Shown here: piece by piece, positions 1 through 64,000 of the stretch
How positions within the stretch are numbered: position 1 is the first letter of the stretch
Layout: each line of letters starts with the position of its first letter
From: an uncultured Pelagibacteraceae bacterium
Lineage (GTDB): Bacteria > Pseudomonadota > Alphaproteobacteria > Pelagibacterales > Pelagibacteraceae
NCBI GenBank assembly: GCA_902557155.1
Contig: CACDYR010000002.1
Span: forward strand, 71,025 to 135,024
Direction: 5' to 3'
Length of the DNA: 64,000 bases
The notes under the pieces: model-generated
Seen by the model: only the letters and a program-made list of their open reading frames with translations
What the model was told of the DNA's origin: nothing
The model's database searches: none
Made by a program: the position numbers and the translations under genes

Positions 1-172
1 TCTGATGTTGAAAACCAATTAAAGTAGATTTTTTTCCGTCATCACTAAAATCAAACATTCCTGTGTAAACACTGAATTCTGTATTTTGATCTTTTAAAAC
101 TTTTTCCTCTGCAATTGAAGAAAATGCAAATGCGATCATTAACAGATTGATTAAAAATTTTTTTAAATTCAT
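1..172 (-). CDS. 5' part of a secreted/outer-membrane protein, probably acyloxyacyl hydrolase/PagL-like (runs off window)
   Basis: Manual translation from ATG at 172: MNLKKFLINLLMIAFAFSSIAEEKVLKDQNTEFSVYTGMFDFSDDGKKSTLIGFQHQ, open to the edge, with a signal peptide. Family call is from recall only. Confidence 0.5.
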   Translation of the reverse strand, partial: MNLKKFLINLLMIAFAFSSIAEEKVLKDQNTEFSVYTGMFDFSDDGKKSTLIGFQHQ

Positions 173-183
173 TACTAATTAAT

Positions 184-546
184 TTATTTTTTAACTATAA
201 AGCTTTTGTAGATTATTGCACCTCCGATTAAAAATATCAATATCGGCAATAACCAAAGAATATATGTATTTTTATTTAAACCAGGATCGTAAAGTATCCA
301 TTCTCCATATTTAGTTTTAAAATATTCATAAATTTGATCTTCAGAAAGACCTTCTTGAAGCTTTTTATCAACTACAATTTTTAAACTGTTTGCAAATTCA
401 GAGTCTGAATCGTAGACCGATTGACCTTGACATATAAGACATCGTAAATTTTTAGTTATTTTATTTCTTTTGTCGTTTTCCTCAGCATTAACACTACTTA
501 AAGGGAACAATATTATAACAATTAAAAAAAATTTAAGAAATTTCAT
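184..546 (-). CDS. ccmH: Cytochrome c biogenesis protein CcmH (N-terminal domain only)
   Basis: LRCLICQGQS motif, signal peptide, C-terminal TM; last gene of ccm run. Confidence 0.92.
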   Translation of the reverse strand: MKFLKFFLIVIILFPLSSVNAEENDKRNKITKNLRCLICQGQSVYDSDSEFANSLKIVVDKKLQEGLSEDQIYEYFKTKYGEWILYDPGLNKNTYILWLLPILIFLIGGAIIYKSFIVKK

Positions 547-1061
547 TTTATCAATAAATTAATTTCATCAACTAATTCTTGGTTAAGAGGTCCAATATAT
601 TTTTTAATAATTTCATTATTATAAATTAAAAATGATTCAGGAACCCCATATGCTCCCCACTCAATTGCAATTGTACCATCTAAATCAATAAAGATTTCTT
701 TATAAGGGTTTCCTAGTTCTTTTAAAAAATTTTCCGCATTTTTTAAATTATCTTTATAATTCATCCCAATAATATTTAATTTATTCTCTAAATTTAAATT
801 CATCAAAAAAGGATGTTCTTGTCGACATGGTACACACCAAGATGACCAAATATTTAATAAATAAACCTTATCTAACTCAAAGATACTTGATGATTTTACA
901 TTTTCTCCAGAAAAAAATTCTTCAGTATTAAACACTGGTATCTCTTTTTTTGTATTAACATCCGGAGTATATATTTTTGAGTCTTCTAAACCTTTGTAAA
1001 AAACAAAAAATATTATTCCAAAAATAATAATAACTGAAAAAGGTAATATTTTATTTTTCAT
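543..1061 (-). CDS. ccmG: Thiol:disulfide interchange protein CcmG/DsbE
   Basis: N-terminal anchor; WSSWCVPC thioredoxin motif; GAYGVPESF. Confidence 0.93.
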   Translation of the reverse strand: MKNKILPFSVIIIFGIIFFVFYKGLEDSKIYTPDVNTKKEIPVFNTEEFFSGENVKSSSIFELDKVYLLNIWSSWCVPCRQEHPFLMNLNLENKLNIIGMNYKDNLKNAENFLKELGNPYKEIFIDLDGTIAIEWGAYGVPESFLIYNNEIIKKYIGPLNQELVDEINLLIK

Positions 1062-2932
1062 GATCTTTTTTGTAAAAAGCTAACAATACCTCCAAAAGAT
1101 ATTAGAATTACTGATAACCAGATCCATAGCATAAATGGTTTAACTTGGTATCTTACGTTGAAAAAATCTTGATTTTGAACCAGATTAATTACAATAAATC
1201 TATCTGACATAAGTGTTGTTTTAATATCAGCTTCACTTGTGGCAATGACGGGTTGATTATAAATTCTCAGCTCTGGAGAAAATCTATCCTTTTCACCATT
1301 TAAATTACTTATAGAAAAATTCGCAACAATAGCATTATAATTTTTTTCTTTTTTCTGATCAACACTTTCAAAAATTATCTTAGTTTTCGAATTTTCAAAA
1401 GTTTCACCAACCTTAAGATTTGTTATAATTTCGCTTGCAAATAAATTATTAAATAAAATACTTAGGATTAATAAACTAAATCCAAAATGAGCAATATTCT
1501 GTGAAATATTTTTATATTTTTTTACAAAAAAATCTCTCAACGTCATAAAGAATAAATAAAGTGCACTCGATATCAAAATTGTATTTATTAAAATATTTTG
1601 ATTAAAATTTTTTAATACTAAAAATGCTAATAAAAGTGAGATAATCAAAAAAGAAATTAAATAAATTTTATCTTCTAGTTGAGATTTGATCCATTTAAAT
1701 TTTGGACCAATCGCCATCATGAATAAAAATGGAATTAAAAATGGAATTATCAATTTATGATAAAATGGTGGTCCGACAGATATTTTTTGAGAAGAAATTA
1801 CATCTAAAAAAATTGGATAAACGGTACCTACTAATACTACTGATAAAAAATACATCATGAACCAGTTATTAATTAATATTGAAGTTTCTTTGCTCAACCA
1901 AAAAAAACTATGAGATTTTCGTTCATTATCTTTATGAAAAAAGAAAAAAATTAAAATAGATAAAAAAATCAAAATGAATAGAAAAACAAGAATAAATAAA
2001 CCCCTTTCAGGATCATTAGCAAATGTATGAACTGAATTTAATATTCCTGATCTTACTAAAAATGTTCCACACATGCTTAATGTAAATGTTGCAATAGAAA
2101 GAATTATTACCCATGAAGTTAAAATAGATTTTTTTTCTAATACTAAAATACAATGTAAAAGAGTGGTTAATGCAAGCCACGGCATTAGAGAAACATTCTC
2201 AACTGGATCCCAAAACCAAAAACCTCCCCAGCCCAATTCGTAATAAGCCCAAATTGATCCAAGCAGTATTCCTAAAGTTAAAAATATCCATGAAATTAGG
2301 ATCCATTTTTTTATATGGGATGCCCAACTAGGAGAAATAATTTTTAAACTTGTTGCTGCCAAAACAGATGAAAAAATAATTGAAGAACCAACATAGCCTA
2401 AATATAAAACAGGTGGATGAATTGCTAAAGCAGGGTCTTGTAAAATTGGGTTTAATCCAAGACCTTCAGTAGGTATTGGAAAAATATAATTAAATGGATT
2501 TGATGTTTTGATTAAAAATAAAAAGAAACCAACTATTATTATTTGTTGAAAAACTAGTGTTAAAATTTTGTATTTTACTGGTTGATTTTTAGTTCTTACT
2601 AAAAATAAGAAAATAAACAACGTTAAAACAAGTAACCATAATAATAAACTACCTTCATGATTTCCCCAAGTTCCACTTATTTTGTAAAATAATGGTTTGG
2701 TAGTGTGAGAATTATTAAATACTGTTTCATTACTAAAATCCGAAATAACAAAAGAAAAAATCAAACACAAAAAACTAATGACAACAAAAAATAATTGTAA
2801 AAATGTAAATGATAATATTTTGGTATCTAATATGTTTGAATTGTTAAAATTTTTATATGAAAAATAAAATAATGATAATCCAATAATTAATCCTATTATT
2901 AATGAATAATATCCAATAAGACTATAGATCAA
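1058..2932 (-). CDS. ccmF: Heme lyase CcmF
   Basis: WAYYELGWGGFWFWDPVEN tryptophan-rich motif; polytopic membrane protein. Confidence 0.97.
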   Translation of the reverse strand: MIYSLIGYYSLIIGLIIGLSLFYFSYKNFNNSNILDTKILSFTFLQLFFVVISFLCLIFSFVISDFSNETVFNNSHTTKPLFYKISGTWGNHEGSLLLWLLVLTLFIFLFLVRTKNQPVKYKILTLVFQQIIIVGFFLFLIKTSNPFNYIFPIPTEGLGLNPILQDPALAIHPPVLYLGYVGSSIIFSSVLAATSLKIISPSWASHIKKWILISWIFLTLGILLGSIWAYYELGWGGFWFWDPVENVSLMPWLALTTLLHCILVLEKKSILTSWVIILSIATFTLSMCGTFLVRSGILNSVHTFANDPERGLFILVFLFILIFLSILIFFFFHKDNERKSHSFFWLSKETSILINNWFMMYFLSVVLVGTVYPIFLDVISSQKISVGPPFYHKLIIPFLIPFLFMMAIGPKFKWIKSQLEDKIYLISFLIISLLLAFLVLKNFNQNILINTILISSALYLFFMTLRDFFVKKYKNISQNIAHFGFSLLILSILFNNLFASEIITNLKVGETFENSKTKIIFESVDQKKEKNYNAIVANFSISNLNGEKDRFSPELRIYNQPVIATSEADIKTTLMSDRFIVINLVQNQDFFNVRYQVKPFMLWIWLSVILISFGGIVSFLQKRS

Positions 2933-2933
2933 T

Positions 2934-3353
2934 TTATTTTTCTCCCAATGCTTCTTTTACTTCTGGTGGCATATAATTTTCATCGTGCTTAGCTAAAATT
3001 TTTGTTGCAGAGAAAAAATTTCTATCTTTCAAAAAACCTTCTGCAACAACCCCTTTTCCTTCAGCAAATAAATTTGGCACTGCACCTGAGTAAGTAACAT
3101 TTATTTCATTTTTAAAGTCAGTAATTATAAAATTAACTTCATTTGAACTTATGGAAATAGAGTTTTTTTTAACCATTCCTCCAACTCTAATCTTGCTTTT
3201 ATCTATTTCAGAAAGTGATTTTATCTCGGAAGGAGATTGAAAATATACAACATTTTCCTCTAATGATTTTAAAATCAAAAATGTTGTTAGAATTAAAGTA
3301 ATTAAGATTATTACTACAAACAGAAATCTTAATTTAACTTTTCGACCATACAT
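2934..3353 (-). CDS. ccmE: Heme chaperone CcmE
   Basis: [13 protein letters not shown] heme-binding HxxxY motif. Confidence 0.97.
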
Positions 3354-3363
3354 GGTTTAAAAG

Positions 3364-3591
3364 TTAATTATTTGTTACGTTTGCTAAAATTTCTTTATTT
3401 ATTCTTTGTGATTTTGCAGAATTAGCTTGCTCAGCAGTAAGTGATCCAAATTTAGCAACAAATTTATTTTGTTCTTTAACAAATTGAATTTTAGTTACCA
3501 AATATAAACCTAGGAAACTTAATAAGGTAAAGCTAAAAGCAGATAACACGTACACCGCATATCCATTCATAAAAAGTAATTCATTTATCAT
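3364..3591 (-). CDS. ccmD: Heme exporter protein CcmD
   Basis: Small single-TM protein (GYAVYVLSAF) between ccmC and ccmE. Confidence 0.75.
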   Translation of the reverse strand: MINELLFMNGYAVYVLSAFSFTLLSFLGLYLVTKIQFVKEQNKFVAKFGSLTAEQANSAKSQRINKEILANVTNN

Positions 3592-4295
3592 AATCTATCT
3601 AAGCCTTTATTTTTAATTTTTATCAGTTCTGTATTATATTTCATTAAGAAAATTAACAATGAAAAAAGAGCAAATGCCGCAGTCATTATCAATAATGGGT
3701 AAAGCATTGATGAATGAATTGAGCTTTTTGACAAAATATTAATAGATGCAGGTTGATGGAGTGTATTCCACCAATCAACTGAGTACTTTATAATTGGAAC
3801 ATTAATAATTCCTAAAATAGTTATAAAAGTTGAAATCTTATAGACTTTTTCTTCCTTATCATAAATTCTCCATACAATTAAATACATTGCATAGAACAAA
3901 GCTAATATAAGCATTGAAGTAATTCTTGCATCCCAAGCCCACCATGTTCCCCAAGTTGGTTTTCCCCAAATTGATCCTGTAACTAAAGCTATAATATTAA
4001 AAACAAATCCCGAAGGAGCTAAACTTTTAGAAATTAAAAAAAAGTTTTTGTTTCTAAACACAAAACCACAAATAGATAACAAAGTTATAGATGAAAATAT
4101 TCCAAGTGAAATCCAAGCAGCAGGAACATGAACATACATAATCCTAACTGCATCACTTTGTTTATAATCTTCAGGCGATATGATTAATGCTTCAACTAAA
4201 CCAACACTCAATACAACAATAAACAAAAATAAAACGTACTTAGGTGCTTTTGAGGTGATTTTGAAAATCTTGTTAGGTTCAAAAAGTTTAAACAT
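3588..4295 (-). CDS. ccmC: Heme exporter CcmC
   Basis: WGKPTWGTWWAWDARITS (WWD domain), YVHVP, WWNTLHQ. Confidence 0.97.
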   Translation of the reverse strand: MFKLFEPNKIFKITSKAPKYVLFLFIVVLSVGLVEALIISPEDYKQSDAVRIMYVHVPAAWISLGIFSSITLLSICGFVFRNKNFFLISKSLAPSGFVFNIIALVTGSIWGKPTWGTWWAWDARITSMLILALFYAMYLIVWRIYDKEEKVYKISTFITILGIINVPIIKYSVDWWNTLHQPASINILSKSSIHSSMLYPLLIMTAAFALFSLLIFLMKYNTELIKIKNKGLDRL

Positions 4296-4341
4296 ATTTT
4301 AATTTAGAATTTTTTTTGGTGATTTCTATTATGAAATAGTT

Positions 4342-4407
4342 TTCTGATCAAGAATGCAGAGGGGAGATAATAAGATTGAAATTAACGTTTAACACTCTTG
4401 ACCAGAA
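4342..4407 (-). ncRNA. Candidate structured RNA / 5' leader hairpin between hspQ and ccmC
   Basis: On the minus strand TTCTGGTCAAGAGTG pairs with CATTCTTGATCAGAA (15 bp, two G-U pairs) around a 36-nt loop containing CTCCCC. Confidence 0.35.
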
Positions 4408-4474
4408 GATACTAAAAATATAGCTAATTTGTATGGCCTAGATTTGAGCTAAATGTGGTTGAATGATGGTTGCC

Positions 4475-4795
4475 TTAATTAGAAAGCTTGAAATAGCTAG
4501 AGCCTTTTTTTCCTGAAAAAATCTCTTCAATTAAAGGGTGTTTTATTGGTTCATCAGAATCATCCATCAGCAAATTTTGCTCAGAAACATAAGCTTCATA
4601 AGTTATCTCATCATTTTCTGCTAATAAGTGATAAAATGGTTGATCTTTTCTCGGTCTAACATTTTTTGGAATAGACTGATACCATTCTTCAGAATTATTA
4701 AACTCAAAATCAACATCATAAATCACACCTCTAAATTCAAAGTGTTTATGCTTTACAATGTCTCCAATTGAAAATTTAGCTTTTTGAACTGGCAT
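4475..4795 (-). CDS. hspQ: Heat shock protein HspQ (YccV-like)
   Basis: AKFSIGDIVKH..FRGVIYDVD, QPFYHLLAE, YVSEQNL. Confidence 0.92.
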   Translation of the reverse strand: MPVQKAKFSIGDIVKHKHFEFRGVIYDVDFEFNNSEEWYQSIPKNVRPRKDQPFYHLLAENDEITYEAYVSEQNLLMDDSDEPIKHPLIEEIFSGKKGSSYFKLSN

Positions 4796-4802
4796 TGATC
4801 TT

Positions 4803-4832
4803 AGTATGGGTATTTAGAAATAAAAATCAATG
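4803..4832 (-). promoter_or_regulatory. Putative RpoH (sigma32) promoter of hspQ
   Basis: Minus strand (C)ATTG-N17-CCCATACT ending 7 nt before the ATG; resembles CTTG-N17-CCCATNT. Confidence 0.55.
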
Positions 4833-4882
4833 CTAAAAATATAAATGTTTTGTGATGTGGCAAATATGTTAATATCTTTTAA

Positions 4883-5434
4883 GTGAATAAATCTTTTTTA
4901 AAATTTGTTACTGATTTCGGTCCTTTAGCAATATTTTTTTTCTATTATTACAATAGTGGTAAAAATTTATCTGTAGCAATACCTCCACTAATAGTTGCAA
5001 CTTTAGTTGCATTAGCAGTAGTTTGGTTTTTTGAAAAAAAAATTCCTCCAATGCCTTTGGTAAGTGGAATTTTAATTACTTTTTTTGGTGGGTTAACAAT
5101 CTACTTTAATGATCCTATATTTATTTACGTTAAACCAACTATCATTAACATTATGTTTGCTCTTGCGTTATTTTTTGGGAAATATTTTACCAATGAACCT
5201 ATTCTTAAAAAAATTATGGGTAAATCTATTCCTCTAACTGATATTGGCTGGGAAATTCTTAATAAACGATGGATGTATTTTTTCTTTGGTCTTGCTTTAT
5301 TAAATGAAATTGTTTGGAGAACTCAAACAGAAGAATTTTGGGTTAATTTTAAAGTATGGGGAATGCTTCCAATAACAATAATATTTACAGGGTTTCAGGT
5401 ACCATTAATTAATAAACATAAGATTGATGCGTAG
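4883..5434 (+). CDS. ispZ: Inner membrane protein YciB / septation protein A
   Basis: DFGPLAIFF, KPTII, WVNFKVWG. Confidence 0.9.
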   Translation: MNKSFLKFVTDFGPLAIFFFYYYNSGKNLSVAIPPLIVATLVALAVVWFFEKKIPPMPLVSGILITFFGGLTIYFNDPIFIYVKPTIINIMFALALFFGKYFTNEPILKKIMGKSIPLTDIGWEILNKRWMYFFFGLALLNEIVWRTQTEEFWVNFKVWGMLPITIIFTGFQVPLINKHKIDA

Positions 5435-5771
5435 TAATTTAAAATTAGTAGTAAATAATCCGCATAATAAAATAGAAGAAAAACATTTTTTTGAAAAAGA
5501 TGAGCTAAAAATTATATTAGACTTATATGCCAAGATGGTTTCTGAAGGTTCTTGGAAAGATTACGGTTTAAGTATTTCAAGTAAGCAAGTGGGGTTTAGT
5601 GTTTTTAGAAATGCTACTGAAAATGCCCTATATAAAATTTGTAAAAATTTTAAGCCTAAAAATAAAAATCTTAAATATTTGATTACTGATACGAGTGGTA
5701 AAATACTAAAAAATTCTTACGATCTTAGAATTTTATTAAAAAATACCAACTGGAAAAAACTTCAAAAATAA
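5424..5771 (+). CDS. DUF2794-like protein
   Basis: ILDLYAKMVSEGSWKDYGL...FSVFR pattern typical of this alphaproteobacterial family. Confidence 0.7.
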   Translation: MMRSNLKLVVNNPHNKIEEKHFFEKDELKIILDLYAKMVSEGSWKDYGLSISSKQVGFSVFRNATENALYKICKNFKPKNKNLKYLITDTSGKILKNSYDLRILLKNTNWKKLQK

Positions 5772-5773
5772 AT

Positions 5774-6535
5774 TTATCTTCTTTGACCAAATAATCTCAA
5801 CAACATTATAAATAGATTTATAAAATCTAGATATAAAGTTAAAGCGCCCATTACAGCTTTCTTGCCCATTAACTCTCCTGAGTCTGACGCAACATACATA
5901 TTTTTGATTTTCTGAGTGTCATAAGCTGTCAAACCAACAAATATTAAAACACCTAAAATTGAAATCACAAAATACATCATAGAAGATTTCATGAAGATAT
6001 TAACAATTGAAGCTATAATTATTCCAATTAGACCCATCATTAAAAAAGATCCTAACTTTGTAAGATCTCTTTTAGTTGTGTATCCATAAATGCTCATCGC
6101 TCCAAATGTTGCAGATGTAATGAAGAAAACTCTTGTTACACTCATTCCAGTATAAACCAATAAAATTGAAGATAATGATAGACCCATCAAAGCTGCAAAA
6201 ACCCAAAACGTGGTTTGTGCCTTTGATGCACTCATTTTATTAATTCCAAAACTCATGTAAAAAACGATACCTAGAGGTGCTAACATTACAAGCCATTTAA
6301 GACCTGATAAATAAATTGCATTCCCCATCTGCGTTAGACCAACGATTGAACCTGCATCATTAGTAACAACAGACATTTTAAATGTTAATAGTGCCACTAT
6401 TCCAGTTAGCAATATACCTGTTGCCATGTAGTTATAAACTTTTAGCATGTAGGCTCTTAAACCTTCATCCATTACAGCAGCTGTTTGTTGTGCTGCTTTT
6501 GCTCTATTTAGTATTCCGTTTTTATCAAATTCCAT
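5774..6535 (-). CDS. Bax inhibitor-1/YccA family membrane protein
   Basis: GLRAYMLKVYNYM, TAYDTQKIK, ALTLYLDFINLF. Confidence 0.93.
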   Translation of the reverse strand: MEFDKNGILNRAKAAQQTAAVMDEGLRAYMLKVYNYMATGILLTGIVALLTFKMSVVTNDAGSIVGLTQMGNAIYLSGLKWLVMLAPLGIVFYMSFGINKMSASKAQTTFWVFAALMGLSLSSILLVYTGMSVTRVFFITSATFGAMSIYGYTTKRDLTKLGSFLMMGLIGIIIASIVNIFMKSSMMYFVISILGVLIFVGLTAYDTQKIKNMYVASDSGELMGKKAVMGALTLYLDFINLFIMLLRLFGQRR

Positions 6536-6614
6536 AATAAGTAATATATATATTCTTTTACTAATTATTCAAGATACCTTAAAAGATTAACAAAATTTTA
6601 ACTTAATATTTCTA

Positions 6615-7649
6615 ATGAATTACAAAAATTTAGGTAATACCGATATTAAAGTGAGCACAATTTGTCTCGGTACTATGACGTGGGGAGAGCAAAATACTGA
6701 GCTTGAAGCATTTGAACAAATGGATTTTGCTTTAGATCAAGGAGTAAACTTTTGGGACACTGCTGAATTATATGCAGTACCACCAAGAAAGGAAACCTAT
6801 GGTGATACAGAAGAAATTATTGGAAACTGGTTTGAAAAAACAAAAAAAAGAGACAAAGTCATTCTTGCAACAAAAGTTGCTGGTCCAGCAAGAGATTATT
6901 TAAGAAGTGGAGAAAATAGTTTTACAGGTCCAAACTTAGAGTCTGCTTTAAATGACAGTCTTAAAAGACTTAAAACTGATTATATAGATTTATATCAACT
7001 TCATTGGCCAGAAAGAAATGTAAATAATTTTGGAAGACTTGGTTATGTTCATAAGGAAAATGAATGGAATAAATTTGAAGATGTTCTTGCAGAATTAAAT
7101 AAATATATTGATCAGGGAAAAATAAGATATGTTGGTTTATCAAATGAAACCCCGTGGGGAGTTTTAAATTATCTTCAATTATCTAAAGATAAAAAATTAC
7201 CAAGAATGATGTCAATTCAAAATCCTTACAGCTTATTAAACAGATCTTACGAAGTTGGATTAGCTGAAGTTTCTATAAGAGAAAATATTGGCTGCTTAGC
7301 TTACTCTCCACTTGCAAGTGGATATTTAAGTGGAAAATATAGAAACAAAAGTTTTCCTAAAGGATCAAGAATGGCGAGAGATTTTGATTTTTGGACAAGG
7401 TATAGAAAGCCGAATACTGAGGATGCAGTTGAGCATTATTACAAAATTAGTGAAAAATTTGATCTAGATATGAGTCAAATGTCTATTAAATTTTGTGAAA
7501 TCCAAGACTTTATGACTAGTGTAATAATTGGAGCAACTACAATGGAGCAGTTGAAAACAAATATAGAAAGTGTAAATGTAAACTTATCTGATGATGTCAT
7601 TAAAGAAATTAACCAAGTACAAACAATTTATCCAAATCCATGTCCATAA
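6615..7649 (+). CDS. Aldo/keto reductase (Tas-like)
   Basis: LGTMTWGEQN, DTAELY, DLYQLHWPER. Confidence 0.92.
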   Translation: MNYKNLGNTDIKVSTICLGTMTWGEQNTELEAFEQMDFALDQGVNFWDTAELYAVPPRKETYGDTEEIIGNWFEKTKKRDKVILATKVAGPARDYLRSGENSFTGPNLESALNDSLKRLKTDYIDLYQLHWPERNVNNFGRLGYVHKENEWNKFEDVLAELNKYIDQGKIRYVGLSNETPWGVLNYLQLSKDKKLPRMMSIQNPYSLLNRSYEVGLAEVSIRENIGCLAYSPLASGYLSGKYRNKSFPKGSRMARDFDFWTRYRKPNTEDAVEHYYKISEKFDLDMSQMSIKFCEIQDFMTSVIIGATTMEQLKTNIESVNVNLSDDVIKEINQVQTIYPNPCP

Positions 7650-8152
7650 TTAAAAAAATTACAATATTTTTAGGAATATTTTTTATAAGTGGTTTTACTC
7701 AACTTTCAGCCCAAGAAATTAAAAAAATTGGAAAATATAAAGATTGGGAAGCAATGGTTGTTATGGATGCTGATGGCAAAGTATGCTTTGCTCAATCACT
7801 GCCTATTTTACAAGCACCCAAAACTAATAAAAGAGATGCAAAATTATTTGTAGCATTCAGACCAAACGACAACATAAAAAATGAGGTAAGTGTTACCCCA
7901 GGTTATGAATTCAACAAAAATAATTCAGTAACAGCTGCTTCAGGGAAGAATAAATTTAAATTTGATATTAAAGAACAGGGTTTTGCGTGGATTGCAGACA
8001 ATAAAATCGAATTAAAAATGATCAAACAAATGAGAAAAGGATCTAGAATTATGATCACTGGCTACAATCAACAAGGTTCTCAAACAATTGATCATTACTC
8101 ATTACTAGGATTTACTAAAGCTTATAACGCTTCAAGAAAAGCTTGCAGTTAA
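7640..8152 (+). CDS. Invasion-associated locus B (IalB) family exported protein
   Basis: Signal peptide; GKYKDW..CFA; YSLLGFTKAY..C. Confidence 0.75.
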   Translation: MSIIKKITIFLGIFFISGFTQLSAQEIKKIGKYKDWEAMVVMDADGKVCFAQSLPILQAPKTNKRDAKLFVAFRPNDNIKNEVSVTPGYEFNKNNSVTAASGKNKFKFDIKEQGFAWIADNKIELKMIKQMRKGSRIMITGYNQQGSQTIDHYSLLGFTKAYNASRKACS

Positions 8153-8156
8153 TTCG

Positions 8157-9344
8157 ATGAAATCAAAAAAGAAAATTGTTCTAGCTTATTCTGGAGGGCT
8201 CGATACCTCTATAATTTTAAAATGGCTTCAAGAAAATTATGATGCAGATGTAATTTGTTACACGGCAGATGTAGGACAAGAAATTGATAGAAAAAAAATT
8301 ATAACTAATGCAAAAAAATTTGGTGTTAAAAATATAATTATTAAAGATTTAAAAGATATTTTTGTTAAAGATTATGTTTATCCCATGATCAGAGGACATG
8401 CGATCTATGAAGGTGTTTATTTACTAGGGACATCGATAGCGAGGCCTCTTATTGCAAAAGATCAAATAAGAGTAGCTAAAAAATTTAAGGCCTATGCAGT
8501 TTCGCATGGAGCAACTGGTAAAGGCAATGACCAAGTTAGATTTGAATTAGGCTATCATTATTTTGGGCCTAAAATTAAAATCATAGCTCCGTGGAGAATT
8601 TGGAAACTAAAATCTAGAACAGACTTAATTAATTATGCAAAAAAACATGGCATAGTTATTCCTAAAGATAAAAAAGGTGCACCTCCTTTTTCAGTGGATG
8701 ATAATTTATTTCATACATCAACTGAAGGTAAGGTTTTAGAAAATCCAAAAAATTCTGCACCAGAATTTATTTTTCAGCGAACAGTTTCTCCAGAAAAAGC
8801 GCCCAACAAACCATCGTTTGTTACTATCAATTTTAAAAATGGTGATCCTTTTGGAATCAACGGAAAAAAAATGTCTCCAGCTAAATTATTAACAAAGCTC
8901 AATGACATTGCAGGTAAAAATGGAATTGGAAGAGTTGACTTAGTAGAGAATAGATTTTTAGGTATAAAATCTAGAGGAGTATATGAAACACCCGGTGGAA
9001 CTCTTTTAATCAATGCTCATAGAGCAATCGAGTCTGTTACTTTAGATAAAGATACTATGCATAAAAAAGATCAGATTATTTCTAGATATGCTGAATTAAT
9101 TTACAATGGTTATTGGTATTCAAAAGAAAGATTTAAACTTCAAAAAATTGTAGATTTAAAAAGAAGTAAAGTTAATGGCTCAATTAAACTTAAATTGTAC
9201 AAAGGAAATATTACAATTCAATCAAGAGTTACTAATAGTGGTGCTTATTCAATGAAGAAGGTTTCATTTGAAGAAAATAAGTCATTTAATAAATCTAACG
9301 TTGAAAGATTTATCAATTTTCATAAGAAAAAGCTTCGTACTTAG
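8157..9344 (+). CDS. argG: Argininosuccinate synthase
   Basis: LAYSGGLDTS, HGATGKGNDQVRFE, RGVYETPGGT. Confidence 0.96.
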   Translation: MKSKKKIVLAYSGGLDTSIILKWLQENYDADVICYTADVGQEIDRKKIITNAKKFGVKNIIIKDLKDIFVKDYVYPMIRGHAIYEGVYLLGTSIARPLIAKDQIRVAKKFKAYAVSHGATGKGNDQVRFELGYHYFGPKIKIIAPWRIWKLKSRTDLINYAKKHGIVIPKDKKGAPPFSVDDNLFHTSTEGKVLENPKNSAPEFIFQRTVSPEKAPNKPSFVTINFKNGDPFGINGKKMSPAKLLTKLNDIAGKNGIGRVDLVENRFLGIKSRGVYETPGGTLLINAHRAIESVTLDKDTMHKKDQIISRYAELIYNGYWYSKERFKLQKIVDLKRSKVNGSIKLKLYKGNITIQSRVTNSGAYSMKKVSFEENKSFNKSNVERFINFHKKKLRT

Positions 9345-9401
9345 ATTGCTTTAGGACAAATTGACATTTGTTTAAATCACTAAAAATTATATCCTTAGAT
9401 C

Positions 9402-9860
9402 ATGGAATCAATAAAGAATTGGATGAGAGATGCTGCAAATATTTTATTTGATGATAGTAAGAACGATCTACGCGCACTTCCTAAAACAGTTAGATTACAA
9501 ATTCTTTTAGTTTTAAGTTTTATTTGGACTACTGTTTTTAGTTTATATGTTTTTTCTTACACAACTTTTGCATTTGGATGGGCTGGACTTTTTTTAGCTC
9601 ATATAGGTTTAATATTTGCCGTCTATATGACTTTTAAACAATTCCATAGAGCAGAAGAGAAGTCTGCAAGTGTTTTTCAAACAAAAAATTTTGATCCTTT
9701 TAAAATCATGGTCATTGTTTTTGTAATAGTATTTATTTTTGTATTTTCAAAAGGAATTGAAGTTTTAACAAGTCCAAACCCGAATTCTTATTCAATCCCT
9801 TATGATGGTCCCTTAAAATCTGCAATTGAAAAATGGTTACCTTTTAGTAAAGATAAATAA
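9402..9860 (+). CDS. Hypothetical membrane protein (about 3 TM)
   Basis: ORF with hydrophobic segments; stop overlaps next start. Confidence 0.7.
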   Translation: MESIKNWMRDAANILFDDSKNDLRALPKTVRLQILLVLSFIWTTVFSLYVFSYTTFAFGWAGLFLAHIGLIFAVYMTFKQFHRAEEKSASVFQTKNFDPFKIMVIVFVIVFIFVFSKGIEVLTSPNPNSYSIPYDGPLKSAIEKWLPFSKDK

Positions 9861-10240
9861 TGGATAAGATAGCAAAAAACTTACAGTTAGCATTAATGGT
9901 TATTATCTTAATCAGTACTGTTATTGCTGTTGGGATTGAGATGAAAAACATGTTTTTAAATCAATCTGTTACATTAGCAGATTTGCTTTTAATGTTTCTT
10001 TATTTGGAGGTACTAGCAATGGTTAGGGTTTTTTGGAACCAACAATCTATTAGTATTACACTACCACTTCTTATTGCGATTACCGCCCTTGCGCGTTTTA
10101 TTATTCTGCAAGGCAAAGAAATGGATCCTACTGCACTTGTTTATGAAGCAGTAGCTATTTTGTTAATAGCTGGAGCAATTGTTGTTTTAAGATTAAGACA
10201 TAGTGACAAATTAGGTCTTAAGAAAAAAAAATCAAAATAA
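9860..10240 (+). CDS. PsiE-family membrane protein
   Basis: LADLLLMFLYLEVLAMV, PLLIAITALARFIIL; 4 TM. Confidence 0.85.
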   Translation: MDKIAKNLQLALMVIILISTVIAVGIEMKNMFLNQSVTLADLLLMFLYLEVLAMVRVFWNQQSISITLPLLIAITALARFIILQGKEMDPTALVYEAVAILLIAGAIVVLRLRHSDKLGLKKKKSK

Positions 10241-10246
10241 TTTAAA

Positions 10247-11386
10247 ATGATATTTGAAGCTTCAAGGGCTAAGGCCTTAAATCAATTAAATTATTTTGTT
10301 GATAATAATCTTGGAGAATATTCAAAATTAAGAAATTTTGATTTTGGGCCTGAAAAAAGATCTAATATATCTTGCTTATCACCATATATAACTCATGGAA
10401 TAATTAATGAACAAGAAGTCGTTCAGAAAGCTCTAAGTAAATTTTCTTATTCAAAAAATGAAAAGTTTATTCAAGAAGTTCTATGGCGAACTTATTGGAA
10501 AGGTTGGTTAGAACTTAGACCAAATGCTTGGACAGATTACCTTGTTGAATTAAATCAAATTAAAAATGAATTTCAAAATGATCAAAATTATCTTAATGCA
10601 ATTAAGGGAAAAACAAACATAGATTGCTTTAATGAGTGGGTGAAAGAGCTTAAAGAAAACAATTATTTGCATAATCACACAAGAATGTGGTTTGCTAGTA
10701 TTTGGATTTTTACTTTAGAATTACCTTGGCAATTAGGTGCAGAATTTTTTATGCAACATCTTTATGATGGGGATGCTGCATCAAATACTCTTGGGTGGCG
10801 ATGGGTTGCGGGTGTTCAAACTCAAGGAAAACATTACCTTGCAAGTGAATGGAATATTAAAAAATTCACTTACAATAGATTTAAAAATATCAAATTAAAT
10901 GAAAATGCTCCTCCAAAAGTATCTGAAAAATCTTATCAAATAATTAAACAGGATTTCAATAACCCACAAAAGATTGAGAATAAGAATCTTTTAATTTTTG
11001 AAAATAATCTCTCGTTTGAAATCACTGACTTTAAGGAAAACAACTTTAAGAAAATTTACTTAGTTTCTAATAAAAATGAAAATAGAGCAATAAAACTCAG
11101 TGAAAAGTTAGTGAAATTTAAATCTCATTTAATAGAAGACCAAGAACAAAGATTAAAAAATCAATCTATTGATTGTCAAATTATAGATATAAGTGAATTA
11201 ACAAATATTGAAAATTATTACGGTTTGTATCCAACAGTAGGTGAAAATTTAGATTTTTTAAATTCTAATAATTTAAAGATAGATTTTTTATATAGAAATC
11301 TTGATCAATTAGCTTGGCAATACTGTAATAAAGGTTTTTTTAATTTTAAAAATTATATTCCTAAAATAGTTTCAAGCTTTAATTAA
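10247..11386 (+). CDS. Photolyase-family protein with N-terminal FAD-binding domain (NewPHL-like domain order)
   Basis: SCLSPYI, FIQEVLWR, YLHNHTRMWFAS, DGDAASNTLGWRWVAG all in the first about 210 aa; no N-terminal antenna domain. Confidence 0.85.
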   Translation: MIFEASRAKALNQLNYFVDNNLGEYSKLRNFDFGPEKRSNISCLSPYITHGIINEQEVVQKALSKFSYSKNEKFIQEVLWRTYWKGWLELRPNAWTDYLVELNQIKNEFQNDQNYLNAIKGKTNIDCFNEWVKELKENNYLHNHTRMWFASIWIFTLELPWQLGAEFFMQHLYDGDAASNTLGWRWVAGVQTQGKHYLASEWNIKKFTYNRFKNIKLNENAPPKVSEKSYQIIKQDFNNPQKIENKNLLIFENNLSFEITDFKENNFKKIYLVSNKNENRAIKLSEKLVKFKSHLIEDQEQRLKNQSIDCQIIDISELTNIENYYGLYPTVGENLDFLNSNNLKIDFLYRNLDQLAWQYCNKGFFNFKNYIPKIVSSFN

Positions 11387-11604
11387 AACCAACGAACCAT
11401 TCCAATAATTCCAGCGGTTGCATAAAAAAATTGCAAAAATAAAATTCCTTTATGACCTCCTCTATAGGCCCAAATTCCAATTAAAATGGCTGACAATAAC
11501 AATAGACAAAACCCAAAAAATTCTATGCCTATATTTAAAGCGACAAACAAAGAATACAATATTGCAGTTATAACTCCTGCCCATTCAAAAATTTTATTAT
11601 TCAT
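11383..11604 (-). CDS. Small 3-TM membrane protein, possibly PnuC half-module
   Basis: Three hydrophobic helices; C-terminal LQFFY...IGMVRW. Confidence 0.6.
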   Translation of the reverse strand: MNNKIFEWAGVITAILYSLFVALNIGIEFFGFCLLLLSAILIGIWAYRGGHKGILFLQFFYATAGIIGMVRWF

Positions 11605-12320
11605 AAAAGTTTTTTAAAATTATTATAAAGGATTGTAGAGTAGTTATTCATATCTTTCATGTTATCTTTTGCAGATTGATCAAACTTTTCTAACGCGCCA
11701 TTACCAAGCTGATCCTCCAAAGCTTTTTTATACTCCGGAACACACCCCCATTCATTTACCGTTGTATCTTTTATTTCTATATGAAATTGAATTCCATAAG
11801 CATGATTTTGATATTTAAAAATTTGATACTTTGTGATTGGAGAAGAGGCTAATAAAGTTATATCTTTATTATTTTCAATACCCTGGACCTCATAAGAATG
11901 CCATTGTAAACTTTTAATTTTGTCAGGAAATTTAGAAAATAATTTATCTAAATTTTTTTGATTGGAGAAATTTATATCCATAATTCCTATTTCTGCTGGT
12001 TTAGATTTAACCACTTTTCCGCCCACTACTTCTCCTAAAAGCTGACAACCTAAACAAAAACCTAAATAAGGTTTTTTTAGATCTACAACAAATTCTTTGA
12101 TTTTTTTCTTTTCTTCAATTAACCATGGGTATTCCTTCTCCATATAGGTATCCATTGGACCCCCCATGCAAAACATTCCATCAAATTTACTTAAATCGCC
12201 TGGTATTTTTTCACCTTCATCTAATTCAATGGTAGTTAAATTAAATCCATCAGCCAACATCAAATCTTTAATGTAACCTGGGTCTTCTATTTTAATATGC
12301 TGTAGTACTATTATGTTCAC
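11601..12320 (-). CDS. Class I glutamine amidotransferase-like protein
   Basis: GGPM, GFCLGCQ (Cys nucleophile), QFHIE (His-x-Glu). Confidence 0.9.
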   Translation of the reverse strand: MNIIVLQHIKIEDPGYIKDLMLADGFNLTTIELDEGEKIPGDLSKFDGMFCMGGPMDTYMEKEYPWLIEEKKKIKEFVVDLKKPYLGFCLGCQLLGEVVGGKVVKSKPAEIGIMDINFSNQKNLDKLFSKFPDKIKSLQWHSYEVQGIENNKDITLLASSPITKYQIFKYQNHAYGIQFHIEIKDTTVNEWGCVPEYKKALEDQLGNGALEKFDQSAKDNMKDMNNYSTILYNNFKKLL

Positions 12321-12325
12321 TAAGC

Positions 12326-12454
12326 TTAGCTTAGCTTAGAACACTTCTTGGAACAATATTTTACTCTATCCCAATTTAACTTCCATTTTTTTCGCCAAGT
12401 AAATGGTCTTTTGCAAACTGGACAAATTTTTGTTGGTAAATTTTCTTTTTTCAT
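12326..12454 (-). CDS. DUF2256-family small zinc-ribbon-like protein (absent from ORF track)
   Basis: Manual translation [42 protein letters not shown] (42 aa); ATG overlaps the upstream TGA (TGATG). Confidence 0.9.
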
Positions 12455-13944
12455 CAAATTGTATTTAGTTTAATAAATTTATCAGCTTCAGATAAAATTA
12501 ATTTTTTTCTATCAGATTTCATTTTATCAAATATTCTTACCATCATCGATAGACGAGGATTTTTTAAAAAAAATTTTCTATTGCGATCGATGAACCTCCA
12601 GTACAAACCATCCATGGTGCTACACCAATCACCTTTCTTAAAGTCCATCATTTTCATAAAATATGCAGATCCACAAATATAAGGTTTGGTTGCAAAAATT
12701 CCTCCATCACTAAATAATCCCATTCCATATACATTGGGAACCATTACCCAGTCTGAGGAGTCTACGAACATTTCCATGAACCATTTGTAAACAATTGTTG
12801 GCTTGATTTCACAAAGGTTCATAATATTTGATAAGATCATTAACCTTTCAATATGATGTGACCAACCATGATTAACGGCATTTTTAATTGCATAATCCAA
12901 AGGTGGAAGACCAGTGGTTCCATCGTACCAAGAATTTTTCATTTTTCTATTTTGTTTGAAAAAATTTCCAGTTTCCATTTCTTGAGAGTATGACTGATAA
13001 ATTCCTCGCATAAATTCTCGCCAACCAATCACTTGACGAATGTAACCCTCTAAAGAATTCATTCTAATTTTATTTTTCTTGTGAAAGTCTAAAACTTTTT
13101 GGACAACAAATTCAGGGGTTATTAAACCTAAATTTATGTAAGGACTTAATGCACTATGGAACAGGATATTATCTTTTTGATCAACTGCATCCTCATAATC
13201 ACCAAAAAGATTAGATTTTTCTTTTATAAAAAAATTCAATAGTTTAACTACATCTTCATATTCCGTTGCAAACCAAAAATTATTTGTACTCCCTGGGTGA
13301 TTTTTAAATTCCTTTTCAATAATAGGCTTTAATTTTTTTGTGTGACTGGTTTCATTTATTTTTGGAAATTTAGGAATTGAAATATTTTTAGGTAATTTAT
13401 TTCTGTTATCTTCATCAAAGCTCCATTTGCCCCCGATTGGATTACCATCTGGACCCATCAATATTCCAGATTTTTTTCTAACATCTTTGTAGAAAGTTGC
13501 CATAAAAGGTTTTTTTGATTTTGATAAATAATTTTTAAATTCAGTTCTTGAATTTAAAAACATAGGAGTTTGAACAACATTCCAGTGTATTTTTTCTTTT
13601 TTTAAAAATTGTGAAATTTTTTTTTCAAAAAATTTATCCTCTACTTCAAAACTAGAAATTTCTTTTACTTTTTTTTCTGTAATTTTTTTTTTTAATTTTT
13701 TTAAATAATCTTCATTAAATTCTTTATCTTCGATTTTAAAGTAATCTAATTTAAATTTGTTTTTTCTTAATCCATCTGCATAAGAACGCATAGAAGATAA
13801 AAATAGTAAAATTTTTTGTTTATGATGCTTTTCATAAGTGCATAAACCCTTATCTTCAGCCATAAAAAATAGGTGGTCTTTTTTGAAGCGGTCTAGGTAT
13901 TTTGTTGGAAATAATTGATTACCAAGTATAAAAAATAACTTCAT
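12454..13944 (-). CDS. Bacterial cryptochrome/(6-4) photolyase, PhrB/CryB class, lacking Fe-S cysteines
   Basis: [54 protein letters not shown]. Confidence 0.92.
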
Positions 13945-13971
13945 AGTTAAATATAACTAATAAAATTTTTT

Positions 13972-14682
13972 ATGTCAGAAAAATATCTAGTTTTTGGTGC
14001 GACAGGTTCTATTGGATCAAGTTTAGCGGAGCAATTAAAAAACTCTGGAAACAATATTCATTTAGTTGGAAGAAATGAAAGTGAACTTAGTTCTGTCGCT
14101 GAAAAACTTGGATGCACACATACCGTTGCAGATGTTTTAGAGGATGGGTTTATAGAAAAAGTTAAATCAGATATTTCTGAAATTAAAGGCCTAGCGTATT
14201 GTGTAGGTTCAATTGATTTGAAACCATTAAGAATGGTAAATGAACAAGACTTTCAAAAATGCATGAAACTTAATCTTTATTCTGCTGTAGAAGCTATTAA
14301 AGGATATCAGGAAAGTTTAAAAAAAAATAAAGGTTCAATAGTTTTATTTTCAACTGTTGCTGCTCAAAGAGGTTTTACCAATCATGCAATCATAGCTTCA
14401 GCAAAAGCTGCTGTTGAAGGATTGACGGTTTCTCTTGCAGCAGAATTCGCTCCAAACATAAGAGTGAATTGTGTGGCACCAAGTTTAACAAAATCTAAAA
14501 TAGCAGAACCAATGTTAAAAAATACTGCTATAGCTGAAGGTATTGCAAAAGCACATCCTCTTAAAAGATTAGGCGAAGGTAAAGACTCTGCTGCTCTTGC
14601 TAAATTCTTACTAACAGAAGATAGTTCTTGGGTTACAGGCCAAATAATTGCTGTAGATGGTGGTAGATCTAAACTTTCATAA
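13972..14682 (+). CDS. Short-chain dehydrogenase/reductase
   Basis: GATGSIG, ASAK, IRVNCVAP, VTGQIIAVDGG. Confidence 0.9.
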   Translation: MSEKYLVFGATGSIGSSLAEQLKNSGNNIHLVGRNESELSSVAEKLGCTHTVADVLEDGFIEKVKSDISEIKGLAYCVGSIDLKPLRMVNEQDFQKCMKLNLYSAVEAIKGYQESLKKNKGSIVLFSTVAAQRGFTNHAIIASAKAAVEGLTVSLAAEFAPNIRVNCVAPSLTKSKIAEPMLKNTAIAEGIAKAHPLKRLGEGKDSAALAKFLLTEDSSWVTGQIIAVDGGRSKLS

Positions 14683-15751
14683 AGTGATCAAATATTTTTT
14701 ATCGATATTTTTCTTTTTATTATTTTCATCGAAAAGTTTTTCTGAAAATTTTACTTTTAAAAAATTGACAGATTTAAATGACCCATGGGGATCATCTTTT
14801 ATAAATAATGAAGAGCTTATTATCACTGAAAAAACTGGAAAAATAAAAATAGTAAATATTATTTCTGAAGAAGTTTATGAAGTTGAACATAACTTAAATT
14901 ATTTTGTTCACGGACAAGGAGGCTTATTAGATATTATTTACAAAGATAATTACTTATGGATTTCTTATTCAGAAAATAGAGGAGACTGGAAAACTAGTAC
15001 ATCAATTGCAAAAGCTAAATTAAATAAAAAAAATTTAGATTTCAAAAATATATTTCAAGCTGAACCACCAATAGAATCTGGTTATCATTTCGGTTCAAGA
15101 CTGGCTATAAAAGAAAATTATCTTTTTGCATCTGCTGGTGAAAGAGGTGGTGGTATGATTGCTCAAGATCCGACTAGCCATCCTGGAAGTATTATCAGAA
15201 TTTATTTAGATGGTAGTATTCCAGAAGATAACCCTAAGTTTGATGGTAAATCAGATTGGTTACCAGAAATTTATCAAATTGGTGTTCGTAATCCTCAAGG
15301 TCTAACCTATTCCTCTTTTGATGGAAAAATTTATGCAAGCAACCATGGTGCAAAAGGTGGTGATTGGTTTGGTGAGATTAAAAAGGGAGAAAATTATGGT
15401 TGGAAAATTTTAGGTTGGGGCGGAACAAATTATTCAGGCTCAAAGATTGGACCTAAATGGAAACCAGGTTTTACTAAGGCAATCCAATACTGGGTACCTT
15501 CAATAGCTGCAAGTGCAATAACTATTTATAAGGGAAAAGAATTTAATGAATGGGATGGCGAAGCGCTCATTACTTCTTTAAAAGATAAATCAATGAGAAA
15601 ATTAAACTTTAAAAATTCATCAAAGATTGAAGAAGCAGTTATTTTCAAAGATAAAATTGGAAGAATAAGAGATATACAAGTTCACCCAGTTAATGGAAAA
15701 ATATATTTTCTTGCGGGAAACAGTTTGTGGTTAATGGAGAAAAAAAAATAA
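14657..15751 (+). CDS. PQQ-dependent sugar dehydrogenase (GSDH/YliI family); true start probably GTG near 14684
   Basis: GQGGLLDI, HFGSRL, GVRNPQGL, NYGW, GRIRDI; signal peptide. Confidence 0.9.
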   Translation: MVVDLNFHKVIKYFLSIFFFLLFSSKSFSENFTFKKLTDLNDPWGSSFINNEELIITEKTGKIKIVNIISEEVYEVEHNLNYFVHGQGGLLDIIYKDNYLWISYSENRGDWKTSTSIAKAKLNKKNLDFKNIFQAEPPIESGYHFGSRLAIKENYLFASAGERGGGMIAQDPTSHPGSIIRIYLDGSIPEDNPKFDGKSDWLPEIYQIGVRNPQGLTYSSFDGKIYASNHGAKGGDWFGEIKKGENYGWKILGWGGTNYSGSKIGPKWKPGFTKAIQYWVPSIAASAITIYKGKEFNEWDGEALITSLKDKSMRKLNFKNSSKIEEAVIFKDKIGRIRDIQVHPVNGKIYFLAGNSLWLMEKKK

Positions 15752-15752
15752 T

Positions 15753-16742
15753 ATGAAAGAAAGACCTTATCATCATTTACCTGATGGTACTTTCAGGAAT
15801 CCAAAAGGATCTCCAGTAATAATATCCAGATCAGGAAAATTTTCTTATAGAACTTTCAGTAAATTAAGAAAAAAAGTTGATTTATCTTATCCAAAAGAAC
15901 ATGTGATTGAAAAAGAAAAAGTATTAGCTGATTTAGAAAAATATAAAGATAATGATTATATTGCTTGGATAGGTCACGCGACATATCTTATAAAATTAGG
16001 TGGAACTACAATTATAACAGATCCTGTATTTTCAAAGAATGCTGGACCACTAATCTTTGGTCCAAAAAGATTTACTGATCCTGCAATAAAATTAAATGAG
16101 ATACCTAAAACGGATATATTTTTACTTACTCATAATCATTATGATCATCAGGACATGTCAACAATTAGAAATTTTCCTTTCAAGAGTGCAAAAGTATTGA
16201 CGCCATTAAACCTCGGTAAATATTTCAAAGGATATAAAGATGTAAATGAAATGGATTGGTATGATCAAATAATTATAAATGAGGATTTGAAAATTTCTTT
16301 ACTTCCTGCAGTTCATTGGTCAAAGAGAAGTTTAACAGACACTAATAAAACTTTGTGGGGTAATTTTTTAATAGAACATAAAAATAAAAAAATTTTATTT
16401 GCATGTGACACTGGATATGGGGAAATCTACAAAGAACTAGGTGAAAAATATGGTCCTATAGATCTGACAATGATTAATATTGGGGCTTATAATTTCAAAC
16501 CAATGTTTGATAAAACTATATATCATACTACGCCAGAGGAAGCCCTGAATGTTGCACAAGACCTAAAAAGTAAAAAAATATTAGGAATGCATTGGGGGAC
16601 ATTTGTTTTGTCATTAGAGCCGATTATGGAACCCCCAATTAGATTTAAAGATAGTGCTGAAAAATATGGTTTTAATAAAGAAGATGCAATTATTTTTAAA
16701 ATTGGAGAAGTTAGTCCTCTAGATAAATTGTTACAGAGTTAA
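15753..16742 (+). CDS. MBL-fold metallohydrolase (NAPE-PLD/RomA-like)
   Basis: WIGHAT, THNHYDH, ACDTGY, GMHWGTF. Confidence 0.9.
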   Translation: MKERPYHHLPDGTFRNPKGSPVIISRSGKFSYRTFSKLRKKVDLSYPKEHVIEKEKVLADLEKYKDNDYIAWIGHATYLIKLGGTTIITDPVFSKNAGPLIFGPKRFTDPAIKLNEIPKTDIFLLTHNHYDHQDMSTIRNFPFKSAKVLTPLNLGKYFKGYKDVNEMDWYDQIIINEDLKISLLPAVHWSKRSLTDTNKTLWGNFLIEHKNKKILFACDTGYGEIYKELGEKYGPIDLTMINIGAYNFKPMFDKTIYHTTPEEALNVAQDLKSKKILGMHWGTFVLSLEPIMEPPIRFKDSAEKYGFNKEDAIIFKIGEVSPLDKLLQS

Positions 16743-17657
16743 ATACTTAATTGCAAAAAATATAGTCCCTATAGATGCAATAGTAGACACAAAAATTGCT
16801 TTTATTATATTTTCGGGACTTACATTATAAGCGGCACATAAAACTATAGAAGTGACTCCACAAGGTGCAACACTAACGAAGAAAGCACCTGGTATTTCAG
16901 CTGGCAATCCTGCATTAAAAAACACTAATCCAATTAACAATAAAATTATCGGGGAAATAACTAATTTTAAAACTGAAATAGAAACAGATAATTTGTTAAT
17001 TACATTTTTAGTATAAAATGAAAGAGTTATGCCAATTGCAAACAATCCAACTGGCGAAACACATGCCGCAAGTTTAGACAGAGTATATTCAATCGGTGTT
17101 TGATCAATATTAAATTTTAATAATAAAAATAATAGACCTATAATTATTGAGAGAATAAATGGATTTAAAAATAAATTTTTAATAAAATTAGATAAATTTA
17201 CATTTTTTTTTGTAGATAATTCGAGAAATAAAGCGATTATAGATAATAAAATTATCCCATCCATTAATATAATACTTGCAACTTGTGTAATTACATTTTG
17301 TTCAAAATAAATTTCTGTTATTGGCAATAGCAAAGTCACATGGTTTGATAATGCAACTGTTAAAGCCCAAATAATTGACTCTGGGATTGATCTTTTAAAA
17401 TATTTTGAAGTAATTAAGTAAGCGATAATTCCACATATCGATTGCATAATTAAATAAGAAAAAATTTGTTTAAAATCTACTTGTCCAATTTCATTTTGTG
17501 CTATTAGCTTAATAATCAATGCTGGGACCGCAATATAGAACAAGAAAAGATTTAAAATTTTAGCATGGCTAAGGTCTAAGACTTTTAACTTACCAAATAC
17601 AAACCCTAAAAAAGTAATAAATATAAATGGAGTTAGTCCTAAAAAAATTGTGAACAT
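16731..17657 (-). CDS. AEC (auxin efflux carrier) family transporter
   Basis: About 10 TM; FYIAVPALI, SPVGLFAIG, APCGV. Confidence 0.8.
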   Translation of the reverse strand: MFTIFLGLTPFIFITFLGFVFGKLKVLDLSHAKILNLFLFYIAVPALIIKLIAQNEIGQVDFKQIFSYLIMQSICGIIAYLITSKYFKRSIPESIIWALTVALSNHVTLLLPITEIYFEQNVITQVASIILMDGIILLSIIALFLELSTKKNVNLSNFIKNLFLNPFILSIIIGLLFLLLKFNIDQTPIEYTLSKLAACVSPVGLFAIGITLSFYTKNVINKLSVSISVLKLVISPIILLLIGLVFFNAGLPAEIPGAFFVSVAPCGVTSIVLCAAYNVSPENIIKAIFVSTIASIGTIFFAIKYLTL

Positions 17658-17660
17658 AAA

Positions 17661-18452
17661 TTATTTGATTGTTATTCTATGCATTATTCTATTTCCTTTG
17701 AAAGGTGTTGCTTGATGAAGCATAGATCTATTATCCCATATAGCCAATTGATTTTTTTCCCAAGGCAATGAAAATTGAAACTTCTTCTTAATTTGATGGT
17801 TAAATAAAAATTTTTTTAACTTTTCTTGATTTTTTATCTTTGAGCTAAAACCAACAAAATGTCCTGGACTGCAATAAATAGAATAATTTGTGCTGATTTT
17901 CCTAATTATTTTATGTGAAGATTTAAGTTCTTTTATATTTTTTCCTTTTTCTTTTACTCTTTCTTTTGTTGTAACCGAGATTGGACCCTCAGAGGAATAT
18001 TTACCTTTAATATTTTTAAATTTTCTTTTTATTGGACTTGGTAATTCTTTATAAGCAAGATATTGAGAACAAAATTCTGTATTAGCTTTTCCTTTTTTTG
18101 GCACAAGTTTAGAAAGCAACATTGTAAATCTTGGTGGTTTTTTTGTATAAATCGAGTCTGTATGAAATTGTTCACCAAAACTTGGTCCTTTGTCAGTTGA
18201 TTTTCTTTGCACCACAGTAATTTGCGGAAATTTTTTATTTAAACCTTTTAGTCTTGGATAGTTGGCTAATTTTCCAAAATATTTCGCAAACTGAATGTAA
18301 AATTTAGAAGTTAATTCTTGTTGTTTAAAATACAACATTCCATATTTATTCAGTGCTTTCTTAATTTTTAAAATATCTTTATTCGTAATATCTTTTAAAT
18401 TTACAATTATTTCAGCTCCAATATTTTTTTTATTTGGAATTATTTTTAACAT
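17661..18452 (-). CDS. TauD/TfdA family Fe(II)/2-oxoglutarate dioxygenase
   Basis: FHTD (HxD), WDNRSMLH, HRITI. Confidence 0.9.
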   Translation of the reverse strand: MLKIIPNKKNIGAEIIVNLKDITNKDILKIKKALNKYGMLYFKQQELTSKFYIQFAKYFGKLANYPRLKGLNKKFPQITVVQRKSTDKGPSFGEQFHTDSIYTKKPPRFTMLLSKLVPKKGKANTEFCSQYLAYKELPSPIKRKFKNIKGKYSSEGPISVTTKERVKEKGKNIKELKSSHKIIRKISTNYSIYCSPGHFVGFSSKIKNQEKLKKFLFNHQIKKKFQFSLPWEKNQLAIWDNRSMLHQATPFKGNRIMHRITIK

Positions 18453-19317
18453 TTTTTAAAAAAAATTTTTTTAAGTGATTAATCGTTTGTTTAGGACTCT
18501 CTTCTGGAATGAAATGATCTGAATTAATTTCTGCCCCATAAACTTTTTTATTTGTGTATTTTTGCCAAATTTTAACTGATTTAAATTGCGTTCCAACAAC
18601 TCCCTTTTTACCCCACAAAACTTGTATAGGAATGTTTAATTTTTTTTTTCTGTCTTTTTTGTCATGCTCTAAGTCTATAGTGGCCGCAGCTCTATAATCC
18701 TCACAAGTTGCATGAATTCTTTTTTTTTGTTTAAAGGCTCTAAAATATTCATCTTCAACTTTTCCAATCGCACGTTTTGATGACCTATTAAAACGACTTT
18801 TTAACCATCTTTTAGGATCTGCCATTATCATTTTCTCTGGTAAAGGTGCTGGCTGTATTAAATAAAACCAGTGAAAATATCCTTTTGCAAATTTAATATC
18901 TGTATGCTCGTACATATCTAGAGTTGGACAAATATCTAATACACTTAAAGCCATAATCTTATTTCTATAATCTCTTGCCATTCTATGTGCAACTCTCCCG
19001 CCTCTATCATGTCCAGCAACAAAAAATTTTTTAAAATTTAATTTATTCATCAATTGAACCATATCTTTAGCCATTTCTCTTTTAGAATAATTTTTATGAT
19101 TAGTACCACCAGGTAAAACTAAACTATCTCCATATCCTCTAAGGTCAGCAACTATTACAGTGAAATATTTACTAAGCTCAGGGGCAGTCTTGTGCCACAT
19201 CACATGTGTTTGGGGATATCCATGAAGTAATAATAAGGGGGGACCGTTACCTTTAAATCTACAAAAAATTTTACCCTTGCTTACTTTAACAAATTTTTTT
19301 TTAAAACCATTAAACAT
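18430..19317 (-). CDS. Alpha/beta hydrolase, haloacetate (fluoroacetate) dehalogenase type
   Basis: LLHGYPQT, GHDRGGRVAHR, LDI, FHW, CEDYRA, HFIPEE. Confidence 0.85.
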   Translation of the reverse strand: MFNGFKKKFVKVSKGKIFCRFKGNGPPLLLLHGYPQTHVMWHKTAPELSKYFTVIVADLRGYGDSLVLPGGTNHKNYSKREMAKDMVQLMNKLNFKKFFVAGHDRGGRVAHRMARDYRNKIMALSVLDICPTLDMYEHTDIKFAKGYFHWFYLIQPAPLPEKMIMADPKRWLKSRFNRSSKRAIGKVEDEYFRAFKQKKRIHATCEDYRAAATIDLEHDKKDRKKKLNIPIQVLWGKKGVVGTQFKSVKIWQKYTNKKVYGAEINSDHFIPEESPKQTINHLKKFFLKNVKNNSK

Positions 19318-19328
19318 GATTAAACTAT

Positions 19329-19604
19329 TTAATTATTTAATAGTTTATTTTTCGCCTTTTCAAATTCCTCTTGAGAAATAATTCCTTTTTCTTTTAAATC
19401 ATTCAATTTAGTAAGTTCATCACTTAAATTGCTGCTTTGTTCATCAGAAGTTTCGCTTGTCTCCCTACCCTCACTTTCAGCTTCCTCTTTCTCAGCTCTA
19501 TTAGCTTCCTTAGACTTAAAACCATTCATAATTGCCATTCCACCTAAGTATAAAACATAAGCCATAATAGGAATAACCAATCCAAAAAAAATTATTTTTT
19601 CCAT
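19329..19604 (-). CDS. SHOCT-domain membrane protein
   Basis: N-terminal TM, acidic linker, C-terminal LTKLNDLKEKGIISQEEFEKAKNKLL. Confidence 0.85.
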   Translation of the reverse strand: MEKIIFFGLVIPIMAYVLYLGGMAIMNGFKSKEANRAEKEEAESEGRETSETSDEQSSNLSDELTKLNDLKEKGIISQEEFEKAKNKLLNN

Positions 19605-19607
19605 AAT

Positions 19608-19811
19608 TTAATCTTCATCTTCTTCACGCCAGTTTTTTTCATACATTAAATATGCAGCGTATATTACTGATACAGTACCTACAATCATACCATAATCAAA
19701 ACCAGTTTGCTTGTCATGCAAATACCAACCTAATTGTGTTGCCCCAATAGGTGGAACTGTAAGAAGCAAAAAAATTATACCAAATCTGTATGGTCGTTTA
19801 GGTTTTTTCAT
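19608..19811 (-). CDS. Hypothetical 2-TM protein
   Basis: ORF tightly packed with neighbours; two hydrophobic helices. Confidence 0.6.
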   Translation of the reverse strand: MKKPKRPYRFGIIFLLLTVPPIGATQLGWYLHDKQTGFDYGMIVGTVSVIYAAYLMYEKNWREEDED

Positions 19812-19849
19812 CCTAATAAATTAACAGATTACAGCTTATGGTTTAATTA

Positions 19850-20695
19850 TTAAATTTGCGATCTTTTGAAACAGTCGATCGTATTTTTAAGCAAACAAGC
19901 AATGGTCATTGGACCTACACCGCCTGGAACTGGTGTAAGTGCTTTTGCATTTTTTGAAACTTCATCAAAATGAACATCACCAACTATACCGTTATCAGTT
20001 TTGTTTATACCAACATCAATAACAATAGCATCTTTCTTAACCCAATCTCCTCTAACAAGTTCGGGTATACCTACAGCTGCAACAATTATATCCGCCTCTA
20101 AACATTCAGCTTTTAAATCTTTAGTTTTTGAATGAGTTATAGTTACTGTGCAATTTTCCTTTAAAAGAAGTTGTGTCATTGGTTTACCATTTAAATTTGA
20201 TCTACCTACAACCACAGCTTTTTTACCACTTAAATTAGGTTCAATTTTTTTTATCAACAAATAACATCCAAGCGGAGTACAAGGTACCGAACTTTCATAA
20301 CCAGATGAAAGATTACCTACATTCATTGGATGAAATCCATCTACGTCTTTTGAGGGATCAATAGCTTCTATAACCTTCTGCTTATCAATATGCTTAGGTA
20401 AAGGAAGTTGAACTAAAATTCCTGAAACAGTTTCATCACTGTTTAGTTCTTGAATTTTTTCTAGAACAGTCTTTTCTTCAACTGAGTCTGGATATTTTAT
20501 TACTTCAGATTTTAATCCTACCTCATTTGCTGACTTCTCTTTATTTCTTACATAAATCTGACTGGGTGTTAAATCACCAATAAGTATTACTGTTAAACCT
20601 GGTACTTTATTATGTTTTGATTTTAACTCTGCAACTTCTTCCTTTAACTCTGCTCTTAATTCTGCGGCTGCTTTTTTTCCATCAATTAAAATCAT
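19850..20695 (-). CDS. folD: Methylenetetrahydrofolate dehydrogenase/cyclohydrolase
   Basis: KDVDGFHP, PCTPLG, TPVPGGVGPMT. Confidence 0.98.
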   Translation of the reverse strand: MILIDGKKAAAELRAELKEEVAELKSKHNKVPGLTVILIGDLTPSQIYVRNKEKSANEVGLKSEVIKYPDSVEEKTVLEKIQELNSDETVSGILVQLPLPKHIDKQKVIEAIDPSKDVDGFHPMNVGNLSSGYESSVPCTPLGCYLLIKKIEPNLSGKKAVVVGRSNLNGKPMTQLLLKENCTVTITHSKTKDLKAECLEADIIVAAVGIPELVRGDWVKKDAIVIDVGINKTDNGIVGDVHFDEVSKNAKALTPVPGGVGPMTIACLLKNTIDCFKRSQI

Positions 20696-20704
20696 ATTTC
20701 TCTC

Positions 20705-20995
20705 TTAAAAAATCATTGGTGCGATGTACAGCTTCATACACATTTCGATAAACCAAATCAATAAAAGAAGAATGATTGGAGAAATATCTAGTGAACCTAA
20801 ATTTGGCAAAAAACGTCTAATTTTATTCAGGAAAGGCTCGGTTAATTTGTAACTCAACTCTAAAATTGCATACACGAACCTATTTTGAGTATTAAGAACG
20901 TTAAAAGCTATTAACCAACTTACGATAACATTGGCTATTACAACATAAGAGTACAATTTTAAAATTTGTAAAACTAAATAAAAAATAGCTATCAT
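20705..20995 (-). CDS. yggT: YggT family membrane protein
   Basis: SWLIAFNVLN, TEPFL..IRR, DISPI. Confidence 0.9.
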   Translation of the reverse strand: MIAIFYLVLQILKLYSYVVIANVIVSWLIAFNVLNTQNRFVYAILELSYKLTEPFLNKIRRFLPNLGSLDISPIILLLLIWFIEMCMKLYIAPMIF

Positions 20996-22077
20996 TTTTT
21001 CTCAACGTAAATCGACTGACTTGGGAAAGCAAATGAAGCACCATTTTTTTCTACAATTTCCTTAATCGCAATTGCTAATCTTTCTTTTACATCAAGCCAA
21101 TTATTCCAACTTCCTGTTTTTGTAAAGCATCTTACATACATATCTATTGAACTATCAGAAAATTTATCAACTCTTACCGCAACACCAATTGAGGTGTTAT
21201 AATCTTCACTTGAATTAATATGACTTTCGATTTCATCTCTAATTTTTTTTAACTGATCTACCGTAGTGTCATATTGAAGTGTAATAATCCAACTAATTAA
21301 CCAATTTGAAGTTTCACTTACATTCACAACTGCGTTTTCAGCAAATTGAAAATTTGGAATAATAGCAAGAGATTTATCAAACTTTCTAATTGTTGTTGAT
21401 CTAAATCCAATCTTTTCTACTACACCTTCAATAATACCCTCGACAGCTATCCAGTCTCCAATTTTAAATCTCTTTTCAACTAAAACTAAAATTCCTGATA
21501 TTAAATTTTTGAATAAATCTTGTGCCCCTAATGCTACAGCAACACCAAACAATCCTAGACCTGCAATGATTGGACCTATTTTAATTCCCCACAATTCTAA
21601 AACTGCTGCTAAACCTAAAATAAAAATTAAAATTTTTAGCGATTTAATTATCCAGCCAATAAGTTCTCTTGTTAACAATTTGTCTAAACCACTAAGTATG
21701 TATGAGATTGGTTCTATGATTTGGTGAATTACCCAAAAAATTAAAATAGTGATCAACGTTCTATTAATTGTATCTACCACTTCTCTTCCTTCTAGTGAGA
21801 AAGTCATGTAGTAGCTTGCAATAAAAAATCCTAATACAATTGGTAAAAATCTTGCTGGACCTACAAGTGATTGAACAAAAGTATCATCTAATTTATTTGT
21901 TGTTCTTTTAGAGATAATTTCTAATTTTTTAATAACTAATTTGCTTATTAGACCTCTAAAAATTAAGAATAGTAAAAATATTCCAATACCAATTAAGATT
22001 TGAAAAATATCAACACCAAGAATTCCTTTATTCCATACTGATAAGAATATCTCCGAAAAATTATTAAATAATTCCAT
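20992..22077 (-). CDS. Small-conductance mechanosensitive channel (MscS family)
   Basis: AGLGLFGVAVALGAQD, FKIGDWI, IPN, FAFPSQ. Confidence 0.93.
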   Translation of the reverse strand: MELFNNFSEIFLSVWNKGILGVDIFQILIGIGIFLLFLIFRGLISKLVIKKLEIISKRTTNKLDDTFVQSLVGPARFLPIVLGFFIASYYMTFSLEGREVVDTINRTLITILIFWVIHQIIEPISYILSGLDKLLTRELIGWIIKSLKILIFILGLAAVLELWGIKIGPIIAGLGLFGVAVALGAQDLFKNLISGILVLVEKRFKIGDWIAVEGIIEGVVEKIGFRSTTIRKFDKSLAIIPNFQFAENAVVNVSETSNWLISWIITLQYDTTVDQLKKIRDEIESHINSSEDYNTSIGVAVRVDKFSDSSIDMYVRCFTKTGSWNNWLDVKERLAIAIKEIVEKNGASFAFPSQSIYVEKK

Positions 22078-22079
22078 TT

Positions 22080-22778
22080 CTAAATTTTATATAACAAAAA
22101 CTCTTCTTCTCCAGGGTTAAAAAGAAAAATCTTTTTCCATTTAATTTCGTTCAGTATTGACGAGGTTTTTTCACCTATACACATCAAATTTGTATTCATC
22201 CATAAATTTTCGGTTTGGTAAATCTTTATGAAATTTAAGAAACTTGACGCACTATTTTGAGAGTAAACATAGACCATATCAGGCATGTTTAATTTTAATT
22301 CATTAACAAATTTCTCATCAAATTTTTGATTATGATCTACTCTGTAATTAATAATTCTTTTTACCTTAAAACCTTCGCTTAATAACTGTTGATCTAAATC
22401 AACCGATATTATTTCACCACTAACGTAAAGTAATTCTTTATTTTTAGACTCATAACTTTGTATAATTAATTCCTTTAAGTTCGTAACATTTCCTTCAGCT
22501 GCAATTGTATTTTGAAAACCAACACTTCTTGCTTTGTTTTCTGTAGCGTTTCCAACACAAAAGCATTTCATATTTTTATCTAATTTTACTGTGTTTAAAA
22601 ATTTTACTGCATTTGCACTAGTAAAAACAATTCCACCATATTCAGAAAAGTTAATTTCTTCATAATTAACCTTTTCAATTCTTATTAATGGAAGATGAGA
22701 AACTTGATGTCCTAATGATTGAAATTTTAATATCATTTCAGAACAATCCTCCAGTGGTCTAGTTAACAAAATATGCAT
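22080..22778 (-). CDS. hemD: Uroporphyrinogen-III synthase
   Basis: ILLTRP, FTSANAV, CVGNAT; adjacent to hemC. Confidence 0.88.
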   Translation of the reverse strand: MHILLTRPLEDCSEMILKFQSLGHQVSHLPLIRIEKVNYEEINFSEYGGIVFTSANAVKFLNTVKLDKNMKCFCVGNATENKARSVGFQNTIAAEGNVTNLKELIIQSYESKNKELLYVSGEIISVDLDQQLLSEGFKVKRIINYRVDHNQKFDEKFVNELKLNMPDMVYVYSQNSASSFLNFIKIYQTENLWMNTNLMCIGEKTSSILNEIKWKKIFLFNPGEEEFLLYKI

Positions 22779-22779
22779 A

Positions 22780-23697
22780 TTATCTTTTATATGAATTATT
22801 TGATTTTGTTTTTAAAAGTATTCCAATCTCTTTACCAATTTCTTTAAACTCATTCAAATTACCAACTTTTTTTTCATAAAATCTTTGTTTACCATCTAAA
22901 GAAAAAAGTTCAGCCTCCACTAAAATCTTATCTCCATCAATCACTGAATGAGCACCAATTGCTGTTTCACAATCTCCATCTAAAACTTTTAAAATATTTC
23001 TCTCAAGGTGAGCTCTTTTATATGTTTCCTCATGATTAATTTTGTTTAAAATAGAAATTGTCTCATCATCATTCTCCCTGCACTGAAGAGCAATTACACC
23101 TTGTCCTGCGCTAGGAATTATTTTTTCAGCTGAAAAAATTTCTGAGATTTCATTTTCAAATTTTAAAAATTTGATACCAGCATAAGACAAAATAATTGCA
23201 TCATACATCCCATCATTTAATTTTCTAATTCTAGTATCTACGTTTCCTCTAATTAGTTTACATTTCAAATCTTGTCTAATTTTTTTTATTTGAAATTCTC
23301 TTCTGTATGATGAGGTACCAACAATTGACTTTTGATCTAAGTCTTTAAGTTTTTTTTTGTTCTTTGTAATTAAAATCTCTCTAGGGTCATTTCTTTCAAG
23401 AAAAGAATCGGTCCTTAATCCTTTTGTTTCATTAGCAGGCATATCTTTCAGTGCATGGACTGCAATATCAATATTTTTTAACTGAAGTTCTTTTTCAATA
23501 TTACTAGAAAACAAACCTTTGCCACCAAGCTCAGATAATCTTATGTCCTGTACTTCGTCACCTTTAGTTGTGATTGATTTAATTAAAATATCTTCATTTC
23601 CAAGGTCGGTATTTTCAATAATCTTATCTTTTGCTTGTTGAGCATAAAGTAAGGCAAGCTTGCTACCCCTAGATCCAATTATTATTTTTTTTCTCAT
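22780..23697 (-). CDS. hemC: Hydroxymethylbilane synthase
   Basis: GSRGSKLA, GGKGLF, HALKDMP, RGNVDTR. Confidence 0.96.
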   Translation of the reverse strand: MRKKIIIGSRGSKLALLYAQQAKDKIIENTDLGNEDILIKSITTKGDEVQDIRLSELGGKGLFSSNIEKELQLKNIDIAVHALKDMPANETKGLRTDSFLERNDPREILITKNKKKLKDLDQKSIVGTSSYRREFQIKKIRQDLKCKLIRGNVDTRIRKLNDGMYDAIILSYAGIKFLKFENEISEIFSAEKIIPSAGQGVIALQCRENDDETISILNKINHEETYKRAHLERNILKVLDGDCETAIGAHSVIDGDKILVEAELFSLDGKQRFYEKKVGNLNEFKEIGKEIGILLKTKSNNSYKR

Positions 23698-23751
23698 AAA
23701 AAATTATTTCTTACTTGTATAAAGATTGTACAATTATTAAAAACTATTTGA

Positions 23752-24825
23752 ATGAGCAAAAAACCCTTAATTCTTGGAATAGAGTCTAGTTGTGATGAAA
23801 CAGCGGCCTCTTTAATAACTGAAAATGAAGAGGGATTCCCAGTGGTTTTATCCAACATTGTTTCGAGCCAAGTGGAGGTTCATAGGGAGTTTGGTGGTGT
23901 AGTTCCTGAACTAGCAGCACGTTCACACATTGAAAAAATTGATTGGATTGTCAAAAAAGCTATTGATGAAAGTGGAAGAAAAATTGAGGAAATAGATGCG
24001 GTTGCTTCTACCGCTGGTCCTGGATTAATTGTTTGTTTATCAGTTGGGTTAAGTTTTGGTAAAGCTTTCGCAACAGCAACAAATAAACCTTTTATTGCTG
24101 TTAATCATTTAGAGGGACATGCTTTAAGTCCAAAACTAAATACAAATTTAAATTATCCATATTTACTTCTTTTAATTTCAGGCGGGCACTCACAATATTT
24201 AAGTGTTCAGAACCTTGGTAAATATAAAAGATTAGGAACAACCATTGATGATGCATTAGGTGAGGCGTTTGACAAAACGGCAAAGCTTTTAGGAATAGAA
24301 TTTCCAGGAGGACCTCAAATAGAAATTTTAGCTAAAAAAGGTGATCCAGAAAAATATGATTTACCAAAACCAATTTTCAGCAAAGGAGGATGTAATCTTT
24401 CTTTTGCAGGTCTAAAAACTGCCGTGTTGAGGATAAGCAAAACAATTAAATCAGAACAAGATAAATATGATCTTGCAGCATCTTTTCAAAAAACAATTGA
24501 GGAAATTTTATATAAAAAAACAAAAATTGCTTTTACTGAATTTGAAAAAATAAATGAATTAAATGAAAAAATTTTCGTTGTTGCTGGAGGAGTTGCAGCA
24601 AATAAAAAAATTAGGTCTATGTTAATTAATCTATGTGAAGAAAATAATTATAAAAGTATTTTTCCACCTATAGAGCTTTGTGGAGATAATGCAGCAATGA
24701 TTGCAATGGTAGGTTTGGAAAAATTTAAAATAAATCAATTTGATGATTTAGATTATCCAGCAAAACCTAGATGGCCTTTAGATGAAGATGCAGTTTTTCT
24801 CAAAGGTGCCGGAGTTCAATTGTAA
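23752..24825 (+). CDS. tsaD: tRNA N6-threonylcarbamoyltransferase
   Basis: GIESSCDET, NHLEGH, DDALGEAFDK, DNAAMI. Confidence 0.97.
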   Translation: MSKKPLILGIESSCDETAASLITENEEGFPVVLSNIVSSQVEVHREFGGVVPELAARSHIEKIDWIVKKAIDESGRKIEEIDAVASTAGPGLIVCLSVGLSFGKAFATATNKPFIAVNHLEGHALSPKLNTNLNYPYLLLLISGGHSQYLSVQNLGKYKRLGTTIDDALGEAFDKTAKLLGIEFPGGPQIEILAKKGDPEKYDLPKPIFSKGGCNLSFAGLKTAVLRISKTIKSEQDKYDLAASFQKTIEEILYKKTKIAFTEFEKINELNEKIFVVAGGVAANKKIRSMLINLCEENNYKSIFPPIELCGDNAAMIAMVGLEKFKINQFDDLDYPAKPRWPLDEDAVFLKGAGVQL

Positions 24826-25238
24826 TGAAATATTGGTTGATGAAATCTGAACCAGATGTTTGGTCAATTGACCAACAAAAAAAAGCTGGAATTAAAGGTG
24901 CACCTTGGGATGGTGTCAGAAATTATCAAGCTGCAAAAAATTTAAAAAGTATGACTAAAGGAGATCTATGTTTTTTTTATCATTCAAACATAGGAAAAGA
25001 GATAGTTGGAATAGTAAAAGTTACTAAAGAATCGTATATAGATAAAACAGACAAAACAGGGAGATTTGTTGCCGTTACTGTTCAATTCAAGTCTAAATTT
25101 TCAAAGCCTATAACACTCGAAAGTATTAAAAAAAATAAGGATTTAAGCCATTTAGCTCTGATAAAGCAAAGTAGGCTTTCTGTAATGCCTGTTGATTATA
25201 AAAGCTGGAAAATTATAAATAACATGAGTAAAATTTAA
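24825..25238 (+). CDS. EVE domain protein
   Basis: YWLMKSEP, WDGVRNYQA, FFYHS, SRLSV. Confidence 0.93.
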   Translation: MKYWLMKSEPDVWSIDQQKKAGIKGAPWDGVRNYQAAKNLKSMTKGDLCFFYHSNIGKEIVGIVKVTKESYIDKTDKTGRFVAVTVQFKSKFSKPITLESIKKNKDLSHLALIKQSRLSVMPVDYKSWKIINNMSKI

Positions 25239-25253
25239 AAAAAAAATTATCCT

Positions 25254-27350
25254 ATGCCAAAAAAAAAGAAGAAGAAAAGCAAGGTAAGAAAAAAAAAGTC
25301 TAAAGTTAGAAAAAAAACCTCAAAAAAGATGAAGAGAAGATCTAAAGTTAGAAAAAGATCTTCTAAAAAAGCAAAAAAAAGAATTAAAGCAAAAAAGGAA
25401 AACGGAAATACACCTCCTGAAGTTGTTATTAAGACAAAACCAGAATGGGTTAAAAGTAGCTTAGCAAATAAAATTAAATACCAACAAAAATATTCTCAAT
25501 CTATAAAAAGCAATGACGAATTTTGGAGGAAAGAGGGAAAAAGAATAACTTGGATAAAACCATATAAAAAAATTAAAGACGTAAAATACAGTACAAAAGA
25601 AGTAAAAATTAAATGGTTTGAAGATGGCACTTTAAATGCTTCAGCAAATTGTATTGATAGACATTTAAAAGATAAAAAAGATAAAACTGCAATAATTTGG
25701 GTGGGAGATGATCCGAAAGATAGTCAAAAAATTTCCTATAAACAACTTCATCAAAAAGTTTCTAAAGCAGCAAATGGTTTAAAAAAATTAGGAATTAAAA
25801 AAGGTGACCGTGTAACAATTTATTTAACAATGATACCAGAGTTAGCAATTTTAATGCTAGCCTGTGTGAGAATTGGTGCAGTCCATTCAATTATTTTTGG
25901 TGGTTTTTCAGCAGACTCAATTTCGGGAAGAGTAAATGATTGCGAGTCTGAATATATAATTACCGCAGATGAAGGAGTACGAGGTGGAAAAACTATACCA
26001 CTGAAATATACAGTTGATGAAGCTTTAATGAGTTGTCCAAATGTTAAGAAATGTATTGTTGTTAAACGAACAGGAAATTACATCAACTGGGATCAAGGTA
26101 GAGATGTTTGGTATCATGATATAATTAAAGACGTTCCTAATCATTGTGAACCAGAGGAAATGAACGCAGAGGATCCTTTATTTATTCTATATACTTCTGG
26201 TTCAACAGGTAAGCCTAAAGGAGTTCTTCATACTACTGGTGGTTATATGGTTTATGCCTCAATGACACATCAATATATTTTTAACTACAAACCAAAAGAT
26301 ATTTATTGGTGTACTGCTGATATTGGTTGGGTAACTGGACATAGTTATATTATTTATGGACCACTTTCGAATGGTGCAACAACTATAATGTTTGAAGGAA
26401 TTCCAAATTATCCAGATAGTTCAAGGTGGTGGCAAATAGTTGATAAATATAAAGTGAATACATTTTATACAGCACCAACTGCAATTAGAGCTTTGATGCG
26501 TGAAGGTGATAAACCTGTTAAAAAAACATCTAGAAAATCACTTAAGCTTTTAGGAACTGTAGGAGAACCAATAAATCCGGAGGCTTGGATGTGGTACTAT
26601 AAAACTGTGGGTAATTCCAAATGCCCTATTGTGGATACTTGGTGGCAAACAGAAACCGGAGGTATAATGATTGCTCCTCAAACAGGGGCTATTCCTCTAA
26701 AACCTGGTTCTGCAACAAAGCCTTTCTATGGAATTAAGCCCGTCCTTGTTGATAAAAATGGTAAAGAGATAAAAGGTGCTGGTGAAGGAAGATTGTGTAT
26801 AGCTCAATCTTGGCCTGGCCAAATGAGAACCGTTTATGGCGATCATCAAAGATTTATCGATACATACTTTTCTCAGTTTAATGGAAAATATTTCACTGGT
26901 GATGGATGTCGAAGAGATAAAGATGGTTATTACTGGATCACTGGTCGTGTAGATGATGTAATTATTGTTTCAGGTCATAACCTGGGAACAGCTGAAATTG
27001 AAAGTGCTTTTGTTGCTCATCCAAAAGTAGCTGAAGCTGCTGTAGTTGGTTACCCTCACGATATAAAAGGTAATGGTTTATATTGTTATGTAACATTAAA
27101 TGCAGGAGAAAACGAAACAGGCGAACTTGAAAGAGATCTTAAACTTTGGGTTAGAAAACAAATCGGACCTCTTGCAACTCCAGATCTAATTCATTTTACT
27201 CCAGGTCTTCCTAAAACAAGATCAGGAAAAATAATGAGAAGAATTCTAAGAAAGATTGCTGCCAATGAACATGGTCAATTAGGAGATACAACTACTCTGG
27301 CAGATCCAAGTGTAGTTGATAGTTTGGTTGAAAATAGAAAAAATATTTAA
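25254..27350 (+). CDS. acs: Acetyl-CoA synthetase with Lys/Arg-rich N-terminal extension
   Basis: [32 protein letters not shown]. Confidence 0.97.
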
Positions 27351-27991
27351 AACTGAATTAAATCTTTAAACTCTTGTTTAACAACATCCCATTTTAAAAT
27401 CATCGAATTTAAAACAATCTTTCGATCTAAAGTTTTTAATTCATCTGCAATCGGAGCCCATTTATATAAAGAGAGTGCACTAGGATTAAAAGGTAAGTCC
27501 TGATAATAAACATCCCAATTTATTTTATCCAATCTTTCATCAAAACTTTTCCTAGCTTCATCAATAATATTTAATGGCATCTTATTAGAAATTTCATCAT
27601 CCAAAATTTTATTGAAAATTTCGTTAGCTTTATGAATATCCTGATAATTAAAATTAACTTTCAAATAGGAAAAAGTAAAAAAAGTTAAATCTTGTAATGC
27701 AACTGAGTAAATATTCCATTTGGCAAGATTTACTGATGACATAAATTCATCATTATCAAAATGAAGAACGTATCTTGTTCCCATTCTAGTTTTTAGATAA
27801 TTATATAAAGTAACTTGAGTGGCCCATGCAGATTTAGTTTGAATAAACTGTTCTAATTCATCTAAAGTTTTTATTTTTTTCTTTGGAATAAACGCCTTAA
27901 ACATGGCGAATAAATATGTTTTAAAATCCTCAAGTTTAATGTCTCTCCAAGTTAATTTATATTTTCCCATGTAAATTTGTAAGTGCGCCAA
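27347..27991 (-). CDS. Hypothetical protein (start may be 27970)
   Basis: Long ORF filling the gap between acs and DUF4212; no motif recognised. Confidence 0.7.
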
Positions 27992-28105
27992 TTATATCTT
28001 AAAAAAGTAAGTAAATAAGTACCTAATATGATCAATTTTTAGGGTTTTCAAAGCTCTCATAATGGTTATGGTTTTACCCAGTTATAACTAAAAAGAGAGG
28101 TATAA

Positions 28106-28366
28106 ATGTCAAATCAACAAAAACACTGGGAAAAAACCAGGTCATTGTTATTTATAACATTGGCAATTTGGTTTGTTTTCTCAATTGGCATCTTTCTCTT
28201 TGGAGCTGAAATGAACGAGGTCACAGGACCTTTCGGTTATCCATGGACATATTGGTTTACATGTCAGGGATCTCTTGGTGCTTTCGTAATCCTAATTTTC
28301 TGGTTTGCGAACAGACAAGAAAAAATCGATGAAGAGTTCGGCTTTAGCGAAAGAGAGGACGAATAA
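28106..28366 (+). CDS. DUF4212 small membrane partner of ActP-type symporter
   Basis: HWEKT..LL..LAIWF, YWFTCQGS; strong RBS; coupled to the SSS gene. Confidence 0.88.
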   Translation: MSNQQKHWEKTRSLLFITLAIWFVFSIGIFLFGAEMNEVTGPFGYPWTYWFTCQGSLGAFVILIFWFANRQEKIDEEFGFSEREDE

Positions 28367-30177
28367 TGAAAGGTAATTTCATAGATAATTTGCCAAAAGT
28401 TTATGGAATCTATACTGGAGGATTTATAGGTTTCATAATCATCATGGCAATTGCTGAACAGATGGGTATGACTGCAAAAGCGATTGGTATCGCTTTCGTT
28501 GCATTTACTGTATTCATCTATGCATTAATCGGTTGGCTATCAAGAACAGCCCAAGCAGATGCATATTACGTAGCTGGTAGGCAAGTACCAACAGTCTTCA
28601 ACGGAATGGCGACTGCAGCAGACTGGATGTCTGGTGCTTCATTCGTTGCAATGGCGGGTGGTATTTACTTTAAAGGTTACGGCTATATGGCTCTACTTGT
28701 AGGTTGGACTGGTGGTTACGTGCTTGTTGCATCTTTATTAGCACCATACTTAAGAAAATTTGGCTGTTATACAGTTCCAGATTTTATAGGTACTAGATAC
28801 GGTGGTAATTTAGCTAGATTTAGCGCAGTTGTAGTTTTAACTGTTGCTTCATTTACTTATGTAACTGCACAAATTAACGCTACGGGTACTATTGCATCTG
28901 TTGCACTTGATATCCCATTCCAATACGCAGTTTATGTTGGACTAATAAGTATTTTATTATGTTCAATGTTAGGTGGTATGAGAGGGGTAACTTGGACACA
29001 GGTTGCACAATACATTGTACTAATTATAGCTTACCTACTTCCAGTATTCTGGATCAGTAACAAAATGGGTGCAGGTTTCTTCCCTCATTTTATGTTAGCT
29101 GACGAGGTAGCTAGAATTGGTGAATTAGAACAACAGTTCGGTTTTGTTAAAAACGCGGCTGCTGATCTAAAATCAGTACCTAAAGGCTTAGCAGGAATAA
29201 CTAAAGCTCACTCTGCAGTGAACGCTACACCTTGGGCATTTATTTCATTAGCATTAGCGATGATGATGGGAACAGCGTCATTGCCTCACGTGATGATGAG
29301 ATACTTTACTACTCCAAGTGTAAAAGCAGCTAGAAAATCAGTAGGTTGGTCATTATTCTTTATCTTCCTACTTTATTCTTCTGCTCCAATGTTAGCTACA
29401 TTATCTAAGTTATCATTGATCGACCCGAATTTACCAACTGGTATTATCGGTAAGACATTTGCAGAAGTGGAAGCGATAGATTGGTACCAAAACTGGAACC
29501 AAGCAAACCTAATGTTTATCAGCGACTTTAACGGAAATGGAACTCTTGAATTAAATGAGTTCTTCATGGGTGGTAAAGCCGTTGTGTTAGCAACACCAGA
29601 GATAGCTGGATTACCTTACGTAATTTCAGGTCTAGTTGCTGCAGGAGGTATGGCAGCTGCCATGTCTACTGCCGATGGTTTGATTCTAGCGATTGCAAAC
29701 GCTATATCACATGATGTTTACTATAAGATCATTGATCCAAAAGCGGAAACTGCAAAACGACTACTTGTTGCAAGGGTATTACTTGTAATAATTGGTTTTG
29801 CTGGAGCAACTATTGCAGCAATGGAGATACAAGGAATCTTAGGTTCGGTTATCTGGGCTTTTGATTTTGCGATGTCTGGATTATTCTTCCCACTTGTACT
29901 TGGTGTATGGTGGAAGAGAGCTAATAGACAAGGTGCGATTGCTGGTATGCTAGGTGGTCTAATCGCCGGTGCATGGTACTTAGTTTGGGTACGAACTGGT
30001 GGAAGTGGATTCCTAGGAATTACACAGTTAACATTTGGTATCTTCGGATCAGCTGTTAGTTTAGTTTTAATGGTAGTAGTTAGTTTAATGACTGCAGAAC
30101 CAGATAAAGCTACTCAAAAAATGGTTGATGATGTACGTGTACCGAGTGGTAAAACAATTCTTGGTAAATCACACTAA
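28366..30177 (+). CDS. actP: Sodium:solute symporter, ActP-like (acetate/monocarboxylate)
   Basis: YYVAGR, NGMATAADWMSGASF, GTASLPHVMMRYFT, AAAMSTADG; next to acs. Confidence 0.88.
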   Translation: MKGNFIDNLPKVYGIYTGGFIGFIIIMAIAEQMGMTAKAIGIAFVAFTVFIYALIGWLSRTAQADAYYVAGRQVPTVFNGMATAADWMSGASFVAMAGGIYFKGYGYMALLVGWTGGYVLVASLLAPYLRKFGCYTVPDFIGTRYGGNLARFSAVVVLTVASFTYVTAQINATGTIASVALDIPFQYAVYVGLISILLCSMLGGMRGVTWTQVAQYIVLIIAYLLPVFWISNKMGAGFFPHFMLADEVARIGELEQQFGFVKNAAADLKSVPKGLAGITKAHSAVNATPWAFISLALAMMMGTASLPHVMMRYFTTPSVKAARKSVGWSLFFIFLLYSSAPMLATLSKLSLIDPNLPTGIIGKTFAEVEAIDWYQNWNQANLMFISDFNGNGTLELNEFFMGGKAVVLATPEIAGLPYVISGLVAAGGMAAAMSTADGLILAIANAISHDVYYKIIDPKAETAKRLLVARVLLVIIGFAGATIAAMEIQGILGSVIWAFDFAMSGLFFPLVLGVWWKRANRQGAIAGMLGGLIAGAWYLVWVRTGGSGFLGITQLTFGIFGSAVSLVLMVVVSLMTAEPDKATQKMVDDVRVPSGKTILGKSH

Positions 30178-30187
30178 ATAATCTTTT

Positions 30188-30214
30188 AAAGGGGCGATTA
30201 ATTTCGCCCCTTTT
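30188..30214 (+). terminator. Rho-independent terminator after actP
   Basis: AAAGGGGCGA-TTAATT-TCGCCCCTTTT. Confidence 0.9.
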
Positions 30215-30245
30215 ATTTCATAACATTTTCCAATATAAATTTTAA

Positions 30246-30596
30246 ATGTCAGCAAACTTCCATCCTTTAATTTATTTTATCGATTATTTGCTTGGGATCA
30301 TTATGTGGACTCTTATTGGAAGAGTAGCGATGAATATTTTTCAAAAAGAAGACTCGCAGTTTTTTTTCATGAGAGTGTTCGTAAAATATACAAATCCATT
30401 AATTAAGTTATTTAAACCAATAACACCCTCATTTATTATTGGGCCATTGGTGCCTTTGTATGTTGCTTGGTTTTTCTATATGATAAGATTTTATCTAATG
30501 CCTTGGATCTTAGGCTATTCGGTGATGGGAATGTTGTCATTTCCTTTGGAGAGTGAAATTTCTAGACAAATTTACCAATTTTTTAATTCATTTTAA
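30246..30596 (+). CDS. Hypothetical membrane protein, YggT-like
   Basis: 2-3 TM; DYLLGIIMWTLIGR, TNPLI..F. Confidence 0.65.
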   Translation: MSANFHPLIYFIDYLLGIIMWTLIGRVAMNIFQKEDSQFFFMRVFVKYTNPLIKLFKPITPSFIIGPLVPLYVAWFFYMIRFYLMPWILGYSVMGMLSFPLESEISRQIYQFFNSF

Positions 30597-30630
30597 TTTT
30601 TAAAATTGATACTAGTTAATCTAGTAATCA

Positions 30631-31290
30631 ATGAAAAATATACAAATTTCACCATCAATTTTATCTGCTGATTTTAGTCAGTTAGGTACAGAAATAAAAA
30701 GACTTGAAGAAGGCGGTGCTGATATGATTCATGTGGATGTAATGGATGGTCATTTTGTTCCTAATTTAACAATAGGGCCACCTGTAATAAAAGCTCTTCG
30801 AAAACATTGTTCACTAAAATTTGATGTTCATTTAATGATATCACCAGTGCATAAATATATAGATGCTTACGCCGATGCAGGAGCAGATATAATTACTATT
30901 CATCCCGAGGCAACTGATAATTTAGAAAATTCAATTAAAAAGATAAAAGAAAAAAATAAGAAAGTTGGAGTTTCACTTAATCCTGAATCTAAAATTGATT
31001 TAATATTAGATCTTTTAGATCAAATTGATTTAGTTTTAATTATGAGTGTAAATCCTGGATTTGGAGGTCAAAAATTTATGCCAGAAGTTTTGGATAAAAT
31101 CAAAGATCTAAAAAAAATAAAAGACCAAAAAAAGTTAGATTTTGACATAGAAATTGATGGTGGGATCAATTTTGATAATTGCAAAAGTGCAATTGATGCT
31201 GGTGCAAACATTCTTGTTTCAGGTACTACAATATTCAAAAGTAATGATGGAGATATAAAAAAAAATATTAATTTATTAAAATTAAAATAA
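30631..31290 (+). CDS. rpe: Ribulose-phosphate 3-epimerase
   Basis: SILSADF, HVDVMDGHFVPN, SVNPGFGGQ, DGGIN. Confidence 0.98.
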   Translation: MKNIQISPSILSADFSQLGTEIKRLEEGGADMIHVDVMDGHFVPNLTIGPPVIKALRKHCSLKFDVHLMISPVHKYIDAYADAGADIITIHPEATDNLENSIKKIKEKNKKVGVSLNPESKIDLILDLLDQIDLVLIMSVNPGFGGQKFMPEVLDKIKDLKKIKDQKKLDFDIEIDGGINFDNCKSAIDAGANILVSGTTIFKSNDGDIKKNINLLKLK

Positions 31291-31294
31291 GTTA

Positions 31295-32920
31295 ATGATT
31301 AATACAAATTCCTTAGGCATTTTGGGGCAATTTTATTTTAATATAAAAGAAAGTTTTAAATCAATTTATCAAAATTCAAATTTTTACGAGAGACAAATAT
31401 CAAAAACTTTTGAAAATAGCTTTGAATACAAACCTAGCCCTCATTTACTTTCATCTATAATTAAATATCAAAATAAAAAATATAAAATTGAAGATTTTGC
31501 TATCGAGTCAATTTGGCAAAAAAAATTAAGTCCTAAAGATTATGAAAAATTAAATAATTTTTTTTGGTTTTTCAGCTTAGATTTAAAATCTTCCAAAAAA
31601 ACTACACAAACAGTTATAAAAAACTGGATTTTAAATAACACCAAATATCAAAAAAAGAGTTGGGAATTTGATTTAACAGCAAAAAGAATTATTTCATGGT
31701 TATCAAATCATCAACTAACGTATGAAGATAGTGATCAAGAATATAGATCTATTTTTGATCATATGATTCAGAAGCAGGCTAATCATTTGTTAAATGAAAT
31801 AAAAAACCCAAAAGAAGTAGAAAATAAGATGATTGGGTGTGCTGCAATAATTTTGACTGGCCTGGCTTATAAGAATGAAAGACAATATCTTACTTTCGGA
31901 TTAAATTTATTAAAAAATATAATTAAATCCTCAATCGATAATCAAGGTTTTACAAAATCAAGAAATATCAGACAATTAATATTTTATTTAAAATATTTTA
32001 TAATAATTAGAGAGTGGTTTAAAGAATCTCAAAGTTTAATCCCTGAATATATTGATGAAACTATCTACTATTTAGGCTCAAGTTACGCTTTCATTTGGCA
32101 AAATATTAAACAAGATATTTTTTTTAATGGTAATTATTCTTCGGATAATAACGAGTTTGATCAATACTTGAAAAGGTTTGGTTACACTTTTAAAAATCAA
32201 ATTAATGAACTAGGAGGTTATGCTATACTTAAGAATAAAAAAATAATTCTTGCTGCTGATATTGGATCTAGCCCTAGCAAAATATTTTCTAACGACTATC
32301 AGGCAGGAGCTTTATCATTTGAAATATTTTCTAATGATAAAAAATTAATTTCTAATGCTGGTTACTATTCAGATAAAAATAATAAATTTAATAAATTATC
32401 AAGAAGTACAGCTTTACATTGTGCTTTAAACATTGAGGATTATTCCTCTTGTAATTTTATTAAGCATCAAAAAAAATTGATTGTTGATAAAGGACTGAAA
32501 GTATCAAAAAAAAATGTAGTTTTTGAAAATAATTATTGGAAAATATCAGGTTCACATGATGGGTATTTAATTAAATTCGGAGCCATACATGAGAGAGAAA
32601 TTGAGTTCTACCCAGAACAAATGAAATTTATTGGCTATGATAAGTTATTAAGAAAAAATCCAAGTAAAGAAATTAAATTTGATATTAGATTTCATCTTGA
32701 TCCAAACTCAAAAGTAATGAAAACACAAGATAACAAATCAATACTAATTGAATTAGATGAGGAAGGCTGGAAATTTAGTTGTGATAACTTTGATATTAAT
32801 ATTGATAATGGTTTATATTTCGGTAATAAAAATTCATATAAAGAAAACCAAAATATTTTTATCACAGGTATGAATAATGAAAAAGAACAGATAATAAAGT
32901 GGGAGATAAATAAATTATAA
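31295..32920 (+). CDS. Heparinase II/III-like protein
   Basis: AKRIISWL, AGALSFE, RSTALH, SHDGY, IRFHL; typical alphaproteobacterial position before purH. Confidence 0.8.
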   Translation: MINTNSLGILGQFYFNIKESFKSIYQNSNFYERQISKTFENSFEYKPSPHLLSSIIKYQNKKYKIEDFAIESIWQKKLSPKDYEKLNNFFWFFSLDLKSSKKTTQTVIKNWILNNTKYQKKSWEFDLTAKRIISWLSNHQLTYEDSDQEYRSIFDHMIQKQANHLLNEIKNPKEVENKMIGCAAIILTGLAYKNERQYLTFGLNLLKNIIKSSIDNQGFTKSRNIRQLIFYLKYFIIIREWFKESQSLIPEYIDETIYYLGSSYAFIWQNIKQDIFFNGNYSSDNNEFDQYLKRFGYTFKNQINELGGYAILKNKKIILAADIGSSPSKIFSNDYQAGALSFEIFSNDKKLISNAGYYSDKNNKFNKLSRSTALHCALNIEDYSSCNFIKHQKKLIVDKGLKVSKKNVVFENNYWKISGSHDGYLIKFGAIHEREIEFYPEQMKFIGYDKLLRKNPSKEIKFDIRFHLDPNSKVMKTQDNKSILIELDEEGWKFSCDNFDINIDNGLYFGNKNSYKENQNIFITGMNNEKEQIIKWEINKL

Positions 32921-34458
32921 TGAAGAAAAAAATCAAAACAGCTCTCATATCTGTATCTGACAAAAATAACTTAAAACCATTGCTAAATATTTTAAAAAAA
33001 AACAAAATTAAAATAATTAGCTCAGGTGGTACTTATAAAAAAATTAAAAAATTAAAATTTAACTGTTTAGAAGTATCTGATTTTACTAGTTCCCCCGAGA
33101 TTTTGGAGGGTAGGGTAAAAACTCTTCATCCAAAAATTCATGCAGGGATTTTAAGTAAAAGAGAAAAAAAATCTCACTTAAAAGATCTTAAAGATAATAA
33201 TTTTGAGAATATTGATTTAGTAATAGTTAATTTTTATCCATTTGAGAACACTCTTAAAAAAACAAATAATCATCTAAAAATTATTGAAAATATAGATGTA
33301 GGTGGTCCCACTATGGTTAGATCGGCGGCAAAAAACTACAATGATGTAGCTGTAATAACTTCTCCAGATCAATATGAGGAGTTAATTCAAGAACTAAAAA
33401 AATTCAAGGGATCTACTTCTTTAAATTTTAGAGAAAAACTATCAAGAATAGCGTTTGCTGAGACGGCATATTATGACTCTGTGATTTCAAACTATTTTAA
33501 CAAAAAAACAAATACTATTTTCCCCAAGAAAAAAATTTTTCATGGAAATCTAATAGAGCAACTTAGATATGGTGAAAATCCTCACCAATTAAGCGCAATT
33601 TATTCCAGTAGTTCAAATATGAACTTAAAACAAATTCATGGAAAACAGCTTAGTTATAACAATTATAATGACATATTTAGCGCTCTTACTATTTCAAGAT
33701 CTTTACCAAAAGGGAAAGGAACAGTCATAGTTAAGCACGCAAACCCGTGTGGAGTTTCTGCTAAAAATGATCATTTAGAGAGTTATAAGTCCGCTCTGTC
33801 TTGTGACCCTGTAAGTGCTTTTGGTGGAATAGTTTCTTGTAATTTTAAAATTAAAAGAGATTTAGCTGTTGAATTAAATAAGTTATTTTTAGAAGTAATA
33901 ATTGCAAATGGTTTCGATAGCAATTCAATCAAAATATTAAATGCTAAAAAAAACTTAAGATTGATTGATGGAACAAATTATACATCAGGAGAACTTTTTA
34001 AGTTTGTATCATTTAATCAAGATATAATGATGCAATCAGAGGACTTAAATATATTTGCAAAAAAAAATTTTAAAGTTGTATCAAAACGAAAACCAACATC
34101 TAAACAACTTAAAGATCTAATTTTTGCTTTTAATGTATGTAGGTATGTAAAATCAAATGCAATAGTATTAGCATCTAATGAAGCTACTGTTGGTATTGGT
34201 TCTGGTCAACCAAGTAGACTAGATAGTTGCCAAATAGCAATAAATAAAATGAAAAAATTTAATCTTCAGACTGATAATTTAGTAGCAGCCTCAGACGCAT
34301 TTTTTCCTTTTGTAGATGGTATCGAAAAATTAGTCCAATCAGGTGTTAGAGCTGTTATTCAACCATCTGGATCAATAAGAGATAAAGAAATAATTAATTT
34401 TGCAAACGAGACTGATACTGTGCTTCTTTTTTCAGAGACAAGACATTTTAGACATTAG
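32920..34458 (+). CDS. purH: AICAR transformylase/IMP cyclohydrolase
   Basis: GRVKTLHP, IDVGGPTMVR, LRYGENPHQ, KHANPCG, SDAFFPF. Confidence 0.98.
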   Translation: MKKKIKTALISVSDKNNLKPLLNILKKNKIKIISSGGTYKKIKKLKFNCLEVSDFTSSPEILEGRVKTLHPKIHAGILSKREKKSHLKDLKDNNFENIDLVIVNFYPFENTLKKTNNHLKIIENIDVGGPTMVRSAAKNYNDVAVITSPDQYEELIQELKKFKGSTSLNFREKLSRIAFAETAYYDSVISNYFNKKTNTIFPKKKIFHGNLIEQLRYGENPHQLSAIYSSSSNMNLKQIHGKQLSYNNYNDIFSALTISRSLPKGKGTVIVKHANPCGVSAKNDHLESYKSALSCDPVSAFGGIVSCNFKIKRDLAVELNKLFLEVIIANGFDSNSIKILNAKKNLRLIDGTNYTSGELFKFVSFNQDIMMQSEDLNIFAKKNFKVVSKRKPTSKQLKDLIFAFNVCRYVKSNAIVLASNEATVGIGSGQPSRLDSCQIAINKMKKFNLQTDNLVAASDAFFPFVDGIEKLVQSGVRAVIQPSGSIRDKEIINFANETDTVLLFSETRHFRH

Positions 34459-34792
34459 TTATTTTATCTATTTTTGCAGCAAGAATAAAATCACTCTCGG
34501 CAAGACCCTTTATCGCATGCGTAAATATTTTAATTCTCGCATAACCCCACCCAAACCATAGATCAGGATGATGACCTTCAGCTTCAGCTATTTGTCCAAC
34601 TTTATTGACAAATTCCTGACTTTTTAAAAAGTTATCAAATTTAAAATTCTTGATTAAATGAAAGCCATCAATTTTATCTTCTAAAACTTCCCAGCCATCA
34701 ACTTTTTTAAGATATTTATGTATCTCCTCTGCATTAAATGGAGGAATATTTCCTTCACAAGGAACACACTTTTTGTTTGCTAGATCACTCAT
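34448..34792 (-). CDS. Pterin-4-alpha-carbinolamine dehydratase (start corrected to MSDLANKK)
   Basis: CVPC, EGHHPDL, FTHAIKGL..DFILAAKID; the longer ORF call overlaps the tRNA. Confidence 0.92.
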   Translation of the reverse strand: MSDLANKKCVPCEGNIPPFNAEEIHKYLKKVDGWEVLEDKIDGFHLIKNFKFDNFLKSQEFVNKVGQIAEAEGHHPDLWFGWGYARIKIFTHAIKGLAESDFILAAKIDKITNV

Positions 34793-34801
34793 AATTTTTT
34801 T

Positions 34802-34876
34802 TGGAGCGGGCAAAGGGGGTCGAACCCTCGACCTTCTCGTTGGCAACGAGACGCTCTACCACTGAGCTATGCCCGC
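34802..34876 (-). tRNA. tRNA-Gly(GCC)
   Basis: GCGGGCATAGCTCAGTGGTAGAGCGTCTCGTTGCCAACGAGAAGGTCGAGGGTTCGACCCCCTTTGCCCGCTCCA; cloverleaf, GCC anticodon, encoded CCA. Confidence 0.98.
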
Positions 34877-34878
34877 TT
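34837..34878. repeat. att core copy 1 (42-bp direct repeat = 5' half of tRNA-Gly)
   Basis: TCGTTGGCAACGAGACGCTCTACCACTGAGCTATGCCCGCTT, identical to 36668-36709. Confidence 0.97.
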
Positions 34879-34893
34879 CTTAAATTATTATTG

Positions 34894-34922
34894 AAATTAG
34901 AGGCTTTTTAAAAATTTAGCAA
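34894..34922 (-). promoter_or_regulatory. Island-supplied candidate sigma70 promoter for the intact tRNA-Gly
   Basis: Minus strand TTGCTA-N17-TAATTT, 17 nt upstream of the tRNA 5' end. Confidence 0.45.
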
Positions 34923-34949
34923 GAGGCTATTTTAGTAAAATTTGGACCC

Positions 34950-34971
34950 AACTGTGCCGACAGTGTGCCGA
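34950..34971. repeat. Tandem arm-type repeat pair (left end)
   Basis: TGTGCCGA at 34953 and 34964 (11-bp period). Confidence 0.65.
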
Positions 34972-34990
34972 GATTTTAGATAAAAATTTT

Positions 34991-35018
34991 ATCTGGGGCT
35001 GCATGCAGTGCCCCAGAT
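34991..35018. terminator. GC-rich hairpin just downstream of the HNH gene; probable terminator
   Basis: ATCTGGGGC-N10-GCCCCAGAT, 9-bp perfect stem flanked by A/T tracts. Confidence 0.7.
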
Positions 35019-35024
35019 TAGTTT

Positions 35025-35447
35025 TTAATTTTCAATGTAAGGTATTTGCAATTCCCAATAGCCAGCTACTTTCATATGTTCATGAAAATTTTCATGGCAG
35101 TTGTTACACAAAGCAACTACATCTTGCATGGGAACTTCTCTAAACTTTACACCATGATATTTATTATGATGAGCACATTGTGAAGATCTAGCACAGTTCA
35201 CGCATTTTGGTGAATTAGCTAAAGTATACGCAGAAACAGCCTGCCAATGGTCTGTTTTATAGTACATCTTTAACGTAAGCATCTCACACACAAAGTGTCC
35301 ATGTTCAATAATGATACTTGCTTGCCTGAAATCATTTCGCTTCAGAGCATCTTCTTTTTCACGGAATAATTTATTAGCTAAATCAAAGAGCTTGTCTGTT
35401 CCTAAAAGATTTCTTGCGTTATCATAATCTTGTTTGGTTCTGCTCAT
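35025..35447 (-). CDS. HNH-family endonuclease with CxxC...CxxCH zinc site
   Basis: YYKTDHWQ..., CVNC, HH, LCNNCHENFH; AGGAGG Shine-Dalgarno 8 nt before ATG. Confidence 0.8.
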   Translation of the reverse strand: MSRTKQDYDNARNLLGTDKLFDLANKLFREKEDALKRNDFRQASIIIEHGHFVCEMLTLKMYYKTDHWQAVSAYTLANSPKCVNCARSSQCAHHNKYHGVKFREVPMQDVVALCNNCHENFHEHMKVAGYWELQIPYIEN

Positions 35448-35763
35448 AGTTATTTCCTCCTTTCTTCCTTTTTTAAAAAAGGAAATAACCCTAAATTCTT
35501 GTTACACTTTTCTTTTAGTGAGTCAACAGAACATTCATAGAAAGAAATGTGTACGTAGTTATAGTTTCGTTATCATTTAATTATAATAAGGTTATTTTTT
35601 TTTTGGCTTAAAATAACAATTTTTAAAGAATTTATTTTAGATATCTAAAAAATAAAACTTATACAAATTTATCCCCATGAATATTTATTTAAAACCTATG
35701 GTTTTTTAAATCTTAGGGTGTGTGCAAATTATGGAATTAGATGATATTTTTTGATACTCTAAA

Positions 35764-36357
35764 TTGATGTTAGGTGATTTATTACTAGACTTTTTAGACC
35801 AAAAAAAAGTCATTAAAAATTCTGCTAAAGAGTTTGCAAGACTTTACGATTTTTTTGAAATTTATAAAAAATCAACCCCTGAAAATTTTAAAAAATACAT
35901 TGATGAACAAAATGAATATATAATCTCAGAAATTCTAACGAGTTTATATTTAATCGCTTATGTGGCCAAAATTCGAAACAACAAAAAACTAATATTTAAA
36001 TCTGCTTTTCAAAAAGACGAATTTTTCATGCAAGATATCTTTCTTCAAAATAAAGATATTAGAAAAGTTTTTACAACCGAATATCAAATTATAATAACTG
36101 CATTATCAAGTAAATTTGGTATGGATAAAAAGGATGTAAAATTAGTCATAGATGGAATGCACGCTATTTTAATACTTAAGACTGAGGAAAAAAATAAAGA
36201 GGAACCAGATGAAACGCCAATACCTGATTTTTCTTCTATAGCTCAATCTTTAGATAATGACTTTCGTAAAATTGAAGATTTTGAGAACGACTCACCTGAT
36301 AAAATAGATAATTTTGTTAAAAAATTAATTGAAAAACATTATTGGGGAAAAAACTAA
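35764..36357 (+). CDS. Hypothetical protein (island cargo)
   Basis: 197-aa ORF, helical-looking with acidic C-terminal third; no motif recognised. Confidence 0.65.
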   Translation: MMLGDLLLDFLDQKKVIKNSAKEFARLYDFFEIYKKSTPENFKKYIDEQNEYIISEILTSLYLIAYVAKIRNNKKLIFKSAFQKDEFFMQDIFLQNKDIRKVFTTEYQIIITALSSKFGMDKKDVKLVIDGMHAILILKTEEKNKEEPDETPIPDFSSIAQSLDNDFRKIEDFENDSPDKIDNFVKKLIEKHYWGKN

Positions 36358-36539
36358 TCTTTGGGACTTATTTTTCTTAATTTTTTATTTTGAATATAAA
36401 TTATACCTATAAGTAAAAATACTAACAAAGGGTAAGCAATAATAAATATGATGATATTTATTAATTCATAACTAGTTCCAGTGAGATCTGCCAACCAAAC
36501 AAGAATATCTACACATAAATAAAAAATATAATCAATCAT
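36354..36539 (-). CDS. Small membrane protein (island cargo)
   Basis: 61 aa; amphipathic N-terminus, TM helix, basic tail. Confidence 0.6.
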   Translation of the reverse strand: MIDYIFYLCVDILVWLADLTGTSYELINIIIFIIAYPLLVFLLIGIIYIQNKKLRKISPKD

Positions 36540-36587
36540 TAATCTTTTAATTAATATTAATTTTGACTTATGTTCTTTTTTTTTCTT

Positions 36588-36609
36588 AACTGTGTCGTCA
36601 GTGTGTCAA
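36588..36609. repeat. Tandem arm-type repeat pair (right end)
   Basis: TGTGTCGT at 36591 and TGTGTCAA at 36602 (11-bp period); 17/21 identical to 34950-34970. Confidence 0.65.
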
Positions 36610-36667
36610 AAAATAAAGTTAACGTAAAAATTACAGAAAATTGAGTTATTTATTAAAGAATTAAGGA

Positions 36668-36709
36668 TCGTTGGCAACGAGACGCTCTACCACTGAGCTA
36701 TGCCCGCTT
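36668..36709 (-). repeat. att core copy 2: orphan 5' half of tRNA-Gly
   Basis: tRNA nt 1-40 plus 2 upstream nt; no T-arm or 3' acceptor strand follows. Confidence 0.97.
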
Positions 36710-36720
36710 GTTTAAAAAAC

Positions 36721-36749
36721 ATTGTAGTTAGCGGTTTTTATAAATGCAA
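36721..36749 (-). promoter_or_regulatory. Probable native sigma70 promoter of tRNA-Gly, now facing into the island
   Basis: Minus strand TTGCAT-N17-TACAAT, 13 nt upstream of the tRNA-half 5' end. Confidence 0.65.
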
Positions 36750-36766
36750 GCAATAAGAAGAAATTT

Positions 36767-37618
36767 TTATTTTAGATAATTTAATTCTTTTAAATTATTT
36801 TCAAAAATTGAATTTAATTTATTTTGGTAGCTTTTATCAAATATGCTTTTCCAATCGTTTTTTGGTCCTAAATGAAAAAAAGGAATTTTTTTAGGATCAT
36901 TTTTTGATAAAACAGATTCCAGAAAACCACTGTTTTTTTCCATGTTTTTTAAATTTTCAAAATTACATGATTTTACAGAATTTTGAGCTTTTAAGTTATT
37001 AATCTCTTTTTTTTCTTGAATAGTATTTTGAATAAAATCTATTATTTCCCTTAAAATGTCTAAAGGTTTGACTATAAGATCTTCATACTTAATTAATTTA
37101 ACTGGGAAAATCTTTTGATTTATCCAGGACTTATAATTTTTTTCCCAAGAACTTATAAATTGAAAATCACTAAAATCGTTTTTTACATGGTAATCGTGGA
37201 TATATTTTTTTTCACTTAACATAAATTTCAAAGCTTCATCTTTAGATAATTCATAATGATTTTGTAAAGAGGTTAATACATTTCTTGGATCGCGCACAAT
37301 GTAAATAGCACCAATAGTGTTTTTTTTATTTGTAAAATTACTGTTATTGATTGATCCTAAAATATTATGGGTTTTGAGAAAATTTAATTCATTATTTAAA
37401 TTTATTTTTTCCTGAGCTTTAATCCAAAATTTAGATGTGTCAGTTACTATTTTTGGATCATAATTAAAATCGCTAAAATGTCTTTTTTCAGGGAATTGAT
37501 CAATATTTTTAAGTAAATCTTGATTGAAAATGCCTTCTTCTGAATAAAAATATGATGACAACAATGCTCTTAACCATGTGTTCCCACTTTTGGGATATGA
37601 GGCTATCCAAAATATCAT
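36767..37618 (-). CDS. PAPS-dependent sulfotransferase (Sulfotransfer_1-like), paralogue 1
   Basis: [10 protein letters not shown] (5'-PSB loop), LKTH, YIVRDPRN..S (3'-PB), KYEDL. Confidence 0.92.
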   Translation of the reverse strand: MIFWIASYPKSGNTWLRALLSSYFYSEEGIFNQDLLKNIDQFPEKRHFSDFNYDPKIVTDTSKFWIKAQEKINLNNELNFLKTHNILGSINNSNFTNKKNTIGAIYIVRDPRNVLTSLQNHYELSKDEALKFMLSEKKYIHDYHVKNDFSDFQFISSWEKNYKSWINQKIFPVKLIKYEDLIVKPLDILREIIDFIQNTIQEKKEINNLKAQNSVKSCNFENLKNMEKNSGFLESVLSKNDPKKIPFFHLGPKNDWKSIFDKSYQNKLNSIFENNLKELNYLK

Positions 37619-37654
37619 TTAAATTTATTTTAATAATATATTATAAAATAAATT

Positions 37655-38293
37655 ATGAACAATTTTCCAAAAATAATTCCAGTGTTTCCTCTAAGTAATT
37701 TCATTATTTTCCCTAATACTACAGTACCATTAAATATTTTTGAACCAAGATACCTTGATATGGTTAATGATAGTATGAAATCAAATAAATTAATAGGAAT
37801 GATCCAGCCGAAAAATTCTAAAGACAAAAATGGAATACCAAAATTACATAATGTTGGATGTATGGGAAAAATAATGAGTTTTAGAGAAACTGAAGATGGT
37901 CGTTATCTAATTGAGTTAAGAGGAAAAATTAGATTTCATATCATAAATGAAATAAATTCAGATAAAAAATATAGAAGTGTAGAAGTCGACTATAAAGATT
38001 TTTCAAATGATTTAAGTGATGAAAAAGAAAAACTAAATTTTTCTGATCTTGAACTAATTTTCAAAGATCTAAAGTCTTTATTTGAAAAAAGAGGTTTTAT
38101 TATAAATTGGAAAGCGTTAGAGAAACAAAGTTTGGATGAGACTATTAATGCTTTAGCTATGGCATCACCATTTTCACTTGAAGAAAAACAGATTTTACTT
38201 GAAGCTAAAAACTTAGATATTAGAAAAAATAAAATTGCAGAAATTCTTAAAACTTACATATTTGATGATTACGAAAATACTACACTTCAATAG
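37655..38293 (+). CDS. Stand-alone Lon N-terminal substrate-binding domain protein
   Basis: IPVFPL, VPLNIFEPRYLDM, DGRYLI.L.G..RF; no ATPase or protease domain. Confidence 0.9.
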   Translation: MNNFPKIIPVFPLSNFIIFPNTTVPLNIFEPRYLDMVNDSMKSNKLIGMIQPKNSKDKNGIPKLHNVGCMGKIMSFRETEDGRYLIELRGKIRFHIINEINSDKKYRSVEVDYKDFSNDLSDEKEKLNFSDLELIFKDLKSLFEKRGFIINWKALEKQSLDETINALAMASPFSLEEKQILLEAKNLDIRKNKIAEILKTYIFDDYENTTLQ

Positions 38294-38300
38294 AAACTAA

Positions 38301-39374
38301 TTAAAATAAAAGACCTTTATCTGCAATTTTTGTAAAAATTTTGTTGATACTTGGATTTTTATTAAAATATTTAATTGATTTGCTTAAAAAATCATTTTCA
38401 GTCCTTCTCTCTAAATTAAAAAATTCATGAATTAAATCAATACCTGTAGAAAATATATAATTTTTATGCTTTTGATTGTTTTCAAATTCTTTATTTAGTG
38501 CTGTATCTAATGGTAAACCAAGATCAATTTTTTTTTGAATTAAATCATTTAAAATCTTTATATCCCTAATCGTCATATTAAAACCCTGTCCTGCAAGAGG
38601 ATGAATTCTGTGGAGCAAATCTCCAAATGCCAAAATATTTTTATGAAAATACGATCTCAGACTTAATCCATGTAGCTTAAAAGAATTAATTTTATTTATT
38701 TTTTTTAAAATGTATTTAGAATTATAAGTATTAATTAAATTACTTACTTCTTTCTCACCTTTCAAATGATTGCTAATAGAATAAACGATTGATGTTTCAT
38801 AATCTGAAATAGGCAAAAAAGCTAAAGGACCATTTTTTGTAAATATTTGTATAGCAACGTTATTAGAAATCCTTTCATGTTCTAAAATTGTAGTGTAAGC
38901 AACACTGTTGTACTTTTTTTCAATTTTTTTATTAAAATATTTTTTTGTAATTGGGCTATTGTAATCAGTATTAAAAACTAAGTGATAATCCTTGATATAA
39001 TTTAACTTTTTTTTATAATTAATTTTTCTAAAATACTTACTTCGAAATAGATTTTTTTCTAAAATTTCTTGAAGTTTATGATTTTTGACAATCGAAAATA
39101 AATAATCATTATTATTTCCAAAATTAATTAACTTTTGTTTTTCTAAATTATCACTGTAAATTTCTATTTTATTTAATTTATAAATAATTTTTTCAATATT
39201 AATTATTTTTTCATTAAAAAATTCTACATTGCTTTTGGAAATACCTATTGTGCGAGTTTTATTTACTAAAAATTTTTTTTTAGAATATAAAAGATCTACA
39301 CAAATTTTTTGATTAACTAAAGATTTAGCCAAAGTTAAGCTCGATAAACCATTGCCAAGAATACAAACTCTCAT
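38301..39374 (-). CDS. UbiH/UbiF-family FAD-dependent hydroxylase (start at MRVCILG)
   Basis: GPLAFLP, GDLLHRIHPLAGQGFN. Confidence 0.85.
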   Translation of the reverse strand: MRVCILGNGLSSLTLAKSLVNQKICVDLLYSKKKFLVNKTRTIGISKSNVEFFNEKIINIEKIIYKLNKIEIYSDNLEKQKLINFGNNNDYLFSIVKNHKLQEILEKNLFRSKYFRKINYKKKLNYIKDYHLVFNTDYNSPITKKYFNKKIEKKYNSVAYTTILEHERISNNVAIQIFTKNGPLAFLPISDYETSIVYSISNHLKGEKEVSNLINTYNSKYILKKINKINSFKLHGLSLRSYFHKNILAFGDLLHRIHPLAGQGFNMTIRDIKILNDLIQKKIDLGLPLDTALNKEFENNQKHKNYIFSTGIDLIHEFFNLERRTENDFLSKSIKYFNKNPSINKIFTKIADKGLLF

Positions 39375-39436
39375 ATTATTTTTAATTTTAACAACAAAAA
39401 TTAGATGATACAAAGTGGTATAATTGATTTATATAT

Positions 39437-41521
39437 ATGGATATAAAAAAAGTAGCTAATTTGTTCATTGATTTTGCAAGTAGGCGGTTAGCTGAGATTG
39501 CTGGATTAATCCTCCTGTTTTTAGGTTTAGCTTTATTTGTAGCACTATTTACCTATTCACCTCAGGATCCAAATTTTATTTTTCCAGATAACACTGAAAT
39601 CAAAAATTTTTTTGGTTTTAAAGGTAGTTTTGTTTCTGACTTATTTTTTCAATCTGTTGGATTAATTGCTTATCTAATTTCCTTAACTTTTATAATTACT
39701 GGTATTAATCTATTGAAGAGTAAACAATTTATTTTGATTATTGAAAACACTTTCTTTGTTGTACTCTATTGTATTTTTGGAACTCTTTTCTTAACTCATT
39801 ATTATTCCAATGCATTTACATTTTATATAAATGGAAATGGTGGTTTTATTGGCAATTTTCTCAACCAGACTTACTTAAACCAAATTTTACTTATAAACAG
39901 TCAACTAACTTATTATTTTTTAATTATTTTAATTTTATTCTTATTCTTGAAAAGTATAAATTTTAATCCAGTAAAATTTTATAAATTAATTTTAAAATCC
40001 TTAAATTTATTTAAAAAAAAAGAAGAGAAAAATTATACCGACAAAAGTGAAATAATAAGTGAATATATACCACAAAATGAAATTAAAAATCTTATACAAG
40101 AGGATTTACCTTTTATAAAAGCTGAAAATAAAAAAGATAGCAAAATTAAATTTAAACTCCCAAGTATAGATTTATTAAAAATACCTTCTAAAAAAGAAAG
40201 AGAGGTATCTGAAAAAAATGAAAATAATGATCCTGAATTTTTAGAAAAAATATTATTAGATTTTGGGGTTAATGGTAAAATTAAAAAAGTAAGTCATGGT
40301 CCTGTTGTTACACTAAACGAATTTGAACCTGCTGCAGGAGTAAAAGTTTCAAAAATTATTAATTTATCAGATGATATAGCAAGAAATACCAGTTCGGAGT
40401 CCGCAAGAATATCTACGATTCCTGGAAGCAATACTATTGGTATTGAGCTACCAAATAATTCTAGAGAAAATGTTTATTTAAGTGAAATTTTAAACAATAG
40501 TGATTTTAAAAAAAGAGATATCAAACTACCAATCGCACTTGGCAAAAGTATATCAGGCAATCCAATAGTTGGTGATTTATCATCAATGCCACATTTGCTA
40601 ATAGCCGGAACTACGGGATCTGGTAAATCAGTATGTATAAATACAATTATTTTATCACTTCTTTACCGACACACTCCTGATAAATGTAAATTTATTTTAA
40701 TTGATCCCAAGATGTTGGAGTTGTCAACTTACGAAGGAATTCCACATTTACTTTGCCCAGTGATAACAGAAGCAAAAAAAGCAGCTTCAGTTTTAGGCTG
40801 GGTAGTTAAGGAAATGGAAAGTAGATATAGATTAATGACGAAAGAAGGTGTGAGGAACATTGATGGTTACAATGCAAAACATAAACTTCCAATGCCTTAT
40901 ATTGTGGTGGTAGTTGATGAAATGTCTGACTTAATGTTAGTTGCTGGAAAAGAAATTGAAAATTATATTCAAAAACTATCACAAATGGCAAGAGCTGCAG
41001 GGATCCATATTATAATGGCCACTCAAAGACCAAGTGTAGACGTAATTACAGGTACAATAAAAGCTAATTTTCCTACAAGAATATCTTTCCAAGTAACCTC
41101 TAAAATAGACAGTAGGACAATTCTTGGAGAACAAGGAGCTGAACAATTGTTAGGAAAAGGAGACATGTTGTACATGTCCTCAGCTAATAGAATAGTAAGA
41201 ATTCATGCGCCTTTTGTATCTGACGGTGAAATTGAAAAAATAAATAATTCTTTAAGATCTCAAGCAGAGCCAGATTACGTTGATGAGATTTTAAATTTCG
41301 CTGATGAGAAAGAGATTGGTGATAGCCAAAATCAAGGTGAGAAAGATGAGCTTTATGAACAAGCTTTAGATATAATTAGGTCTGAAGGTAAAGCGTCTAC
41401 TTCTTTTTTGCAAAGAAAACTTCAGATTGGATACAATAGAGCAGCAAGAATTATTGACATGATGGAAGCAGATGGAGTCGTTAGTAAAGCAAATCATGTT
41501 GGCAAAAGAGACGTGCTTTAA
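39437..41521 (+). CDS. ftsK: DNA translocase FtsK
   Basis: N-terminal TMs, GTTGSGKS, ATQRPS, gamma domain LQIGYNRAARII. Confidence 0.98.
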   Translation: MDIKKVANLFIDFASRRLAEIAGLILLFLGLALFVALFTYSPQDPNFIFPDNTEIKNFFGFKGSFVSDLFFQSVGLIAYLISLTFIITGINLLKSKQFILIIENTFFVVLYCIFGTLFLTHYYSNAFTFYINGNGGFIGNFLNQTYLNQILLINSQLTYYFLIILILFLFLKSINFNPVKFYKLILKSLNLFKKKEEKNYTDKSEIISEYIPQNEIKNLIQEDLPFIKAENKKDSKIKFKLPSIDLLKIPSKKEREVSEKNENNDPEFLEKILLDFGVNGKIKKVSHGPVVTLNEFEPAAGVKVSKIINLSDDIARNTSSESARISTIPGSNTIGIELPNNSRENVYLSEILNNSDFKKRDIKLPIALGKSISGNPIVGDLSSMPHLLIAGTTGSGKSVCINTIILSLLYRHTPDKCKFILIDPKMLELSTYEGIPHLLCPVITEAKKAASVLGWVVKEMESRYRLMTKEGVRNIDGYNAKHKLPMPYIVVVVDEMSDLMLVAGKEIENYIQKLSQMARAAGIHIIMATQRPSVDVITGTIKANFPTRISFQVTSKIDSRTILGEQGAEQLLGKGDMLYMSSANRIVRIHAPFVSDGEIEKINNSLRSQAEPDYVDEILNFADEKEIGDSQNQGEKDELYEQALDIIRSEGKASTSFLQRKLQIGYNRAARIIDMMEADGVVSKANHVGKRDVL

Positions 41522-42069
41522 TGCTACGATACTTTCTAATATTTTTTTTGTTTGTATCTACCTCTATCTCAAATGCTGAGATTAAAGACAAAATAGTAAA
41601 AAATTTAAAAAATACAGATAATCTAGATTTTAAATTTGAGCAAAATATTAATGGAAAAATAGAAAATGGAAACTGTACTATTCAGTATCCAAAAAAAATT
41701 TTTTGTGAATACGCAAGAAGTAACAATAAAATTTTAGTTTCAAATGGGAAATCTTTAGTAATTAAAACTAGAACAAGTTATTATAGATATCCACTTGAAA
41801 AAACTCCTTTAAATTTAATTTTAGATAAAGATTATTTAATAAGTAAAATTTTCGAACTTGAGGAAAGAATTGTTGATAAAAGTCTTATTAACTTTACAAT
41901 TCAAGAAAAAGATAACGAAATTAATATATTTTTTGATGATCAAACTTATGATTTGGTCGGGTGGCAAAATACAGATATTTATCAAAATTTTAATATTACT
42001 TTTCTTTCTTCAATAAGAAAAAATAGAGTTTTATCAAAAAATTTATTTGAAATTCCCTCACAGAACTAA
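41521..42069 (+). CDS. lolA: Outer-membrane lipoprotein carrier LolA-like
   Basis: Signal peptide, FKFEQ, ILVSNGKSL, YPLEKTPL; follows ftsK. Confidence 0.75.
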   Translation: MLRYFLIFFLFVSTSISNAEIKDKIVKNLKNTDNLDFKFEQNINGKIENGNCTIQYPKKIFCEYARSNNKILVSNGKSLVIKTRTSYYRYPLEKTPLNLILDKDYLISKIFELEERIVDKSLINFTIQEKDNEINIFFDDQTYDLVGWQNTDIYQNFNITFLSSIRKNRVLSKNLFEIPSQN

Positions 42070-42569
42070 ATATTTAAAATTTCAGTTTTAAATATTTTCA
42101 TTCCTCTTGAAATATAATTACTTAATGCATTTTTATGATCTAATGAACATGTATGAACCCAAACACGATTAACTTTATTTTCAAACGACTTTTTAATAGC
42201 CTCAGATAATAAATATGAACCTAATTTTTTATTTTGATATTCTTCTAATATTCCAAAATAAGCTATTTCAGTCTCATTTTTTTCTGGATGAATAATTAAT
42301 TCAAAAAAACCAACTAAATCATCTTTAAATTTAAATACATATGTTTTAACCATTTCAGATGAAACATAATTGATCCATTTTTCCTCTGACCAAGATAATC
42401 TATCGATCCATTTGTGATTTTTTCCGATAGTTTTATAAAAAAATTTATTTAATTGAAAATTAATTGGATCAATTAAACATAAAGAATAATCCTCTGAAGG
42501 CTTATTTCCTTCTTTAAGATCTTGAAGTGAGTTTATTTCTAAATAATTTCTTTTAACTTCCTCGGTCAC
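42066..42569 (-). CDS. GNAT family N-acetyltransferase
   Basis: EIAYFGIL..YQNKKLGSYLL, VWVHTCSLDH..AL.NY..RG. Confidence 0.9.
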   Translation of the reverse strand: MTEEVKRNYLEINSLQDLKEGNKPSEDYSLCLIDPINFQLNKFFYKTIGKNHKWIDRLSWSEEKWINYVSSEMVKTYVFKFKDDLVGFFELIIHPEKNETEIAYFGILEEYQNKKLGSYLLSEAIKKSFENKVNRVWVHTCSLDHKNALSNYISRGMKIFKTEILNI

Positions 42570-42931
42570 TCAACCATTTTTCCTACTCGTTCACCTCCAA
42601 ATAGATGAAAGTGTAAATGAGGTACCTCTTGTCCACCATGATCACTGATATTTGCTAAAGCTCTATAACCCTTACCCACTTCTGTTGAAATACCTAGCTT
42701 TTTAGCAACTATATTAATACCTTTTAATAATCCAACCATCTCATCCGATGAGGCATTCAAACTAAAATCATCTAAATCTATGTATTTTCCTTTAGGGATA
42801 ACTAAAGCATGAATCTTTTTTTGTGGATTAATATCGTGAAATGACAAAACAAAATCATCCTCATAAATTTTATTACAAGGTATCTCACCACGTAAAATTT
42901 TTGCAAAAATATTATTCTCGTCGTAACTCAT
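42566..42931 (-). CDS. HIT family nucleotide hydrolase (HinT-like)
   Basis: NIFAKIL.GEIPC, QEVPHLHFH. Confidence 0.95.
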   Translation of the reverse strand: MSYDENNIFAKILRGEIPCNKIYEDDFVLSFHDINPQKKIHALVIPKGKYIDLDDFSLNASSDEMVGLLKGINIVAKKLGISTEVGKGYRALANISDHGGQEVPHLHFHLFGGERVGKMVE

Positions 42932-43200
42932 TTTTTTCTTTTTTCTAATTCTGACATTACTTCTTCGATCTTTATATTGTTTGCCTCAAGATACATTAAC
43001 AAATGGTAAAATACATCTGCAGCTTCATGAATTTTGTTTGAATTTTCCTCCACTGCCTCAATCAATTCATTAACTTCCTCTAAGACCTTTGCCTTGCTTA
43101 ATAATTTGTCTGTAAGCAACTTATTTGTGTACGAACCTTCAACTGGGGAAGATTTTCTTTCTCGTGCAAGTTTGATTAAGTTTTCTAATGTATTAAGCAT
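42928..43200 (-). CDS. hisE: Phosphoribosyl-ATP pyrophosphatase
   Basis: SYTNKL, KVLEE, EAADVFYHL. Confidence 0.93.
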   Translation of the reverse strand: MLNTLENLIKLARERKSSPVEGSYTNKLLTDKLLSKAKVLEEVNELIEAVEENSNKIHEAADVFYHLLMYLEANNIKIEEVMSELEKRKK

Positions 43201-43201
43201 A

Positions 43202-43957
43202 TTAAATTCTAACAGGAATTCCTTTTGAATCCAAATACTCCTTAGCTTCTTTCACAGAATATTTGCCATAGTGAAATATTGATGCAGCTAAAACTGCGCT
43301 TGCTTTTCCTAATTTAATTCCATCTACTAAATGATCTAGATTTCCAACTCCACCTGAAGCAATAACTGGAATATTTACCATAGAAGATATCTTAGACATA
43401 AGATCAATATCATAACCAACTTGAGTACCGTCCCTATCCATTGATGTAACTAGAAGTTCACCTGCTCCACTATCTTCCATTTTTTTTGCAAATTCTATTG
43501 CATCAATGCCGGTATTATTTCTTCCACCATGAGTGAAAATTTCCCATTTATCTCCATTTTTTTTAGCATCTATAGCTACCACAATACATTGTGACCCAAA
43601 TTTTTTAGAGCTTTCTACTACTACTTCTGGATTTTGAACAGCAGCAGTATTGATTGATACTTTATCTGCACCACAGTTCAGTAGTTTATTGATATCCTCA
43701 ACACTTCTAATACCACCTCCAACTGTCAGAGGAACAAAACATTTCTTCGAGGTTTTCTCTACTACATCGTAAATAGTATCTCTATTTTCATTTGATGCAG
43801 TAATATCTAAAAAGCAAATCTCATCTGCTCCACCGTCTGAATAAATTTTAGCTTGTTCGACGGGATCACCTGCATCTTGCAAATCAACAAAGTTAATTCC
43901 TTTTACAACACGTCCATTTTTAACGTCTAGACATGGTATAATTCTGTTTTTAAGCAT
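43202..43957 (-). CDS. hisF: Imidazole glycerol phosphate synthase cyclase subunit
   Basis: [29 protein letters not shown]. Confidence 0.98.
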
Positions 43958-44675
43958 CTAGTTCCTTCACTAGTTCGTCTAATTTAATATCACCATCATA
44001 GATAGCTTTTCCAATTATAATACCTTCAATGTTATTATTATTTAATTCTTTGGCCTTTTTAATGTCATCAATTGAAGAAACTCCACCAGATATAATTACC
44101 GGGCAGTTAGAAATATCTGCAACCTTTGCTGTCTCATCGAAATTGGGACTTTGCTTCATCCCATCTCTATTGATATCTGTGTAAATCAATCTGCTTGCAC
44201 CATAATCATTCACCTCTTTTAAATAATCTAAAGTTAATTTGTTGGAATTTTCTTTCCAACCAGAGACAGATAAATAGCCATCTTTAGCATCTAAACCTAA
44301 AGCAATCCTGTTTGGAAATTTTTCACAAGCTTCTTTTAAAAAGTTTTTATCTTTTATAGCTGCACTTCCTAAAATAACCTTTTCAACACCAGCATCAGTA
44401 TATTTCTGAATGCTTTCAAAGTTTCTAACTCCTCCACCTATTTCAATTTTAAGATCAAATTTACTAACTATTTCTTTAATAATATCTAAATTAATTGTTT
44501 CGCCAGTTAAAGCTCCATCTAAATCAACTATGTGTAAGTTTTTAAAACCATGATCATTAAATTTGCCAGCTTGTTCGATTGGAGAAATTTTATATTCAGT
44601 TTTGTTATCAAAATCTCCTTTGACTAACCTCACACACTTTTTATCTTTAATATCAATGGCTGGGAATATTTTCAT
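43950..44675 (-). CDS. hisA: ProFAR isomerase
   Basis: [29 protein letters not shown]. Confidence 0.97.
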
Positions 44676-45302
44676 TTACAAATTTATAAAATTATCAATT
44701 ATTTTAAGTCCAATTTTATCGCTCTTCTCGGGGTGAAATTGTGTTCCAAAAATATTTTCTTTTTCAACAGAACAAACAATATTAGATGAATAATCTGTTG
44801 TTGCTGAAACTACATTTTTATCCTCTGGAACAATTTCATAACTATGAACAAAATACATGTGAGAATTATTTTCTATACCTTTAAAAATTTTACTATCCTT
44901 AACAATATTAATTTGGTTCCATCCAATATGAGGAAGTTTGTATTTTCCATTTTGATTAGCAATTTTTGATACTTTACCTGATATCCAACCAAGACCCTTG
45001 GTTTCAGTTTCTTCATAGCCAATATCTGCAAACATTTGAAGTCCAACACAAATACCAAGAAGAGGTTTTTTATTATTAATTGCAAACTCATTTAAAGTAT
45101 CTACCAGACCACTGATTTTATTAAGTGCATCAACACAACTCTTAAACGAACCCTGACCTGGCAAAACAACTTTATCTGACGATTTAATCTTATTTAAATC
45201 TGAAGTTACTTCGATATTTACTTTGTCTTTAGCAACTTCCTTAAAGGAGTTTATCACCGAGCTTATATTGCCCGAATTATAATCAACAATTGTGACGTTC
45301 AT
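44676..45302 (-). CDS. hisH: Imidazole glycerol phosphate synthase glutaminase subunit
   Basis: LPGQG, GICVGLQ, PHIGWN, QFHPEKS. Confidence 0.97.
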   Translation of the reverse strand: MNVTIVDYNSGNISSVINSFKEVAKDKVNIEVTSDLNKIKSSDKVVLPGQGSFKSCVDALNKISGLVDTLNEFAINNKKPLLGICVGLQMFADIGYEETETKGLGWISGKVSKIANQNGKYKLPHIGWNQINIVKDSKIFKGIENNSHMYFVHSYEIVPEDKNVVSATTDYSSNIVCSVEKENIFGTQFHPEKSDKIGLKIIDNFINL

Positions 45303-45307
45303 TAAAC

Positions 45308-45898
45308 TTATAATGAGCCTTTAGTGGATGGAATACTTTTTTTATTTCTTGGATCCATCTCTAACGCAGCTCTTAATGATCTTGCTAAAGCTTTATAACA
45401 AGACTCAATTATGTGGTGACTATTATCACCATAAATGTTTTCAACGTGCATTGTAATACCTGCGGATTGAGAAAATGCCTGAAACCATTCTTTAAATAGT
45501 TCTGTGTCCATCTCGCCAAGTTTCTCAACTTTTAATTTTACTTTCCAAATCAAATAAGGTCTGTTTGAAACATCTATTGCAACTCTTGTTAATGTTTCAT
45601 CCATTGGAATAACTGTGTGTGCATATCTTTTTATTCCTACAAATTTTTTAGCTGCTTTTTTTAAAGCTTCTCCAATTGCAATACCCGTATCTTCTGTTGT
45701 GTGGTGAAGGTCAATATGTGTATCTCCTTTTGCTTTAACTTTTAAATCAATTAAAGAATGCTTTGATAATTGCTCAAGCATGTGGTCTAGAAAACCTATT
45801 CCAGTGTCAATTTGGTACTTGCCTTTACCATCAATATTTACTTCAACATTGATGCTGGTTTCTTTTGTTTTTCGAGATACTTTTCCTTTTCTAGCCAT
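45308..45898 (-). CDS. hisB: Imidazoleglycerol-phosphate dehydratase
   Basis: [27 protein letters not shown]. Confidence 0.98.
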
Positions 45899-45952
45899 AT
45901 ATTTTTAATGGTATACATACATAATCCCACGATATCAATATCAGTATGAACA

Positions 45953-45980
45953 CTTGAAGTATCAAAAATAGTTACCATTT
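45953..45980 (+). promoter_or_regulatory. Putative RpoH (sigma32) promoter of hslVU
   Basis: CTTGAA-N15-ACCATTT, 7 nt before the hslV ATG. Confidence 0.6.
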
Positions 45981-45987
45981 ATTAGTT

Positions 45988-46503
45988 ATGACAACAATTG
46001 TGCTAGTTAGAAAAAATAATGAAGTGGTAGTTGCTGGTGATGGACAAGTCAGTATGGGAAATACTGTTGTTAAAAGTACAGCTTCAAAAGTCAGAAAAAT
46101 TGAAAAAAGAGATGTAGTTGCTGGGTTTGCGGGATCAACTGCTGATGCATTAACTTTATTTGAAAGGCTTGAAGGAAAATTAGAAAAACATGCGGGCAAC
46201 TTATCAAGGGCCGCTGTTGAATTAGCAAAAGATTGGAGAACAGATAAGTATTTAAGAAGATTAGAAGCGCTTATGGCAGTTGGAGACAAAAATAATAGTT
46301 ACATTATTTCTGGAACTGGAGATGTATTGGAACCTGAAGGAGATGTTATTGGAATAGGTTCAGGTGGTAATTATGCATTAGCAGCTGGAAAAGTTTTAAT
46401 GGAAGGCAATATGTCAGCTGAAGAAGTTGCCAAAAAGGCAATTAAAGTTGCAGCAGACATATGTGTTTTCACAAATGATAATGTAAAAATAGAAAAAATT
46501 TAA
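45988..46503 (+). CDS. hslV: ATP-dependent protease subunit HslV
   Basis: N-terminal Thr nucleophile (MTTI), [20 protein letters not shown]. Confidence 0.98.
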
Positions 46504-47876
46504 TGGATAAATCAAACGTAACACAACTACACCCAAAAGATAAAAATCAAAAAGAGGAAGCTTCTTTAGTAAGTTCTTTATCGCCAAGAGAAATAGTTTC
46601 TGAATTAGACAGATTTGTTGTAGGACAAAATAAAGCAAAAAGAGCTGTTGCTGTAGCACTGAGAAATAGATGGAGAAGACAAGCGTTAAAGGGTGAAATG
46701 AAAAATGAGGTTTTGCCAAAAAATATTTTAATGATAGGGCCGACTGGAGTGGGTAAAACGGAAATTTCAAGAAGACTATCAAAACTTGCAGAAGCTCCAT
46801 TTGTTAAAGTAGAAGCTACAAGATTTACAGAAGTTGGGTATGTTGGAAGAGATGTGGAACAAATCGTAAGAGATTTAATTGAGATAGCAATCTCAATGGA
46901 AAAAGTTAAAAAAAGAAAAGAAGTTTTTGCTAAAGCTCAAAAGGCTGCTGAGGAAAAAGTTTTAGACGCTTTAGTTGGCAAAAAAGCAAGTCTTGCAACA
47001 AGAGAAAGTTTTAGAAAAAGATTAAGAAATGGTGATTTAGACGATAACGAAATTGAAATTGCTGTTAGCGATACTGGTTCAAGTGGTGCTTCTTTTGAAA
47101 TTCCTGGAATGCCTGGTGCAAATGTTGGCATGATAAATATTGGTGAGATGATTGGAAAATCAATGGGCAATAAAGAAAAGAAAAAGAAAATGACAGTAAA
47201 AGAATCTCATGAGATTTTAATCAATGACGAGTCCGATAAATTAATTGAACAAGATAAAATTATAAAAGCTGCAAAACTTTCTACAGAAAATAATGGAATA
47301 GTATTTTTAGATGAAATAGACAAAATTTCAGCTAGAACCGACAGAGTAGGAGGTGATGTTTCAAGAGAAGGTGTCCAGAGAGATTTATTGCCTTTAATTG
47401 AAGGAACAACTGTTAACACAAAACATGGTCCAATTAAAACTGACCATATTTTATTTATTGCATCAGGTGCTTTCCAGCTTGCAAAACCATCAGATCTACT
47501 TCCTGAATTACAAGGAAGATTGCCAATCAGAGTTGAATTGGAAGCTTTGACTAGTGAAGATTTCAAAAGAATTTTGAGAGAACCTGATTTTAGTTTAATA
47601 AAACAATATGTTGCTCTATTGAAAACAGAAAATGTTGATTTAGAATTTTCTGATGACGGGATTGATGCAATTGCTAACATAGCATCTGAGGTCAATGCTT
47701 CAGTCGAGAACATTGGCGCAAGAAGACTACATACTATTATTGAAAAAATATTGGACGAAATCAGTTTTACAGCTACTGATCGTGCGGGTGATAAAATTAT
47801 TATTGATAAAAACTATATAAATAAAAATTTAGATACTTTGGTTAAAGATACTGATTTATCAAAGTTTATTTTATAG
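46503..47876 (+). CDS. hslU: ATP-dependent protease ATPase subunit HslU
   Basis: [22 protein letters not shown]. Confidence 0.98.
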
Positions 47877-48707
47877 ATAACCTAATTCTTTCATTTCCTT
47901 TTCAAATTTATCTTCTATCTCTTTTTTTAAATTTACATCAAGCATTTTTTTCCAATCATTTTTTGGACCAAGATAGAAAAATTTATTTTTTATCCCTGTA
48001 TTTTTGTTTTTTAAACTTTCCTCAAATCCAAATTTATTTTCCATATTCTGCATTTGATTAAAAGAAGTGGTATCTAGACATTTCTGAAATTTTTTTTTAT
48101 CTAAAACTAATTCAATTTTTTTTAATTTGTGTATAAAATTTAATATTTTAAAAAAAAATTTTTCTTTATCAGCAATTAAATCTTCGTATTTAATTAAGAG
48201 ATATCTATCTACATTTTTAAAAGATTTCCAACTGTTATAATTACCGTTCCAAGTTCCTGTATATGTCCAGATATCATTTTTGTTTTTTCTCAATGGTTTT
48301 CCACTAATCATATCATCGGCACTATTTCTATGTGTTGAGCTATTATGATTTGCAGCTGAAATTATGATATTTCTTGGGTCTCTTACCAAGTATATAACTC
48401 CTAAAGAATTATTTAGATTAGTAAAAGGATTGTTTTCAATATTAAATAAATAGCTATGAGTTTTTAAAAATTGAGTACTATTTTTAACATTAATTGAATT
48501 TTGTATTTTTATATAATTTCTAATAACTTCTTTTTCATCACGTACATTAATTCCATGCTTTGAAAAAAGATATTTATCTGGAAATTGTTTGATATTTTCG
48601 AGTAATTTAAAATCAAAAATTCCTTCTCGAGAAAAAAAATAAGAGGCCAATAATGATCTTGTAAGTGTATTGCCACTCTTAGGGTATGAAGCTATCCAAA
48701 CAAACAT
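47871..48707 (-). CDS. PAPS-dependent sulfotransferase, paralogue 2
   Basis: [27 protein letters not shown]. Confidence 0.92.
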
Positions 48708-48811
48708 AATATTAGAGAAAAAATAATTATAAATAAAGAATATATTAATAAAAATTTAGATAATTCATTTAAAGATACAGATTTATTAAAATTCATTTTT
48801 TTATTTAAGAT

Positions 48812-49663
48812 TTATAGATATCCCAATTCAAGCATTTCTTTTCTAAAGGCTTCTTCAATTTTTTTCCTTATGTTTTTATCTAACATTTTCTTCCAATCAT
48901 TTTGCGGACCAAGATTAAAAAATGGTATTTTTTTTCCAGTTTCTATATTGGTTTTAGCTTCAAAAAAACCTTTTTCTTTCTCCAGTGATTTCATTTTATC
49001 AAAATCGGTTGTTTCAATTGCGTTTTGAAATTTTTTTTGATCAATTTTAAATTTAGCTCTTTGAATTTTATATATAAATTTTAATATTTTTCTAAATACA
49101 AAATCTCTATCACTTATTAAATCTTCGTATTTAATTAATAAATATCTTCCATCACTATCAAAAGATTTCCAACTGTTATAATTTCCGCCCCATGTTCCTA
49201 AATAAAGTCTTGTTTGTTCGGCTATTTGATCGCTGAATATATTTCCAAATTTAAACGAATTTATTAAAATATCTGCAGATTTTTCAGCAGAAGCTCCCAA
49301 ATGATTTGCTAGAGAATTTACAATATTTCTTGGATCTCTGACTATATAGATTGCCCCAAGGGAATTATTTAAATCAGTGAAAGCATGATTATTAATATTA
49401 AATAAATAACTATGTGTTTTCAAAAATTGAACACTATTTTTTTTATTAAAAGACGCTTGAACTTTTATATAATTTTTTAAGACTTGTTCTTCGTCCTGAA
49501 TATCAATACCCATTCTTTGAAATAAAGCATTTACTGGGAATTGTTTGATGTTCTTAATTAAATCAAAATTATATACACCATCATTAGAAAAAAAATATGC
49601 AGCCAGCATTGACCTTACTAAGGTATTACCACTCTTAGGATATGATGCTAACCAAATAAACAT
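48812..49663 (-). CDS. PAPS-dependent sulfotransferase, paralogue 3
   Basis: [28 protein letters not shown]. Confidence 0.92.
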   Translation of the reverse strand: MFIWLASYPKSGNTLVRSMLAAYFFSNDGVYNFDLIKNIKQFPVNALFQRMGIDIQDEEQVLKNYIKVQASFNKKNSVQFLKTHSYLFNINNHAFTDLNNSLGAIYIVRDPRNIVNSLANHLGASAEKSADILINSFKFGNIFSDQIAEQTRLYLGTWGGNYNSWKSFDSDGRYLLIKYEDLISDRDFVFRKILKFIYKIQRAKFKIDQKKFQNAIETTDFDKMKSLEKEKGFFEAKTNIETGKKIPFFNLGPQNDWKKMLDKNIRKKIEEAFRKEMLELGYL

Positions 49664-49678
49664 TTAAAATAAATTAAT

Positions 49679-50092
49679 TTACTTTAATTTTTTTAAATAT
49701 ACATAAAAAGCACCGCTGCCACCATCTTTTACGTCTGCTTCTCTAAATTCAGTTATTTTTTTCATAAGTTCTTCATTATTTTTAATGAACTCTGGAACAG
49801 AGTATTTTAAAATACTTAAATCTTTAGAAACAAACGGATCAGCCTCATTTTTTGAATGAAGTCCCTTACCGGTTACTATAACAAGCTTGTTGGTCCCTTC
49901 TTTAAAATTTTTATTTATAAATGACTCCACAATTACATTTGCTTTTTCTAAAGTATAACCATGTAAATCTAATAATTTGGTTTTAGATGTTTTTTTTTCC
50001 TTATTTTTAATATCTTTATTTGGAAGCTTTTCCTCACTTTTTAAAAAAGTGTTCCAATCCCTTTTGTCTTTATCTGTAAGGTTATTGTTCAA
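49679..50092 (-). CDS. Smr domain protein (TTG start)
   Basis: LDLHG, IVTGKG, GGSGAFYV. Confidence 0.9.
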   Translation of the reverse strand: MNNNLTDKDKRDWNTFLKSEEKLPNKDIKNKEKKTSKTKLLDLHGYTLEKANVIVESFINKNFKEGTNKLVIVTGKGLHSKNEADPFVSKDLSILKYSVPEFIKNNEELMKKITEFREADVKDGGSGAFYVYLKKLK

Positions 50093-50689
50093 TTATGTTA
50101 AAATATTTACCAATTTCCAGTTTGGATTACCCGATGTTGTGTCTCTTGAAAATGTCCATGTATCGTATATTTTTTTAATTTTTTCTGGGTCTCCTGAAAC
50201 TATTTTTTTATCCTTATCTTTTATACAAGTGATTATTTCCGCAATAAAATCCACTGTAACGTTTAAAATGTTACCAATCTTTTTATGTTCTTTTATTTTT
50301 GCTGAATTAACACCAATAAAAGTTATTTCTGCGTAATGCCCTCTATCGCTTCTTTCTTTAAGGGCTTTATTAAACTGATCAAATATTTCTTTATTTAAAA
50401 GTGGCTTGCTAGCTATGATTTTATTATCATTATCACTAAAGTCTGTAATAATTGTTTCATAGGCAACTTTTGCTCCTTTTAAAAATTCATTTTGTGCATT
50501 TGTATCAAAAATATCATTATCTTTCTTAGGTTGGACCTTTTCTACTTTCTTCAATATCTCTTGGAATTGGCCCGGAGCTTTTCCTTCAAAACCAGTTCTT
50601 TTCCCCAATATACCTCTAAGTCTTAAGAAAATAAATCCAGCTATCATCGCTAGTAAAATAATATCAATGTATTCAAAACTATAATTCAT
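50093..50689 (-). CDS. Tim44/TimA family protein (start at MNYSF)
   Basis: IILLAMIAGFIFLRLR..LG.RTG, FLKGAK.AYE, DTWTF.R, PNWKL. Confidence 0.9.
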   Translation of the reverse strand: MNYSFEYIDIILLAMIAGFIFLRLRGILGKRTGFEGKAPGQFQEILKKVEKVQPKKDNDIFDTNAQNEFLKGAKVAYETIITDFSDNDNKIIASKPLLNKEIFDQFNKALKERSDRGHYAEITFIGVNSAKIKEHKKIGNILNVTVDFIAEIITCIKDKDKKIVSGDPEKIKKIYDTWTFSRDTTSGNPNWKLVNILT

Positions 50690-50747
50690 TCGATAATAGT
50701 AATTACTATGTTGATTAATTTCAACCAGCAATTTAGATTAAGGACAA

Positions 50748-51173
50748 ATGAACTCAATATTATTAGCCATAATTTTAATACCTGTTATTGAAATTTACCT
50801 TTTAATTAAAATTGGGTCCCAAATAGGTGCATTAACAACAATTTTATTAATTTTTACAACTGCAATAATTGGAATTTATTACGCAAAATATGAGGGCCTG
50901 AATACTCTTAAAGCTGGGTTTGCTCAATTAAACAAAAATCAGGCACCAACCTATGAAATGTTATCTGGTGCAGCTATTGCAATGGCAGCAGTTTTATTAA
51001 TTATTCCAGGTTTCATGACTGATTTAATTGGATTTATTTTAATATTTCCGCCTAGTAGAAAGTTCATTTTTGATAATATTTTTAAAAAATTTAAACAAAA
51101 GAAAAATATTAAAAATAATTTTATTGATGGAGAATTTGAGGATATAGAAGACGACAATGACAGAAAAGTTTAA
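50748..51173 (+). CDS. fxsA: FxsA family protein
   Basis: IEIYLLI.IG, LLIIPGF.TD.IG, IDGEF. Confidence 0.92.
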   Translation: MNSILLAIILIPVIEIYLLIKIGSQIGALTTILLIFTTAIIGIYYAKYEGLNTLKAGFAQLNKNQAPTYEMLSGAAIAMAAVLLIIPGFMTDLIGFILIFPPSRKFIFDNIFKKFKQKKNIKNNFIDGEFEDIEDDNDRKV

Positions 51174-51579
51174 AATTTTAGGCCAGTATATTAAAGACCT
51201 ATCAAGTGAAACACCGGATATTGAAACTTATCTATATGTTAGAGACAATATTTCACAATATAATCTTGGTATAGACATAAATTCAAAAGCAATAAAAAAT
51301 AAAATGATCGAAGTAAATACAACATTTAAATTTGAGGATAAAAATAAAAGTCTTAAAAAAGCCTACTTTGAAATTGTATACTCAACAATAATTCAGGTTG
51401 ATGATGATATAAAAGAAAAAAAGGAATTGGAGAAAATTATACTTTGTGATGTTCAAAATAAAATATATCCAAATTTAGAAAAAGCTCTTTTAAATTTATT
51501 GCATAACTCGGGATATCCAGAAATAAAATTTGAAAAGAAGATTGATTTTGAAAACTTATATAATCAAAAATTTAATTAA
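51157..51579 (+). CDS. secB: Protein export chaperone SecB
   Basis: QYIKDLSSE.P; IDFE.LY; fxsA-secB synteny. Confidence 0.85.
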   Translation: MTEKFKILGQYIKDLSSETPDIETYLYVRDNISQYNLGIDINSKAIKNKMIEVNTTFKFEDKNKSLKKAYFEIVYSTIIQVDDDIKEKKELEKIILCDVQNKIYPNLEKALLNLLHNSGYPEIKFEKKIDFENLYNQKFN

Positions 51580-52238
51580 TAATAATTTTTTTTTAAATTT
51601 TTATTAAGATAGCTTTTATGGTTTTCAAGTTCTTTGGTGCTTGGTCTAACAATTTTTTTAAAATATTCTACATTTGAACCAAAGCTATTACTTTCTTGCT
51701 CATCGACATTTTTAAAATCCAATAAAGGTTCTTTTTGATCAATTAAATTTATATAAACTTTTGATAGTAAATCACAATCGATTAAAGCAGTATGAGTAAC
51801 TCTTCTAGAATTATCTATTCTAAATCTTTTACATAGAGCATCCAAACTCGATTGGGCTCCTGGAAACTTTTCTCTTGCTAAAATTAAAGTATCAATTATT
51901 TCATTACTAATTTCATTTATCCCAATTAATTTTAGTTCATTATTTAAATGAGACAAATCAAATTGAGCATTATGAATTATAATTCTTTTGTTTTTAATAA
52001 ACTCTAAAAACTCCTCACTTATTTCATTGAATTTTTTTTGTTTAGACAAAAATTCATCGTTATATCCATGAATTTTTAAAGCTTCTTCTGAAACTTTTCT
52101 TTCAGGATTTAAATAACAATGAAATTTATTTTTGGTTGGTACTAAGTTGTCCAGCTCTATACATCCTATTTCAACAATTCTATGACCATCTTTTACAGAT
52201 ATTCCTGTTGTCTCAGTATCTAAAACTACTTCTTTCAT
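51576..52238 (-). CDS. dnaQ: DNA polymerase III epsilon subunit
   Basis: DTETTG, HNAQFD, HTALID. Confidence 0.96.
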   Translation of the reverse strand: MKEVVLDTETTGISVKDGHRIVEIGCIELDNLVPTKNKFHCYLNPERKVSEEALKIHGYNDEFLSKQKKFNEISEEFLEFIKNKRIIIHNAQFDLSHLNNELKLIGINEISNEIIDTLILAREKFPGAQSSLDALCKRFRIDNSRRVTHTALIDCDLLSKVYINLIDQKEPLLDFKNVDEQESNSFGSNVEYFKKIVRPSTKELENHKSYLNKNLKKNYY

Positions 52239-52810
52239 TGGTTTATTTTTTTTTTAAAATCTTTGATATTAATATTAATTGTTTTTTTGGTAAAATCATT
52301 TTTAATTATGAAATTGGACTTTCTAATTTTGTATTGTGATGAATATTGAATTTTTTGAAATTTATTAAATAACTTTTTATTAAAATTTTTTCTTTTCGTT
52401 AATTTTTTTAAGATATCTGATTTTTTAGAGTCTATAAATATTAAGATATCCCCTTTTTTATTAAGTTTGTTTTCTAAGAGCAAAGGAATGTCTAACACTA
52501 CAAATTTTTTATTTTTATTTTTATTTAAAAATAATTTCATTTGTTTCCGAACCTCTAAGTGAACAATATTAATAATTTTTTTTAAATTATTTTTGTTACT
52601 TAATATTGCTGCACTTACTTCGTTTTTATCTATTGGAAATTTAGATATATATCTTGGTAATTTTTTTTTTAATTTATTAAAAATTTTTTTATTTTTTTTA
52701 TAAATTTTTGATACTTCACTATCTGCATTAAATACTGGATATCCAAAATTCTTTGCTACATAACTTTTTCCCGAACCTATATCTCCTAAAATTCCAATTC
52801 TTATCATCAA
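52235..52810 (-). CDS. coaE: Dephospho-CoA kinase
   Basis: GDIGSGKS P-loop, NAD, VLDIPLL.E; position between aroE and dnaQ. Confidence 0.88.
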   Translation of the reverse strand: MMIRIGILGDIGSGKSYVAKNFGYPVFNADSEVSKIYKKNKKIFNKLKKKLPRYISKFPIDKNEVSAAILSNKNNLKKIINIVHLEVRKQMKLFLNKNKNKKFVVLDIPLLLENKLNKKGDILIFIDSKKSDILKKLTKRKNFNKKLFNKFQKIQYSSQYKIRKSNFIIKNDFTKKTININIKDFKKKINQ

Positions 52811-53646
52811 TCTAATAATTTAATTACTTCTTCATCAATAGTTGGGCTGACGCCTGTCCACATTTTAAAAGCTAAATGAGCTTGCCATAAAAACATCATT
52901 TTGCCATTCATTGTCCTGTTTCCTCTAATTCTAGCATCTTTAAGAAAATTTGTTTCTTTAGGATTGTAAATTAAATCATAAAACAAGACATCTTTTTTGT
53001 TGTTATAATCACTAAAATCAAAATTTAATTTTTCATCTTTTGTCAGACCCACACTGGTTGTATTTATTACTAAATCACATAATTCACTTTTTTTTTCCCA
53101 ATCTATAACTTCGATTCTATCCTTTTTCATTTGATTAATGCCAAGGGCTTTATCCCAGAATTTTTTTAGCTCTTCAGCCTTACTCCGTGTTCTGTTAGAC
53201 AAATAAATCTTTTCTGCTCCATCCACTTTAATGAAAGTGGATAAAATTGAAGGCGTGACACCTCCTGCTCCGATAATTAAAATTTTTTTATCTTTACAAT
53301 CCCAGTCATTTTCTTCCAAGCTTATTTCAAAGCCCTGTTGATCTGTATTATATCCAACAACTTTGTCATTTTCTTTTACTAATGTATTTACGGATTTAGT
53401 AAATTGAACTTCATGTGAGGCTGTATCTATAAAATTAAAGATTTCCCTTTTAAAAGGAACAGTTACATTAACTCCTTTAACTTCATCATTCCTAATTTGC
53501 TCAACAATTTTTTTTAAATCCTTTTTCTCTACTTTTTTTTTTTCATAAATTGAGTCAAGAAATCTATATTTTTTAAACCAATAATTGTGCAACAATGGAG
53601 ATAAAGAATGTGCTATTGGATTTCCAATTACCAAATATTTATTCAT
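52807..53646 (-). CDS. aroE: Shikimate dehydrogenase
   Basis: GNPIAHSLSP, NVTVPFK, SVNT, NTD, GAGG. Confidence 0.96.
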   Translation of the reverse strand: MNKYLVIGNPIAHSLSPLLHNYWFKKYRFLDSIYEKKKVEKKDLKKIVEQIRNDEVKGVNVTVPFKREIFNFIDTASHEVQFTKSVNTLVKENDKVVGYNTDQQGFEISLEENDWDCKDKKILIIGAGGVTPSILSTFIKVDGAEKIYLSNRTRSKAEELKKFWDKALGINQMKKDRIEVIDWEKKSELCDLVINTTSVGLTKDEKLNFDFSDYNNKKDVLFYDLIYNPKETNFLKDARIRGNRTMNGKMMFLWQAHLAFKMWTGVSPTIDEEVIKLLD

Positions 53647-54226
53647 AATTTTTTAAATAATCTTTAATTTTGTCAATAGGAAGGCCCATAATTGTATTTT
53701 CGTTTCCTTCAATTTTTGAGAACAAATGTCTGCCCTCACCTTCAATTTGATAAACATTATAAGCATATAGTGCTTCATCAGATATTTTGGTTAAATAATT
53801 CTTTAGCTCATCTTCAGTAAAATTTTTCATAGTTAATTTTGCCTTATCAGTATAGTTCCAAATCATTGATCCATTTTTTGATATGCAAACAGAACTGATT
53901 AATAAATGTGATTTACCATTAAGTTTTCTTAGTATTTGCATTGCCTCTTCTCTGTTTTCTGGCTTGGATATTAATTCCCCCTCCAAATCTATCACGCTAT
54001 CTGCTCCTAAAACTATTTCATCAGTTTTTTTCATGCTAACTTTGTTTGCTTTCAATTCGGCTAGGTTTTTTGAAATTATTTCTGAGCTTGCTTGTTCTTT
54101 TAACAGGCTTTCTTTAACAGGATCTTCGTCTACGTTTGATGGCTCAACAAAACATTTTATATCGTTTTTATCTAAAATATCTTTTCTAACTTTGCTTTTA
54201 GATGCAAGAATGATTTTATTTTGCAT
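53639..54226 (-). CDS. maf: Maf family nucleoside triphosphate pyrophosphatase
   Basis: ILASKS..R, GADS, KPE, YQIEG, IMGLP. Confidence 0.92.
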   Translation of the reverse strand: MQNKIILASKSKVRKDILDKNDIKCFVEPSNVDEDPVKESLLKEQASSEIISKNLAELKANKVSMKKTDEIVLGADSVIDLEGELISKPENREEAMQILRKLNGKSHLLISSVCISKNGSMIWNYTDKAKLTMKNFTEDELKNYLTKISDEALYAYNVYQIEGEGRHLFSKIEGNENTIMGLPIDKIKDYLKNYE

Positions 54227-55043
54227 TATTTAAATATATTTCGTGGATTTTAATTATAGAAGCTGCTGTTTCTTCAACAGATTTTCTTGTTACATCTATA
54301 AGTGGCCATTTATATTTTTGAAATGTTTTTTTAGCTTCCAGCACCTCTTTTTTGATATTTTCTAAATCTGTGTATTGTATATTTTCTGTTTCTTTTAATG
54401 AATTCATTCTATTTTTTCTCAAATCAGCCAACCTTTCTGGCTCGGTGCTTAATCCTACCACACAAGCCATTTTGGGGTTTTTTTTAAGAGTTTCGGGCAA
54501 TGAATTTTCGTTTACTAAAGGAATATTTGATGTTTTGAATCCTTTGTTAGCTAAATAAATAGACGTAGGTGTTTTGCTGGTTCTGCTTACACCTACAAGA
54601 ATAATATCAGATTTATGTACTTCGTTTATTAAATTCCCATCGTCATGATTCATTGTAAATTGAATTGCTTCAATTCTATCGTAATATTCTTCATTTAATA
54701 TATGCTGACCGCTTGGTTCATGGGTTGCTTTTTGATTAAGAATTTTTGAAAAATTTAAAATTAAATTTCCAAGGACACCAAAACATGGAATTTTTTTATC
54801 TTCGCTAACATTTGCTAAATATTTAGCTAAATTATTATCTACAATAGTATATAAAATTATTGCATTAGAGTTTTTTTCTGCATCTTCTAAGATTTTTAAA
54901 ATTTGGTTTTCTGTTCTTGTAAAAGAATAAGAGTGAACCTTATATTCTATATTTAAAAATTGTGCCTTAAGAGCTAAAAAAATTCTATCTAAAGTTTCGC
55001 CGGTTGAGTCAGAAATTAAATATATTTGGTATGTATTGCTCAT
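54216..55043 (-). CDS. Pyruvate,phosphate dikinase/PEP synthase regulatory protein (DUF299)
   Basis: SDSTGET, IEAIQFT..HDDG, GVSRTSKTP, RKSVEETA. Confidence 0.95.
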   Translation of the reverse strand: MSNTYQIYLISDSTGETLDRIFLALKAQFLNIEYKVHSYSFTRTENQILKILEDAEKNSNAIILYTIVDNNLAKYLANVSEDKKIPCFGVLGNLILNFSKILNQKATHEPSGQHILNEEYYDRIEAIQFTMNHDDGNLINEVHKSDIILVGVSRTSKTPTSIYLANKGFKTSNIPLVNENSLPETLKKNPKMACVVGLSTEPERLADLRKNRMNSLKETENIQYTDLENIKKEVLEAKKTFQKYKWPLIDVTRKSVEETAASIIKIHEIYLNNAK

Positions 55044-55310
55044 GAAAAAATTGTTAATAAATTTGTATTATTTTAATTAAATTACACAATTTAAAATTAT
55101 TTAAATTAACCTTGTAAAAACTGTTATTTATTAACATTAATAATAAATAGGGCAAAACAATCCACAAAAATTAATATGATAAAAAAAGCTTCATTTTAAA
55201 CAATTTTAATCACATAAGATGTTAGTAAAATGTGAATATAATGTTTATAAAAAATAATCACCTTTATTCACAGGATATATTACAACTACAATAATTAATA
55301 ATACTTATTT
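55044..55310. other. oriC: Predicted chromosomal replication origin (oriC)
   Basis: Largest core intergenic gap, extremely AT-rich, between DUF299 gene and hemE; DnaA-box matches TTATTCACA (55264), TGTGAATAT (55231), TTAATCACA (55206), CAATCCACA (55158); flanking genes diverge from it. Confidence 0.8.
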
Positions 55311-56315
55311 ATGAAACCTTTAAACAAGATAATAATCAACAAAGACACTTCCTTTAATCCTATATGGATTATGAGACAAGCTGGAAGATATTTGCCTGAA
55401 TTTAGGGAAATTAGGAAAGAAAATCCTAATTTTATTAATCTATGTTTAAATGAGGATTTGTCTTCAGAAATAACGTTACAACCCTTAAAGAGATTTGATT
55501 TAGACGCTGCAATAATATTTTCGGATATCTTAATGCTTCCATATGGATTAGGTCAAAAAGTAGAGTTTGAAAAAAACTTTGGACCCAAATTAGGAGAATT
55601 AAATCTAAATGAAATTACTAAAATTGATGAAATTGATTTTGTAGAAAAAATTCATCGTGTTTATAAGGCAATAAATAAAGTTAGTTCAAATTTAATTTTA
55701 AATGACAAAAACACCATTGGATTTGTTGGAGCTCCATGGACTTTATTAGTTTATATGATTAATCAACAATCACCCAAAAAGAATTTAAAAAAGGATTTTT
55801 TCAAAGATGATTTTTTAATAAATAGAATTTTATTAATTATTGAAAAATTTTTAAAAATCCACATAAAAAATCAAATCGACAGTGGGGCAAATGTAATTCA
55901 AATTTTTGATAGTTGGGCAGGCTTATTAGAAGAAAAAGATTTACCTAACTATGTTTATACCCCAACTTTAAATTTAGTAAATTATGTAAAATCTTTAAAT
56001 GCGCCAGTGATATGTTTCCCTAGAGAAATAAAAAATTATAAAGAATTCTGTGATATTGTGAAGCCCGATGCAATTAGTATTGATTATAATGTTGATCCAA
56101 AAAAAATACTTAGAGATATAAAAATACCTATTCAAGGCGGTTTAGACCCTAAAATTCTATTAACAGACAAAGAAATATTAAAAAAAGAAGCCTCTAGATA
56201 TTTGGAAATTTTCCGAGATCATCCATATATATTTAATCTCGGCCATGGTATTCTGCCCGAAACAAATCCAGAGATGGTTGAAAACTTAATTAAAATTGTA
56301 AAAGATTTTAAATGA
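55311..56315 (+). CDS. hemE: Uroporphyrinogen decarboxylase
   Basis: WIMRQAGRYLPE, FSDIL, GAPWT, FNLGHG. Confidence 0.97.
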   Translation: MKPLNKIIINKDTSFNPIWIMRQAGRYLPEFREIRKENPNFINLCLNEDLSSEITLQPLKRFDLDAAIIFSDILMLPYGLGQKVEFEKNFGPKLGELNLNEITKIDEIDFVEKIHRVYKAINKVSSNLILNDKNTIGFVGAPWTLLVYMINQQSPKKNLKKDFFKDDFLINRILLIIEKFLKIHIKNQIDSGANVIQIFDSWAGLLEEKDLPNYVYTPTLNLVNYVKSLNAPVICFPREIKNYKEFCDIVKPDAISIDYNVDPKKILRDIKIPIQGGLDPKILLTDKEILKKEASRYLEIFRDHPYIFNLGHGILPETNPEMVENLIKIVKDFK

Positions 56316-57307
56316 TTGATAAAAACCACCCACAAATAAAACATGGTAAGACAGGTGTGCTCATAATCAATCTTGGTACACCCGATTCTACTAATTGGTT
56401 TGACATAAGAAAATATTTAAAAGAGTTTCTTTCTGATAGAAGAGTTATCGAGGTAAATCCTTTAGTTTGGCAGATTATTTTAAATTTGTTTATTTTAAAT
56501 TTTAGACCCTCTAAAACTGCAAAAGCCTACAAAGAAATCTGGATGAAAGATGAAAATATTTCTCCACTTCTTTATTATACAAAAAAGCAAAGTGAGAAAA
56601 TTTCAAATTTAATATCAAAAGAAAATATCGTTGTGGATTTTGCTATGAGATATGGAAATCCAAGTATTAAGAGCAAGATTCATAAACTGCATAAAATGGG
56701 CTGTGAAAATTTAGTGATACTTCCTCTGTATCCTCAATATGCAGCAGCCACAACGGCGACTGTTTGTGATGAAGTATACAGAACTTTGATGAAAATGAGA
56801 TGGCAACCTTCTTTAAAAATAATTCCTCATTACGAATCCAATCCGCTTTATATTGATGCCCTCGTTAATTCAATTGATAAGAAAGTAAAAGAAATTAATT
56901 GGAAACCAGACTTAATTGTGGCCTCTTATCACGGGATACCAAAGAAATATTTTGATAAGGGTGACCCTTACCATTGTTATTGTCATAAAACGACAAGACT
57001 TATTTCAGAAAAATTTACTTCAATTGAGATTAAAACTACATTTCAGTCAAGATTTGGTCCACAAGAATGGCTACAACCATATACTGACAAGACTTTAGAA
57101 AATTTACCCAAAGAGGGTGTTAAAAAAGTTCTCACAATCTGCCCAGGATTTGCATCAGATTGTGTAGAGACTTTAGAAGAAATACAAATTCAAGCCAAAG
57201 AAAGCTTTTTAAATTCAGGTGGGGAAAATTTTGATATGATCCCCTGCTTAAATGATAATAATGATCACATAGTTTTACTCAAGTCCTTAATTGAAAGAAA
57301 TATCTGA
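56312..57307 (+). CDS. hemH: Ferrochelatase
   Basis: NLGTP, AMRYGNP, LYPQY, SYHG.P, QSRFG, DCVETLEE. Confidence 0.97.
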   Translation: MIDKNHPQIKHGKTGVLIINLGTPDSTNWFDIRKYLKEFLSDRRVIEVNPLVWQIILNLFILNFRPSKTAKAYKEIWMKDENISPLLYYTKKQSEKISNLISKENIVVDFAMRYGNPSIKSKIHKLHKMGCENLVILPLYPQYAAATTATVCDEVYRTLMKMRWQPSLKIIPHYESNPLYIDALVNSIDKKVKEINWKPDLIVASYHGIPKKYFDKGDPYHCYCHKTTRLISEKFTSIEIKTTFQSRFGPQEWLQPYTDKTLENLPKEGVKKVLTICPGFASDCVETLEEIQIQAKESFLNSGGENFDMIPCLNDNNDHIVLLKSLIERNI

Positions 57308-57310
57308 TAT

Positions 57311-57745
57311 ATGAATTCGTATTTATTATTTAAATCTTTGCATTTAGTTGCGGTTGTTTCTTGGATGGCTGGTCTTTTATATCTTCCTAGAATTTTTGTT
57401 TATCATGTCGAAAATAAAGAAAAAAAAGAAGCAGTTGATATTTTTGAGGTGATGGAAAAAAGATTATTTTTTTACATTATGCGACCTGCAATGATTTTTA
57501 CTTGGGTTTTTGGGTTAGTATTAATTTATCTCAATGGTATAGACATTTTCTCTCAATTATGGTTTCAAATAAAGATTGTCTTGGTGATATTGTTATCAGC
57601 ATACAATGATTATTTAGGAAAATGTCTTGTTGCTCTAAAAAATTCTACAAACACAAGATCCTCAAAATTCTTTAGAATTATTAACGAAATACCTACTGTA
57701 ATCTTGATTATTGTTGTATTTTTAACTATTTTTAAGCCAATCTAG
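57311..57745 (+). CDS. hemJ: Protoporphyrinogen IX oxidase HemJ
   Basis: KSLH...VSWMAGLLYLPRIFVYH, R..NEIP, KP. Confidence 0.95.
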   Translation: MNSYLLFKSLHLVAVVSWMAGLLYLPRIFVYHVENKEKKEAVDIFEVMEKRLFFYIMRPAMIFTWVFGLVLIYLNGIDIFSQLWFQIKIVLVILLSAYNDYLGKCLVALKNSTNTRSSKFFRIINEIPTVILIIVVFLTIFKPI

Positions 57746-57811
57746 GGTTGAAATAACGACAGCAGTATATATATTATAGGTAACTGATAAGTCCTTATCA
57801 AAAAATTAATC

Positions 57812-59080
57812 ATGAATATTCAAGAACTAAAATTAAAATCATCTGAACAGCTTATTACGCAAGCAGAAGAGCTTGGAATAGAAAATGCCAGCACTTTAAG
57901 AAAACAAGAAATACTTTTCGCAATCCTTAAAAAGGTTGCTGAAAAAGAGGAAATTACTGGCGTTGGAGTTCTGCAGTTATTACAAGACGGCTTTGGGTTC
58001 TTAAGAGCAATGGAATCAAATTATCTTCCAGGACCTGATGATATATATGTGAGTCCAAGTCAAATAAGAAAATTTGGATTGAGAACTGGAGATACTGTCG
58101 AAGGTCCAGTGAGAGCACCTAAAGAAGGAGAAAGATATTTTGCGTTATTACAAGTTAGCAAGATAAATTTTGAAGAACCAGAAAAAGCAAGACATAAAAT
58201 TGCATTTGATAACTTAACTCCTTTATATCCAGACAAACAGCTGGTGATGGAAGTTGAAACTACAAAAGTTGAAAAAAAACAAGATTTAACCCCAAGACTT
58301 ATTGATCTGGTTAGTCCAATTGGAAAGGGACAGAGATCTATAATTATATCTCCACCCAAAGCTGGAAAAACAATGATTTTGCAAAGTATTGCAAACTCAA
58401 TAGCTAAAAATTATCCAGAATGTTATCTTATGGTATTGCTTATTGATGAGCGTCCAGAAGAAGTAACTGATATGCAAAGAACAGTTAAGGGCGAAGTAAT
58501 TAGCTCTACTTTTGATGAACCGGCTCAAAGGCATGTAGCAGTAGCTGAAATGGTTATTGAAAAAGCTAAAAGACTAACTGAGCATAAAAAAGATGTTATT
58601 ATTTTGTTAGATTCTATAACACGATTAGGAAGAGCTTATAACGCAGTAATACCAAGTTCTGGTAAAGTTTTAACAGGGGGTGTTGACGCAAATGCACTAC
58701 AAAGACCTAAAAGATTTTTCGGTGCAGCAAGAAACATTGAGGAAGGTGGTTCATTAACAATTATCTCTACAGCTTTAATTGATACAGGAAGCAGAATGGA
58801 TGAAGTTATTTTTGAAGAATTTAAAGGAACAGGTAATAGTGAAACAATATTAGATAGAAAAATTGCAGACAAAAGGATATATCCAGCTATTGATATAACA
58901 AAATCAGGCACAAGAAGAGAAGAATTATTATTTGACAAAAATGATTTACAAAAAATGAACGTGCTTAGAAGAATAATTGCTCCAATGGGAACCATGGATG
59001 CCATAGAGTTTATTAACTCAAAATTAAAAGACACAAAAAATAATGCTGAGTTTTTTAATTCAATGAATAAACCAGCTTAA
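57812..59080 (+). CDS. rho: Transcription termination factor Rho
   Basis: [30 protein letters not shown]. Confidence 0.99.
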
Positions 59081-59106
59081 AAGAATTTTTCATTACAATT
59101 TTAAGT

Positions 59107-59136
59107 TTTACAGAGGCATAAATTTGAAGATATAAT
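59107..59136 (+). promoter_or_regulatory. Candidate sigma70 promoter giving a leaderless mnmE mRNA
   Basis: TTTACA-N18-TATAAT ending 6 nt before the ATG at 59143. Confidence 0.5.
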
Positions 59137-59142
59137 CTTTAA

Positions 59143-60474
59143 ATGACAATTTATGCTTTATCGAGTGGTCCTGGCATATCAGGTGTGGCTGTTATAAGAC
59201 TTTCAGGACAAGATACCTCAAAAGTAATTAAGCTTTTAACTAGCAAGGGGCCACCAAAACCGAGAGTAGCAACATTAAGAAAAATCAATAAAATCAACAC
59301 TTCTGAGCTGATTGATGAGGGACTAATCCTTTGGTTTCCTGGGCCTGAGAGCTACACAGGTGAAGATATGGCTGAAATTCAAGTTCATGGCAGTAAAGCT
59401 GTTGTGGATGCCCTACACTCTTCTCTTTCAGATATAGAAAATTGTAGATTAGCTGAGCCAGGTGAATTTACAAAACTTGCATTTCAAAATGGAAAAATAA
59501 ATTTACTTAAAGCAGAAAGCATTGCTGATTTGATTTCTTCAGAAACAGAAATTCAAAGACAACAAGCAATTAAAATCATGAATGGAAAATCAGCAGAGCA
59601 ATTTAATTTTTTAAGAGAAAAACTTTTAAAAATTTTATCTCATGTTGAGGCAAAAATTGATTTTCCAGAAGAAGATCTACCTAATAATATTTTAGATGAA
59701 ATTAAAAACAGTTCAGATGAAGTAATAAATAAACTTAAAAAAATATTAAACGATCAAAAAGTTGGAGAAAGAATTAGAGAAGGTTTTAAAATTGCCATAC
59801 TGGGACCAACTAATGCTGGCAAATCTAGCTTGATGAATCTCTTATCTAATCGTGATGTTGCAATCGTCTCTGAAATTGCAGGTACGACTAGAGACGTGAT
59901 TGAAACCCATTTAAATATAGACGGTTATCCTGTTATAATTTCTGATACAGCCGGAATAAGAGATTCTAAAGATGAGATAGAAAAAAAAGGAATTAAATTA
60001 TCTCTAAATAGAGCTGAAGAAGCAGATTTAAAGCTTGTTGTGATTGATGCAAAAAGCCCTGATTTTACTGATATTTTGAAGGATTTGTTACATAAAAATG
60101 CAATTTTAGTTGTAAATAAGTCTGATCTTTTAGAAAAAGATATTGATCCTGAAATTAAAAAAACAAATCATGTTTTAATTTCTATTAAAGAAAATAAAAA
60201 CATTGAAGAATTAATATTAAAAATAAAAAATAATTTAAAAAATAAATTTCTTACAAGTGATGATATTTTAATTACGAGAGAGAGACACAGGCAACATCTG
60301 CATCAGTGTTTGGATCATCTAAATAATTTTAATCAAAAAAAAGAAATCGAAGATTTTGATAAAGCTGCAGAGGATTTAAGATTAGCTACTAGACATTTAG
60401 GTATGATAGTTGGAAAAGTTGATGTAGAGGAGATATTAGGTAGTATTTTCAACGATTTTTGTATCGGCAAGTAA
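59143..60474 (+). CDS. mnmE: tRNA modification GTPase MnmE
   Basis: TIYALSS, SYTGED, GPTNAGKSS, GTTRD, DTAG, FCIGK. Confidence 0.98.
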   Translation: MTIYALSSGPGISGVAVIRLSGQDTSKVIKLLTSKGPPKPRVATLRKINKINTSELIDEGLILWFPGPESYTGEDMAEIQVHGSKAVVDALHSSLSDIENCRLAEPGEFTKLAFQNGKINLLKAESIADLISSETEIQRQQAIKIMNGKSAEQFNFLREKLLKILSHVEAKIDFPEEDLPNNILDEIKNSSDEVINKLKKILNDQKVGERIREGFKIAILGPTNAGKSSLMNLLSNRDVAIVSEIAGTTRDVIETHLNIDGYPVIISDTAGIRDSKDEIEKKGIKLSLNRAEEADLKLVVIDAKSPDFTDILKDLLHKNAILVVNKSDLLEKDIDPEIKKTNHVLISIKENKNIEELILKIKNNLKNKFLTSDDILITRERHRQHLHQCLDHLNNFNQKKEIEDFDKAAEDLRLATRHLGMIVGKVDVEEILGSIFNDFCIGK

Positions 60475-60591
60475 TACACTATTTTGCTGGTTTTTTGCAC
60501 TCTTTTTATCAAAAAACGTTGATAAATAAGGCTTATTTACAAAAAATTAAGCCTATCTTGTAAATTATTTAATCACATATAGATTTGAATT

Positions 60592-62463
60592 ATGAAAAAT
60601 GATTTGTCATTTGATGTTGTTGTAATTGGAGGTGGTCATGCTGGATGTGAAGCTGCAGCAGCATCTGCTCGTCTTGGAGTGAACACTGCACTATTTACTC
60701 ATAAAATAGAAACTATCGGTGAGATGTCTTGTAACCCGGCAATAGGAGGCTTGGGTAAAGGTCATTTGGTTAGAGAAATAGATGCCCTTGATGGTGTTAT
60801 GGGGTATGTAGCAGACAAATCAGGTATACAATTTAGATTGTTAAATAGAAGTAGAGGGCCAGCAGTCAGAGGACCACGAACTCAATCAGATAGATCACTT
60901 TATCGTAAATATATGCAAGAAATATTGCTAAACTATTGTAATTTAAGCGTTTTTTCTGATCCTGTAGTAAAGTTTAATTTTGATAAAAATTCAATAAGTG
61001 GATTTGAAACTAAAGAAGGTAAGAAAGTTCTATCTAACAAGATAATACTCACAACAGGAACTTTTTTGAATGGTTTGATACATATAGGTGATGAAAGAAC
61101 TCCTGCTGGAAGATACGATGAAAAACCTTCTACAGGTTTGAGTGAACAATTAGCAAAATATAATTTTAAAATTGGAAGATTAAAAACCGGAACACCACCA
61201 AGGTTAGATTCAAGGACAATTAATTTTGGAAACTTAGAAGAACAATTTGCAGACGACGATCCTTATTTTTTTTCATTCTTAACAAAAAAAAATTTGAACA
61301 AACAAGTGTCCTGCCGGATGACATATACAAATGAGAAGGTTCATAAAATTATAGAAAAGAATTTATCTAAGAGTGCTATGTACTCAGGTAGTATAAAAGG
61401 AGTAGGCCCAAGATATTGTCCTTCTATAGAAGATAAGATAGTAAAATTCGCAGATAAAGTTCGTCATCAGATATTTTTAGAACCAGAAGGTCTAAATGAT
61501 CACACAATTTACCCAAATGGTATCTCTACATCACTTCCTGCTGAGGTACAACAAGAAATATGTAATAATATCAATGGCTTAGAAAATGTTACTATATTAA
61601 GACCAGGATATGCAATAGAATATGATTATATAGATCCGCGTGAACTATTCCTAACTCTTGAAACTAAGAAGATAAGCAATCTTTATCTTGCAGGTCAAAT
61701 TAACGGGACAACAGGATATGAGGAAGCTGCTGCACAAGGTCTTATAGCGGGAGTAAATGCTGCCTTGTCTGTTAAAAAATCAGAACCATTCATACTTGAT
61801 AGATCTGACGCTTACATTGGTGTAATGATTGATGACTTGGTGACTAAAGGAGTAGCTGAGCCATATCGAATGTTTACATCAAGAGCAGAATATCGATTAA
61901 GTTTGAGATCTGATAATGCTGACCAAAGATTAACTGCAAAGGGTATTGATATTGGTTTAGTAGGTGATGAAAGAAAAGCTTTATATTTAAGTAAATTTGA
62001 GCAAATCAAACAAATAAGTCTTAAGATGAGTCAATTCAAGATTTCACCATCTAAAGCTGAAAAATTTGGAATAAAAATAGCAAAAGACGGAATATTAAGA
62101 TCATCTAGCGAGGTTTTAACTCAAAAAGGTGTTAATATGAGTAAAATCAGAGAAATATGGTCCGATATACCCTTTTTTAGCAAAGAAATTGATGAGCAAG
62201 TGGAAATTAACGCTCATTACAGAGGATATTTAAAGAAGCAAAAAGCTGATATTTTAGCATTTAAGAGGGACGAAAACCTGATTATTCCCGATAAAATTAA
62301 TTATGATGGGCTATCAGGTTTATCTAATGAGGTAAAAGCAAAATTTAAAGAAATAAAGCCCAAAACAATGGGTCAAGCTCTAAGAATTGACGGAATAACT
62401 CCTGCCGCTGTATATATTTTGTTGTCACATGTCAAAAGAAAGTCTATTAAGCATATAGCTTAA
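60592..62463 (+). CDS. mnmG: tRNA modification enzyme MnmG (GidA)
   Basis: [46 protein letters not shown]. Confidence 0.99.
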
Positions 62464-63125
62464 TGGATCAGGAAATTTTTAATTCTTATTCTAGAATCAA
62501 TCACTTAAATGTTTCACGTGAAACATTTTTGGACTTTGAAAACTATATTTCTATGATTCTTGAAAAAAATACAAAAATAAACATAATTAGCCAAAATACA
62601 GCATCAAAAAAGGCTATAATTGACCGTCATATTATAGATTCAGCGCAAATTATTGATTTTGTTGATTTAAATAGTAATACAACCACTGATATAGGTTCAG
62701 GAGGGGGTATGCCAGGTATAATCGTGGCAATTATACTAAAAAATATGAAAAATAATATGAATGTACACCTTTATGAAAAAAGTTATCATAAAAGCCATTT
62801 TTTAAAGGAAGTTTCAAAAAAATTAAATTTAAACACAAAGGTTTTTCAAAAAAATATTTTTGAAATAAAAAATTTAGAAACAGGAACCATAATGTCTAGA
62901 GCATTTAAACCAATGCCAGTAGTTTTAGAATTAGTATATGAAAATTTTTCAAAATATAAAAATATAATTTTTTTTATGGGGAAGAGTGGAAAAAAAATTT
63001 TTGAAAATTCCAAAAAAAATTGGGAGCTGGAGTATATAGAAAAGAAAAGTTTAACAAGTGAAGACTCATTTTTAATAAATATTAAAAAAATTAAAAAAAA
63101 AATTAAATGCAAATTATTTCAGTAA
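62463..63125 (+). CDS. rsmG: 16S rRNA m7G527 methyltransferase RsmG (GidB)
   Basis: RHIIDS, DIGSGGGMPG, SRA; between mnmG and parA. Confidence 0.92.
   Translation: MDQEIFNSYSRINHLNVSRETFLDFENYISMILEKNTKINIISQNTASKKAIIDRHIIDSAQIIDFVDLNSNTTTDIGSGGGMPGIIVAIILKNMKNNMNVHLYEKSYHKSHFLKEVSKKLNLNTKVFQKNIFEIKNLETGTIMSRAFKPMPVVLELVYENFSKYKNIIFFMGKSGKKIFENSKKNWELEYIEKKSLTSEDSFLINIKKIKKKIKCKLFQ
62510..62525. promoter_or_regulatory. parS: parS centromere site
   Basis: Exact TGTTTCACGTGAAACA inside the 22-bp palindrome AAATGTTTCACGTGAAACATTT (62507-62528). Confidence 0.95.
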
Positions 63126-63901
63126 TTAATCAAAAGGGTGGGGTTGGAAAAACTACTACAGTAATAAATCTTGCAGCAGGTTTATCTCAAATAGATAAAA
63201 AAATTTTAGTTATTGACCTAGATCCTCAAGGTAATGCTACCACAGGTCTAGGATTATCTAATATGGATAACTCAAGTGATACAATTTATGGAGTTTTGAA
63301 TGGAACGAGAGAAATTAGTGATGTGATTAAAAAAACACAGTTTGAAAATTTAGATATTATAACATCTAATGTAGATTTATCGGGCTTAGAAGTAGAGACT
63401 GCTGATGACAGCAATAGGGCTTTTATACTAAAGACTAAATTAACCTCATATTTAAACGATTCTAGAAGATTATATGATTATGTCTTGATCGATTGCCCAC
63501 CTTCGCTAAGCTTGTTGACAGTAATGGCACTTGTAAGTTCAAACTCTCTATTGGTACCACTTCAGACTGAATTTTTTGCTTTAGAAGGGTTAACACAGCT
63601 AATGAAAACAATCGAAAGGATAAAAGTAAATTTAAATCCAGATTTGAAAATCAGGGGTATACTTTTAACTATGTACGACAAAAGAAATAAGCTTTCATCA
63701 CAAGTTGAGAAAGAAGCTAGGGATTATTTTAGTGAAAAAGTTTACTCAACTGTCATACCAAGGAATGTCAGACTATCAGAAGCACCCTCCCATGGTATGC
63801 CAGTTTTGATTTATGACAAGACCTGTCCGGGTAGTAAATCATATTTTAGTTTTACCGATGAGTTTATGAGTCAAGAAGCAACAATAGGGAGCGCAGCTTA
63901 A
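63107..63901 (+). CDS. parA: Chromosome partitioning ATPase ParA
   Basis: NQKGGVGKTT, DLDPQGN, DCPP, RNVRLSEAPS. Confidence 0.98.
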   Translation: MQIISVINQKGGVGKTTTVINLAAGLSQIDKKILVIDLDPQGNATTGLGLSNMDNSSDTIYGVLNGTREISDVIKKTQFENLDIITSNVDLSGLEVETADDSNRAFILKTKLTSYLNDSRRLYDYVLIDCPPSLSLLTVMALVSSNSLLVPLQTEFFALEGLTQLMKTIERIKVNLNPDLKIRGILLTMYDKRNKLSSQVEKEARDYFSEKVYSTVIPRNVRLSEAPSHGMPVLIYDKTCPGSKSYFSFTDEFMSQEATIGSAA

Positions 63902-64000
63902 TGGACAAAATTAAAAAAGGTTTGGGTAGGGGATTATCTTCATTGATAGGAGAAACAAAAGTAGAGCCTCAAAAAAATCAAGTATCAATTAGTGATTTAG
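63901..64000 (+). CDS. parB: ParB, 5' end (runs off window)
   Basis: MDKIKKGLGRGLSSLIG ParA-activating peptide; ATG overlaps the parA TAA. Confidence 0.92.
   Translation, partial: MDKIKKGLGRGLSSLIGETKVEPQKNQVSISDL

What the first reader, a model, noticed from the sequence alone, without database searches (positions are those of the whole stretch)
16731..19317. Dehalogenase-dioxygenase-transporter operon: possible C2 (glycolate/glyoxylate) salvage module
Seen: dehalogenase, TauD/TfdA dioxygenase and AEC transporter are co-oriented, with a 23-nt overlap and a 3-nt gap. Established: haloacetate dehalogenases yield glycolate; TfdA-type enzymes release glyoxylate from aryloxyacetates, while TauD-type enzymes release sulfite from sulfonates; cultured SAR11 need glycine or precursors and reduced sulfur. 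Inference: the operon strips substituents from substituted acetates to feed glyoxylate-to-glycine metabolism, or acts on sulfonates. The dioxygenase substrate cannot be read from sequence.
Basis: inference. Interest (0 to 1): 0.6.

Follow-up and report, generated by a model that had tools for sequence, protein, structure and literature searches.

The report
SAR11 dehalogenase, orphan dioxygenase, carrier cassette
This SAR11 ocean bacterium carries three tightly packed genes (a haloacetate-type dehalogenase, a dioxygenase found only in SAR11-like bacteria, and a small-anion carrier) that usually travel together but also occur singly in relatives, so they form an optional, modular toolkit whose substrates are untested.

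Summary
In detail: three minus-strand genes, with a 23-nt overlap and a 3-nt gap.

- **Gene 1** is a full sequence member of the fluoroacetate dehalogenase family. All nine catalytic and binding residues are present. Its best solved relative is the characterised enzyme NOS0089 (E 6e-90).
- **Gene 2** is a TauD/TfdA-fold Fe(II)/2-oxoglutarate dioxygenase in an orphan clade, about 30% identical to anything outside SAR11-like DNA. It keeps the metal, 2-oxoglutarate and anion-binding residues but lacks TauD's taurine-amine binders.
- **Gene 3** is a generic AEC carrier.

In 201 genomes of the genus, 70 carry at least one of the genes and 43 carry all three. The dehalogenase-dioxygenase-carrier order recurs at two unrelated chromosomal sites. 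Dehalogenase-only, dioxygenase-only and two-gene states also exist with intact catalytic residues, so this is a linked but modular accessory set, not one obligate pathway.

The C2-salvage idea fits this genome, which has glcD/E-like genes about 20 kb away and malate synthase. It does not generalise: no glcD was found in 43 of the 55 dehalogenase-bearing genomes. Sulfonate use as a sulfur source is not supported, because no sulfite reductase was found.

The scan had already noted this cassette in four other genomes, and one follow-up reached the same modular reading. The substrates remain untested.

The parts
18430..19317 (-). Fluoroacetate/haloacetate-dehalogenase-family alpha/beta hydrolase (D), 295 aa
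   Evidence: Pfam Abhydrolase_1, 100.3 bits. PDB phmmer: 3QYJ NOS0089/Alr0039 at E 6e-90, RPA1163 3R3U at 1.6e-76, FAc-DEX 1Y37 at 1.2e-65. Residues D104, R105, R108, D128, H149, W150, Y208 and H268 are present, and are invariant in 51 orthologues.
17661..18452 (-). Orphan TauD/TfdA-family Fe(II)/2-oxoglutarate dioxygenase (T), 263 aa; its start lies 23 nt inside the end of D
   Evidence: Pfam TauD, 134.8 bits. AF2 model has pLDDT 93.2. Foldseek matches RdpA/AAD-1 and TauD at TM 0.87-0.88 with 22-26% identity. H97/D99/H246, T125/R255 and R259 are conserved; TauD Y73/N95/S158 are replaced by L68/G93/P157. Only two full-length clusters above 40% identity exist among 1.84 billion representatives.
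16731..17657 (-). AEC (auxin-efflux-carrier, Mem_trans) family permease (A), 308 aa; starts 3 nt after the T stop
   Evidence: Pfam Mem_trans, 81.3 bits. TIGR00946 scores 61.5, below its 246 cut-off. Atlas neighbours are all generic AEC clusters. It lies 6-11 nt downstream of T in all 41 genomes where T and the carrier share a contig.

Best explanation
This is an accessory, modular three-gene cassette of one SAR11 genus. It most likely takes up small alpha-substituted carboxylates and cleaves off the substituent.

**Shown by sequence**
- D is a fluoroacetate-dehalogenase-type hydrolase with every catalytic, carboxylate-binding and halide-pocket residue.
- T is an intact Fe(II)/2-oxoglutarate hydroxylase (HxD...H triad, so not a halogenase). 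It keeps the arginine that binds the substrate's anionic group in TauD.
- A is an AEC-family secondary carrier.

**Inferred**
- A carries small organic anions.
- D attacks X-CH2-COO- with Asp104 by SN2 displacement. This gives glycolate plus halide from monohaloacetates, and glyoxylate from dihaloacetates.
- T hydroxylates the carbon next to a carboxylate or sulfonate on a substrate that D cannot hydrolyse. The unstable hydroxy intermediate then collapses to a 2-oxo product (glyoxylate, if the substrate is a substituted acetate) plus the leaving group.
- In this genome the products can enter GlcD/E-like glycolate oxidase and malate synthase.

The two enzymes act in parallel rather than as obligate successive steps, because each is kept alone in several lineages.
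For: **D membership.**. All nine residues checked are invariant in 51 orthologues with no internal stops. NOS0089, RPA1163 and FAc-DEX are characterised on fluoro-, chloro- and bromoacetate, and difluoroacetate gives glyoxylate (PMC11022551).

**T.** The triad, the 2OG binders and R259 (= TauD R270) are invariant in 61 orthologues. The fold is confirmed.

**Linkage.**
- 43 of the 70 genomes with any of the genes have all three.
- D>T>A, with D overlapping T and A 6-7 nt after T, occurs at site S1 (FolD-SHOCT...GSDH: 21 loci) and at site S2 (next to GMP reductase and a DAO+GCV_T gene: 11 loci).
- A rearranged form, T>A...D, occurs in 9 more loci.
- On the T tree the D>T>A order sits both in deep S2 clades and in the derived S1 clade. 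T identity there falls to about 70%, so the order is old and has been maintained.

**Downstream sinks in this genome.** A glcD-like gene (528.7 bits) with a glcE-like gene beside it at C2:65942-68078, and malate synthase G.
Against: - No activity data exist for any SAR11 copy, and I found no paper on it.
- At site S1 the states D, T, DM, TM, DTM, DTA and DTAM all occur (M = the neighbouring metallo-beta-lactamase-fold gene). G105 has D>A without T, and G026 has the three genes at three separate loci. Co-location may therefore partly reflect two insertion hot spots.
- glcD was not found in 43 of the 55 D-bearing genomes, some of them 95-97% complete.
- The 29 best non-SAR11 dehalogenase homologues have no TauD-family or AEC neighbour within 1.5 kb, so there is no independent recurrence of the pairing.
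- T is only 22-32% identical to any characterised or named enzyme. Its substrate class is a guess constrained only by R259.
- The direction of transport by A is unknown.
Confidence: 0.5

Rival explanations
1. There is no shared substrate. D, T and A are independent accessory genes that accumulate at the same two hypervariable insertion sites of a genome in which all genes are tightly packed. The 'operon' is a by-product of hot-spot insertion and vertical inheritance.
For: Every combination of D, T, A and the neighbouring metallo-beta-lactamase-fold gene occurs at site S1, and D-only and T-only copies keep all catalytic residues. Junctions of 10 nt or less are the rule across the region. Arrangement types follow T clades, so many of the 43 co-occurrences are inherited rather than independent. 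More distant T relatives (P0124, P0125) stand without D or A.
Against: The D/T overlap and the 6-11 nt T-A junction are preserved at two unrelated sites and across about 30% protein divergence. A is always immediately downstream of T when both share a contig, and is adjacent to D when T is missing (G105). Triple co-occurrence is 43 genomes, against about 4 expected under independence.
Confidence: 0.2
2. The cassette is for detoxification rather than nutrition. D removes toxic haloacetates (alkylating agents, or the fluorocitrate precursor) that enter through broad carboxylate carriers. A may export anions. Carbon gain is incidental.
For: D is found without a glcD sink in most genomes and alone in several lineages. 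A preprint argues that homologues of this enzyme family are selected for stress relief rather than metabolic gain (10.1101/2025.07.23.666183). The AEC family includes efflux carriers (my own knowledge).
Against: This does not explain the conserved coupling to a 2-oxoglutarate-consuming hydroxylase. Seawater haloacetate levels are low (my own knowledge, not checked here). The chemistry at D is the same as in the best explanation, so the two differ only in purpose.
Confidence: 0.15
3. T is a sulfonate or sulfate-ester dioxygenase of the TauD/AtsK type. It releases sulfite from an organosulfonate (for example sulfoacetate, giving glyoxylate plus sulfite) to gain carbon, not sulfur.
For: The TauD sulfonate-binding arginine is conserved as R259. 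The best NCBIfam hit is taurine dioxygenase, though far below its cut-off. The closest plasmid-borne relative (32% identity) sits next to a TSUP/TauE-type transporter. SAR11 is proposed to dispose of sulfite through AprAB (PMC12636525).
Against: TauD His70 and the amine binders Tyr73/Asn95/Ser158 are replaced. NF007104 scores 107.9 against a cut-off of 313. No sulfite exporter or sulfite-handling gene lies in the cassette. No sulfite reductase was found in the genome. The conserved partner is a carboxylate-specific dehalogenase.
Confidence: 0.1

Closest known systems
Fluoroacetate dehalogenases NOS0089/Alr0039 (Nostoc, 3QYJ), RPA1163 (Rhodopseudomonas palustris, 3R3U), FAc-DEX FA1 (Burkholderia, 1Y37), DehH1
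   Same: Alpha/beta-hydrolase fold. The Asp104-His268-Asp128 triad, the Arg105/Arg108 carboxylate clamp and the His149/Trp150/Tyr208 halide pocket are all present. Full-length alignment at E 6e-90 to 1e-65.
   Different: No activity data for the SAR11 protein. It is encoded in a 1.27-Mb streamlined oligotroph genome and overlaps a dioxygenase gene. The 29 best non-SAR11 homologues have no such neighbours.
TauD (E. coli taurine dioxygenase) and TfdA/RdpA/AAD-1 aryloxyalkanoate dioxygenases
   Same: Same double-stranded beta-helix fold (TM 0.87-0.88). The HxD...H iron triad, the Thr/Arg 2-oxoglutarate binders and the C-terminal Arg that binds the substrate's sulfonate or carboxylate are shared.
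   Different: Only 22-26% identity. At 263 aa it is 20-30 residues shorter. The taurine-specific residues are replaced (Y73L, N95G, S158P, H70Y, F206H). It is equidistant from the sulfonate and the aryloxyacetate branches. Outside the genus only two full-length clusters exceed 40% identity (57% and 51%, from low-GC SAR11-like marine contigs); everything else is about 32% or less.
tfd-type catabolic clusters that pair a TfdA dioxygenase with downstream enzymes and a transporter
   Same: A small substituted-acid catabolic cluster that combines a TauD/TfdA-family oxygenase with a permease.
   Different: There are no aromatic-ring genes, no regulator and no plasmid or IS context. The partner is a hydrolytic dehalogenase, and the genes can be lost one at a time. 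This comparison rests on my own knowledge of tfd clusters, not on a test here.
Bacterial AEC-family carboxylate carriers (MdcF malonate carrier, AEC-type malate permease)
   Same: Pfam Mem_trans membership and similar size. The characterised bacterial members move small carboxylates (my own knowledge).
   Different: There is no specific similarity to any characterised member: TIGR00946 is below its cut-off and Atlas neighbours are generic. Substrate and direction are unknown.

Membership tests
Fluoroacetate/haloacetate dehalogenase (alpha/beta-hydrolase type, EC 3.8.1.3) | Alpha/beta-hydrolase fold with full-length similarity to characterised members | tested here: met
   Abhydrolase_1 at 100.3 bits. 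3QYJ E 6e-90, 3R3U E 1.6e-76 and 1Y37 E 1.2e-65, over residues 1-286.
Fluoroacetate/haloacetate dehalogenase (alpha/beta-hydrolase type, EC 3.8.1.3) | Asp nucleophile with His-Asp relay (RPA1163 D110/H280/D134) | tested here: met
   D104, H268 and D128 align to them. They are invariant in 51 orthologues.
Fluoroacetate/haloacetate dehalogenase (alpha/beta-hydrolase type, EC 3.8.1.3) | Two Arg that clamp the substrate carboxylate (RPA1163 R111/R114), and the His-Trp-Tyr halide pocket (H155/W156/Y219) | tested here: met
   R105, R108, H149, W150 and Y208 are present and invariant. The RPA1163 residue numbers come from my own knowledge; the alignment register was checked.
Fluoroacetate/haloacetate dehalogenase (alpha/beta-hydrolase type, EC 3.8.1.3) | Halide release from haloacetates | not testable with these tools
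   This needs an enzyme assay.
TauD/TfdA Fe(II)/2-oxoglutarate dioxygenase superfamily (PF02668) | Domain above the Pfam cut-off, DSBH fold, HxD...H triad, and Thr/Arg 2-oxoglutarate binders | tested here: met
   134.8 bits against a cut-off of 27. AF2 pLDDT 93 with TM 0.87-0.88 to TauD and RdpA. H97, D99, H246, T125 and R255 are present.
Taurine dioxygenase TauD proper | Equivalog-level score and the taurine-binding residues His70, Tyr73, Asn95 and Ser158 | tested here: not met
   NF007104 scores 107.9 against a cut-off of 313. The aligned residues are Y65, L68, G93 and P157. Only the sulfonate-binding Arg (R259) is kept.
TfdA/RdpA aryloxyalkanoate dioxygenases | Specific similarity and the substrate-binding residues of TfdA or RdpA | tested here: inconclusive
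   The best PDB hit is RdpA, but at only 86.6 bits and 22-24% identity. I had no usable TfdA sequence or residue list to map, so the binding residues were not compared.
AEC transporter family (TC 2.A.69, PF03547) | Mem_trans domain over the whole length | tested here: met
   81.3 bits against a cut-off of 25.7, covering residues 8-300. The subfamily model TIGR00946 is below its cut-off (61.5 against 246).
Operon (one transcription unit, one pathway) | Conserved order and junctions across genomes | tested here: met
   D overlaps T by 4-19 nt in every genome where D lies directly upstream of T, and A starts 6-11 nt after T in all 41 cases. This holds at two chromosomal sites.
Operon (one transcription unit, one pathway) | Genes are needed together (obligate co-occurrence) | tested here: not met
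   T only in 14 genomes, D only in 3, T+D in 6, D+A in 3 and T+A in 1, out of 70 genomes carrying any of the genes. The single copies are intact.
Operon (one transcription unit, one pathway) | Co-transcription | not testable with these tools
   The consensus scan gives no informative promoter or terminator: 25 promoter-like sites against 30.4 expected from shuffles. No Rfam element is present.

The most novel reading that the evidence does not exclude
The orphan dioxygenase T makes glyoxylate with 2-oxoglutarate as co-substrate. It would oxidise glycolate itself (alcohol to gem-diol to aldehyde, as thymine hydroxylase and TET enzymes do with hydroxymethyl groups) or another natural alpha-substituted acetate. 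D>T would then be a two-step route from haloacetates to glyoxylate, and so to glycine, that works without GlcDEF. That would explain why the roughly 20 genomes with the cassette at the second site show no glcD. It would add a new reaction to the TauD/TfdA family and a new carbon and glycine source for the ocean's most abundant heterotroph.
Probability: 0.1. Interest if true: 0.75.

Novelty: new variant of a known kind. Interest (0 to 1): 0.45.

Why it matters
SAR11 is the most abundant heterotroph in the surface ocean, and its strain-level differences in substrate use are carried by small flexible gene sets like this one.

- A working haloacetate dehalogenase in about a quarter of the sampled genomes of one SAR11 genus would make these cells a sink for natural and man-made haloacetates. 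Where glcDEF is present, it could feed the glycolate-to-glyoxylate-to-glycine route on which some strains depend.
- The dioxygenase is a clean target for enzyme discovery: a compact 263-aa member of a well-studied superfamily with no characterised relative above about 30% identity.
- Relatives form a ready-made series of natural knock-outs: all three genes, dehalogenase+dioxygenase, dioxygenase only, dehalogenase only, or none, each with or without glcD. Several are closed genomes, so the hypotheses can be tested directly wherever cultures exist.

Tried and rejected
- **Literature.** Nine full-text searches and seven papers read. Nothing describes this cassette or a SAR11 haloacetate dehalogenase. 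The AAD-1 structure paper was not in the library, so RdpA and TfdA binding residues could not be mapped.
- **The metallo-beta-lactamase-fold gene next to the carrier (15753-16742) as a fourth member.** Rejected. It is near-core (142 of 201 genomes) and sits elsewhere in genomes that have the cassette at the other site, despite a 69% orthologue 2.5 kb from a distant T relative.
- **The SHOCT ORF and the 67-aa ORF upstream as members.** Rejected. They are present at site S1 whatever the cassette state.
- **The DAO+GCV_T 'dimethylglycine-dehydrogenase-like' gene and the ABC transporter directly upstream of T in some genomes, as functional partners.** Not adopted. Both are core genes, found at other places in this genome, so the adjacency looks like a hot-spot boundary.
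- **The 'IMPDH-like' neighbour.** It is GMP reductase, a housekeeping gene.
- **The alpha/beta hydrolase next to a TauD paralogue in the sister family.** It is a Ser-nucleophile, membrane-anchored enzyme and is unrelated.
- **Riboswitch or other RNA element.** None found.
- **Promoter and terminator scan.** Uninformative.
- **Nearest plasmid relatives of T.** About 30% identity with mixed contexts: one beside a TSUP transporter, one beside a TTT binding protein. Too distant to transfer a function.
- **Complex prediction.** Not run, because I do not claim that D and T bind each other.
Full report
**Observation.**
- 18430-19317 (295 aa, D)
- 17661-18452 (263 aa, T)
- 16731-17657 (308 aa, A)

I read both junctions base by base. 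The D stop (TAA, 18432-18430) lies 23 nt inside T, and A's ATG follows T's TAA after three bases. Pfam gives Abhydrolase_1, TauD and Mem_trans, all above their cut-offs.

Tight spacing itself means little here, because almost every junction in the 12-24 kb stretch is 10 nt or less. A SHOCT-domain ORF (19329-19604) ends 11 nt before D, and a 67-aa membrane ORF (19608-19811) precedes it. The promoter and terminator scan and Rfam are uninformative.

**The dehalogenase (D).** D is a full sequence member of the fluoroacetate dehalogenase family. Its best solved relative is 3QYJ, Alr0039/NOS0089 of Nostoc (E 6e-90), followed by RPA1163 (1.6e-76) and FAc-DEX FA1 (1.2e-65). NOS0089, RPA1163 and FAc-DEX are characterised on fluoro-, chloro- and bromoacetate. 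NOS0089 also converts difluoroacetate to glyoxylate (PMC11022551).

The alignment register maps these residues onto D:
- the nucleophile and relay: D104, H268, D128
- the carboxylate clamp: R105, R108
- the halide pocket: H149, W150, Y208

All of them are invariant in 51 orthologues, none of which has an internal stop. Homologues at 37-53% identity occur in 77 of the 400 other sampled Pseudomonadota genomes, so the family is widespread. None of the 29 best non-SAR11 copies has a TauD-family or AEC gene within 1.5 kb.

**The dioxygenase (T).** T is a real Fe(II)/2-oxoglutarate hydroxylase, but an orphan one.
- The AlphaFold model is confident (pLDDT 93.2). It matches RdpA/AAD-1 and TauD equally well (TM 0.87-0.88, 22-26% identity).
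- Against E. coli TauD it keeps the iron triad (H97, D99, H246), the 2-oxoglutarate binders (T125, R255) and the arginine that binds the substrate's anionic group (R259 = TauD R270).
- It replaces His70 and the taurine amine binders Tyr73/Asn95/Ser158 with Y65, L68, G93 and P157, and Phe206 with H198. All these positions are invariant in 61 orthologues.
- The taurine-dioxygenase equivalog model scores 107.9 against a cut-off of 313.
- Among 1.84 billion representative proteins, only two full-length clusters exceed 40% identity (57% and 51%). The next relatives are at about 32%.
- Those two come from low-GC, SAR11-like marine contigs and stand without D or A.

T is therefore neither TauD proper nor demonstrably TfdA-like. 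What can be said is that it hydroxylates something carrying an anionic group.

**The carrier (A).** A is a generic AEC-family permease. Characterised bacterial AEC members move small carboxylates (my own knowledge). Nothing specific can be read from the sequence.

**Co-conservation.** Counts in 201 sampled genomes of the genus:

| State | Genomes |
|---|---|
| T found | 64 |
| D found | 55 |
| A found | 47 |
| Any of the three | 70 |
| All three | 43 |
| T only | 14 |
| T+D | 6 |
| D only | 3 |
| D+A | 3 |
| T+A | 1 |

The sister family has only T paralogues at about 33% identity.

I fetched 72 loci and mapped marker genes on them. The genes sit at two hot spots. M below is the neighbouring metallo-beta-lactamase-fold gene.

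- **Site S1**, the window's site between FolD-SHOCT and GSDH-SDR, holds:
  - D>T>A in 21 loci (18 with M visible beside A, two cut by a contig end, and G083 without M)
  - D>T>M in G200
  - T>M in G142 and G114
  - T alone in 5 loci
  - D>M in 2 loci
  - D alone in 3 loci
- **Site S2**, beside GMP reductase and a DAO+GCV_T gene, holds:
  - D>T>A in 11 loci
  - D>T in G025
  - D>A without T in G105
  - a rearranged T>A, then tartrate dehydrogenase and GMP reductase on the other strand, then D, in 9 loci
- T also follows a tartrate dehydrogenase gene directly in G026, G171 and G192.
- G026 keeps D, T and A at three separate loci.

On a quick maximum-likelihood tree of T, each arrangement is clade-specific. 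D>T>A appears both in deep S2 clades and in the derived S1 clade. The linked order is therefore old and maintained, and the single-gene states are later losses.

**Reading.** The recurrence of the same order and junctions at two unrelated sites, over about 30% protein divergence, argues for a functional link. The repeated survival of D alone and of T alone, with intact active sites, argues that neither enzyme needs the other. The most economical model is a modular kit:
- A is a carrier for small organic anions.
- D is a hydrolytic dehalogenase for haloacetates. It would give glycolate from monohaloacetates and glyoxylate from dihaloacetates.
- T is an oxidative enzyme that removes substituents D cannot displace, from a related anionic substrate.

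Only the family memberships and residues are shown. Substrates, transport direction and co-transcription are inferred.

**The C2-salvage idea.**
- *In this genome it is plausible.* A glcD-like gene (528.7 bits, just under the 567.9 cut-off) with a glcE-like neighbour lies at C2:65942-68078, about 20 kb from the cassette. Malate synthase G is present.
- *Background.* Glycolate replaces glycine only in SAR11 strains that have glcDEF (PMC6775983).
- *It does not generalise.* glcD is itself accessory (29 of 201 genomes). Only 12 of the 55 D-bearing genomes have it. None of the roughly 20 genomes with the cassette at S2 do, although several are 95-97% complete.
- *Speculation from that gap.* T might itself oxidise glycolate. 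But six T-only genomes do carry glcD, so T is not a simple replacement.

**The sulfonate idea.** As a route to sulfur it fails. The chemistry yields sulfite, and no sulfite reductase domain was found in the 95.5%-complete genome. As a route to carbon it stays open but weak. R259 is kept, and a 32% plasmid relative sits beside a TSUP transporter. However, the taurine residues are gone, and the conserved partner is a carboxylate-specific enzyme.

**What is not part of it.**
- The metallo-beta-lactamase-fold gene that converges on A is near-core (142 of 201 genomes) and lies elsewhere in S2-type genomes.
- The DAO+GCV_T gene, the ABC transporter and GMP reductase that flank the cassette at S2 are core genes, found at other places in this genome.

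**Unexplained.** A tartrate dehydrogenase (TIGR02089, 554.9 bits) is accessory, present in 38 of 201 genomes. Thirty-six of those 38 also carry T, and it is often adjacent to T. It is absent from this genome.

**Novelty.** I found no paper on this cassette. The scan itself had already noted it in four other genomes, and one follow-up (e1-5183145) reached the same modular reading, which my own counts confirm. D is a new member of a known family. T is an uncharacterised subfamily of a known superfamily. The combination is specific to this SAR11 genus among the genomes searched. I rate it a new variant of a known kind, of moderate interest. It has a clear experimental path, because closed genomes in the sample (G013, G114, G171, G200, G223) span most of the gene combinations.

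Noticed in passing
window 19608-19811 (-) and 19329-19604 (-): Two small membrane-protein ORFs sit between FolD and the dehalogenase: one of 67 aa with no family tested, and one of 91 aa with a SHOCT domain. They are separated by 3 nt and 11 nt. Both are conserved at this site whether or not the cassette is present.
   Followed up: partly
G000 contig C2:65942-68078, about 3 kb upstream of the window start: glcD-like and glcE-like genes lie here. The glcD orthologue is accessory in the genus (29 of 201 genomes). In several genomes of the window's clade it lies about 20 kb from the cassette on the same contig (G000, G120, G127, G158, G069, G223).
   Followed up: partly
L033:5995-7062 (G004) and equivalents; absent from the window's genome: An accessory tartrate dehydrogenase (TIGR02089, 554.9 bits) is present in 38 of 201 genomes. 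Thirty-six of those also carry the orphan dioxygenase, and the two genes are often adjacent. No mechanism is known.
   Followed up: partly
window 15753-16742 (+): A metallo-beta-lactamase-fold protein (Lactamase_B_2, 329 aa) overlaps the carrier gene's 3' end by 12 nt, convergently. It is near-core in the genus (142 of 201). It moves between this site and other loci, and is 69% identical to a copy on a distant SAR11-like contig (L037).
   Followed up: yes
window 13972-19604 and the matching loci L025-L105: The interval between the SHOCT ORF and the GSDH/SDR genes is a gene-content hot spot, with seven different states across relatives. G165 and G086 have a larger deletion that also removes GSDH, SDR and the next gene.
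   Followed up: yes
G000 C3:14686-19086: The second hot spot (GMP reductase / DAO+GCV_T gene) is present in this genome without the cassette. About 930 bp between the two genes was not examined.
   Followed up: no
G000 C3:56656-57342 and C4:38814-39533: Two longer TauD-family ORFs (370 and 385 aa), plus a weak fourth hit, exist elsewhere in the genome. I did not characterise them. Their size suggests gamma-butyrobetaine-hydroxylase-like enzymes (my own guess).
   Followed up: no

What the first reader, a model, noticed from the sequence alone, without database searches (positions are those of the whole stretch)
34837..36709. Minimal integrase-less island at tRNA-Gly: candidate non-autonomous mobile element (1,831 bp)
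Seen: identical 42-bp direct repeats (34837-34878 and 36668-36709) made of tRNA-Gly sequence bound a segment with only an HNH nuclease, a 197-aa orphan and a 61-aa membrane protein. None of the three has recombinase motifs, yet both ends look intact (perfect core repeats, arm-like repeat pairs, terminator, tRNA promoter). Established: tyrosine integrases use tRNA anticodon-loop sites, and the repeat ends on the TCG-TTGCCAA-CGA anticodon symmetry. Inference: a minimal cassette mobilised in trans by a phage, satellite or chromosomal integrase, shuttling a nuclease cargo in a streamlined SAR11 genome. A deletion remnant is the alternative.
Basis: partly seen in the sequence, partly recalled or inferred. 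Interest (0 to 1): 0.88.

Follow-up and report, generated by a model that had tools for sequence, protein, structure and literature searches.

The report
Integrase-less gene cassette at SAR11 tRNA-Gly
A 1.8-kb block of three small genes sits in the glycine-tRNA gene of an ocean SAR11 bacterium, carrying the full docking sites of small integrase-bearing elements but no integrase, which suggests how these "mobile-element-poor" bacteria swap single genes.

Summary
tRNA-Gly(GCC) lies at 34802-34876 on the minus strand. An exact 42-bp repeat (34837-34878 and 36668-36709) is the 5' half of that tRNA. It bounds three genes, none of them a recombinase.

- Relatives have empty sites.
- In 401 genomes of the genus, 20 carry a second copy of this tRNA half. 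Three inserts hold a 316-317 aa tyrosine integrase. Seventeen have none, and their cargo varies.
- One integrase-less cassette, with a 416-aa gene, is 90-99.6% identical between five species whose flanks are about 70% alike. It sits between two tRNA-Gly cores in 24 species.
- All cassettes keep paired TGTGYCR arm repeats at fixed distances: 72-74 nt after one core and 58-59 nt before the other.
- The same layout forms the attP of circular ~6-kb integrase-plus-primase elements from viral fractions and of an integrated element in genome G273. Its arm matches the window's in 20 of 21 bases.
- One metagenome contig shows such an integrase element in tandem with an integrase-less cassette.

The window element is therefore a CIME-like, helper-dependent cassette. 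Its own genome has no matching integrase. The kind is known; this minimal, recurrent SAR11 form is a new variant.

The parts
34802..34876 (-). Functional tRNA-Gly(GCC). Its 3' half (34802-34836) is native. Its 5' half (34837-34876) was supplied by the cassette.
   Evidence: ARAGORN. In relatives, polymorphisms left of TTGGCAA stay with the left flank.
34837..34878 (.). attL core: exact 42-bp repeat copy 1. It covers the anticodon stem-loop TCG-TTGGCAA-CGA through the tRNA 5' end plus 2 nt.
   Evidence: the repeat finder D1.
34879..34951 (-). Cassette-borne replacement of the tRNA upstream region ('type A' promoter-like sequence, then TTTTAGTAAAATTT). This 'chassis' left end is shared by other integrase-less cassettes.
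   Evidence: Comparison of upstream flanks.
34952..34971 (+). Left arm-type site: two TGTGCCG repeats with an 11-bp period. The first TGTG starts 74 nt after the core.
   Evidence: Pattern search, 2 hits against 0 expected. The position is conserved at 72-74 nt in 8 cassettes with unrelated cargo.
34991..35018 (-). Conserved GC hairpin downstream of the HNH-like gene; probably its terminator.
   Evidence: Sequence. Homologous hairpins occur in L036 and L037. The consensus terminator scan did not call it.
35025..35447 (-). 140-aa HNH-like, zinc-finger nuclease-like protein. The module 34987-35710 also occurs alone as a cassette at ssrA.
   Evidence: PHROG and Pfam hits, alignment motifs, L037-L040 context. 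The AlphaFold model is poor, pLDDT 50.
35711..35769 (.). Junction between two cargo modules. It holds a half arm-like remnant, GGGTGTGTGCAAAT, at about 35727-35745 (tentative).
   Evidence: Homology to L037 ends at 35710 and homology to L041 starts at 35770. Sequence.
35764..36357 (+). 197-aa orphan protein, confidently all-alpha, function unknown. With the 61-aa gene it forms a module also found in an integrase-less cassette at tRNA-Ser(GGA).
   Evidence: Homologues, contexts L041-L043, model pLDDT 87 with no PDB fold match.
36354..36539 (-). 61-aa hydrophobic (membrane-like) protein, paired with the 197-aa gene.
   Evidence: ORF list. A homologue sits next to the 192-aa gene in L041.
36590..36609 (+). 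Right arm-type site, CTGTGTCGTCAGTGTGTCAA. It ends 59 nt before the attR core.
   Evidence: Pattern search. With the next base (36610) it matches 20 of 21 bases of the arm just upstream of the integrase gene in G273. The spacing of 58-59 nt is conserved.
36668..36709 (.). attR core: exact 42-bp repeat copy 2, the displaced native 5' half of the tRNA (orphan).
   Evidence: the repeat finder D1. ARAGORN does not call it a tRNA.
36710..36760 (-). Displaced native tRNA-Gly upstream region ('type B' promoter-like), now orphaned beside the cassette.
   Evidence: It matches the native flanks of G018, G184, G148, G006 and G015.

Best explanation
The segment 34879-36709 is a cargo-only, non-autonomous integrative cassette. 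It resembles a cis-mobilizable element (CIME).

How it entered (inferred from the layout). It integrated as a circle by tyrosine-integrase site-specific recombination in the anticodon loop (TTGGCAA) of tRNA-Gly(GCC). Its attP had this order: right arm repeats, 59 nt, core plus tRNA 5' half, a replacement tRNA promoter region, 74 nt, left arm repeats. After integration the working tRNA is a hybrid: native 3' half, cassette 5' half and cassette upstream region. The native 5' half and its promoter were pushed 1.8 kb away.

What it depends on. The cassette has no recombinase. It relies on a heterobivalent integrase of the family carried by ~5-8-kb integrase-bearing elements of SAR11, some of which also carry a primase-like gene. 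These look like phage satellites (VEIME or tycheposon-like). The best match is the G273 type, whose arm sites are TGTGTC repeats. Such a helper could excise and re-insert the cassette in trans. Alternatively it could integrate next to the cassette (accretion) and carry it along as a composite.

Current state. The window genome has no matching integrase, so the cassette is stranded until a helper arrives.

Shown here: the anatomy, the conserved arm-core geometry, empty sites, alternative cargo, near-identity of one integrase-less cassette between species, helper elements with a homologous attP, and one tandem of helper plus cassette.

Inferred: integrase binding to the arms, actual excision, and the route between cells (phage capsids or vesicles).
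For: - Anatomy.
- Empty sites in relatives.
- Census in 401 genomes of the genus: 309 have the core and 20 have two copies. Three inserts carry an integrase next to the attR arm and 17 carry none. PF00589 is confirmed for the G273 integrase.
- The 416-aa cassette is collinear from core to core in 10 genomes of that census, and in 24 species genomes in the wider scan.
- It is 90-99.6% identical between five species (10 pairs) whose flanks are 69-83% identical, and the flanking genes differ on both sides.
- Arm geometry is conserved across unrelated cargo: the left arm at +72 to +74 and the right arm at -58 or -59. The integrase-bearing G273 element shares the -59 spacing and 20 of 21 arm bases.
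- In 201 genomes the arm pattern occurs in 15, and its reversed control in none.
- Circular elements L033, L045 and L046 (terminal overlaps of 123, 99 and 55 nt) carry integrase, a primase-like gene, and an arm / tRNA 5' half / arm attP just upstream of int.
- Tandem in L069: the end of a G273-like integrase element, then a core, then an integrase-less 804-aa cassette, then a core.
- Both cargo modules of the window occur in integrase-less, arm-bearing cassettes at other att sites, ssrA and tRNA-Ser(GGA).
- Integrase-less cassettes share a left-end chassis that none of the sampled integrase-bearing elements has.
- Literature: pelagiphage attP sites that supply the tRNA 5' end (10.1101/410191); VEIME satellites in Pelagibacter, some encoding HNH (PMC9618062); SAR11 islands with partial tRNA repeats and no mobile elements (PMC11796062); the CIME definition (PMC5704250).
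Against: - No circle junction, excision product or transfer was observed.
- No integrase-less cassette in circular attP form turned up in IMG/VR or in the metagenome scan.
- The matching integrase type is rare: 1 of 401 genomes, plus three metagenome contigs. It is absent from this genome, whose only phage-type integrase is 27-29% identical and has different arm repeats.
- The bases just left of the window's attR core (TTAAGGA) differ from the common GGACTACC of most cassettes.
- Decayed versions exist. L036 keeps the HNH-like gene with only the left arm, and L067 is an integrase-deleted G273-type element. So remnants are a real outcome.
- This exact three-gene cassette was seen only at this site.
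Confidence: 0.7

Rival explanations
1. It is a dead remnant. An integrase-bearing element integrated at tRNA-Gly and later lost its integrase and replication genes by deletion. What remains is fixed chromosomal DNA that no longer moves.
For: Decay products exist at this site. L036 has the HNH-like gene with one arm and no second core. L067 has G273-type ends without an integrase. G145 and G115 have degraded second cores. The window genome has no matching integrase. The internal half-arm suggests past rearrangement.
Against: Both cores are perfect over 42 bp, and both arms are intact at the consensus distances. The left end belongs to a chassis shared by 8 integrase-less cassettes and by none of the sampled integrase-bearing elements, so independent deletions are unlikely. 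A sister cassette on the same chassis spread between species at 90-99.6% identity without an integrase.
Confidence: 0.2
2. Host homologous recombination (RecA), not an integrase, inserted and spreads the cassette. A circle carrying a tRNA-like segment integrates by a single crossover in the 42-86 bp of homology.
For: The repeat extends beyond the tRNA into promoter-like sequence (86 nt, 81%). Cassette-borne upstream regions resemble native promoter types A and B. By general knowledge, SAR11 recombines often.
Against: In G011 the cassette and the native site share only the 42-bp core, and the native upstream region is unrelated. The left limit of identity always falls at the anticodon stem-loop. 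Arm repeats are conserved at fixed distances, which homologous recombination would not require. The same layout is the attP next to the integrase gene in autonomous elements.
Confidence: 0.07
3. The TGTGYCR pairs are ordinary regulatory protein-binding sites (for example response-regulator boxes with 11-bp spacing), and the repeat is a local duplication unrelated to mobility.
For: Direct heptamers with 11-bp spacing resemble OmpR/PhoB-type boxes (general knowledge). One lies about 50 nt upstream of the 61-aa gene.
Against: The motif occurs only at cassette ends next to tRNA or tmRNA cores, and directly upstream of integrase genes within attP. Arm sequence varies with integrase type: G216 and G152 have other repeats in the same positions. 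Empty sites and alternative cargo rule out a simple duplication.
Confidence: 0.03

Closest known systems
Cis-mobilizable elements (CIMEs) and site-specific accretion with ICEs in Streptococcus (Pavlovic 2004 and Bellanger 2011, as reviewed in PMC5704250)
   Same: It is bounded by attL and attR sites that belong to an integrase-bearing element family. It has no integration or transfer genes of its own. Tandem helper-plus-cassette arrangements exist (L069).
   Different: The helper family here is a small satellite-like integrase element of SAR11, some members with a primase-like gene, and not a conjugative element. The cassettes are 0.9-4 kb. They share a common chassis that the sampled helpers lack, so they may not be simple decay products. 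The site is the 5' half of a tRNA, with the promoter replaced.
Tycheposons of Prochlorococcus and their island remnants (Hackl et al., bioRxiv 10.1101/2020.12.28.424599)
   Same: Integration is targeted to tRNA genes, partial tRNA repeats flank the cargo, the hosts are streamlined ocean bacteria, satellite-like and cargo-carrying forms both occur, and tandem arrays form.
   Different: Tycheposons are defined by carrying their own tyrosine recombinase, and integrase-less pieces are described only as degenerate remnants. The window element has no recombinase. Whether the SAR11 helper integrases fall in the tycheposon clade was not tested.
VEIMEs, virion-encapsidated integrative mobile elements of Pelagibacter (Eppley et al. 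2022, PMC9618062)
   Same: The putative helpers L033, L045 and L046 are circular ~6-kb integrase-plus-primase elements recovered in viral collections. Some Pelagibacter VEIME modules encode HNH endonucleases.
   Different: The window element lacks the integrase and replication genes that define VEIMEs. Packaging of the cassette is unknown.
SAR11 genomic islands with partial tRNA repeats (PMC11796062) and additive flexible islands at tRNA genes (PMC10872708)
   Same: Gene cassettes next to a tRNA are marked by a partial repeat of that tRNA, and the island holds no canonical mobile element.
   Different: In the passages read here, those papers report the repeats only. Here, conserved arm sites, their fixed geometry, spread between species and matching integrase-bearing elements tie the cassettes to a specific recombination system.
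HTVC019P-type temperate pelagiphages (Zhao et al., bioRxiv 10.1101/410191)
   Same: Tyrosine-integrase attP sites overlap the 5' part of SAR11 tRNA genes, and the incoming element supplies the tRNA 5' end.
   Different: Those phages target tRNA-Cys, -Leu and -Arg and are ~40-kb podoviruses. No phage genes are present here, and phage-database integrases are at most 33% identical to the G273-type integrase.
Integron gene cassettes
   Same: Small, mostly promoter-poor cargo units with a recombination site, captured at a fixed chromosomal site by an integrase supplied in trans. Arrays occur (ssrA, tRNA-Ser).
   Different: There is no attC hairpin site and no IntI/attI/Pc platform. The sites here are lambda-style: a core in a tRNA plus direct arm repeats.

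Membership tests
CIME (cis-mobilizable element) | Flanked by attL and attR sites of an integrase-bearing element family | tested here: met
   The 42-bp cores plus both arm sites match the attP layout of G273, L033, L045 and L046.
CIME (cis-mobilizable element) | No integration, recombination or transfer genes of its own | tested here: met
   Pfam, PHROGs and PADLOC find no recombinase in the three ORFs.
CIME (cis-mobilizable element) | Derived by decay of an autonomous element | tested here: inconclusive
   L067 shows such a deletion derivative. However, the window's left-end chassis is absent from all sampled integrase-bearing elements.
CIME (cis-mobilizable element) | Mobilised by a helper integrase after accretion, or in trans | not testable with these tools
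   The tandem of helper and cassette in L069 and the identity between species are consistent with it.
Tycheposon | Integration at a tRNA gene, leaving partial tRNA repeats | tested here: met
Tycheposon | The element encodes a tycheposon-clade tyrosine recombinase | tested here: not met
   The cassette has no recombinase. The clade of the putative helper integrases was not tested because no reference set was held.
VEIME / PICI-like phage satellite | Integrase plus a replication (primase/helicase) module | tested here: not met
   Absent from the window element. Present in L033, L045, L046 and G216.
VEIME / PICI-like phage satellite | Packaged in virions as concatemers | not testable with these tools
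   Only the helper-like elements occur in IMG/VR. No cassette-only circle was found.
Integron cassette | attC imperfect inverted-repeat site and an IntI/attI platform | tested here: not met
   The ends are direct arm repeats plus a tRNA half. No IntI-like gene lies nearby.
Prophage remnant of a temperate pelagiphage | Phage structural or replication genes, or DNA similarity to pelagiphages | tested here: not met
   blastn against 50,697 phage records matches only the tRNA. The cargo has no informative PHROG hits beyond HNH-like.
HNH homing endonuclease gene (self-mobile) | The nuclease gene is itself the mobile unit and inserts at its own cleavage site | tested here: not met
   The same ends carry cargo without any HNH gene: the 416-aa, 616-aa and 804-aa cassettes and the phnCDE-like cassette.

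The most novel reading that the evidence does not exclude
SAR11 may run a two-tier gene-exchange system anchored on tRNA and tmRNA genes. A standard integrase-less 'chassis' (tRNA half, replacement promoter and two arm sites at fixed distances) would be the main vehicle for single flexible genes. Rare, transient satellite-like elements with matching arm-binding integrases would capture, drop and move these cassettes between species. Gene modules would shuffle between chassis of different specificity (tRNA-Gly, tRNA-Ser, ssrA). In function this would be an integron analogue in a bacterium thought to lack mobile elements.
Probability: 0.4. Interest if true: 0.8.

Novelty: new variant of a known kind. 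Interest (0 to 1): 0.62.

Why it matters
SAR11 is among the most abundant bacteria on Earth. It has large flexible gene pools, yet canonical mobile elements are reported as absent from its islands (PMC11796062).

This locus and its relatives give a concrete, testable mechanism. Small cargo-only cassettes with complete attachment sites appear to be served by rare integrases carried on satellite-like elements.

The 17 to 3 excess of integrase-less over integrase-bearing inserts at one tRNA, and the 90-99.6% identity of one cassette between species with ~70% identical flanks, suggest that such cassettes are a major currency of gene flow and not mere debris.

The system is simple enough to rebuild in E. 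coli: one integrase and two short sites.

Tried and rejected
- Exact metagenome search for the native attR flank found nothing. The second scan, arm plus core, gave 10 loci but no cassette-only attP circle.
- The phage database matched only the tRNA, so a pelagiphage-prophage origin was rejected.
- Promoter and terminator consensus scans told nothing in this AT-rich DNA.
- PADLOC gave no defence-system hit for the cargo.
- The AlphaFold model of the HNH-like protein was too poor to search (pLDDT 50). A PDB sequence search gave nothing.
- The 197-aa model is confident but has no significant PDB fold match.
- I considered the paired TGTG repeats as Pho-box-like regulatory sites. I rejected this because they sit inside attP next to integrase genes and change with integrase type.
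- I considered the HNH gene as the mobility enzyme. I rejected this because the same ends carry cargo without HNH.
- I considered the genome's own integrase, on contig C13 at tRNA-Arg, as the helper. This is unlikely: it is 27-29% identical and has different arm repeats, TCGTCAT.
Full report
**Observation.**
ARAGORN finds one tRNA gene in the window, tRNA-Gly(GCC), at 34802-34876 on the minus strand. The repeat finder reports an exact 42-bp direct repeat at 34837-34878 and 36668-36709, 1831 bp apart. The similarity continues at lower identity to 86 nt (81%).

Read on the tRNA strand, the repeat runs from 2 nt upstream of the tRNA 5' end to 3 nt past the anticodon loop. It is therefore the 5' half of the tRNA, plus weaker similarity in the upstream promoter region.

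Three ORFs lie between the copies: 140 aa (35025-35447, -), 197 aa (35764-36357, +) and 61 aa (36354-36539, -). None has a recombinase domain.

The HNH label rests on weak profile hits and on conserved CxxC...HHN...CxxCH motifs. The structure model was too poor to help. The 197-aa protein gives a confident all-alpha model with no PDB match. PADLOC finds no defence family.

The flanks are purH and pterin-4a-carbinolamine dehydratase on one side. On the other are a sulfotransferase, a LON-domain protein, a ubiH-like gene and ftsK.

**Arm sites.**
The 20-nt pattern CTGTGYCGNNAGTGTGYCRA occurs exactly twice in the 64-kb window, at 34952-34971 and 36590-36609. Both copies are on the plus strand and just inside the two ends. 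Shuffled sequence gives none. In 201 genomes of the genus the pattern occurs in 15 genomes, and its reversed control in none.

**The site across relatives.**
The genus is Pelagibacteraceae (SAR11), as shown by the record titles of the relatives' contigs.
- Empty sites exist. G015 and G021 have dehydratase-tRNA-sulfotransferase. G024, the closest relative (92% nt), has dehydratase-tRNA-LON and lacks even the sulfotransferase.
- A census of the 37-nt core in 401 genus genomes found it in 309. Twenty genomes have two copies.
- I fetched or matched all twenty.
- Three inserts (5188, 6066 and 8355 bp; G273, G216, G152) carry a 316-317 aa tyrosine integrase. It is always on the minus strand next to the attR-side arm. 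PF00589 was confirmed for G273.
- Seventeen inserts (861-3926 bp, counting the window) carry no integrase. Their cargo is unrelated: a 416-aa choice-of-anchor-I protein, a 616-aa protein, a phnCDE-like transporter, and sets of small ORFs.

**Evidence that integrase-less cassettes move as units.**
The 416-aa cassette is collinear from core to core (1645-1689 bp) in 10 genomes of the census. In a scan of all GTDB species it lies between two tRNA-Gly cores in 24 of the 44 species that hold the gene.

Between five of these species it is 90-99.6% identical, while DNA left of the tRNA is 69-83% identical. The genes flanking it differ on both sides. In G011 the native upstream region is unrelated to the cassette's, so only the 42-bp core is shared between cassette and site.

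**Conserved geometry.**
Eight integrase-less cassettes with unrelated cargo share these features:
- The left arm begins 72-74 nt after the core, preceded by a native-like tRNA promoter and a TAAAATTT motif.
- The right arm ends 58-59 nt before the core in those where the regular expression found it. G341 and G145 have degenerate right arms that it missed.
- The integrase-bearing G273 element has the same right-arm spacing of 59 nt. Its arm, CTGTGTCATCAGTGTGTCAAA, differs from the window's CTGTGTCGTCAGTGTGTCAAA at 1 of 21 bases. It lies 16 nt upstream of the integrase start codon.
- G216 and G152 have other repeat sequences in the same positions, as expected if each integrase has its own arm specificity.
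- Polymorphisms left of TTGGCAA (TCA in G018 attR, ACG in G378) stay with the left flank. This places the crossover in or to the right of the anticodon loop.

**Helper elements.**
An exact search of IMG/VR with the core found L033, a 5998-bp contig with a 123-nt terminal overlap, which marks it as circular. It encodes a 317-aa integrase and a 601-aa primase-like protein. Its attP is made of an arm, then about 90 nt, then the tRNA-Gly 5' half (with no full tRNA), then about 100 nt, then a second arm. It sits immediately upstream of int.

Two relatives, L045 and L046 (66-67% identical integrases, also circular), have the same layout around a tRNA-Val(TAC) 5' half.

These resemble the Pelagibacter-associated VEIME satellites, some of which encode HNH endonucleases (PMC9618062). 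They also resemble the satellite-type tycheposons (10.1101/2020.12.28.424599). Pelagiphage attP sites that supply the 5' end of a tRNA are documented (10.1101/410191). However, phage-database integrases are at most 33% identical to the G273 type.

**Co-residence.**
A metagenome scan for arm plus core returned L069. There, the end of a G273-like integrase element (arm, 58 nt, core) is followed directly by an integrase-less cassette with the chassis left end, an 804-aa gene, a right arm and a second core. This is a tandem accretion.

The same scan returned L072, the G273-like element in another genomic flank. It also returned L067, with G273-type ends but no integrase, and L073, a 962-bp cassette.

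**Cargo modularity.**
- The HNH module (window 34987-35710) occurs alone as an 884-bp cassette bounded by repeats of a segment of the permuted tmRNA gene. It has TGTGCCA arm pairs inside both ends.
- The 197-aa plus 61-aa module (35770-36539) occurs in an integrase-less cassette bounded by the 3' part of tRNA-Ser(GGA), again with TGTGCCA arms.
- The 60-nt junction between the two modules in the window holds a half arm-like remnant. The window cassette is therefore probably a fusion of two former cassettes. This is inference.

**State in this genome.**
The window genome has two PF00589 genes.
- One, on contig C13, lies in a separate integrase-plus-primase island of about 6.5 kb at the 3' half of tRNA-Arg(TCT). 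It has its own TCGTCAT arm pairs and is only 27-29% identical to the tRNA-Gly integrases.
- No G273-family integrase is present.
- Across 401 genomes the family occurs in 21, but the TGTGTC-arm tRNA-Gly type occurs only in G273.

The cassette is thus currently without a helper.

**Interpretation.**
The element fits the structural definition of a cis-mobilizable element: attL and attR retained, integration genes absent (PMC5704250). Two observations argue that these cassettes spread as integrase-less units and are not just independent wrecks. First, a left-end chassis is shared among integrase-less cassettes and is absent from all sampled integrase-bearing elements. Second, one cassette has spread between species.

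Decay does happen, as L036 and L067 show. A dead-remnant status for this particular copy cannot be excluded.

SAR11 islands with partial tRNA repeats and no mobile elements have been reported (PMC11796062). The general phenomenon is therefore known. The arm sites, their geometry and the helper link are the added value here.

Earlier notes of this scan describe similar cassettes at other SAR11 tRNAs. They agree with this reading but are not independent evidence.

**Not done.**
I did not place the integrases in the tyrosine-recombinase tree.

Noticed in passing
Own genome contig C13:2353-8819 (outside the window): A separate island of about 6.5 kb at tRNA-Arg(TCT). It has a 45-nt repeat of the tRNA 3' half, a 332-aa integrase next to the tRNA, a 603-aa primase-like protein, and its own paired arm repeats (TCGTCAT twice) at both ends.
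   Followed up: partly
Own genome contig C7:32029-35334 (outside the window): The permuted tmRNA gene is followed by four more partial copies of its GGCAACAGAACGCCCC segment. These delimit an array of tiny cassettes (ORFs of 62-189 aa) without TGTG arms.
   Followed up: partly
window 36767-37618: The sulfotransferase next to the orphan tRNA half is absent from the closest relative, G024, where the tRNA is followed directly by the LON-domain gene. It may itself belong to the variable region.
   Followed up: partly
L013, L014, L024 (relatives G018, G011, G058), 3' side of tRNA-Gly: [quoted passage not shown] In G058 a TGTGTC arm pair lies 25 nt from the tRNA 3' end. The tRNA is thus a hotspot on both sides.
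   Followed up: no
L075-L118 (44 GTDB species): The 416-aa choice-of-anchor-I gene module, with its terminator hairpin, lies at tRNA-Gly in 24 species and elsewhere in 20. Some of the latter have other arm repeat types (GTTTCTAGT twice, TGCTCTTGT twice), so gene modules seem to move between cassette chassis.
   Followed up: partly
window 35764-36357: The 197-aa orphan has a small marine family (44-100% identity). Its all-alpha model is confident (pLDDT 87, pTM 0.86) but has no significant PDB fold match.
   Followed up: yes
L058 and L059 against window 34830-35866: Two TARA contigs match the window at 98.5% up to position 35866, inside the 197-aa gene, and then diverge completely. This points to a mosaic allele or an alternative neighbour of the HNH module.
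   Followed up: no
L035 (IMGVR_UViG_3300017697_004252): A 9.3-kb viral contig whose flanks looked richer in G+C (composition not computed) carries the same 37-nt tRNA-Gly 5' half without a full tRNA. It is possibly an element of another alphaproteobacterial host that uses the same core.
   Followed up: no
L055 (G273) and L072: The integrase-bearing element with TGTGTC arms carries cargo that, judged from the sequence motifs only (no family search), looks like Rieske-like, cupredoxin-like and cytochrome c-like genes, plus a 478-aa protein. It occurs in two different genomic flanks.
   Followed up: partly

What the first reader, a model, noticed from the sequence alone, without database searches (positions are those of the whole stretch)
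34950..36609. Paired 11-bp-period TGTG(C/T)C repeats at both island ends resemble integrase arm-type sites
Seen: AACTGTGCCGACAGTGTGCCG (34950-34970) and AACTGTGTCGTCAGTGTGTCA (36588-36608) are 17/21 identical and in the same orientation. Each is a tandem pair with 11-bp period, about 70 and 60 bp inside the core repeats. GC-containing repeats like this stand out in such AT-rich DNA. Established: tyrosine integrases with N-terminal arm-binding domains bind tandem direct repeats of about 10 bp flanking the attP core. Inference: the motif is a fingerprint of the missing helper integrase.
Basis: partly seen in the sequence, partly recalled or inferred. Interest (0 to 1): 0.7.

Follow-up and report, generated by a model that had tools for sequence, protein, structure and literature searches.

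The report
Integrase arm sites flanking SAR11 island
Two short doubled DNA words at the ends of a 1.8-kb gene island in a Pelagibacter (SAR11) glycine tRNA gene are almost certainly docking sites for a phage-P2-type integrase encoded in other strains, and the same words mark many integrase-less islands across SAR11.

Summary
The pattern TGTGYC-N5-TGTGYC occurs twice in the window and twice in the whole 1.27-Mb genome, both times inside the tRNA-Gly(GCC) island (34953-34969 and 36591-36607, same strand).

The arm-type-site reading is supported by comparison.
- In about 30 Pelagibacterales species the doublet lies exactly 68 nt (a few 67) from the anticodon of the displaced tRNA-Gly 5' fragment.
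- It also lies about 124 nt upstream of the anticodon of the intact tRNA.
- The 60-nt spacer is only 20-42% identical between islands, while the motif is 88-94% identical.
- tRNA-Met islands show the same geometry (+67 / -124).
- In 5-kb islands at the same tRNA-Gly site, a near-identical doublet (22/23) ends 14 nt before the start codon of a 316-aa tyrosine integrase.
- Sixteen of 21 related integrase lineages carry their own 11-bp-period doublet at that position.
- The integrase resembles phage P2 Int and has a predicted three-strand-plus-helix N-terminal domain. P2's annotated Int arm sites are also 11-bp-period doublets on both arms.

The window's genome has no matching integrase. The island is therefore an integrase-less, att-flanked cassette, like a cis-mobilizable element (CIME). 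Protein binding and mobility remain untested. This is a new member of a known kind.

The parts
34802..34876 (-). Intact tRNA-Gly(GCC). Its 5' 40 nt and promoter are supplied by the island. The first anticodon base is at 34844.
   Evidence: ARAGORN; repeat analysis; offsets.
34837..34878 (.). Core direct repeat, copy 1: 42 bp exact, covering tRNA positions -2 to +40. The crossover is inferred to lie in or next to the anticodon loop.
   Evidence: the repeat finder family D1. Across islands, identity to the tRNA ends 1-3 nt after the anticodon loop.
34879..34949 (-). P-arm spacer. It holds the island-borne upstream region and the likely promoter of the tRNA (TTTAAA-17-AATAAT at 34912-34884).
   Evidence: It is homologous to the same segment in L052/L053.
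34950..34970 (+). P-arm arm-type doublet (TGTGCC-N5-TGTGCC at 34953-34969). Read in tRNA sense it is GGCACA-CTGTC-GGCACA and starts 125 nt upstream of the anticodon.
   Evidence: The doublet is at -124 in 20 and -123 in one of 24 other Pelagibacterales tRNA-Gly islands.
34993..35016 (-). GC-rich hairpin (CTGGGGC-TGCATGCAGT-GCCCCAG) just downstream of the HNH-like ORF. Probably its terminator; not part of the arm.
   Evidence: Read directly from the sequence; inverted repeat I9.
35025..35447 (-). Cargo ORF, 140 aa, weak HNH-endonuclease-like match.
   Evidence: PHROG phrog_8060 at 7.7e-7 and phrog_119 (HNH) at 5.8e-5; Pfam only below threshold.
35764..36357 (+). Cargo ORF, 197 aa, unknown function. 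A homologue sits in the 0.9-kb island of L052 at the same site.
   Evidence: 73.6% nucleotide identity to L052:5858-7721, about the same as the flanking core genes.
36354..36539 (-). 61-aa hydrophobic ORF. It occupies the position that int holds in integrase-bearing relatives, and its start is 48 nt from the P' doublet.
36588..36608 (+). P'-arm arm-type doublet (TGTGTC-N5-TGTGTC at 36591-36607). Read in tRNA sense it is GACACA-CTGAC-GACACA and starts 68 nt after the anticodon of the displaced fragment.
   Evidence: It is 22/23 identical to the int-proximal doublet of L070-L073. The +68 offset is seen in 26 of 30 species and +67 in the other 4.
36609..36667 (.). P'-arm spacer. Its length is conserved but not its sequence.
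   Evidence: Spacer identity is 20-42% between islands against 88-94% for the motif.
36668..36709 (.). Core direct repeat, copy 2: the displaced chromosomal 5' half of tRNA-Gly. Its first anticodon base is at 36675.

Best explanation
The two 21-bp elements are the P-arm and P'-arm arm-type binding sites of a heterobivalent tyrosine integrase of the phage P2/186 kind. Each is a tandem pair of about 7-bp half-sites one helical turn (11 bp) apart.

How it would work:
- Two N-terminal domains of the integrase would sit on one face of the DNA at each doublet. The catalytic and core-binding domains of the same proteins act on the core, which here is the anticodon arm of tRNA-Gly(GCC).
- The island is the integrated form of a small circle. 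Its attP read: doublet, about 110 bp holding a promoter and the tRNA 5' half, the crossover in or beside the anticodon loop, a 61-bp spacer, doublet.
- Integration displaced the chromosomal 5' half of the tRNA to 36668-36709.

The island has no integrase. Its genome holds only one island-type integrase, on another contig, and that one has a different arm word (TCGTCAT). The matching enzyme is the 316-318-aa integrase carried by 5-kb elements at the same tRNA-Gly site in other Pelagibacter strains (HIMB4, HIMB1509, HIMB1695, HIMB1746 and a single-cell genome).

The island is therefore an integrase-less, att-flanked cassette, like a cis-mobilizable element (CIME). It could move only if such an integrase is supplied in trans.

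Shown: the sequences, their rarity, their fixed geometry, the link to integrase genes, lineage-specific motifs, and the kinship and predicted N-domain of the integrase. Inferred: protein binding, the crossover position and trans-mobilisation. I put trans-mobilisation today at about even odds.
For: Rarity:
- There are 2 hits in 1.27 Mb, both in the island.

Fixed geometry with diverged spacers:
- The P' doublet is at +68 from the anticodon in WIN, L052-54 and L061-62. The P doublet is at -124/-125 in the four integrase-less islands and -143 in integrase-bearing L061/L062.
- tRNA-Met islands give +67 eighteen times, +68 twice and +66 once on the P' side. On the P side they give -124 three times and -123 once.
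- Among 30 Pelagibacterales species the core-to-doublet gap is 61 nt in 26 and 60 nt in 4.
- Spacer identity is 20-42% against 88-94% for the motif.

Link to the integrase:
- The 22/23-identical doublet ends 14 nt before the int start codon at the same tRNA-Gly site.
- In 16 of 21 integrase lineages the best tandem repeat in the 60 nt upstream of int has an 11-bp period, and its word is lineage-specific.
- The element on contig C13 of this genome carries its own word, TCGTCAT-N4-TCGTCAT, at both ends.

The enzyme:
- PF00589 matches, and alignment A1 keeps the residues I read as the catalytic set of tyrosine recombinases: R194, H266 and Y303 in all 21 sequences, K219 and R269 in at least 90%.
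- The best PDB sequence match is the P2 Int catalytic domain, 9e-8.
- The AlphaFold model has pLDDT 90 with an N-domain of three strands plus a helix, residues 1-48.
- Full-length lambda Int aligns over 329-335 columns, against 270 for the construct lacking the arm domain.
- hhalign of the N-domain profile against P2 Int residues 3-40 gives probability 73.5% and E 2.9e-5.

Precedent:
- GenBank AF063097 annotates the P2 Int P and P' arm sites. Both are TGTGGNC(A) doublets with an 11-bp period in the same orientation.
- Full-length homologues in Acinetobacter phage fEg-Aba01 (attP annotated) and Pseudomonas phage PAJU2 show the same layout.

Not a promoter:
- No sigma-70-like promoter overlaps either doublet.
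Against: - No binding or recombination data exist.
- Foldseek on the isolated 58-aa N-domain found nothing significant, and Pfam does not assign it.
- In the two integrase-bearing tRNA-Gly elements examined, the P-arm doublet lies at -143 (L061) or about -150 with a 9-bp period (L150). The integrase-less islands have it at -124. The exact partner of the -124 islands may therefore be an unsampled lineage.
- The island's cargo gene is about as diverged from L052's as the core flanks are. The island may be old and fixed, and its arms relics.
- The P' doublet always sits just upstream of a gene start, so a purely regulatory role is not excluded.
Confidence: 0.8

Rival explanations
1. The doublets are operators or promoter elements for the gene just downstream (int, the 61-aa ORF, cassette genes, the tRNA). 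A transcription factor such as an OmpR/PhoB-type response regulator would bind them, since those regulators also recognise 11-bp-period direct repeats. They would have no role in recombination.
For: - The P' doublet ends 12-30 nt before a start codon in nearly all integrase loci and about 20 nt before each cassette gene in the tRNA-Met arrays.
- Its reverse complement often reads TTGACA.
- The period and half-site length resemble a Pho box (my own knowledge).
Against: - No consensus -10 follows at 16-18 nt, and the scan finds no promoter over either doublet.
- A second doublet lies on the other side of the core, where the neighbouring gene differs.
- The distance is fixed to the anticodon, not to the start codon.
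- The word changes with the integrase lineage. A host regulator would not show that.
Confidence: 0.07
2. The doublets bind an accessory recombination protein instead of the integrase N-domain. This could be an excisionase or recombination directionality factor, or a Cox-like protein.
For: - Xis and Cox proteins bind tandem direct repeats in att arms. P2 Cox sites are annotated in AF063097.
- Some linked elements carry small unassigned ORFs.
Against: - The 5-kb L061 element shows no ORF resembling an excisionase.
- Accessory-factor sites normally lie on one arm only (my own knowledge). Here the same doublet is on both arms.
- The doublet architecture matches the sites annotated as Int arm sites in P2, not its Cox sites.
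Confidence: 0.06
3. The match is chance or shared descent with no function: GC-containing words that survived in AT-rich DNA, or leftovers of a duplicated segment.
For: Only two copies occur in the window, and each half-site is short.
Against: - Expected pairs are about 0.05 per genome.
- 112 of 401 family genomes carry the pattern, against about 9 stray matches to the reversed control.
- Offsets are identical in dozens of species and at two different tRNAs, while the flanking spacers have randomised.
Confidence: 0.01

Closest known systems
attP arm-binding sites of phages P2 and 186 (Int N-terminal domain; PMC3448106; GenBank AF063097 annotation)
   Same: - Two direct repeats lie on each side of the core, in the same orientation, about 28 bp per arm, with an 11-bp period.
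- The whole attP spans about 200 bp.
- The integrase is the closest solved relative by sequence, and its N-domain aligns by hhalign.
- 186-type integrases also target tRNA genes.
   Different: - The word differs: GRCACA / TGTGYC against TGTGGACA or GCCAC.
- The P' doublet sits upstream of int and abuts its ribosome-binding site. P2's lies at the 3' end of int.
- The core is the anticodon arm and the element supplies the tRNA's 5' half.
- Here the island has no int at all.
Lambda Int arm-type sites (P1, P2, P'1-P'3)
   Same: Heterobivalent logic: an N-terminal three-strand-plus-helix domain binds arm repeats while the rest of the protein acts at the core. Full-length lambda Int structures align with the model over its whole length.
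   Different: Lambda has five sites in a different arrangement and depends on IHF, Xis and Fis. No accessory sites were identified here.
Cis-mobilizable elements (CIMEs) and other integrase-less att-flanked islands (PMC5704250, PMC6323972)
   Same: The island is flanked by attL and attR, has no recombinase, and shares its attB with integrase-bearing elements.
   Different: CIMEs were defined next to integrative conjugative elements of Firmicutes and are mobilised after accretion with one. Here the partners are 5-kb non-conjugative elements, one of them satellite-like. Mobilisation has not been observed.
SAR11 tRNA-linked genomic islands and pelagiphage attP sites (PMC11796062; bioRxiv 10.1101/410191)
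   Same: Partial tRNA repeats mark cassette insertions in SAR11. HTVC019P-type pelagiphages also integrate in the middle or 5' end of tRNA genes and supply the 5' part.
   Different: Those papers report no arm sites: 'arm' has no occurrence in 10.1101/410191, and no searchable paper pairs 'arm-type' with Pelagibacter. PMC11796062 reports 'no canonical mobile genetic elements' and only one integrase. The integrase family found here gave no pelagiphage among the listed best matches.
Tycheposons of Prochlorococcus (bioRxiv 10.1101/2020.12.28.424599)
   Same: These are tRNA-targeting tyrosine-recombinase elements in a streamlined marine bacterium. They include tandem integrations, degenerate remnants, and cargo-carrying and PICI-like types.
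   Different: The host and integrase clades differ. That paper does not mention arm sites or SAR11.

Membership tests
Arm-type sites of heterobivalent tyrosine integrases (lambda/P2/186 class) | Direct repeats, distinct in sequence from the core, present on both sides of the core | tested here: met
   Doublets at 34953-34969 and 36591-36607 flank the tRNA-derived core repeats. The same holds in dozens of related islands.
Arm-type sites of heterobivalent tyrosine integrases (lambda/P2/186 class) | Adjacent half-sites about one helical turn apart | tested here: met
   The period is 11 bp here. It is 11 bp in 16 of 21 integrase lineages and in the annotated P2 Int arm sites.
Arm-type sites of heterobivalent tyrosine integrases (lambda/P2/186 class) | Fixed position relative to the crossover, independent of spacer sequence | tested here: met
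   Offsets are +68/+67 and -124/-125 at both tRNA-Gly and tRNA-Met. Spacers are 20-42% identical. Integrase-bearing elements differ on the P side, at -143 and about -150.
Arm-type sites of heterobivalent tyrosine integrases (lambda/P2/186 class) | The cognate integrase has an extra N-terminal DNA-binding domain ahead of the core-binding and catalytic domains | tested here: met
   The AlphaFold model shows three strands and a helix in residues 1-48 with pLDDT about 90. hhalign to the P2 Int N-domain gives E 2.9e-5. Foldseek on the isolated domain was inconclusive. The enzyme is encoded in relatives, not in this genome.
Arm-type sites of heterobivalent tyrosine integrases (lambda/P2/186 class) | The repeat sequence varies with the integrase lineage | tested here: met
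   About 14 different words lie upstream of 21 integrase lineages, and close relatives share a word. The C13 element has TCGTCAT at both ends.
Arm-type sites of heterobivalent tyrosine integrases (lambda/P2/186 class) | The integrase N-domain physically binds the repeats, and they are needed for recombination | not testable with these tools
   This needs gel-shift or footprinting and recombination assays.
Cis-mobilizable element (integrase-less att-flanked island) | Flanked by attL and attR, with no recombinase gene inside | tested here: met
   The island has three ORFs and none resembles a recombinase. tblastn with the integrase hits nothing in the window.
Cis-mobilizable element (integrase-less att-flanked island) | An integrase-bearing element uses the same attB and the same arm word | tested here: met
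   L061, L062, L107, L116, L131, L140 and L146/L150 all sit at tRNA-Gly(GCC) with GRCACA doublets at +68.
Cis-mobilizable element (integrase-less att-flanked island) | Excision or transfer demonstrated when the integrase is supplied | not testable with these tools
   Metagenome contigs show only that the island is rare, about 4-5x against about 1000x for the flanks. No junction informative about excision was seen.
OmpR/PhoB-type regulator box (rival) | The box replaces or abuts the -35 of a promoter with a proper -10 downstream | tested here: not met
   No promoter-like site overlaps either doublet. The position tracks the anticodon, not the downstream gene.
Integron attC site (considered for the tRNA-Met cassette arrays) | Imperfect inverted repeat recombined as folded single strand by an IntI integrase with its extra domain | not tested
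   The junctions are a tRNA-Met anticodon-arm copy plus one direct-repeat doublet. An integron integrase model gave only weak sub-threshold matches to the two island integrases scanned.

The most novel reading that the evidence does not exclude
SAR11 may run a trans-acting gene-cassette economy that works somewhat like an integron.
- Many small integrase-less cassettes keep a tRNA-anticodon-arm core plus GRCACA arm doublets at a fixed geometry.
- These include one-gene cassettes stacked up to 11 deep upstream of tRNA-Met (for example G146, locus L048). Each such cassette carries only a core copy and a single P' doublet 67 nt away.
- The cassettes would be inserted, excised or shuffled by rare P2-like integrases. 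Related integrases were found in about 8% of genomes, some on terS-carrying satellite-like elements.

This would give a concrete enzyme-and-site mechanism for the flexible genome of the ocean's most abundant bacterium, which has been described as lacking canonical mobile elements.
Probability: 0.3. Interest if true: 0.8.

Novelty: new member of a known kind. Interest (0 to 1): 0.55.

Why it matters
SAR11 genomic islands are often tRNA-linked, yet they are reported to contain almost no integrases or other canonical mobile elements (PMC11796062).

This work gives three practical handles:
- **A searchable signature.** A simple pattern (core plus a doublet at a fixed offset) finds integrase-less cassettes.
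- **A link to an enzyme family.** The signature ties those cassettes to a defined integrase family.
- **Culturable test strains.** Strains HIMB4, HIMB1509, HIMB1695 and HIMB1746 carry the candidate helper integrase, so excision and trans-mobilisation can be tested directly.

For the general biology of site-specific recombination the result is expected rather than surprising. It is the P2/186 attP layout in a new host.

Tried and rejected
**Searches that found nothing relevant**
- Viral contigs: a strict motif scan gave 17 hits, all in DNA of 39-66% GC and none near a tRNA-Gly fragment, so chance. The core-plus-spacer-plus-doublet patterns for tRNA-Gly and tRNA-Met gave no low-GC hit.
- blastn of the island against 50,697 phage records gave only two short, irrelevant matches.

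**Inconclusive results**
- Foldseek on the isolated N-domain model gave no significant match, as often happens with a 58-residue query. One of 21 integrases touches Pfam Arm-DNA-bind_4 at E 0.019.
- Metagenome contigs laid on the locus were checked for excision junctions. The island is present but rare. The one 'back-join' turned out to be the P' junction of an L061-type element, not a circle junction of this island.

**Readings considered and rejected**
- The genome's own island-type integrase (contig C13, at tRNA-Arg) as the helper. Its element uses a different doublet (TCGTCAT) and C13 has no TGTGYC pair.
- Reading the reverse complement (TTGACA...) as a -35 box. No acceptable -10 follows and the scan finds no promoter there.
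- DnaA box and IHF site readings. The consensus does not fit (my own inspection).
- Orthology or collinearity of the array cassettes as a test of mobility. The proteins are only 35-67% identical within and between genomes, so the test is uninformative.
- A P-arm doublet inside the array cassettes. There is none, with at least 4 mismatches of the 12 specified bases.
Full report
**1. The observation**

The window has about 29% GC. Its relatives are Pelagibacter / Pelagibacteraceae, the SAR11 group (record titles).

A single tRNA, tRNA-Gly(GCC), lies at 34802-34876 on the minus strand. An exact 42-bp direct repeat, 34837-34878 / 36668-36709, copies the tRNA from position -2 to +40, which is its 5' half. 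Similarity continues at 81% over 86 nt into the upstream region. The repeat pair brackets a 1.8-kb island. The island holds three ORFs:
- a weak HNH-like ORF;
- a 197-aa ORF of unknown function;
- a 61-aa hydrophobic ORF.

No recombinase is present.

They are 17/21 identical and on the same strand. They lie 71 bp and 59 bp inside the repeats.

The pattern TGTGYC-N5-TGTGYC is rare. Even with one mismatch it matches only these two places in the window, where shuffles give an expected 0.17. It also matches only these two places in the whole 1.27-Mb assembly. From the hexamer count, about 0.05 pairs would be expected.

**2. The motif is a family-wide, att-linked feature**

In 401 genomes of the same family, 112 carry the pattern. 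The reversed-pattern control gives about 9 stray matches in all. Hits typically come as same-strand pairs 0.6-5 kb apart.

In the fetched loci the doublets sit beside tRNA genes or tRNA fragments: Gly-GCC, two different Met-CAT genes, Phe, Glu and Thr.

For the tRNA-Gli islands the geometry is exact, where "tRNA-Gli" should read tRNA-Gly:
- In tRNA sense, the doublet after the displaced fragment starts 68 nt after the first anticodon base in WIN, L052, L053, L054, L061 and L062.
- The doublet before the intact tRNA starts at -124 or -125 in the integrase-less islands. It starts at -143 in the integrase-bearing L061/L062.

tRNA-Met islands and cassettes give the same numbers. On the P' side the offset is +67 eighteen times, +68 twice and +66 once. 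On the P side it is -124 three times and -123 once.

A scan of one genome per species (185,579 species) used the anticodon loop, a 59-63-nt gap and the doublet. It returned 46 loci.
- Thirty are Pelagibacterales loci with the tRNA-Gly 5' fragment. Their gap is 61 nt in 26 and 60 nt in 4.
- The 17 matches without the full fragment mostly have the minimum gap of 59 and high GC, so they look like chance hits.
- In 20 of the 24 Pelagibacterales loci where the intact tRNA is in view, the second doublet is at -124. It is at -123 in one and at -143 in the two integrase-bearing loci.

Between islands, the 60-nt spacer is 20-42% identical and the doublet 88-94% identical. A conserved distance with an unconserved spacer is what a protein-imposed geometry predicts.

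**3. The linked enzyme**

At the same tRNA-Gly site between the same flanking genes, G225 and G188 carry a 5-kb island (loci L061 and L062). It encodes:
- a 316-aa tyrosine recombinase (PF00589 at 2.6e-15; PHROG integrase family at 5.5e-47);
- Rieske, DUF4396, cupredoxin and cytochrome c cargo;
- a 513-aa protein of unknown function.

Its distal doublet reads TTTTGACACACTGATGACACAG on the int sense strand. That is 22/23 identical to the window's TTTTGACACACTGACGACACAG. The doublet ends 14 nt before the int start codon.

Homologues of this integrase occur in 33 of 401 family genomes. A tandem direct repeat lies upstream of nearly every one, a few nucleotides before the ribosome-binding site.
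- In 16 of 21 distinct lineages, the best exact repeat in the 60 nt upstream has an 11-bp period.
- The word differs between lineages: GACACA, CGACAC, GTACTCA, TGTCACA, GGTCGCA, GGCGTCA, ATGACGA, CCGGCACA, GAGCACA and others. Close relatives share a word.

The window's own genome gives an internal control. Contig C13 carries a 6.3-kb element in tRNA-Arg(TCT) with a 332-aa integrase of this family. That element has TCGTCAT-N4-TCGTCAT at both ends and no TGTGYC pair. The genome therefore has an island-type integrase, but with a different arm word and a different tRNA target. At 95% assembly completeness, the tRNA-Gly island's partner is absent.

**4. Kinship and fold of the integrase**

- Alignment A1 keeps the residues I read as the catalytic set of tyrosine recombinases. 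R194, H266 and Y303 are invariant, and K219 and R269 are present in at least 90% of sequences.
- By sequence, the best solved relative is the catalytic domain of phage P2 integrase (5c6k, 9e-8).
- BLASTP against full-length P2 Int gives 23% identity over 223 residues.
- The AlphaFold model has mean pLDDT 90. Residues 1-48 form three strands (2-7, 10-15, 23-27) and a helix (30-48), ahead of the usual core-binding and catalytic domains. From my own knowledge, this is the topology described for the arm-binding domains of lambda and Tn916 integrases.
- Full-length lambda Int chains align with the model over 329-335 columns. The construct lacking the arm domain aligns over 270.
- A profile of the 21 N-domains aligns with P2 Int residues 3-40 (hhalign probability 73.5%, E 2.9e-5).
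- Foldseek with the isolated 58-residue domain found nothing significant. I count that as inconclusive.

**5. Precedent**

The P2 GenBank record annotates 'Int P arm' and 'Int P' arm' binding sites. [quoted passage not shown] The whole attP spans about 200 bp.

[quoted passage not shown] These are recognised by the N-terminal domain, and group-specific consensus words track N-domain residues.

Full-length homologues of the SAR11 integrase (32-33% identity) occur in two isolated temperate phages:
- Acinetobacter phage fEg-Aba01 has GTGCAAC-N4-GTGCAGC-type doublets on both sides of its annotated attP core. One lies about 12 nt before the int ATG.
- Pseudomonas phage PAJU2 has GGGGGAATC-CT-GGGGGAATC on both sides of a tRNA-like core.

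The layout is therefore a trait of this integrase family.

**6. Mechanism**

I conclude that the two elements are the P and P' arm-type sites left in attR and attL when a small circular element integrated.

The crossover is probably in or beside the anticodon loop. In different islands, identity to the tRNA ends 1-3 nt after the loop, at ...AACG...AACGA or ...AACGAG. The element must also supply everything 5' of the crossover to restore the tRNA.

The island now lacks int. It matches the definition of a cis-mobilizable, integrase-less element and could be moved only by an integrase supplied in trans. Candidate helpers are the elements in HIMB4, HIMB1509, HIMB1695 and HIMB1746, whose integrases are 100% identical to each other. 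A second lineage at the same site (L146/L150) also encodes a primase-like protein and a small terminase subunit, so it looks like a phage satellite.

Two caveats apply:
- In these integrase-bearing elements the P-side doublet is at -143, or at about -150 with a 9-bp period. It is not at -124.
- The window's 197-aa cargo gene is about as diverged from its L052 homologue (73.6%) as the flanking core genes are. The island may be ancient and its arms may persist without current use.

Metagenome contigs show that the island is a rare variant, at about 4-5x against about 1000x for the shared flanks. They gave no junction informative about excision. One sample also holds an L061-type P' junction.

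**7. Rivals**

- **Promoter or operator.** This is weakened by several results. No promoter-like site overlaps the doublets. A doublet sits on both arms. The distance is anchored on the anticodon. The word changes with the integrase lineage. The P' doublet could still double as an operator for int.
- **Excisionase or Cox-type sites.** This is unlikely because the same doublet is on both arms, and the 5-kb element shows no ORF resembling an excisionase.
- **Chance.** This is excluded by the counts.

**8. Literature**

- SAR11 islands with partial tRNA repeats are described, with the remark that canonical mobile elements and integrases are nearly absent (PMC11796062).
- tRNA-anchored hypervariable regions are discussed in bioRxiv 10.64898/2026.04.03.716430.
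- Pelagiphage integration into the middle or 5' end of tRNAs is shown in bioRxiv 10.1101/410191.
- 'Arm' has no occurrence in the pelagiphage or tycheposon papers. No searchable paper pairs 'arm-type' with Pelagibacter.

**9. Verdict**

This is a new member of a well-known kind (P2/186-type attP architecture). It has practical value as a signature for the integrase-less cassettes of SAR11.

The more novel possibility is a trans-acting cassette system. It would include the one-armed single-gene cassette arrays at tRNA-Met. That possibility remains open.

Noticed in passing
L048 (G146:C1:512000-531000) 6700-15040; also L049, L050, L051: Tandem arrays of up to 11 single-gene cassettes of about 690 bp lie upstream of tRNA-Met. 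Each cassette encodes a roughly 190-aa secreted-looking paralogue (MKRLLLILILTLSFQ...ADDIRDFEIEG), and the paralogues are 35-67% identical. Each cassette is preceded by a 27-nt copy of the tRNA-Met anticodon arm and, 67 nt later, one GACACA-N5-GACACA doublet about 20 nt before the ATG. No second (P-arm) doublet is present.
   Followed up: partly
Own genome, contig C13:2350-8820 (outside the window): A 6.3-kb integrative element sits in tRNA-Arg(TCT). It has a 332-aa integrase of the same family, a 603-aa protein with a P-loop, and its own 11-bp-period doublet TCGTCAT-N4-TCGTCAT near both ends (about 8666-8683 and about 2575-2595).
   Followed up: partly
L150 (G401:C2:44000-62000) 2540-7990: A 5.4-kb element at tRNA-Gly(GCC) carries an integrase, a primase-like 614-aa protein and a small terminase subunit (phrog_51, 1.2e-10). 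This is a PICI-like satellite layout in a Pelagibacteraceae single-cell genome. Its P-side doublet has a 9-bp period at about -150.
   Followed up: partly
L053 and L054 P' arms; L055, L056 and L059 P arms: Extra half-sites occur. A third GACACA lies 10 bp after the P' doublet in the common 1649-bp tRNA-Gly island. A third GRCACA lies 26 bp upstream of the P doublet in the tRNA-Met islands.
   Followed up: no
L105, L110, L113, L114, L117 and others: The same 1649-bp (in two genomes 1648-bp) integrase-less island occupies the tRNA-Gly site in 17 different Pelagibacterales species representatives. The window's 1831-bp version, with the HNH gene, is a rarer variant.
   Followed up: partly
window 34400-37200 laid on metagenome runs X1, X2, X3, X8: Island sequence is present at about 4-5x word depth, while the flanking core and tRNA reach hundreds to thousands. 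The island is therefore a low-frequency variant in natural SAR11 populations.
   Followed up: partly
G087:C1 549075, 569592 and 1381844: In this complete genome the int-proximal doublet and its usual partner word (TGTGCCAAGAGTGTGTC) are about 830 kb apart. In G225 and G188 they are 5 kb apart. This may be a rearrangement between att sites.
   Followed up: no
window 34993-35016: A near-perfect GC-rich hairpin (CTGGGGC...GCCCCAG) lies between the P-arm doublet and the 3' end of the HNH-like ORF. It is probably that gene's terminator.
   Followed up: no

What the first reader, a model, noticed from the sequence alone, without database searches (positions are those of the whole stretch)
35448..35490. 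Two-state RNA switch over the ribosome-binding site of the HNH nuclease
Seen on the mRNA strand: GGTTATTTCCTTTTTTAAAAAAGGAAGAAAGGAGGAAATAACT-ATG. Fold A pairs GTTATTTCCTTTTTT with AAAGGAGGAAATAAC (15 bp, two G-U pairs, 11-nt loop), burying the whole AGGAGG Shine-Dalgarno. Fold B uses the perfect 20-nt palindrome TTCCTTTTTTAAAAAAGGAA (35465-35484) and leaves the SD free. The folds are mutually exclusive. Inference: translational silencing of a toxic nuclease, released by temperature, processing, an antisense RNA or a phage factor, as in type I toxin leaders. The palindrome could instead be an operator. Caveat: low-complexity purine/pyrimidine tracts inflate chance pairing.
Basis: partly seen in the sequence, partly recalled or inferred. 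Interest (0 to 1): 0.68.

Follow-up and report, generated by a model that had tools for sequence, protein, structure and literature searches.

The report
Ribosome-site lock on mobile nuclease gene
A small mobile nuclease gene in a SAR11 (Pelagibacter) ocean bacterium carries a conserved RNA hairpin that hides its ribosome-binding site; this is a built-in translation brake of a known kind, and I found no support for a true two-state switch.

Summary
On the minus-strand mRNA, 35490-35475 pairs with 35463-35448 (16 bp, three G-U pairs, 11-nt loop). This buries the Shine-Dalgarno (SD) sequence: -16.3 kcal/mol, z -3.9, 0 of 200 shuffles. The 20-nt palindrome at 35465-35484 is exact.

The hairpin is not a low-complexity accident. 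Eight leader variants from homologues with at least 62% protein identity all fold the same way (-15.7 to -18.7 kcal/mol), although their outer arms differ in sequence. Swapping arms between lineages costs about 5 kcal/mol. G-U pairs place the structure on the sense RNA.

The "two-state switch" is only partly supported. A second SD-like "decoy" is conserved, so fold B can form. However, every SD-open state lies 7-13 kcal/mol above fold A, the B-to-A barrier is only about 6 kcal/mol, and the SD stays paired up to 50 °C.

The true SD matches 10-13 nt of this genome's 16S tail, so the 5' arm mimics that tail.

Best reading: a portable, constitutive translational brake on an HNH-like gene cassette found in tRNA-linked islets. 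It resembles the hairpins of phage T4 homing-endonuclease genes.

The parts
35521..35526 (-). Candidate -35 box TTGACT of the cassette's own promoter (P1)
   Evidence: TTGAC is invariant in all 8-12 aligned leaders, inside the conserved AAYGTTCTSTTGAC. The assignment as a promoter is inferred.
35498..35506 (-). Candidate extended -10 (TG-T-AACAAG), 17-nt spacer; predicted transcription start at about 35492-35490
   Evidence: TG and the A residues at -11 and -9 are invariant columns. In all lineages the stem begins 6-9 nt after the hexamer. The start site is not measured.
35475..35490 (-). 5' arm of fold A: an anti-SD sequence that mimics the 16S rRNA 3' tail
   Evidence: Own-genome 16S tail is ...GGAUUACCUCCUUUCU.
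35464..35474 (-). Apical loop of fold A; contains the conserved decoy SD (AAAAAAGGAAG)
   Evidence: AAAAGGAR is conserved in all variants.
35465..35484 (-). Exact 20-nt palindrome, which forms the fold B hairpin (anti-SD paired with decoy)
35456..35465 (-). True, extended SD AGAAAGGAGG; 10 nt perfectly complementary to the 16S tail
   Evidence: duplex -16.6 kcal/mol.
35448..35463 (-). 3' arm of fold A (SD plus AAATAACT), ending directly 5' of the AUG
35025..35447 (-). 140-aa ORF: N-terminal helical domain plus C-terminal HNH-like zinc-finger module (CxxC...HH...CxxCH)
34982..35018 (-). Terminator-like hairpin (AUCUGGGGC/GCCCCAGAU, 9 bp) plus U run, just after the stop codon
   Evidence: (I2).
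34937..35721 (-). Conserved cassette (upstream block, promoter, leader, ORF, terminator) shared between different genomic contexts
   Evidence: blastn of the window against L020, L024, L028, L029, L030, L069.
34802..34876 (-). tRNA-Gly(GCC), right border of the 1.8-kb islet
36668..36709 (-). Identical copy of the 5' 42 nt of tRNA-Gly, left border of the islet
   Evidence: (D1).

Best explanation
The 43 nt in front of the HNH-like gene are a cis-acting mRNA leader. I predict they form the very 5' end of the transcript. The 5' arm copies the 3' tail of 16S rRNA and pairs within the same molecule with an unusually long SD (10-13 nt complementary to the 16S tail). A 30S subunit therefore has to displace this arm to start translation.

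The hairpin is part of a roughly 0.8-kb self-contained cassette (promoter, leader, ORF, terminator) that moves between tRNA-linked islets of Pelagibacterales. It acts as a built-in, constitutive brake that keeps nuclease synthesis low whichever promoter reads into the cassette, including a displaced tRNA promoter.

The conserved decoy SD in the loop can take over the freed anti-SD arm (fold B). This cuts the cost of opening from about 16 to about 7-13 kcal/mol, so that SD binding to the ribosome (-13.5 to -21 kcal/mol) can still win. Fold B is thus a hand-off partner or a transient co-transcriptional intermediate, not a second stable state.

Shown: the structure, its conservation and covariation, the energetics, the SD complementarity and the mobility of the cassette. 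Inferred: the transcription start, the effect on translation, the role of the decoy and the toxicity of the protein.
For: - The hairpin is significant in the window and in 7 further leader variants: -15.7 to -17.9 kcal/mol, z -2.6 to -4.9.
- The outer arms differ between lineages but stay complementary: GTTATTT/AAATAAC, GTTAT/GTAAC, GTGT/ACAC or GCAC, GGTC/GACC, GTTTTAT/GTAAAAC.
- On the model-fitted alignment 93.5% of cells are paired against 60-75% when partners are slid. The covariation score is reached by 0 of 500 shuffles, and 3 pairs have double changes.
- Arm swap: cognate combinations average -16.6, non-cognate -11.2 kcal/mol.
- The sense strand folds at -15.7 to -17.9, the antisense at -7 to -15, and there are 0-4 G-U pairs per stem.
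- Opening the SD costs 7.4-13.4 kcal/mol. Barriers are 5.4-6.4 (B to A) and 13-17 (A to B) kcal/mol.
- The 16S tail comes from this genome. SD:anti-SD duplexes are -13.5 to -21.3 kcal/mol.
- The design is unique in this genome. In 401 Pelagibacterales genomes only this one gives a true hit.
- The cassette occurs in at least 3 contexts.
- T4 precedent: PMC2988022 section 12.
Against: - There are no expression data.
- Only about 5 independent helix types exist, all from one shallow clade, so the covariation statistics are modest (pairs with double changes are reached by 140 of 500 shuffles).
- Net thermodynamics (SD duplex minus opening cost) are favourable in every lineage, so the brake may be mild rather than strong.
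- The conserved decoy is not needed for a simple brake, which leaves room for a triggered mechanism.
- More distant homologues (35-47% identity) do without any such hairpin.
Confidence: 0.6

Rival explanations
1. It is a genuine triggered switch. The primary transcript is translationally inert until a signal removes or captures the 5' arm, after which the decoy or fold B holds the arm away from the SD. The signal could be endonucleolytic processing in the A/U-rich loop, an antisense or trans RNA, or a phage or host factor. This would resemble the activation of type I toxin mRNAs by processing.
For: - The decoy AAAAGGAR is conserved while neighbouring spacer positions diverge.
- Fold B is better than loop shuffles in most lineages.
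- Fold A is so stable that spontaneous opening is rare: the A-to-B barrier is 13-17 kcal/mol.
- The gene product is a probable nuclease.
Against: - No candidate trigger was found. There is no Rfam family and no CsrA.
- No conserved promoter-like element sits in antisense or inside the hairpin. Promoter-like sites in the region are fewer than in shuffles: 5 against 10.9.
- Fold B is weak in the L026 lineage: -3.4 kcal/mol, p 0.26.
- Because the decoy is a near-copy of the SD, its pairing with the anti-SD arm follows automatically.
Confidence: 0.2
2. The main function is to stabilise the mRNA. A hairpin at the extreme 5' end protects against 5'-end-dependent decay, and the involvement of the SD is secondary.
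For: - The predicted transcription start lies 0-2 nt before the stem in all lineages.
- It is established knowledge that 5'-terminal stem-loops stabilise bacterial mRNAs, ompA being the classic case.
Against: - A protective hairpin does not need to include the SD, yet in all 8 variants the 3' arm is the SD itself and the arm ends 1-4 nt before the AUG.
- The start site is unmeasured.
Confidence: 0.1
3. The element acts at the DNA level. The palindrome is an operator or a recombination/cleavage site for a protein, possibly the HNH protein itself, in the way I-TevI represses its own gene.
For: - The inverted repeat CCTTTT...AAAAGG is present in all lineages.
- I-TevI binds an operator at its own promoter (established knowledge; reviewed in PMC2988022).
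Against: - Half-site spacing varies from about 2 to 6 nt.
- The outer arms covary instead of keeping one sequence.
- G-U pairs would be A-C mismatches on the other strand, and the antisense fold is 2-9 kcal/mol weaker.
Confidence: 0.05
4. It is chance pairing of purine and pyrimidine tracts in a genome with 29% G+C.
For: - A/T-rich palindromes are common in these genomes. The weak model hits in other genomes are such palindromes.
- In a crude genome-wide set, 5 of 671 leader-like windows fold as well or better.
Against: Conservation, compensatory changes, the arm-swap result and the near-constant stability across lineages.
Confidence: 0.02

Closest known systems
RBS-sequestering hairpins of T-even phage homing-endonuclease genes (I-TevI, I-TevII, I-TevIII, segB, mobE of Aeh1); Edgell, Gibb & Belfort 2010, PMC2988022
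   Same: A very stable hairpin buries a consensus SD a few nt upstream of the AUG of a mobile (partly HNH-type) endonuclease gene. The structure travels with the gene and limits its translation.
   Different: In T4 the lock is relieved by a late promoter placed so that late transcripts lack the 5' arm. Here the only conserved promoter-like element lies upstream of the whole hairpin. The host is a cell (SAR11 islet), not a phage. The leader also has a decoy SD and a 10-13-nt SD. Homing activity of this protein is not shown.
Translationally inert primary transcripts of type I toxin genes (hok, tisB, and others)
   Same: A fold hides the ribosome-loading site of a potentially harmful gene.
   Different: Those toxins are small membrane peptides with a cognate antisense RNA and defined processing steps. 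Here the product is a 140-aa soluble HNH-like protein, and no antisense RNA or processing site is evident.
Levivirus (MS2) maturation-gene leader, a kinetic gate (established knowledge)
   Same: An upstream complementary sequence closes the SD, and a local hairpin forms first during synthesis.
   Different: In MS2 slow refolding gives a useful time window. Here the computed B-to-A barrier is only about 6 kcal/mol, and the SD pairs as soon as it emerges.
Structure-compensating strong SD (de Smit & van Duin thermodynamic model; established knowledge)
   Same: A long SD:anti-SD duplex offsets the cost of unfolding a structured initiation region. The net energies here fit that picture.
   Different: That is a general principle, not a family. 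Here both halves (a 16S-tail mimic and an extended SD) are conserved together in a mobile cassette.

Membership tests
T4-type homing-endonuclease RBS hairpin | Stable hairpin that includes the SD just upstream of the AUG | tested here: met
T4-type homing-endonuclease RBS hairpin | Promoter placed so that some transcripts lack the 5' arm and free the SD | tested here: not met
   The conserved -35 and extended -10 lie upstream. The stem starts 6-9 nt after the hexamer in all lineages, and there is no conserved promoter-like element inside the hairpin. This rests on sequence only; no start site was mapped.
T4-type homing-endonuclease RBS hairpin | The gene encodes a homing endonuclease | tested here: inconclusive
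   The HNH-like module is supported by phrog_119 (5.8e-5), the HNH domain of an HNH-bearing Cascade subunit ('CasD', 8zp9) in the PDB (E 0.003) and relatives that pass PF01844. It falls below Pfam cut-offs itself, and the structural model of that domain is poor. The cassette is mobile, but homing is not shown.
RNA thermometer (ROSE / fourU type) | The SD-containing stem melts within the organism's physiological temperature range | tested here: not met
   Mean unpaired probability of GGAGG is at most 0.05 up to 50 °C in the window, and lower in L010.
Type I toxin-antitoxin leader | Small hydrophobic toxin peptide | tested here: not met
   The product is a 140-aa helical plus zinc-finger protein.
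Type I toxin-antitoxin leader | Cognate antisense RNA, or processing that activates the mRNA | not testable with these tools
The promoter scan is uninformative.
Any Rfam family (including riboswitches and the int-alpA and LOOT leaders seen before other HNH genes) | Match to a curated covariance model | tested here: not met
   No relevant hit at E of 1 or below over 34800-36800; only the tRNA and chance hits appear.
CsrA/RsmA-controlled leader | GGA motifs in a hairpin loop and at the SD, plus a CsrA protein in the genome | tested here: not met
   The motifs are present, but PF02599 is absent from this genome while control genomes are positive.
Intrinsic terminator or attenuator | G+C-rich stem followed by a U tract | tested here: not met
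   The stem is followed by CUAUGAGC on the sense strand and CCUAAAUU on the antisense strand, and the scan does not report it.

The most novel reading that the evidence does not exclude
The leader is a three-part strand-exchange latch: a 16S-tail mimic, a decoy SD and an extended SD. Its stability would be held at about -16 to -18 kcal/mol so that translation of the nuclease depends steeply on the supply of free 30S subunits with an accessible anti-SD tail, or on one unknown factor acting on the loop. The cassette would then express its nuclease only in particular cell states, such as after the collapse of bulk mRNA during phage attack or starvation.
Probability: 0.15. Interest if true: 0.6.

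Novelty: new member of a known kind. Interest (0 to 1): 0.38.

Why it matters
SAR11 has very few protein regulators and relies heavily on cis-acting RNAs. This adds a small, uncatalogued leader that travels with a mobile nuclease cassette in the tRNA-linked variable islets of one of the most abundant bacterial groups in the ocean.

It extends the T4 finding that selfish endonuclease genes carry their own translational brake to a cellular element. It also offers a compact natural example (about 45 nt) of an anti-SD mimic balanced against an extended SD, which is easy to test with reporters. It does not change any general concept.

Tried and rejected
- Thermometer: rejected, because the stem does not melt below 50 °C.
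- Bistable or kinetic switch: not supported by the energies and barriers.
- Operator: disfavoured by variable half-site spacing, covarying arms and G-U pairs.
- Terminator or attenuator: there is no U tract.
- CsrA control: no CsrA gene.
- Rfam membership: none.
- Translational coupling to an upstream micro-ORF: the short ATG-initiated frames near the -35 box differ in frame and length, and are absent in L069.
- Upstream "anti-anti-SD" (AAAAAAAAAATAACC at 35604-35590): not conserved in other lineages.
- Search for the same leader elsewhere:
  - The 10 weaker model hits in 401 Pelagibacterales genomes are A/T palindromes without an HNH gene.
  - The single pattern hit in viral contigs is an unrelated strong SD before a phage portal gene.
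- Structure prediction of the protein gave pLDDT below 50 for the HNH half, so I ran no fold search.
- The MAFFT-based RNAalifold alignment under-counts covariation because the arms differ in register. I therefore added per-sequence folds and an arm-swap test.

Full report
**1. What is at 35448-35490**

Read on the minus strand, the sequence is GGGTTATTTCCTTTTTTAAAAAAGGAAGAAAGGAGGAAATAACT followed by ATG. The ATG at 35447 opens a 140-aa ORF, 35025-35447.

- Positions 35490-35475 pair with 35463-35448, leaving an 11-nt loop.
- Energy is -16.3 kcal/mol against -7.3 ± 2.3 for dinucleotide shuffles (z -3.9; 0 of 200 as stable).
- The hairpin persists in a 161-nt context.

The 20-nt palindrome at 35484-35465 is exact. 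When the SD is held open it gives fold B, 8 bp and about -6.5 kcal/mol.

**2. It is conserved with compensatory change**

The genome is a 1.27-Mb, 29% G+C member of the Pelagibacterales. The gene is rare: only 1 of 60 related genomes carries a homologue, at 35% identity.

Homologues with 62-99% identity come from marine metagenomes and one Pelagibacteraceae single-cell genome. Their upstream regions give 8 distinct leader variants, all with the same plan:

| Element | Sequence |
|---|---|
| Anti-SD arm | C/T-rich, ending in CCTTTT |
| Decoy | AAAAGGAR |
| True SD | AAAGGAGG |
| 3' arm | Continues almost to the ATG |

The outer helix differs between lineages but stays complementary:

| Lineage | 5' arm / 3' arm |
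|---|---|
| window | GTTATTT / AAATAAC |
| L024, L025, L028 | GTTAT / GTAAC |
| L010, L030 | GTGT / ACAC or GCAC |
| L020 | GGTC / GACC |
| L026, L027, L029, L069 | GTTTTAT / GTAAAAC |

The supporting measurements are:
- Each variant folds on its own into an SD-burying hairpin of -15.7 to -18.7 kcal/mol, with z -2.6 to -4.9.
- On an alignment fitted to a covariance model, 93.5% of cells pair, against 60-75% when partners are slid by 1-3 columns. The covariation score is reached by 0 of 500 shuffles, and three pairs show double changes.
- That alignment under-counts covariation, because the window and the L026 lineage use another register. The count of pairs with double changes is not significant on its own (140 of 500 shuffles).
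- An alignment-free arm swap makes the point more directly. Cognate 5'/3' combinations average -16.6 kcal/mol (worst -15.7), and non-cognate ones average -11.2.
- The stems contain 0-4 G-U pairs, and the antisense strand folds 2-9 kcal/mol worse. Selection therefore acts on the sense RNA.
- More distant homologues (35-47% identity and beyond) lack any such hairpin.
- The design is unique in this genome. A model search of 401 Pelagibacterales genomes found only this genome's copy; the ten weak hits are A/T palindromes with no HNH gene downstream.
- There is no Rfam family.

**3. Is it a two-state switch?**

The decoy is conserved. Fold B is somewhat more stable than with a shuffled loop: p 0.002-0.06 in seven variants and 0.26 in the L026 lineage.

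However, the decoy is a near-copy of the SD, so its complementarity to the anti-SD arm follows automatically. The energetics also argue against two populated states:
- The ensemble with the SD-to-AUG stretch open lies 7.4-13.4 kcal/mol above the full ensemble at 37 °C, and 10-20 kcal/mol above it at 10-20 °C, which is the relevant range for an ocean bacterium.
- The direct-path barrier from B to A is only 5.4-6.4 kcal/mol, while A to B costs 13-17.
- In a growing chain the minimum-free-energy fold changes to A as soon as the first SD bases appear.
- The SD stays at least 95% paired up to 50 °C, so this is not a thermometer.
- In the L020 lineage, parts of both pairings coexist in one hairpin.

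Fold B is thus at most a transient intermediate or a hand-off partner.

**4. An extended SD opposite a 16S-tail mimic**

The 16S gene of this genome ends ...GGATTACCTCCTTTCT. The true SD is a perfect 10-nt complement in the window (AGAAAGGAGG, 35465-35456) and 9-13 nt in the other lineages (9 in L030, whose SD reads GGAGA). Duplex energies are -13.5 to -21.3 kcal/mol.

The 5' arm therefore resembles the rRNA tail itself. Duplex energy minus opening cost is negative in every lineage. A 30S subunit can in principle win the competition, and capture of the released arm by the decoy lowers the price.

This fits the established thermodynamic view that a strong SD compensates for structure (de Smit and van Duin). 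It suggests a brake tuned to a set level, since stability is nearly constant across lineages, rather than complete silencing.

**5. Transcription unit and context**

- An invariant TTGAC (35526-35522) with a 17-nt spacer, an invariant TG and invariant A residues at -11 and -9 (35506-35498) make a plausible extended -10 promoter.
- In every lineage the stem starts 6-9 nt after the hexamer, so the hairpin would sit at the very 5' end of the mRNA.
- A 9-bp G+C-rich hairpin with a U run follows the stop codon.
- The homologous block, window 35721-34937, is shared by loci in different surroundings:
  - next to tRNA-Gly: window, L010, L024, L028, L030, L069;
  - next to tRNA-Val: L027, L029;
  - between HIT and AhpC genes: L020.
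- In the window, the cassette lies in a 1.8-kb islet bounded by tRNA-Gly(GCC) and an identical copy of its first 42 nt.
- This architecture is known for the attachment sites of HTVC019P-type pelagiphages, which complement the 5' part of the target tRNA (bioRxiv 10.1101/410191).
- In several loci the displaced tRNA promoter points into the cassette. This gives a rationale for a brake that works on any transcript; that rationale is my inference.

**6. The protein**

- The Pfam hits are below threshold (DUF968, E 0.006).
- Other sequence evidence supports an HNH-like module: phrog_8060 at 7.7e-7 and phrog_119 "HNH endonuclease" at 5.8e-5.
- The best PDB match is the HNH domain of a Cascade subunit ('CasD') that carries an HNH domain (E 0.003).
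- A library-wide profile search finds 4338 relatives of the C-terminal 70 residues, some of which pass PF01844.
- The motif CxxC...HHxxY...CxxCH is conserved.
- The AlphaFold model is confident only for the N-terminal helices.

"HNH-type nuclease" is therefore probable. "Toxic" is untested.

**7. Comparison with what is known**

The nearest precedent is the set of RBS-sequestering hairpins of T-even phage homing-endonuclease genes (PMC2988022). The function would be the same, but the release mechanism differs. Those phages use a late promoter that omits the 5' arm, and I find no conserved promoter inside this hairpin.

I rejected the following, as set out in the membership table:
- type I toxin leaders;
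- thermometers;
- CsrA sites (no CsrA gene);
- terminators;
- Rfam leaders, including int-alpA and LOOT, which earlier notes of this scan reported before other HNH genes.

**8. Limits**

The clade is shallow, with about five independent helix types. All functional statements are inferred from sequence and energy models.

**9. Verdict**

This is a real, selected SD-sequestering leader on a mobile HNH-like cassette. It is a new member of a known kind. The "switch" reading is possible but unsupported.

Noticed in passing
window 34802-34876 and 36668-36753: tRNA-Gly(GCC) and an identical copy of its first 42 nt (plus about 44 nt of diverged upstream flank) bracket a 1,831-bp islet without an integrase. 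The islet holds the HNH cassette, a 197-aa orphan ORF (+) and a 61-aa membrane ORF (-).
   Followed up: partly
L029 2606-2646 and 4041-4116; L027 1762-1796: The same HNH cassette sits in an islet bounded by a 5'-half copy of tRNA-Val(TAC) instead of tRNA-Gly. L033, a 47%-identity homologue without the hairpin, is again flanked by tRNA-Gly and its 5' half. The link between the gene and tRNA 5'-half islets is therefore older than the leader.
   Followed up: partly
window about 35655-35700 (-): A strongly conserved block of about 45 nt at the left end of the cassette (AGGTTTTAAATAAA..TGGGGATAA..TGTATAAnTT), followed by the A/T palindrome TTTTTTAGATATCTAAAA. It has no significant RNA fold (z 0.1). 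It could be a second promoter (TGTATAA) or a recombination or binding site.
   Followed up: partly
window 34448-34846 (-): The mechanical ORF for pterin-4a-carbinolamine dehydratase starts at a TTG that overlaps the tRNA-Gly gene. The real start is probably the internal ATG (MSDLANKK...).
   Followed up: no
window 34950-34970 (-): Tandem CGGCACA(C/G)U repeats just downstream of the terminator form a small hairpin.
   Followed up: no
L025 147-608: The source called this 86%-identity homologue as 153 aa by reading TAG as Gln. Under table 11 the frame ends after 140 codons, as in the window, so the longer call is probably an artefact.
   Followed up: no
L010 1042-1284; L012 558-800: A superinfection-immunity family gene (PF14373) lies convergent to the HNH cassette inside the tRNA-Gly islet of this lineage.
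   Followed up: no
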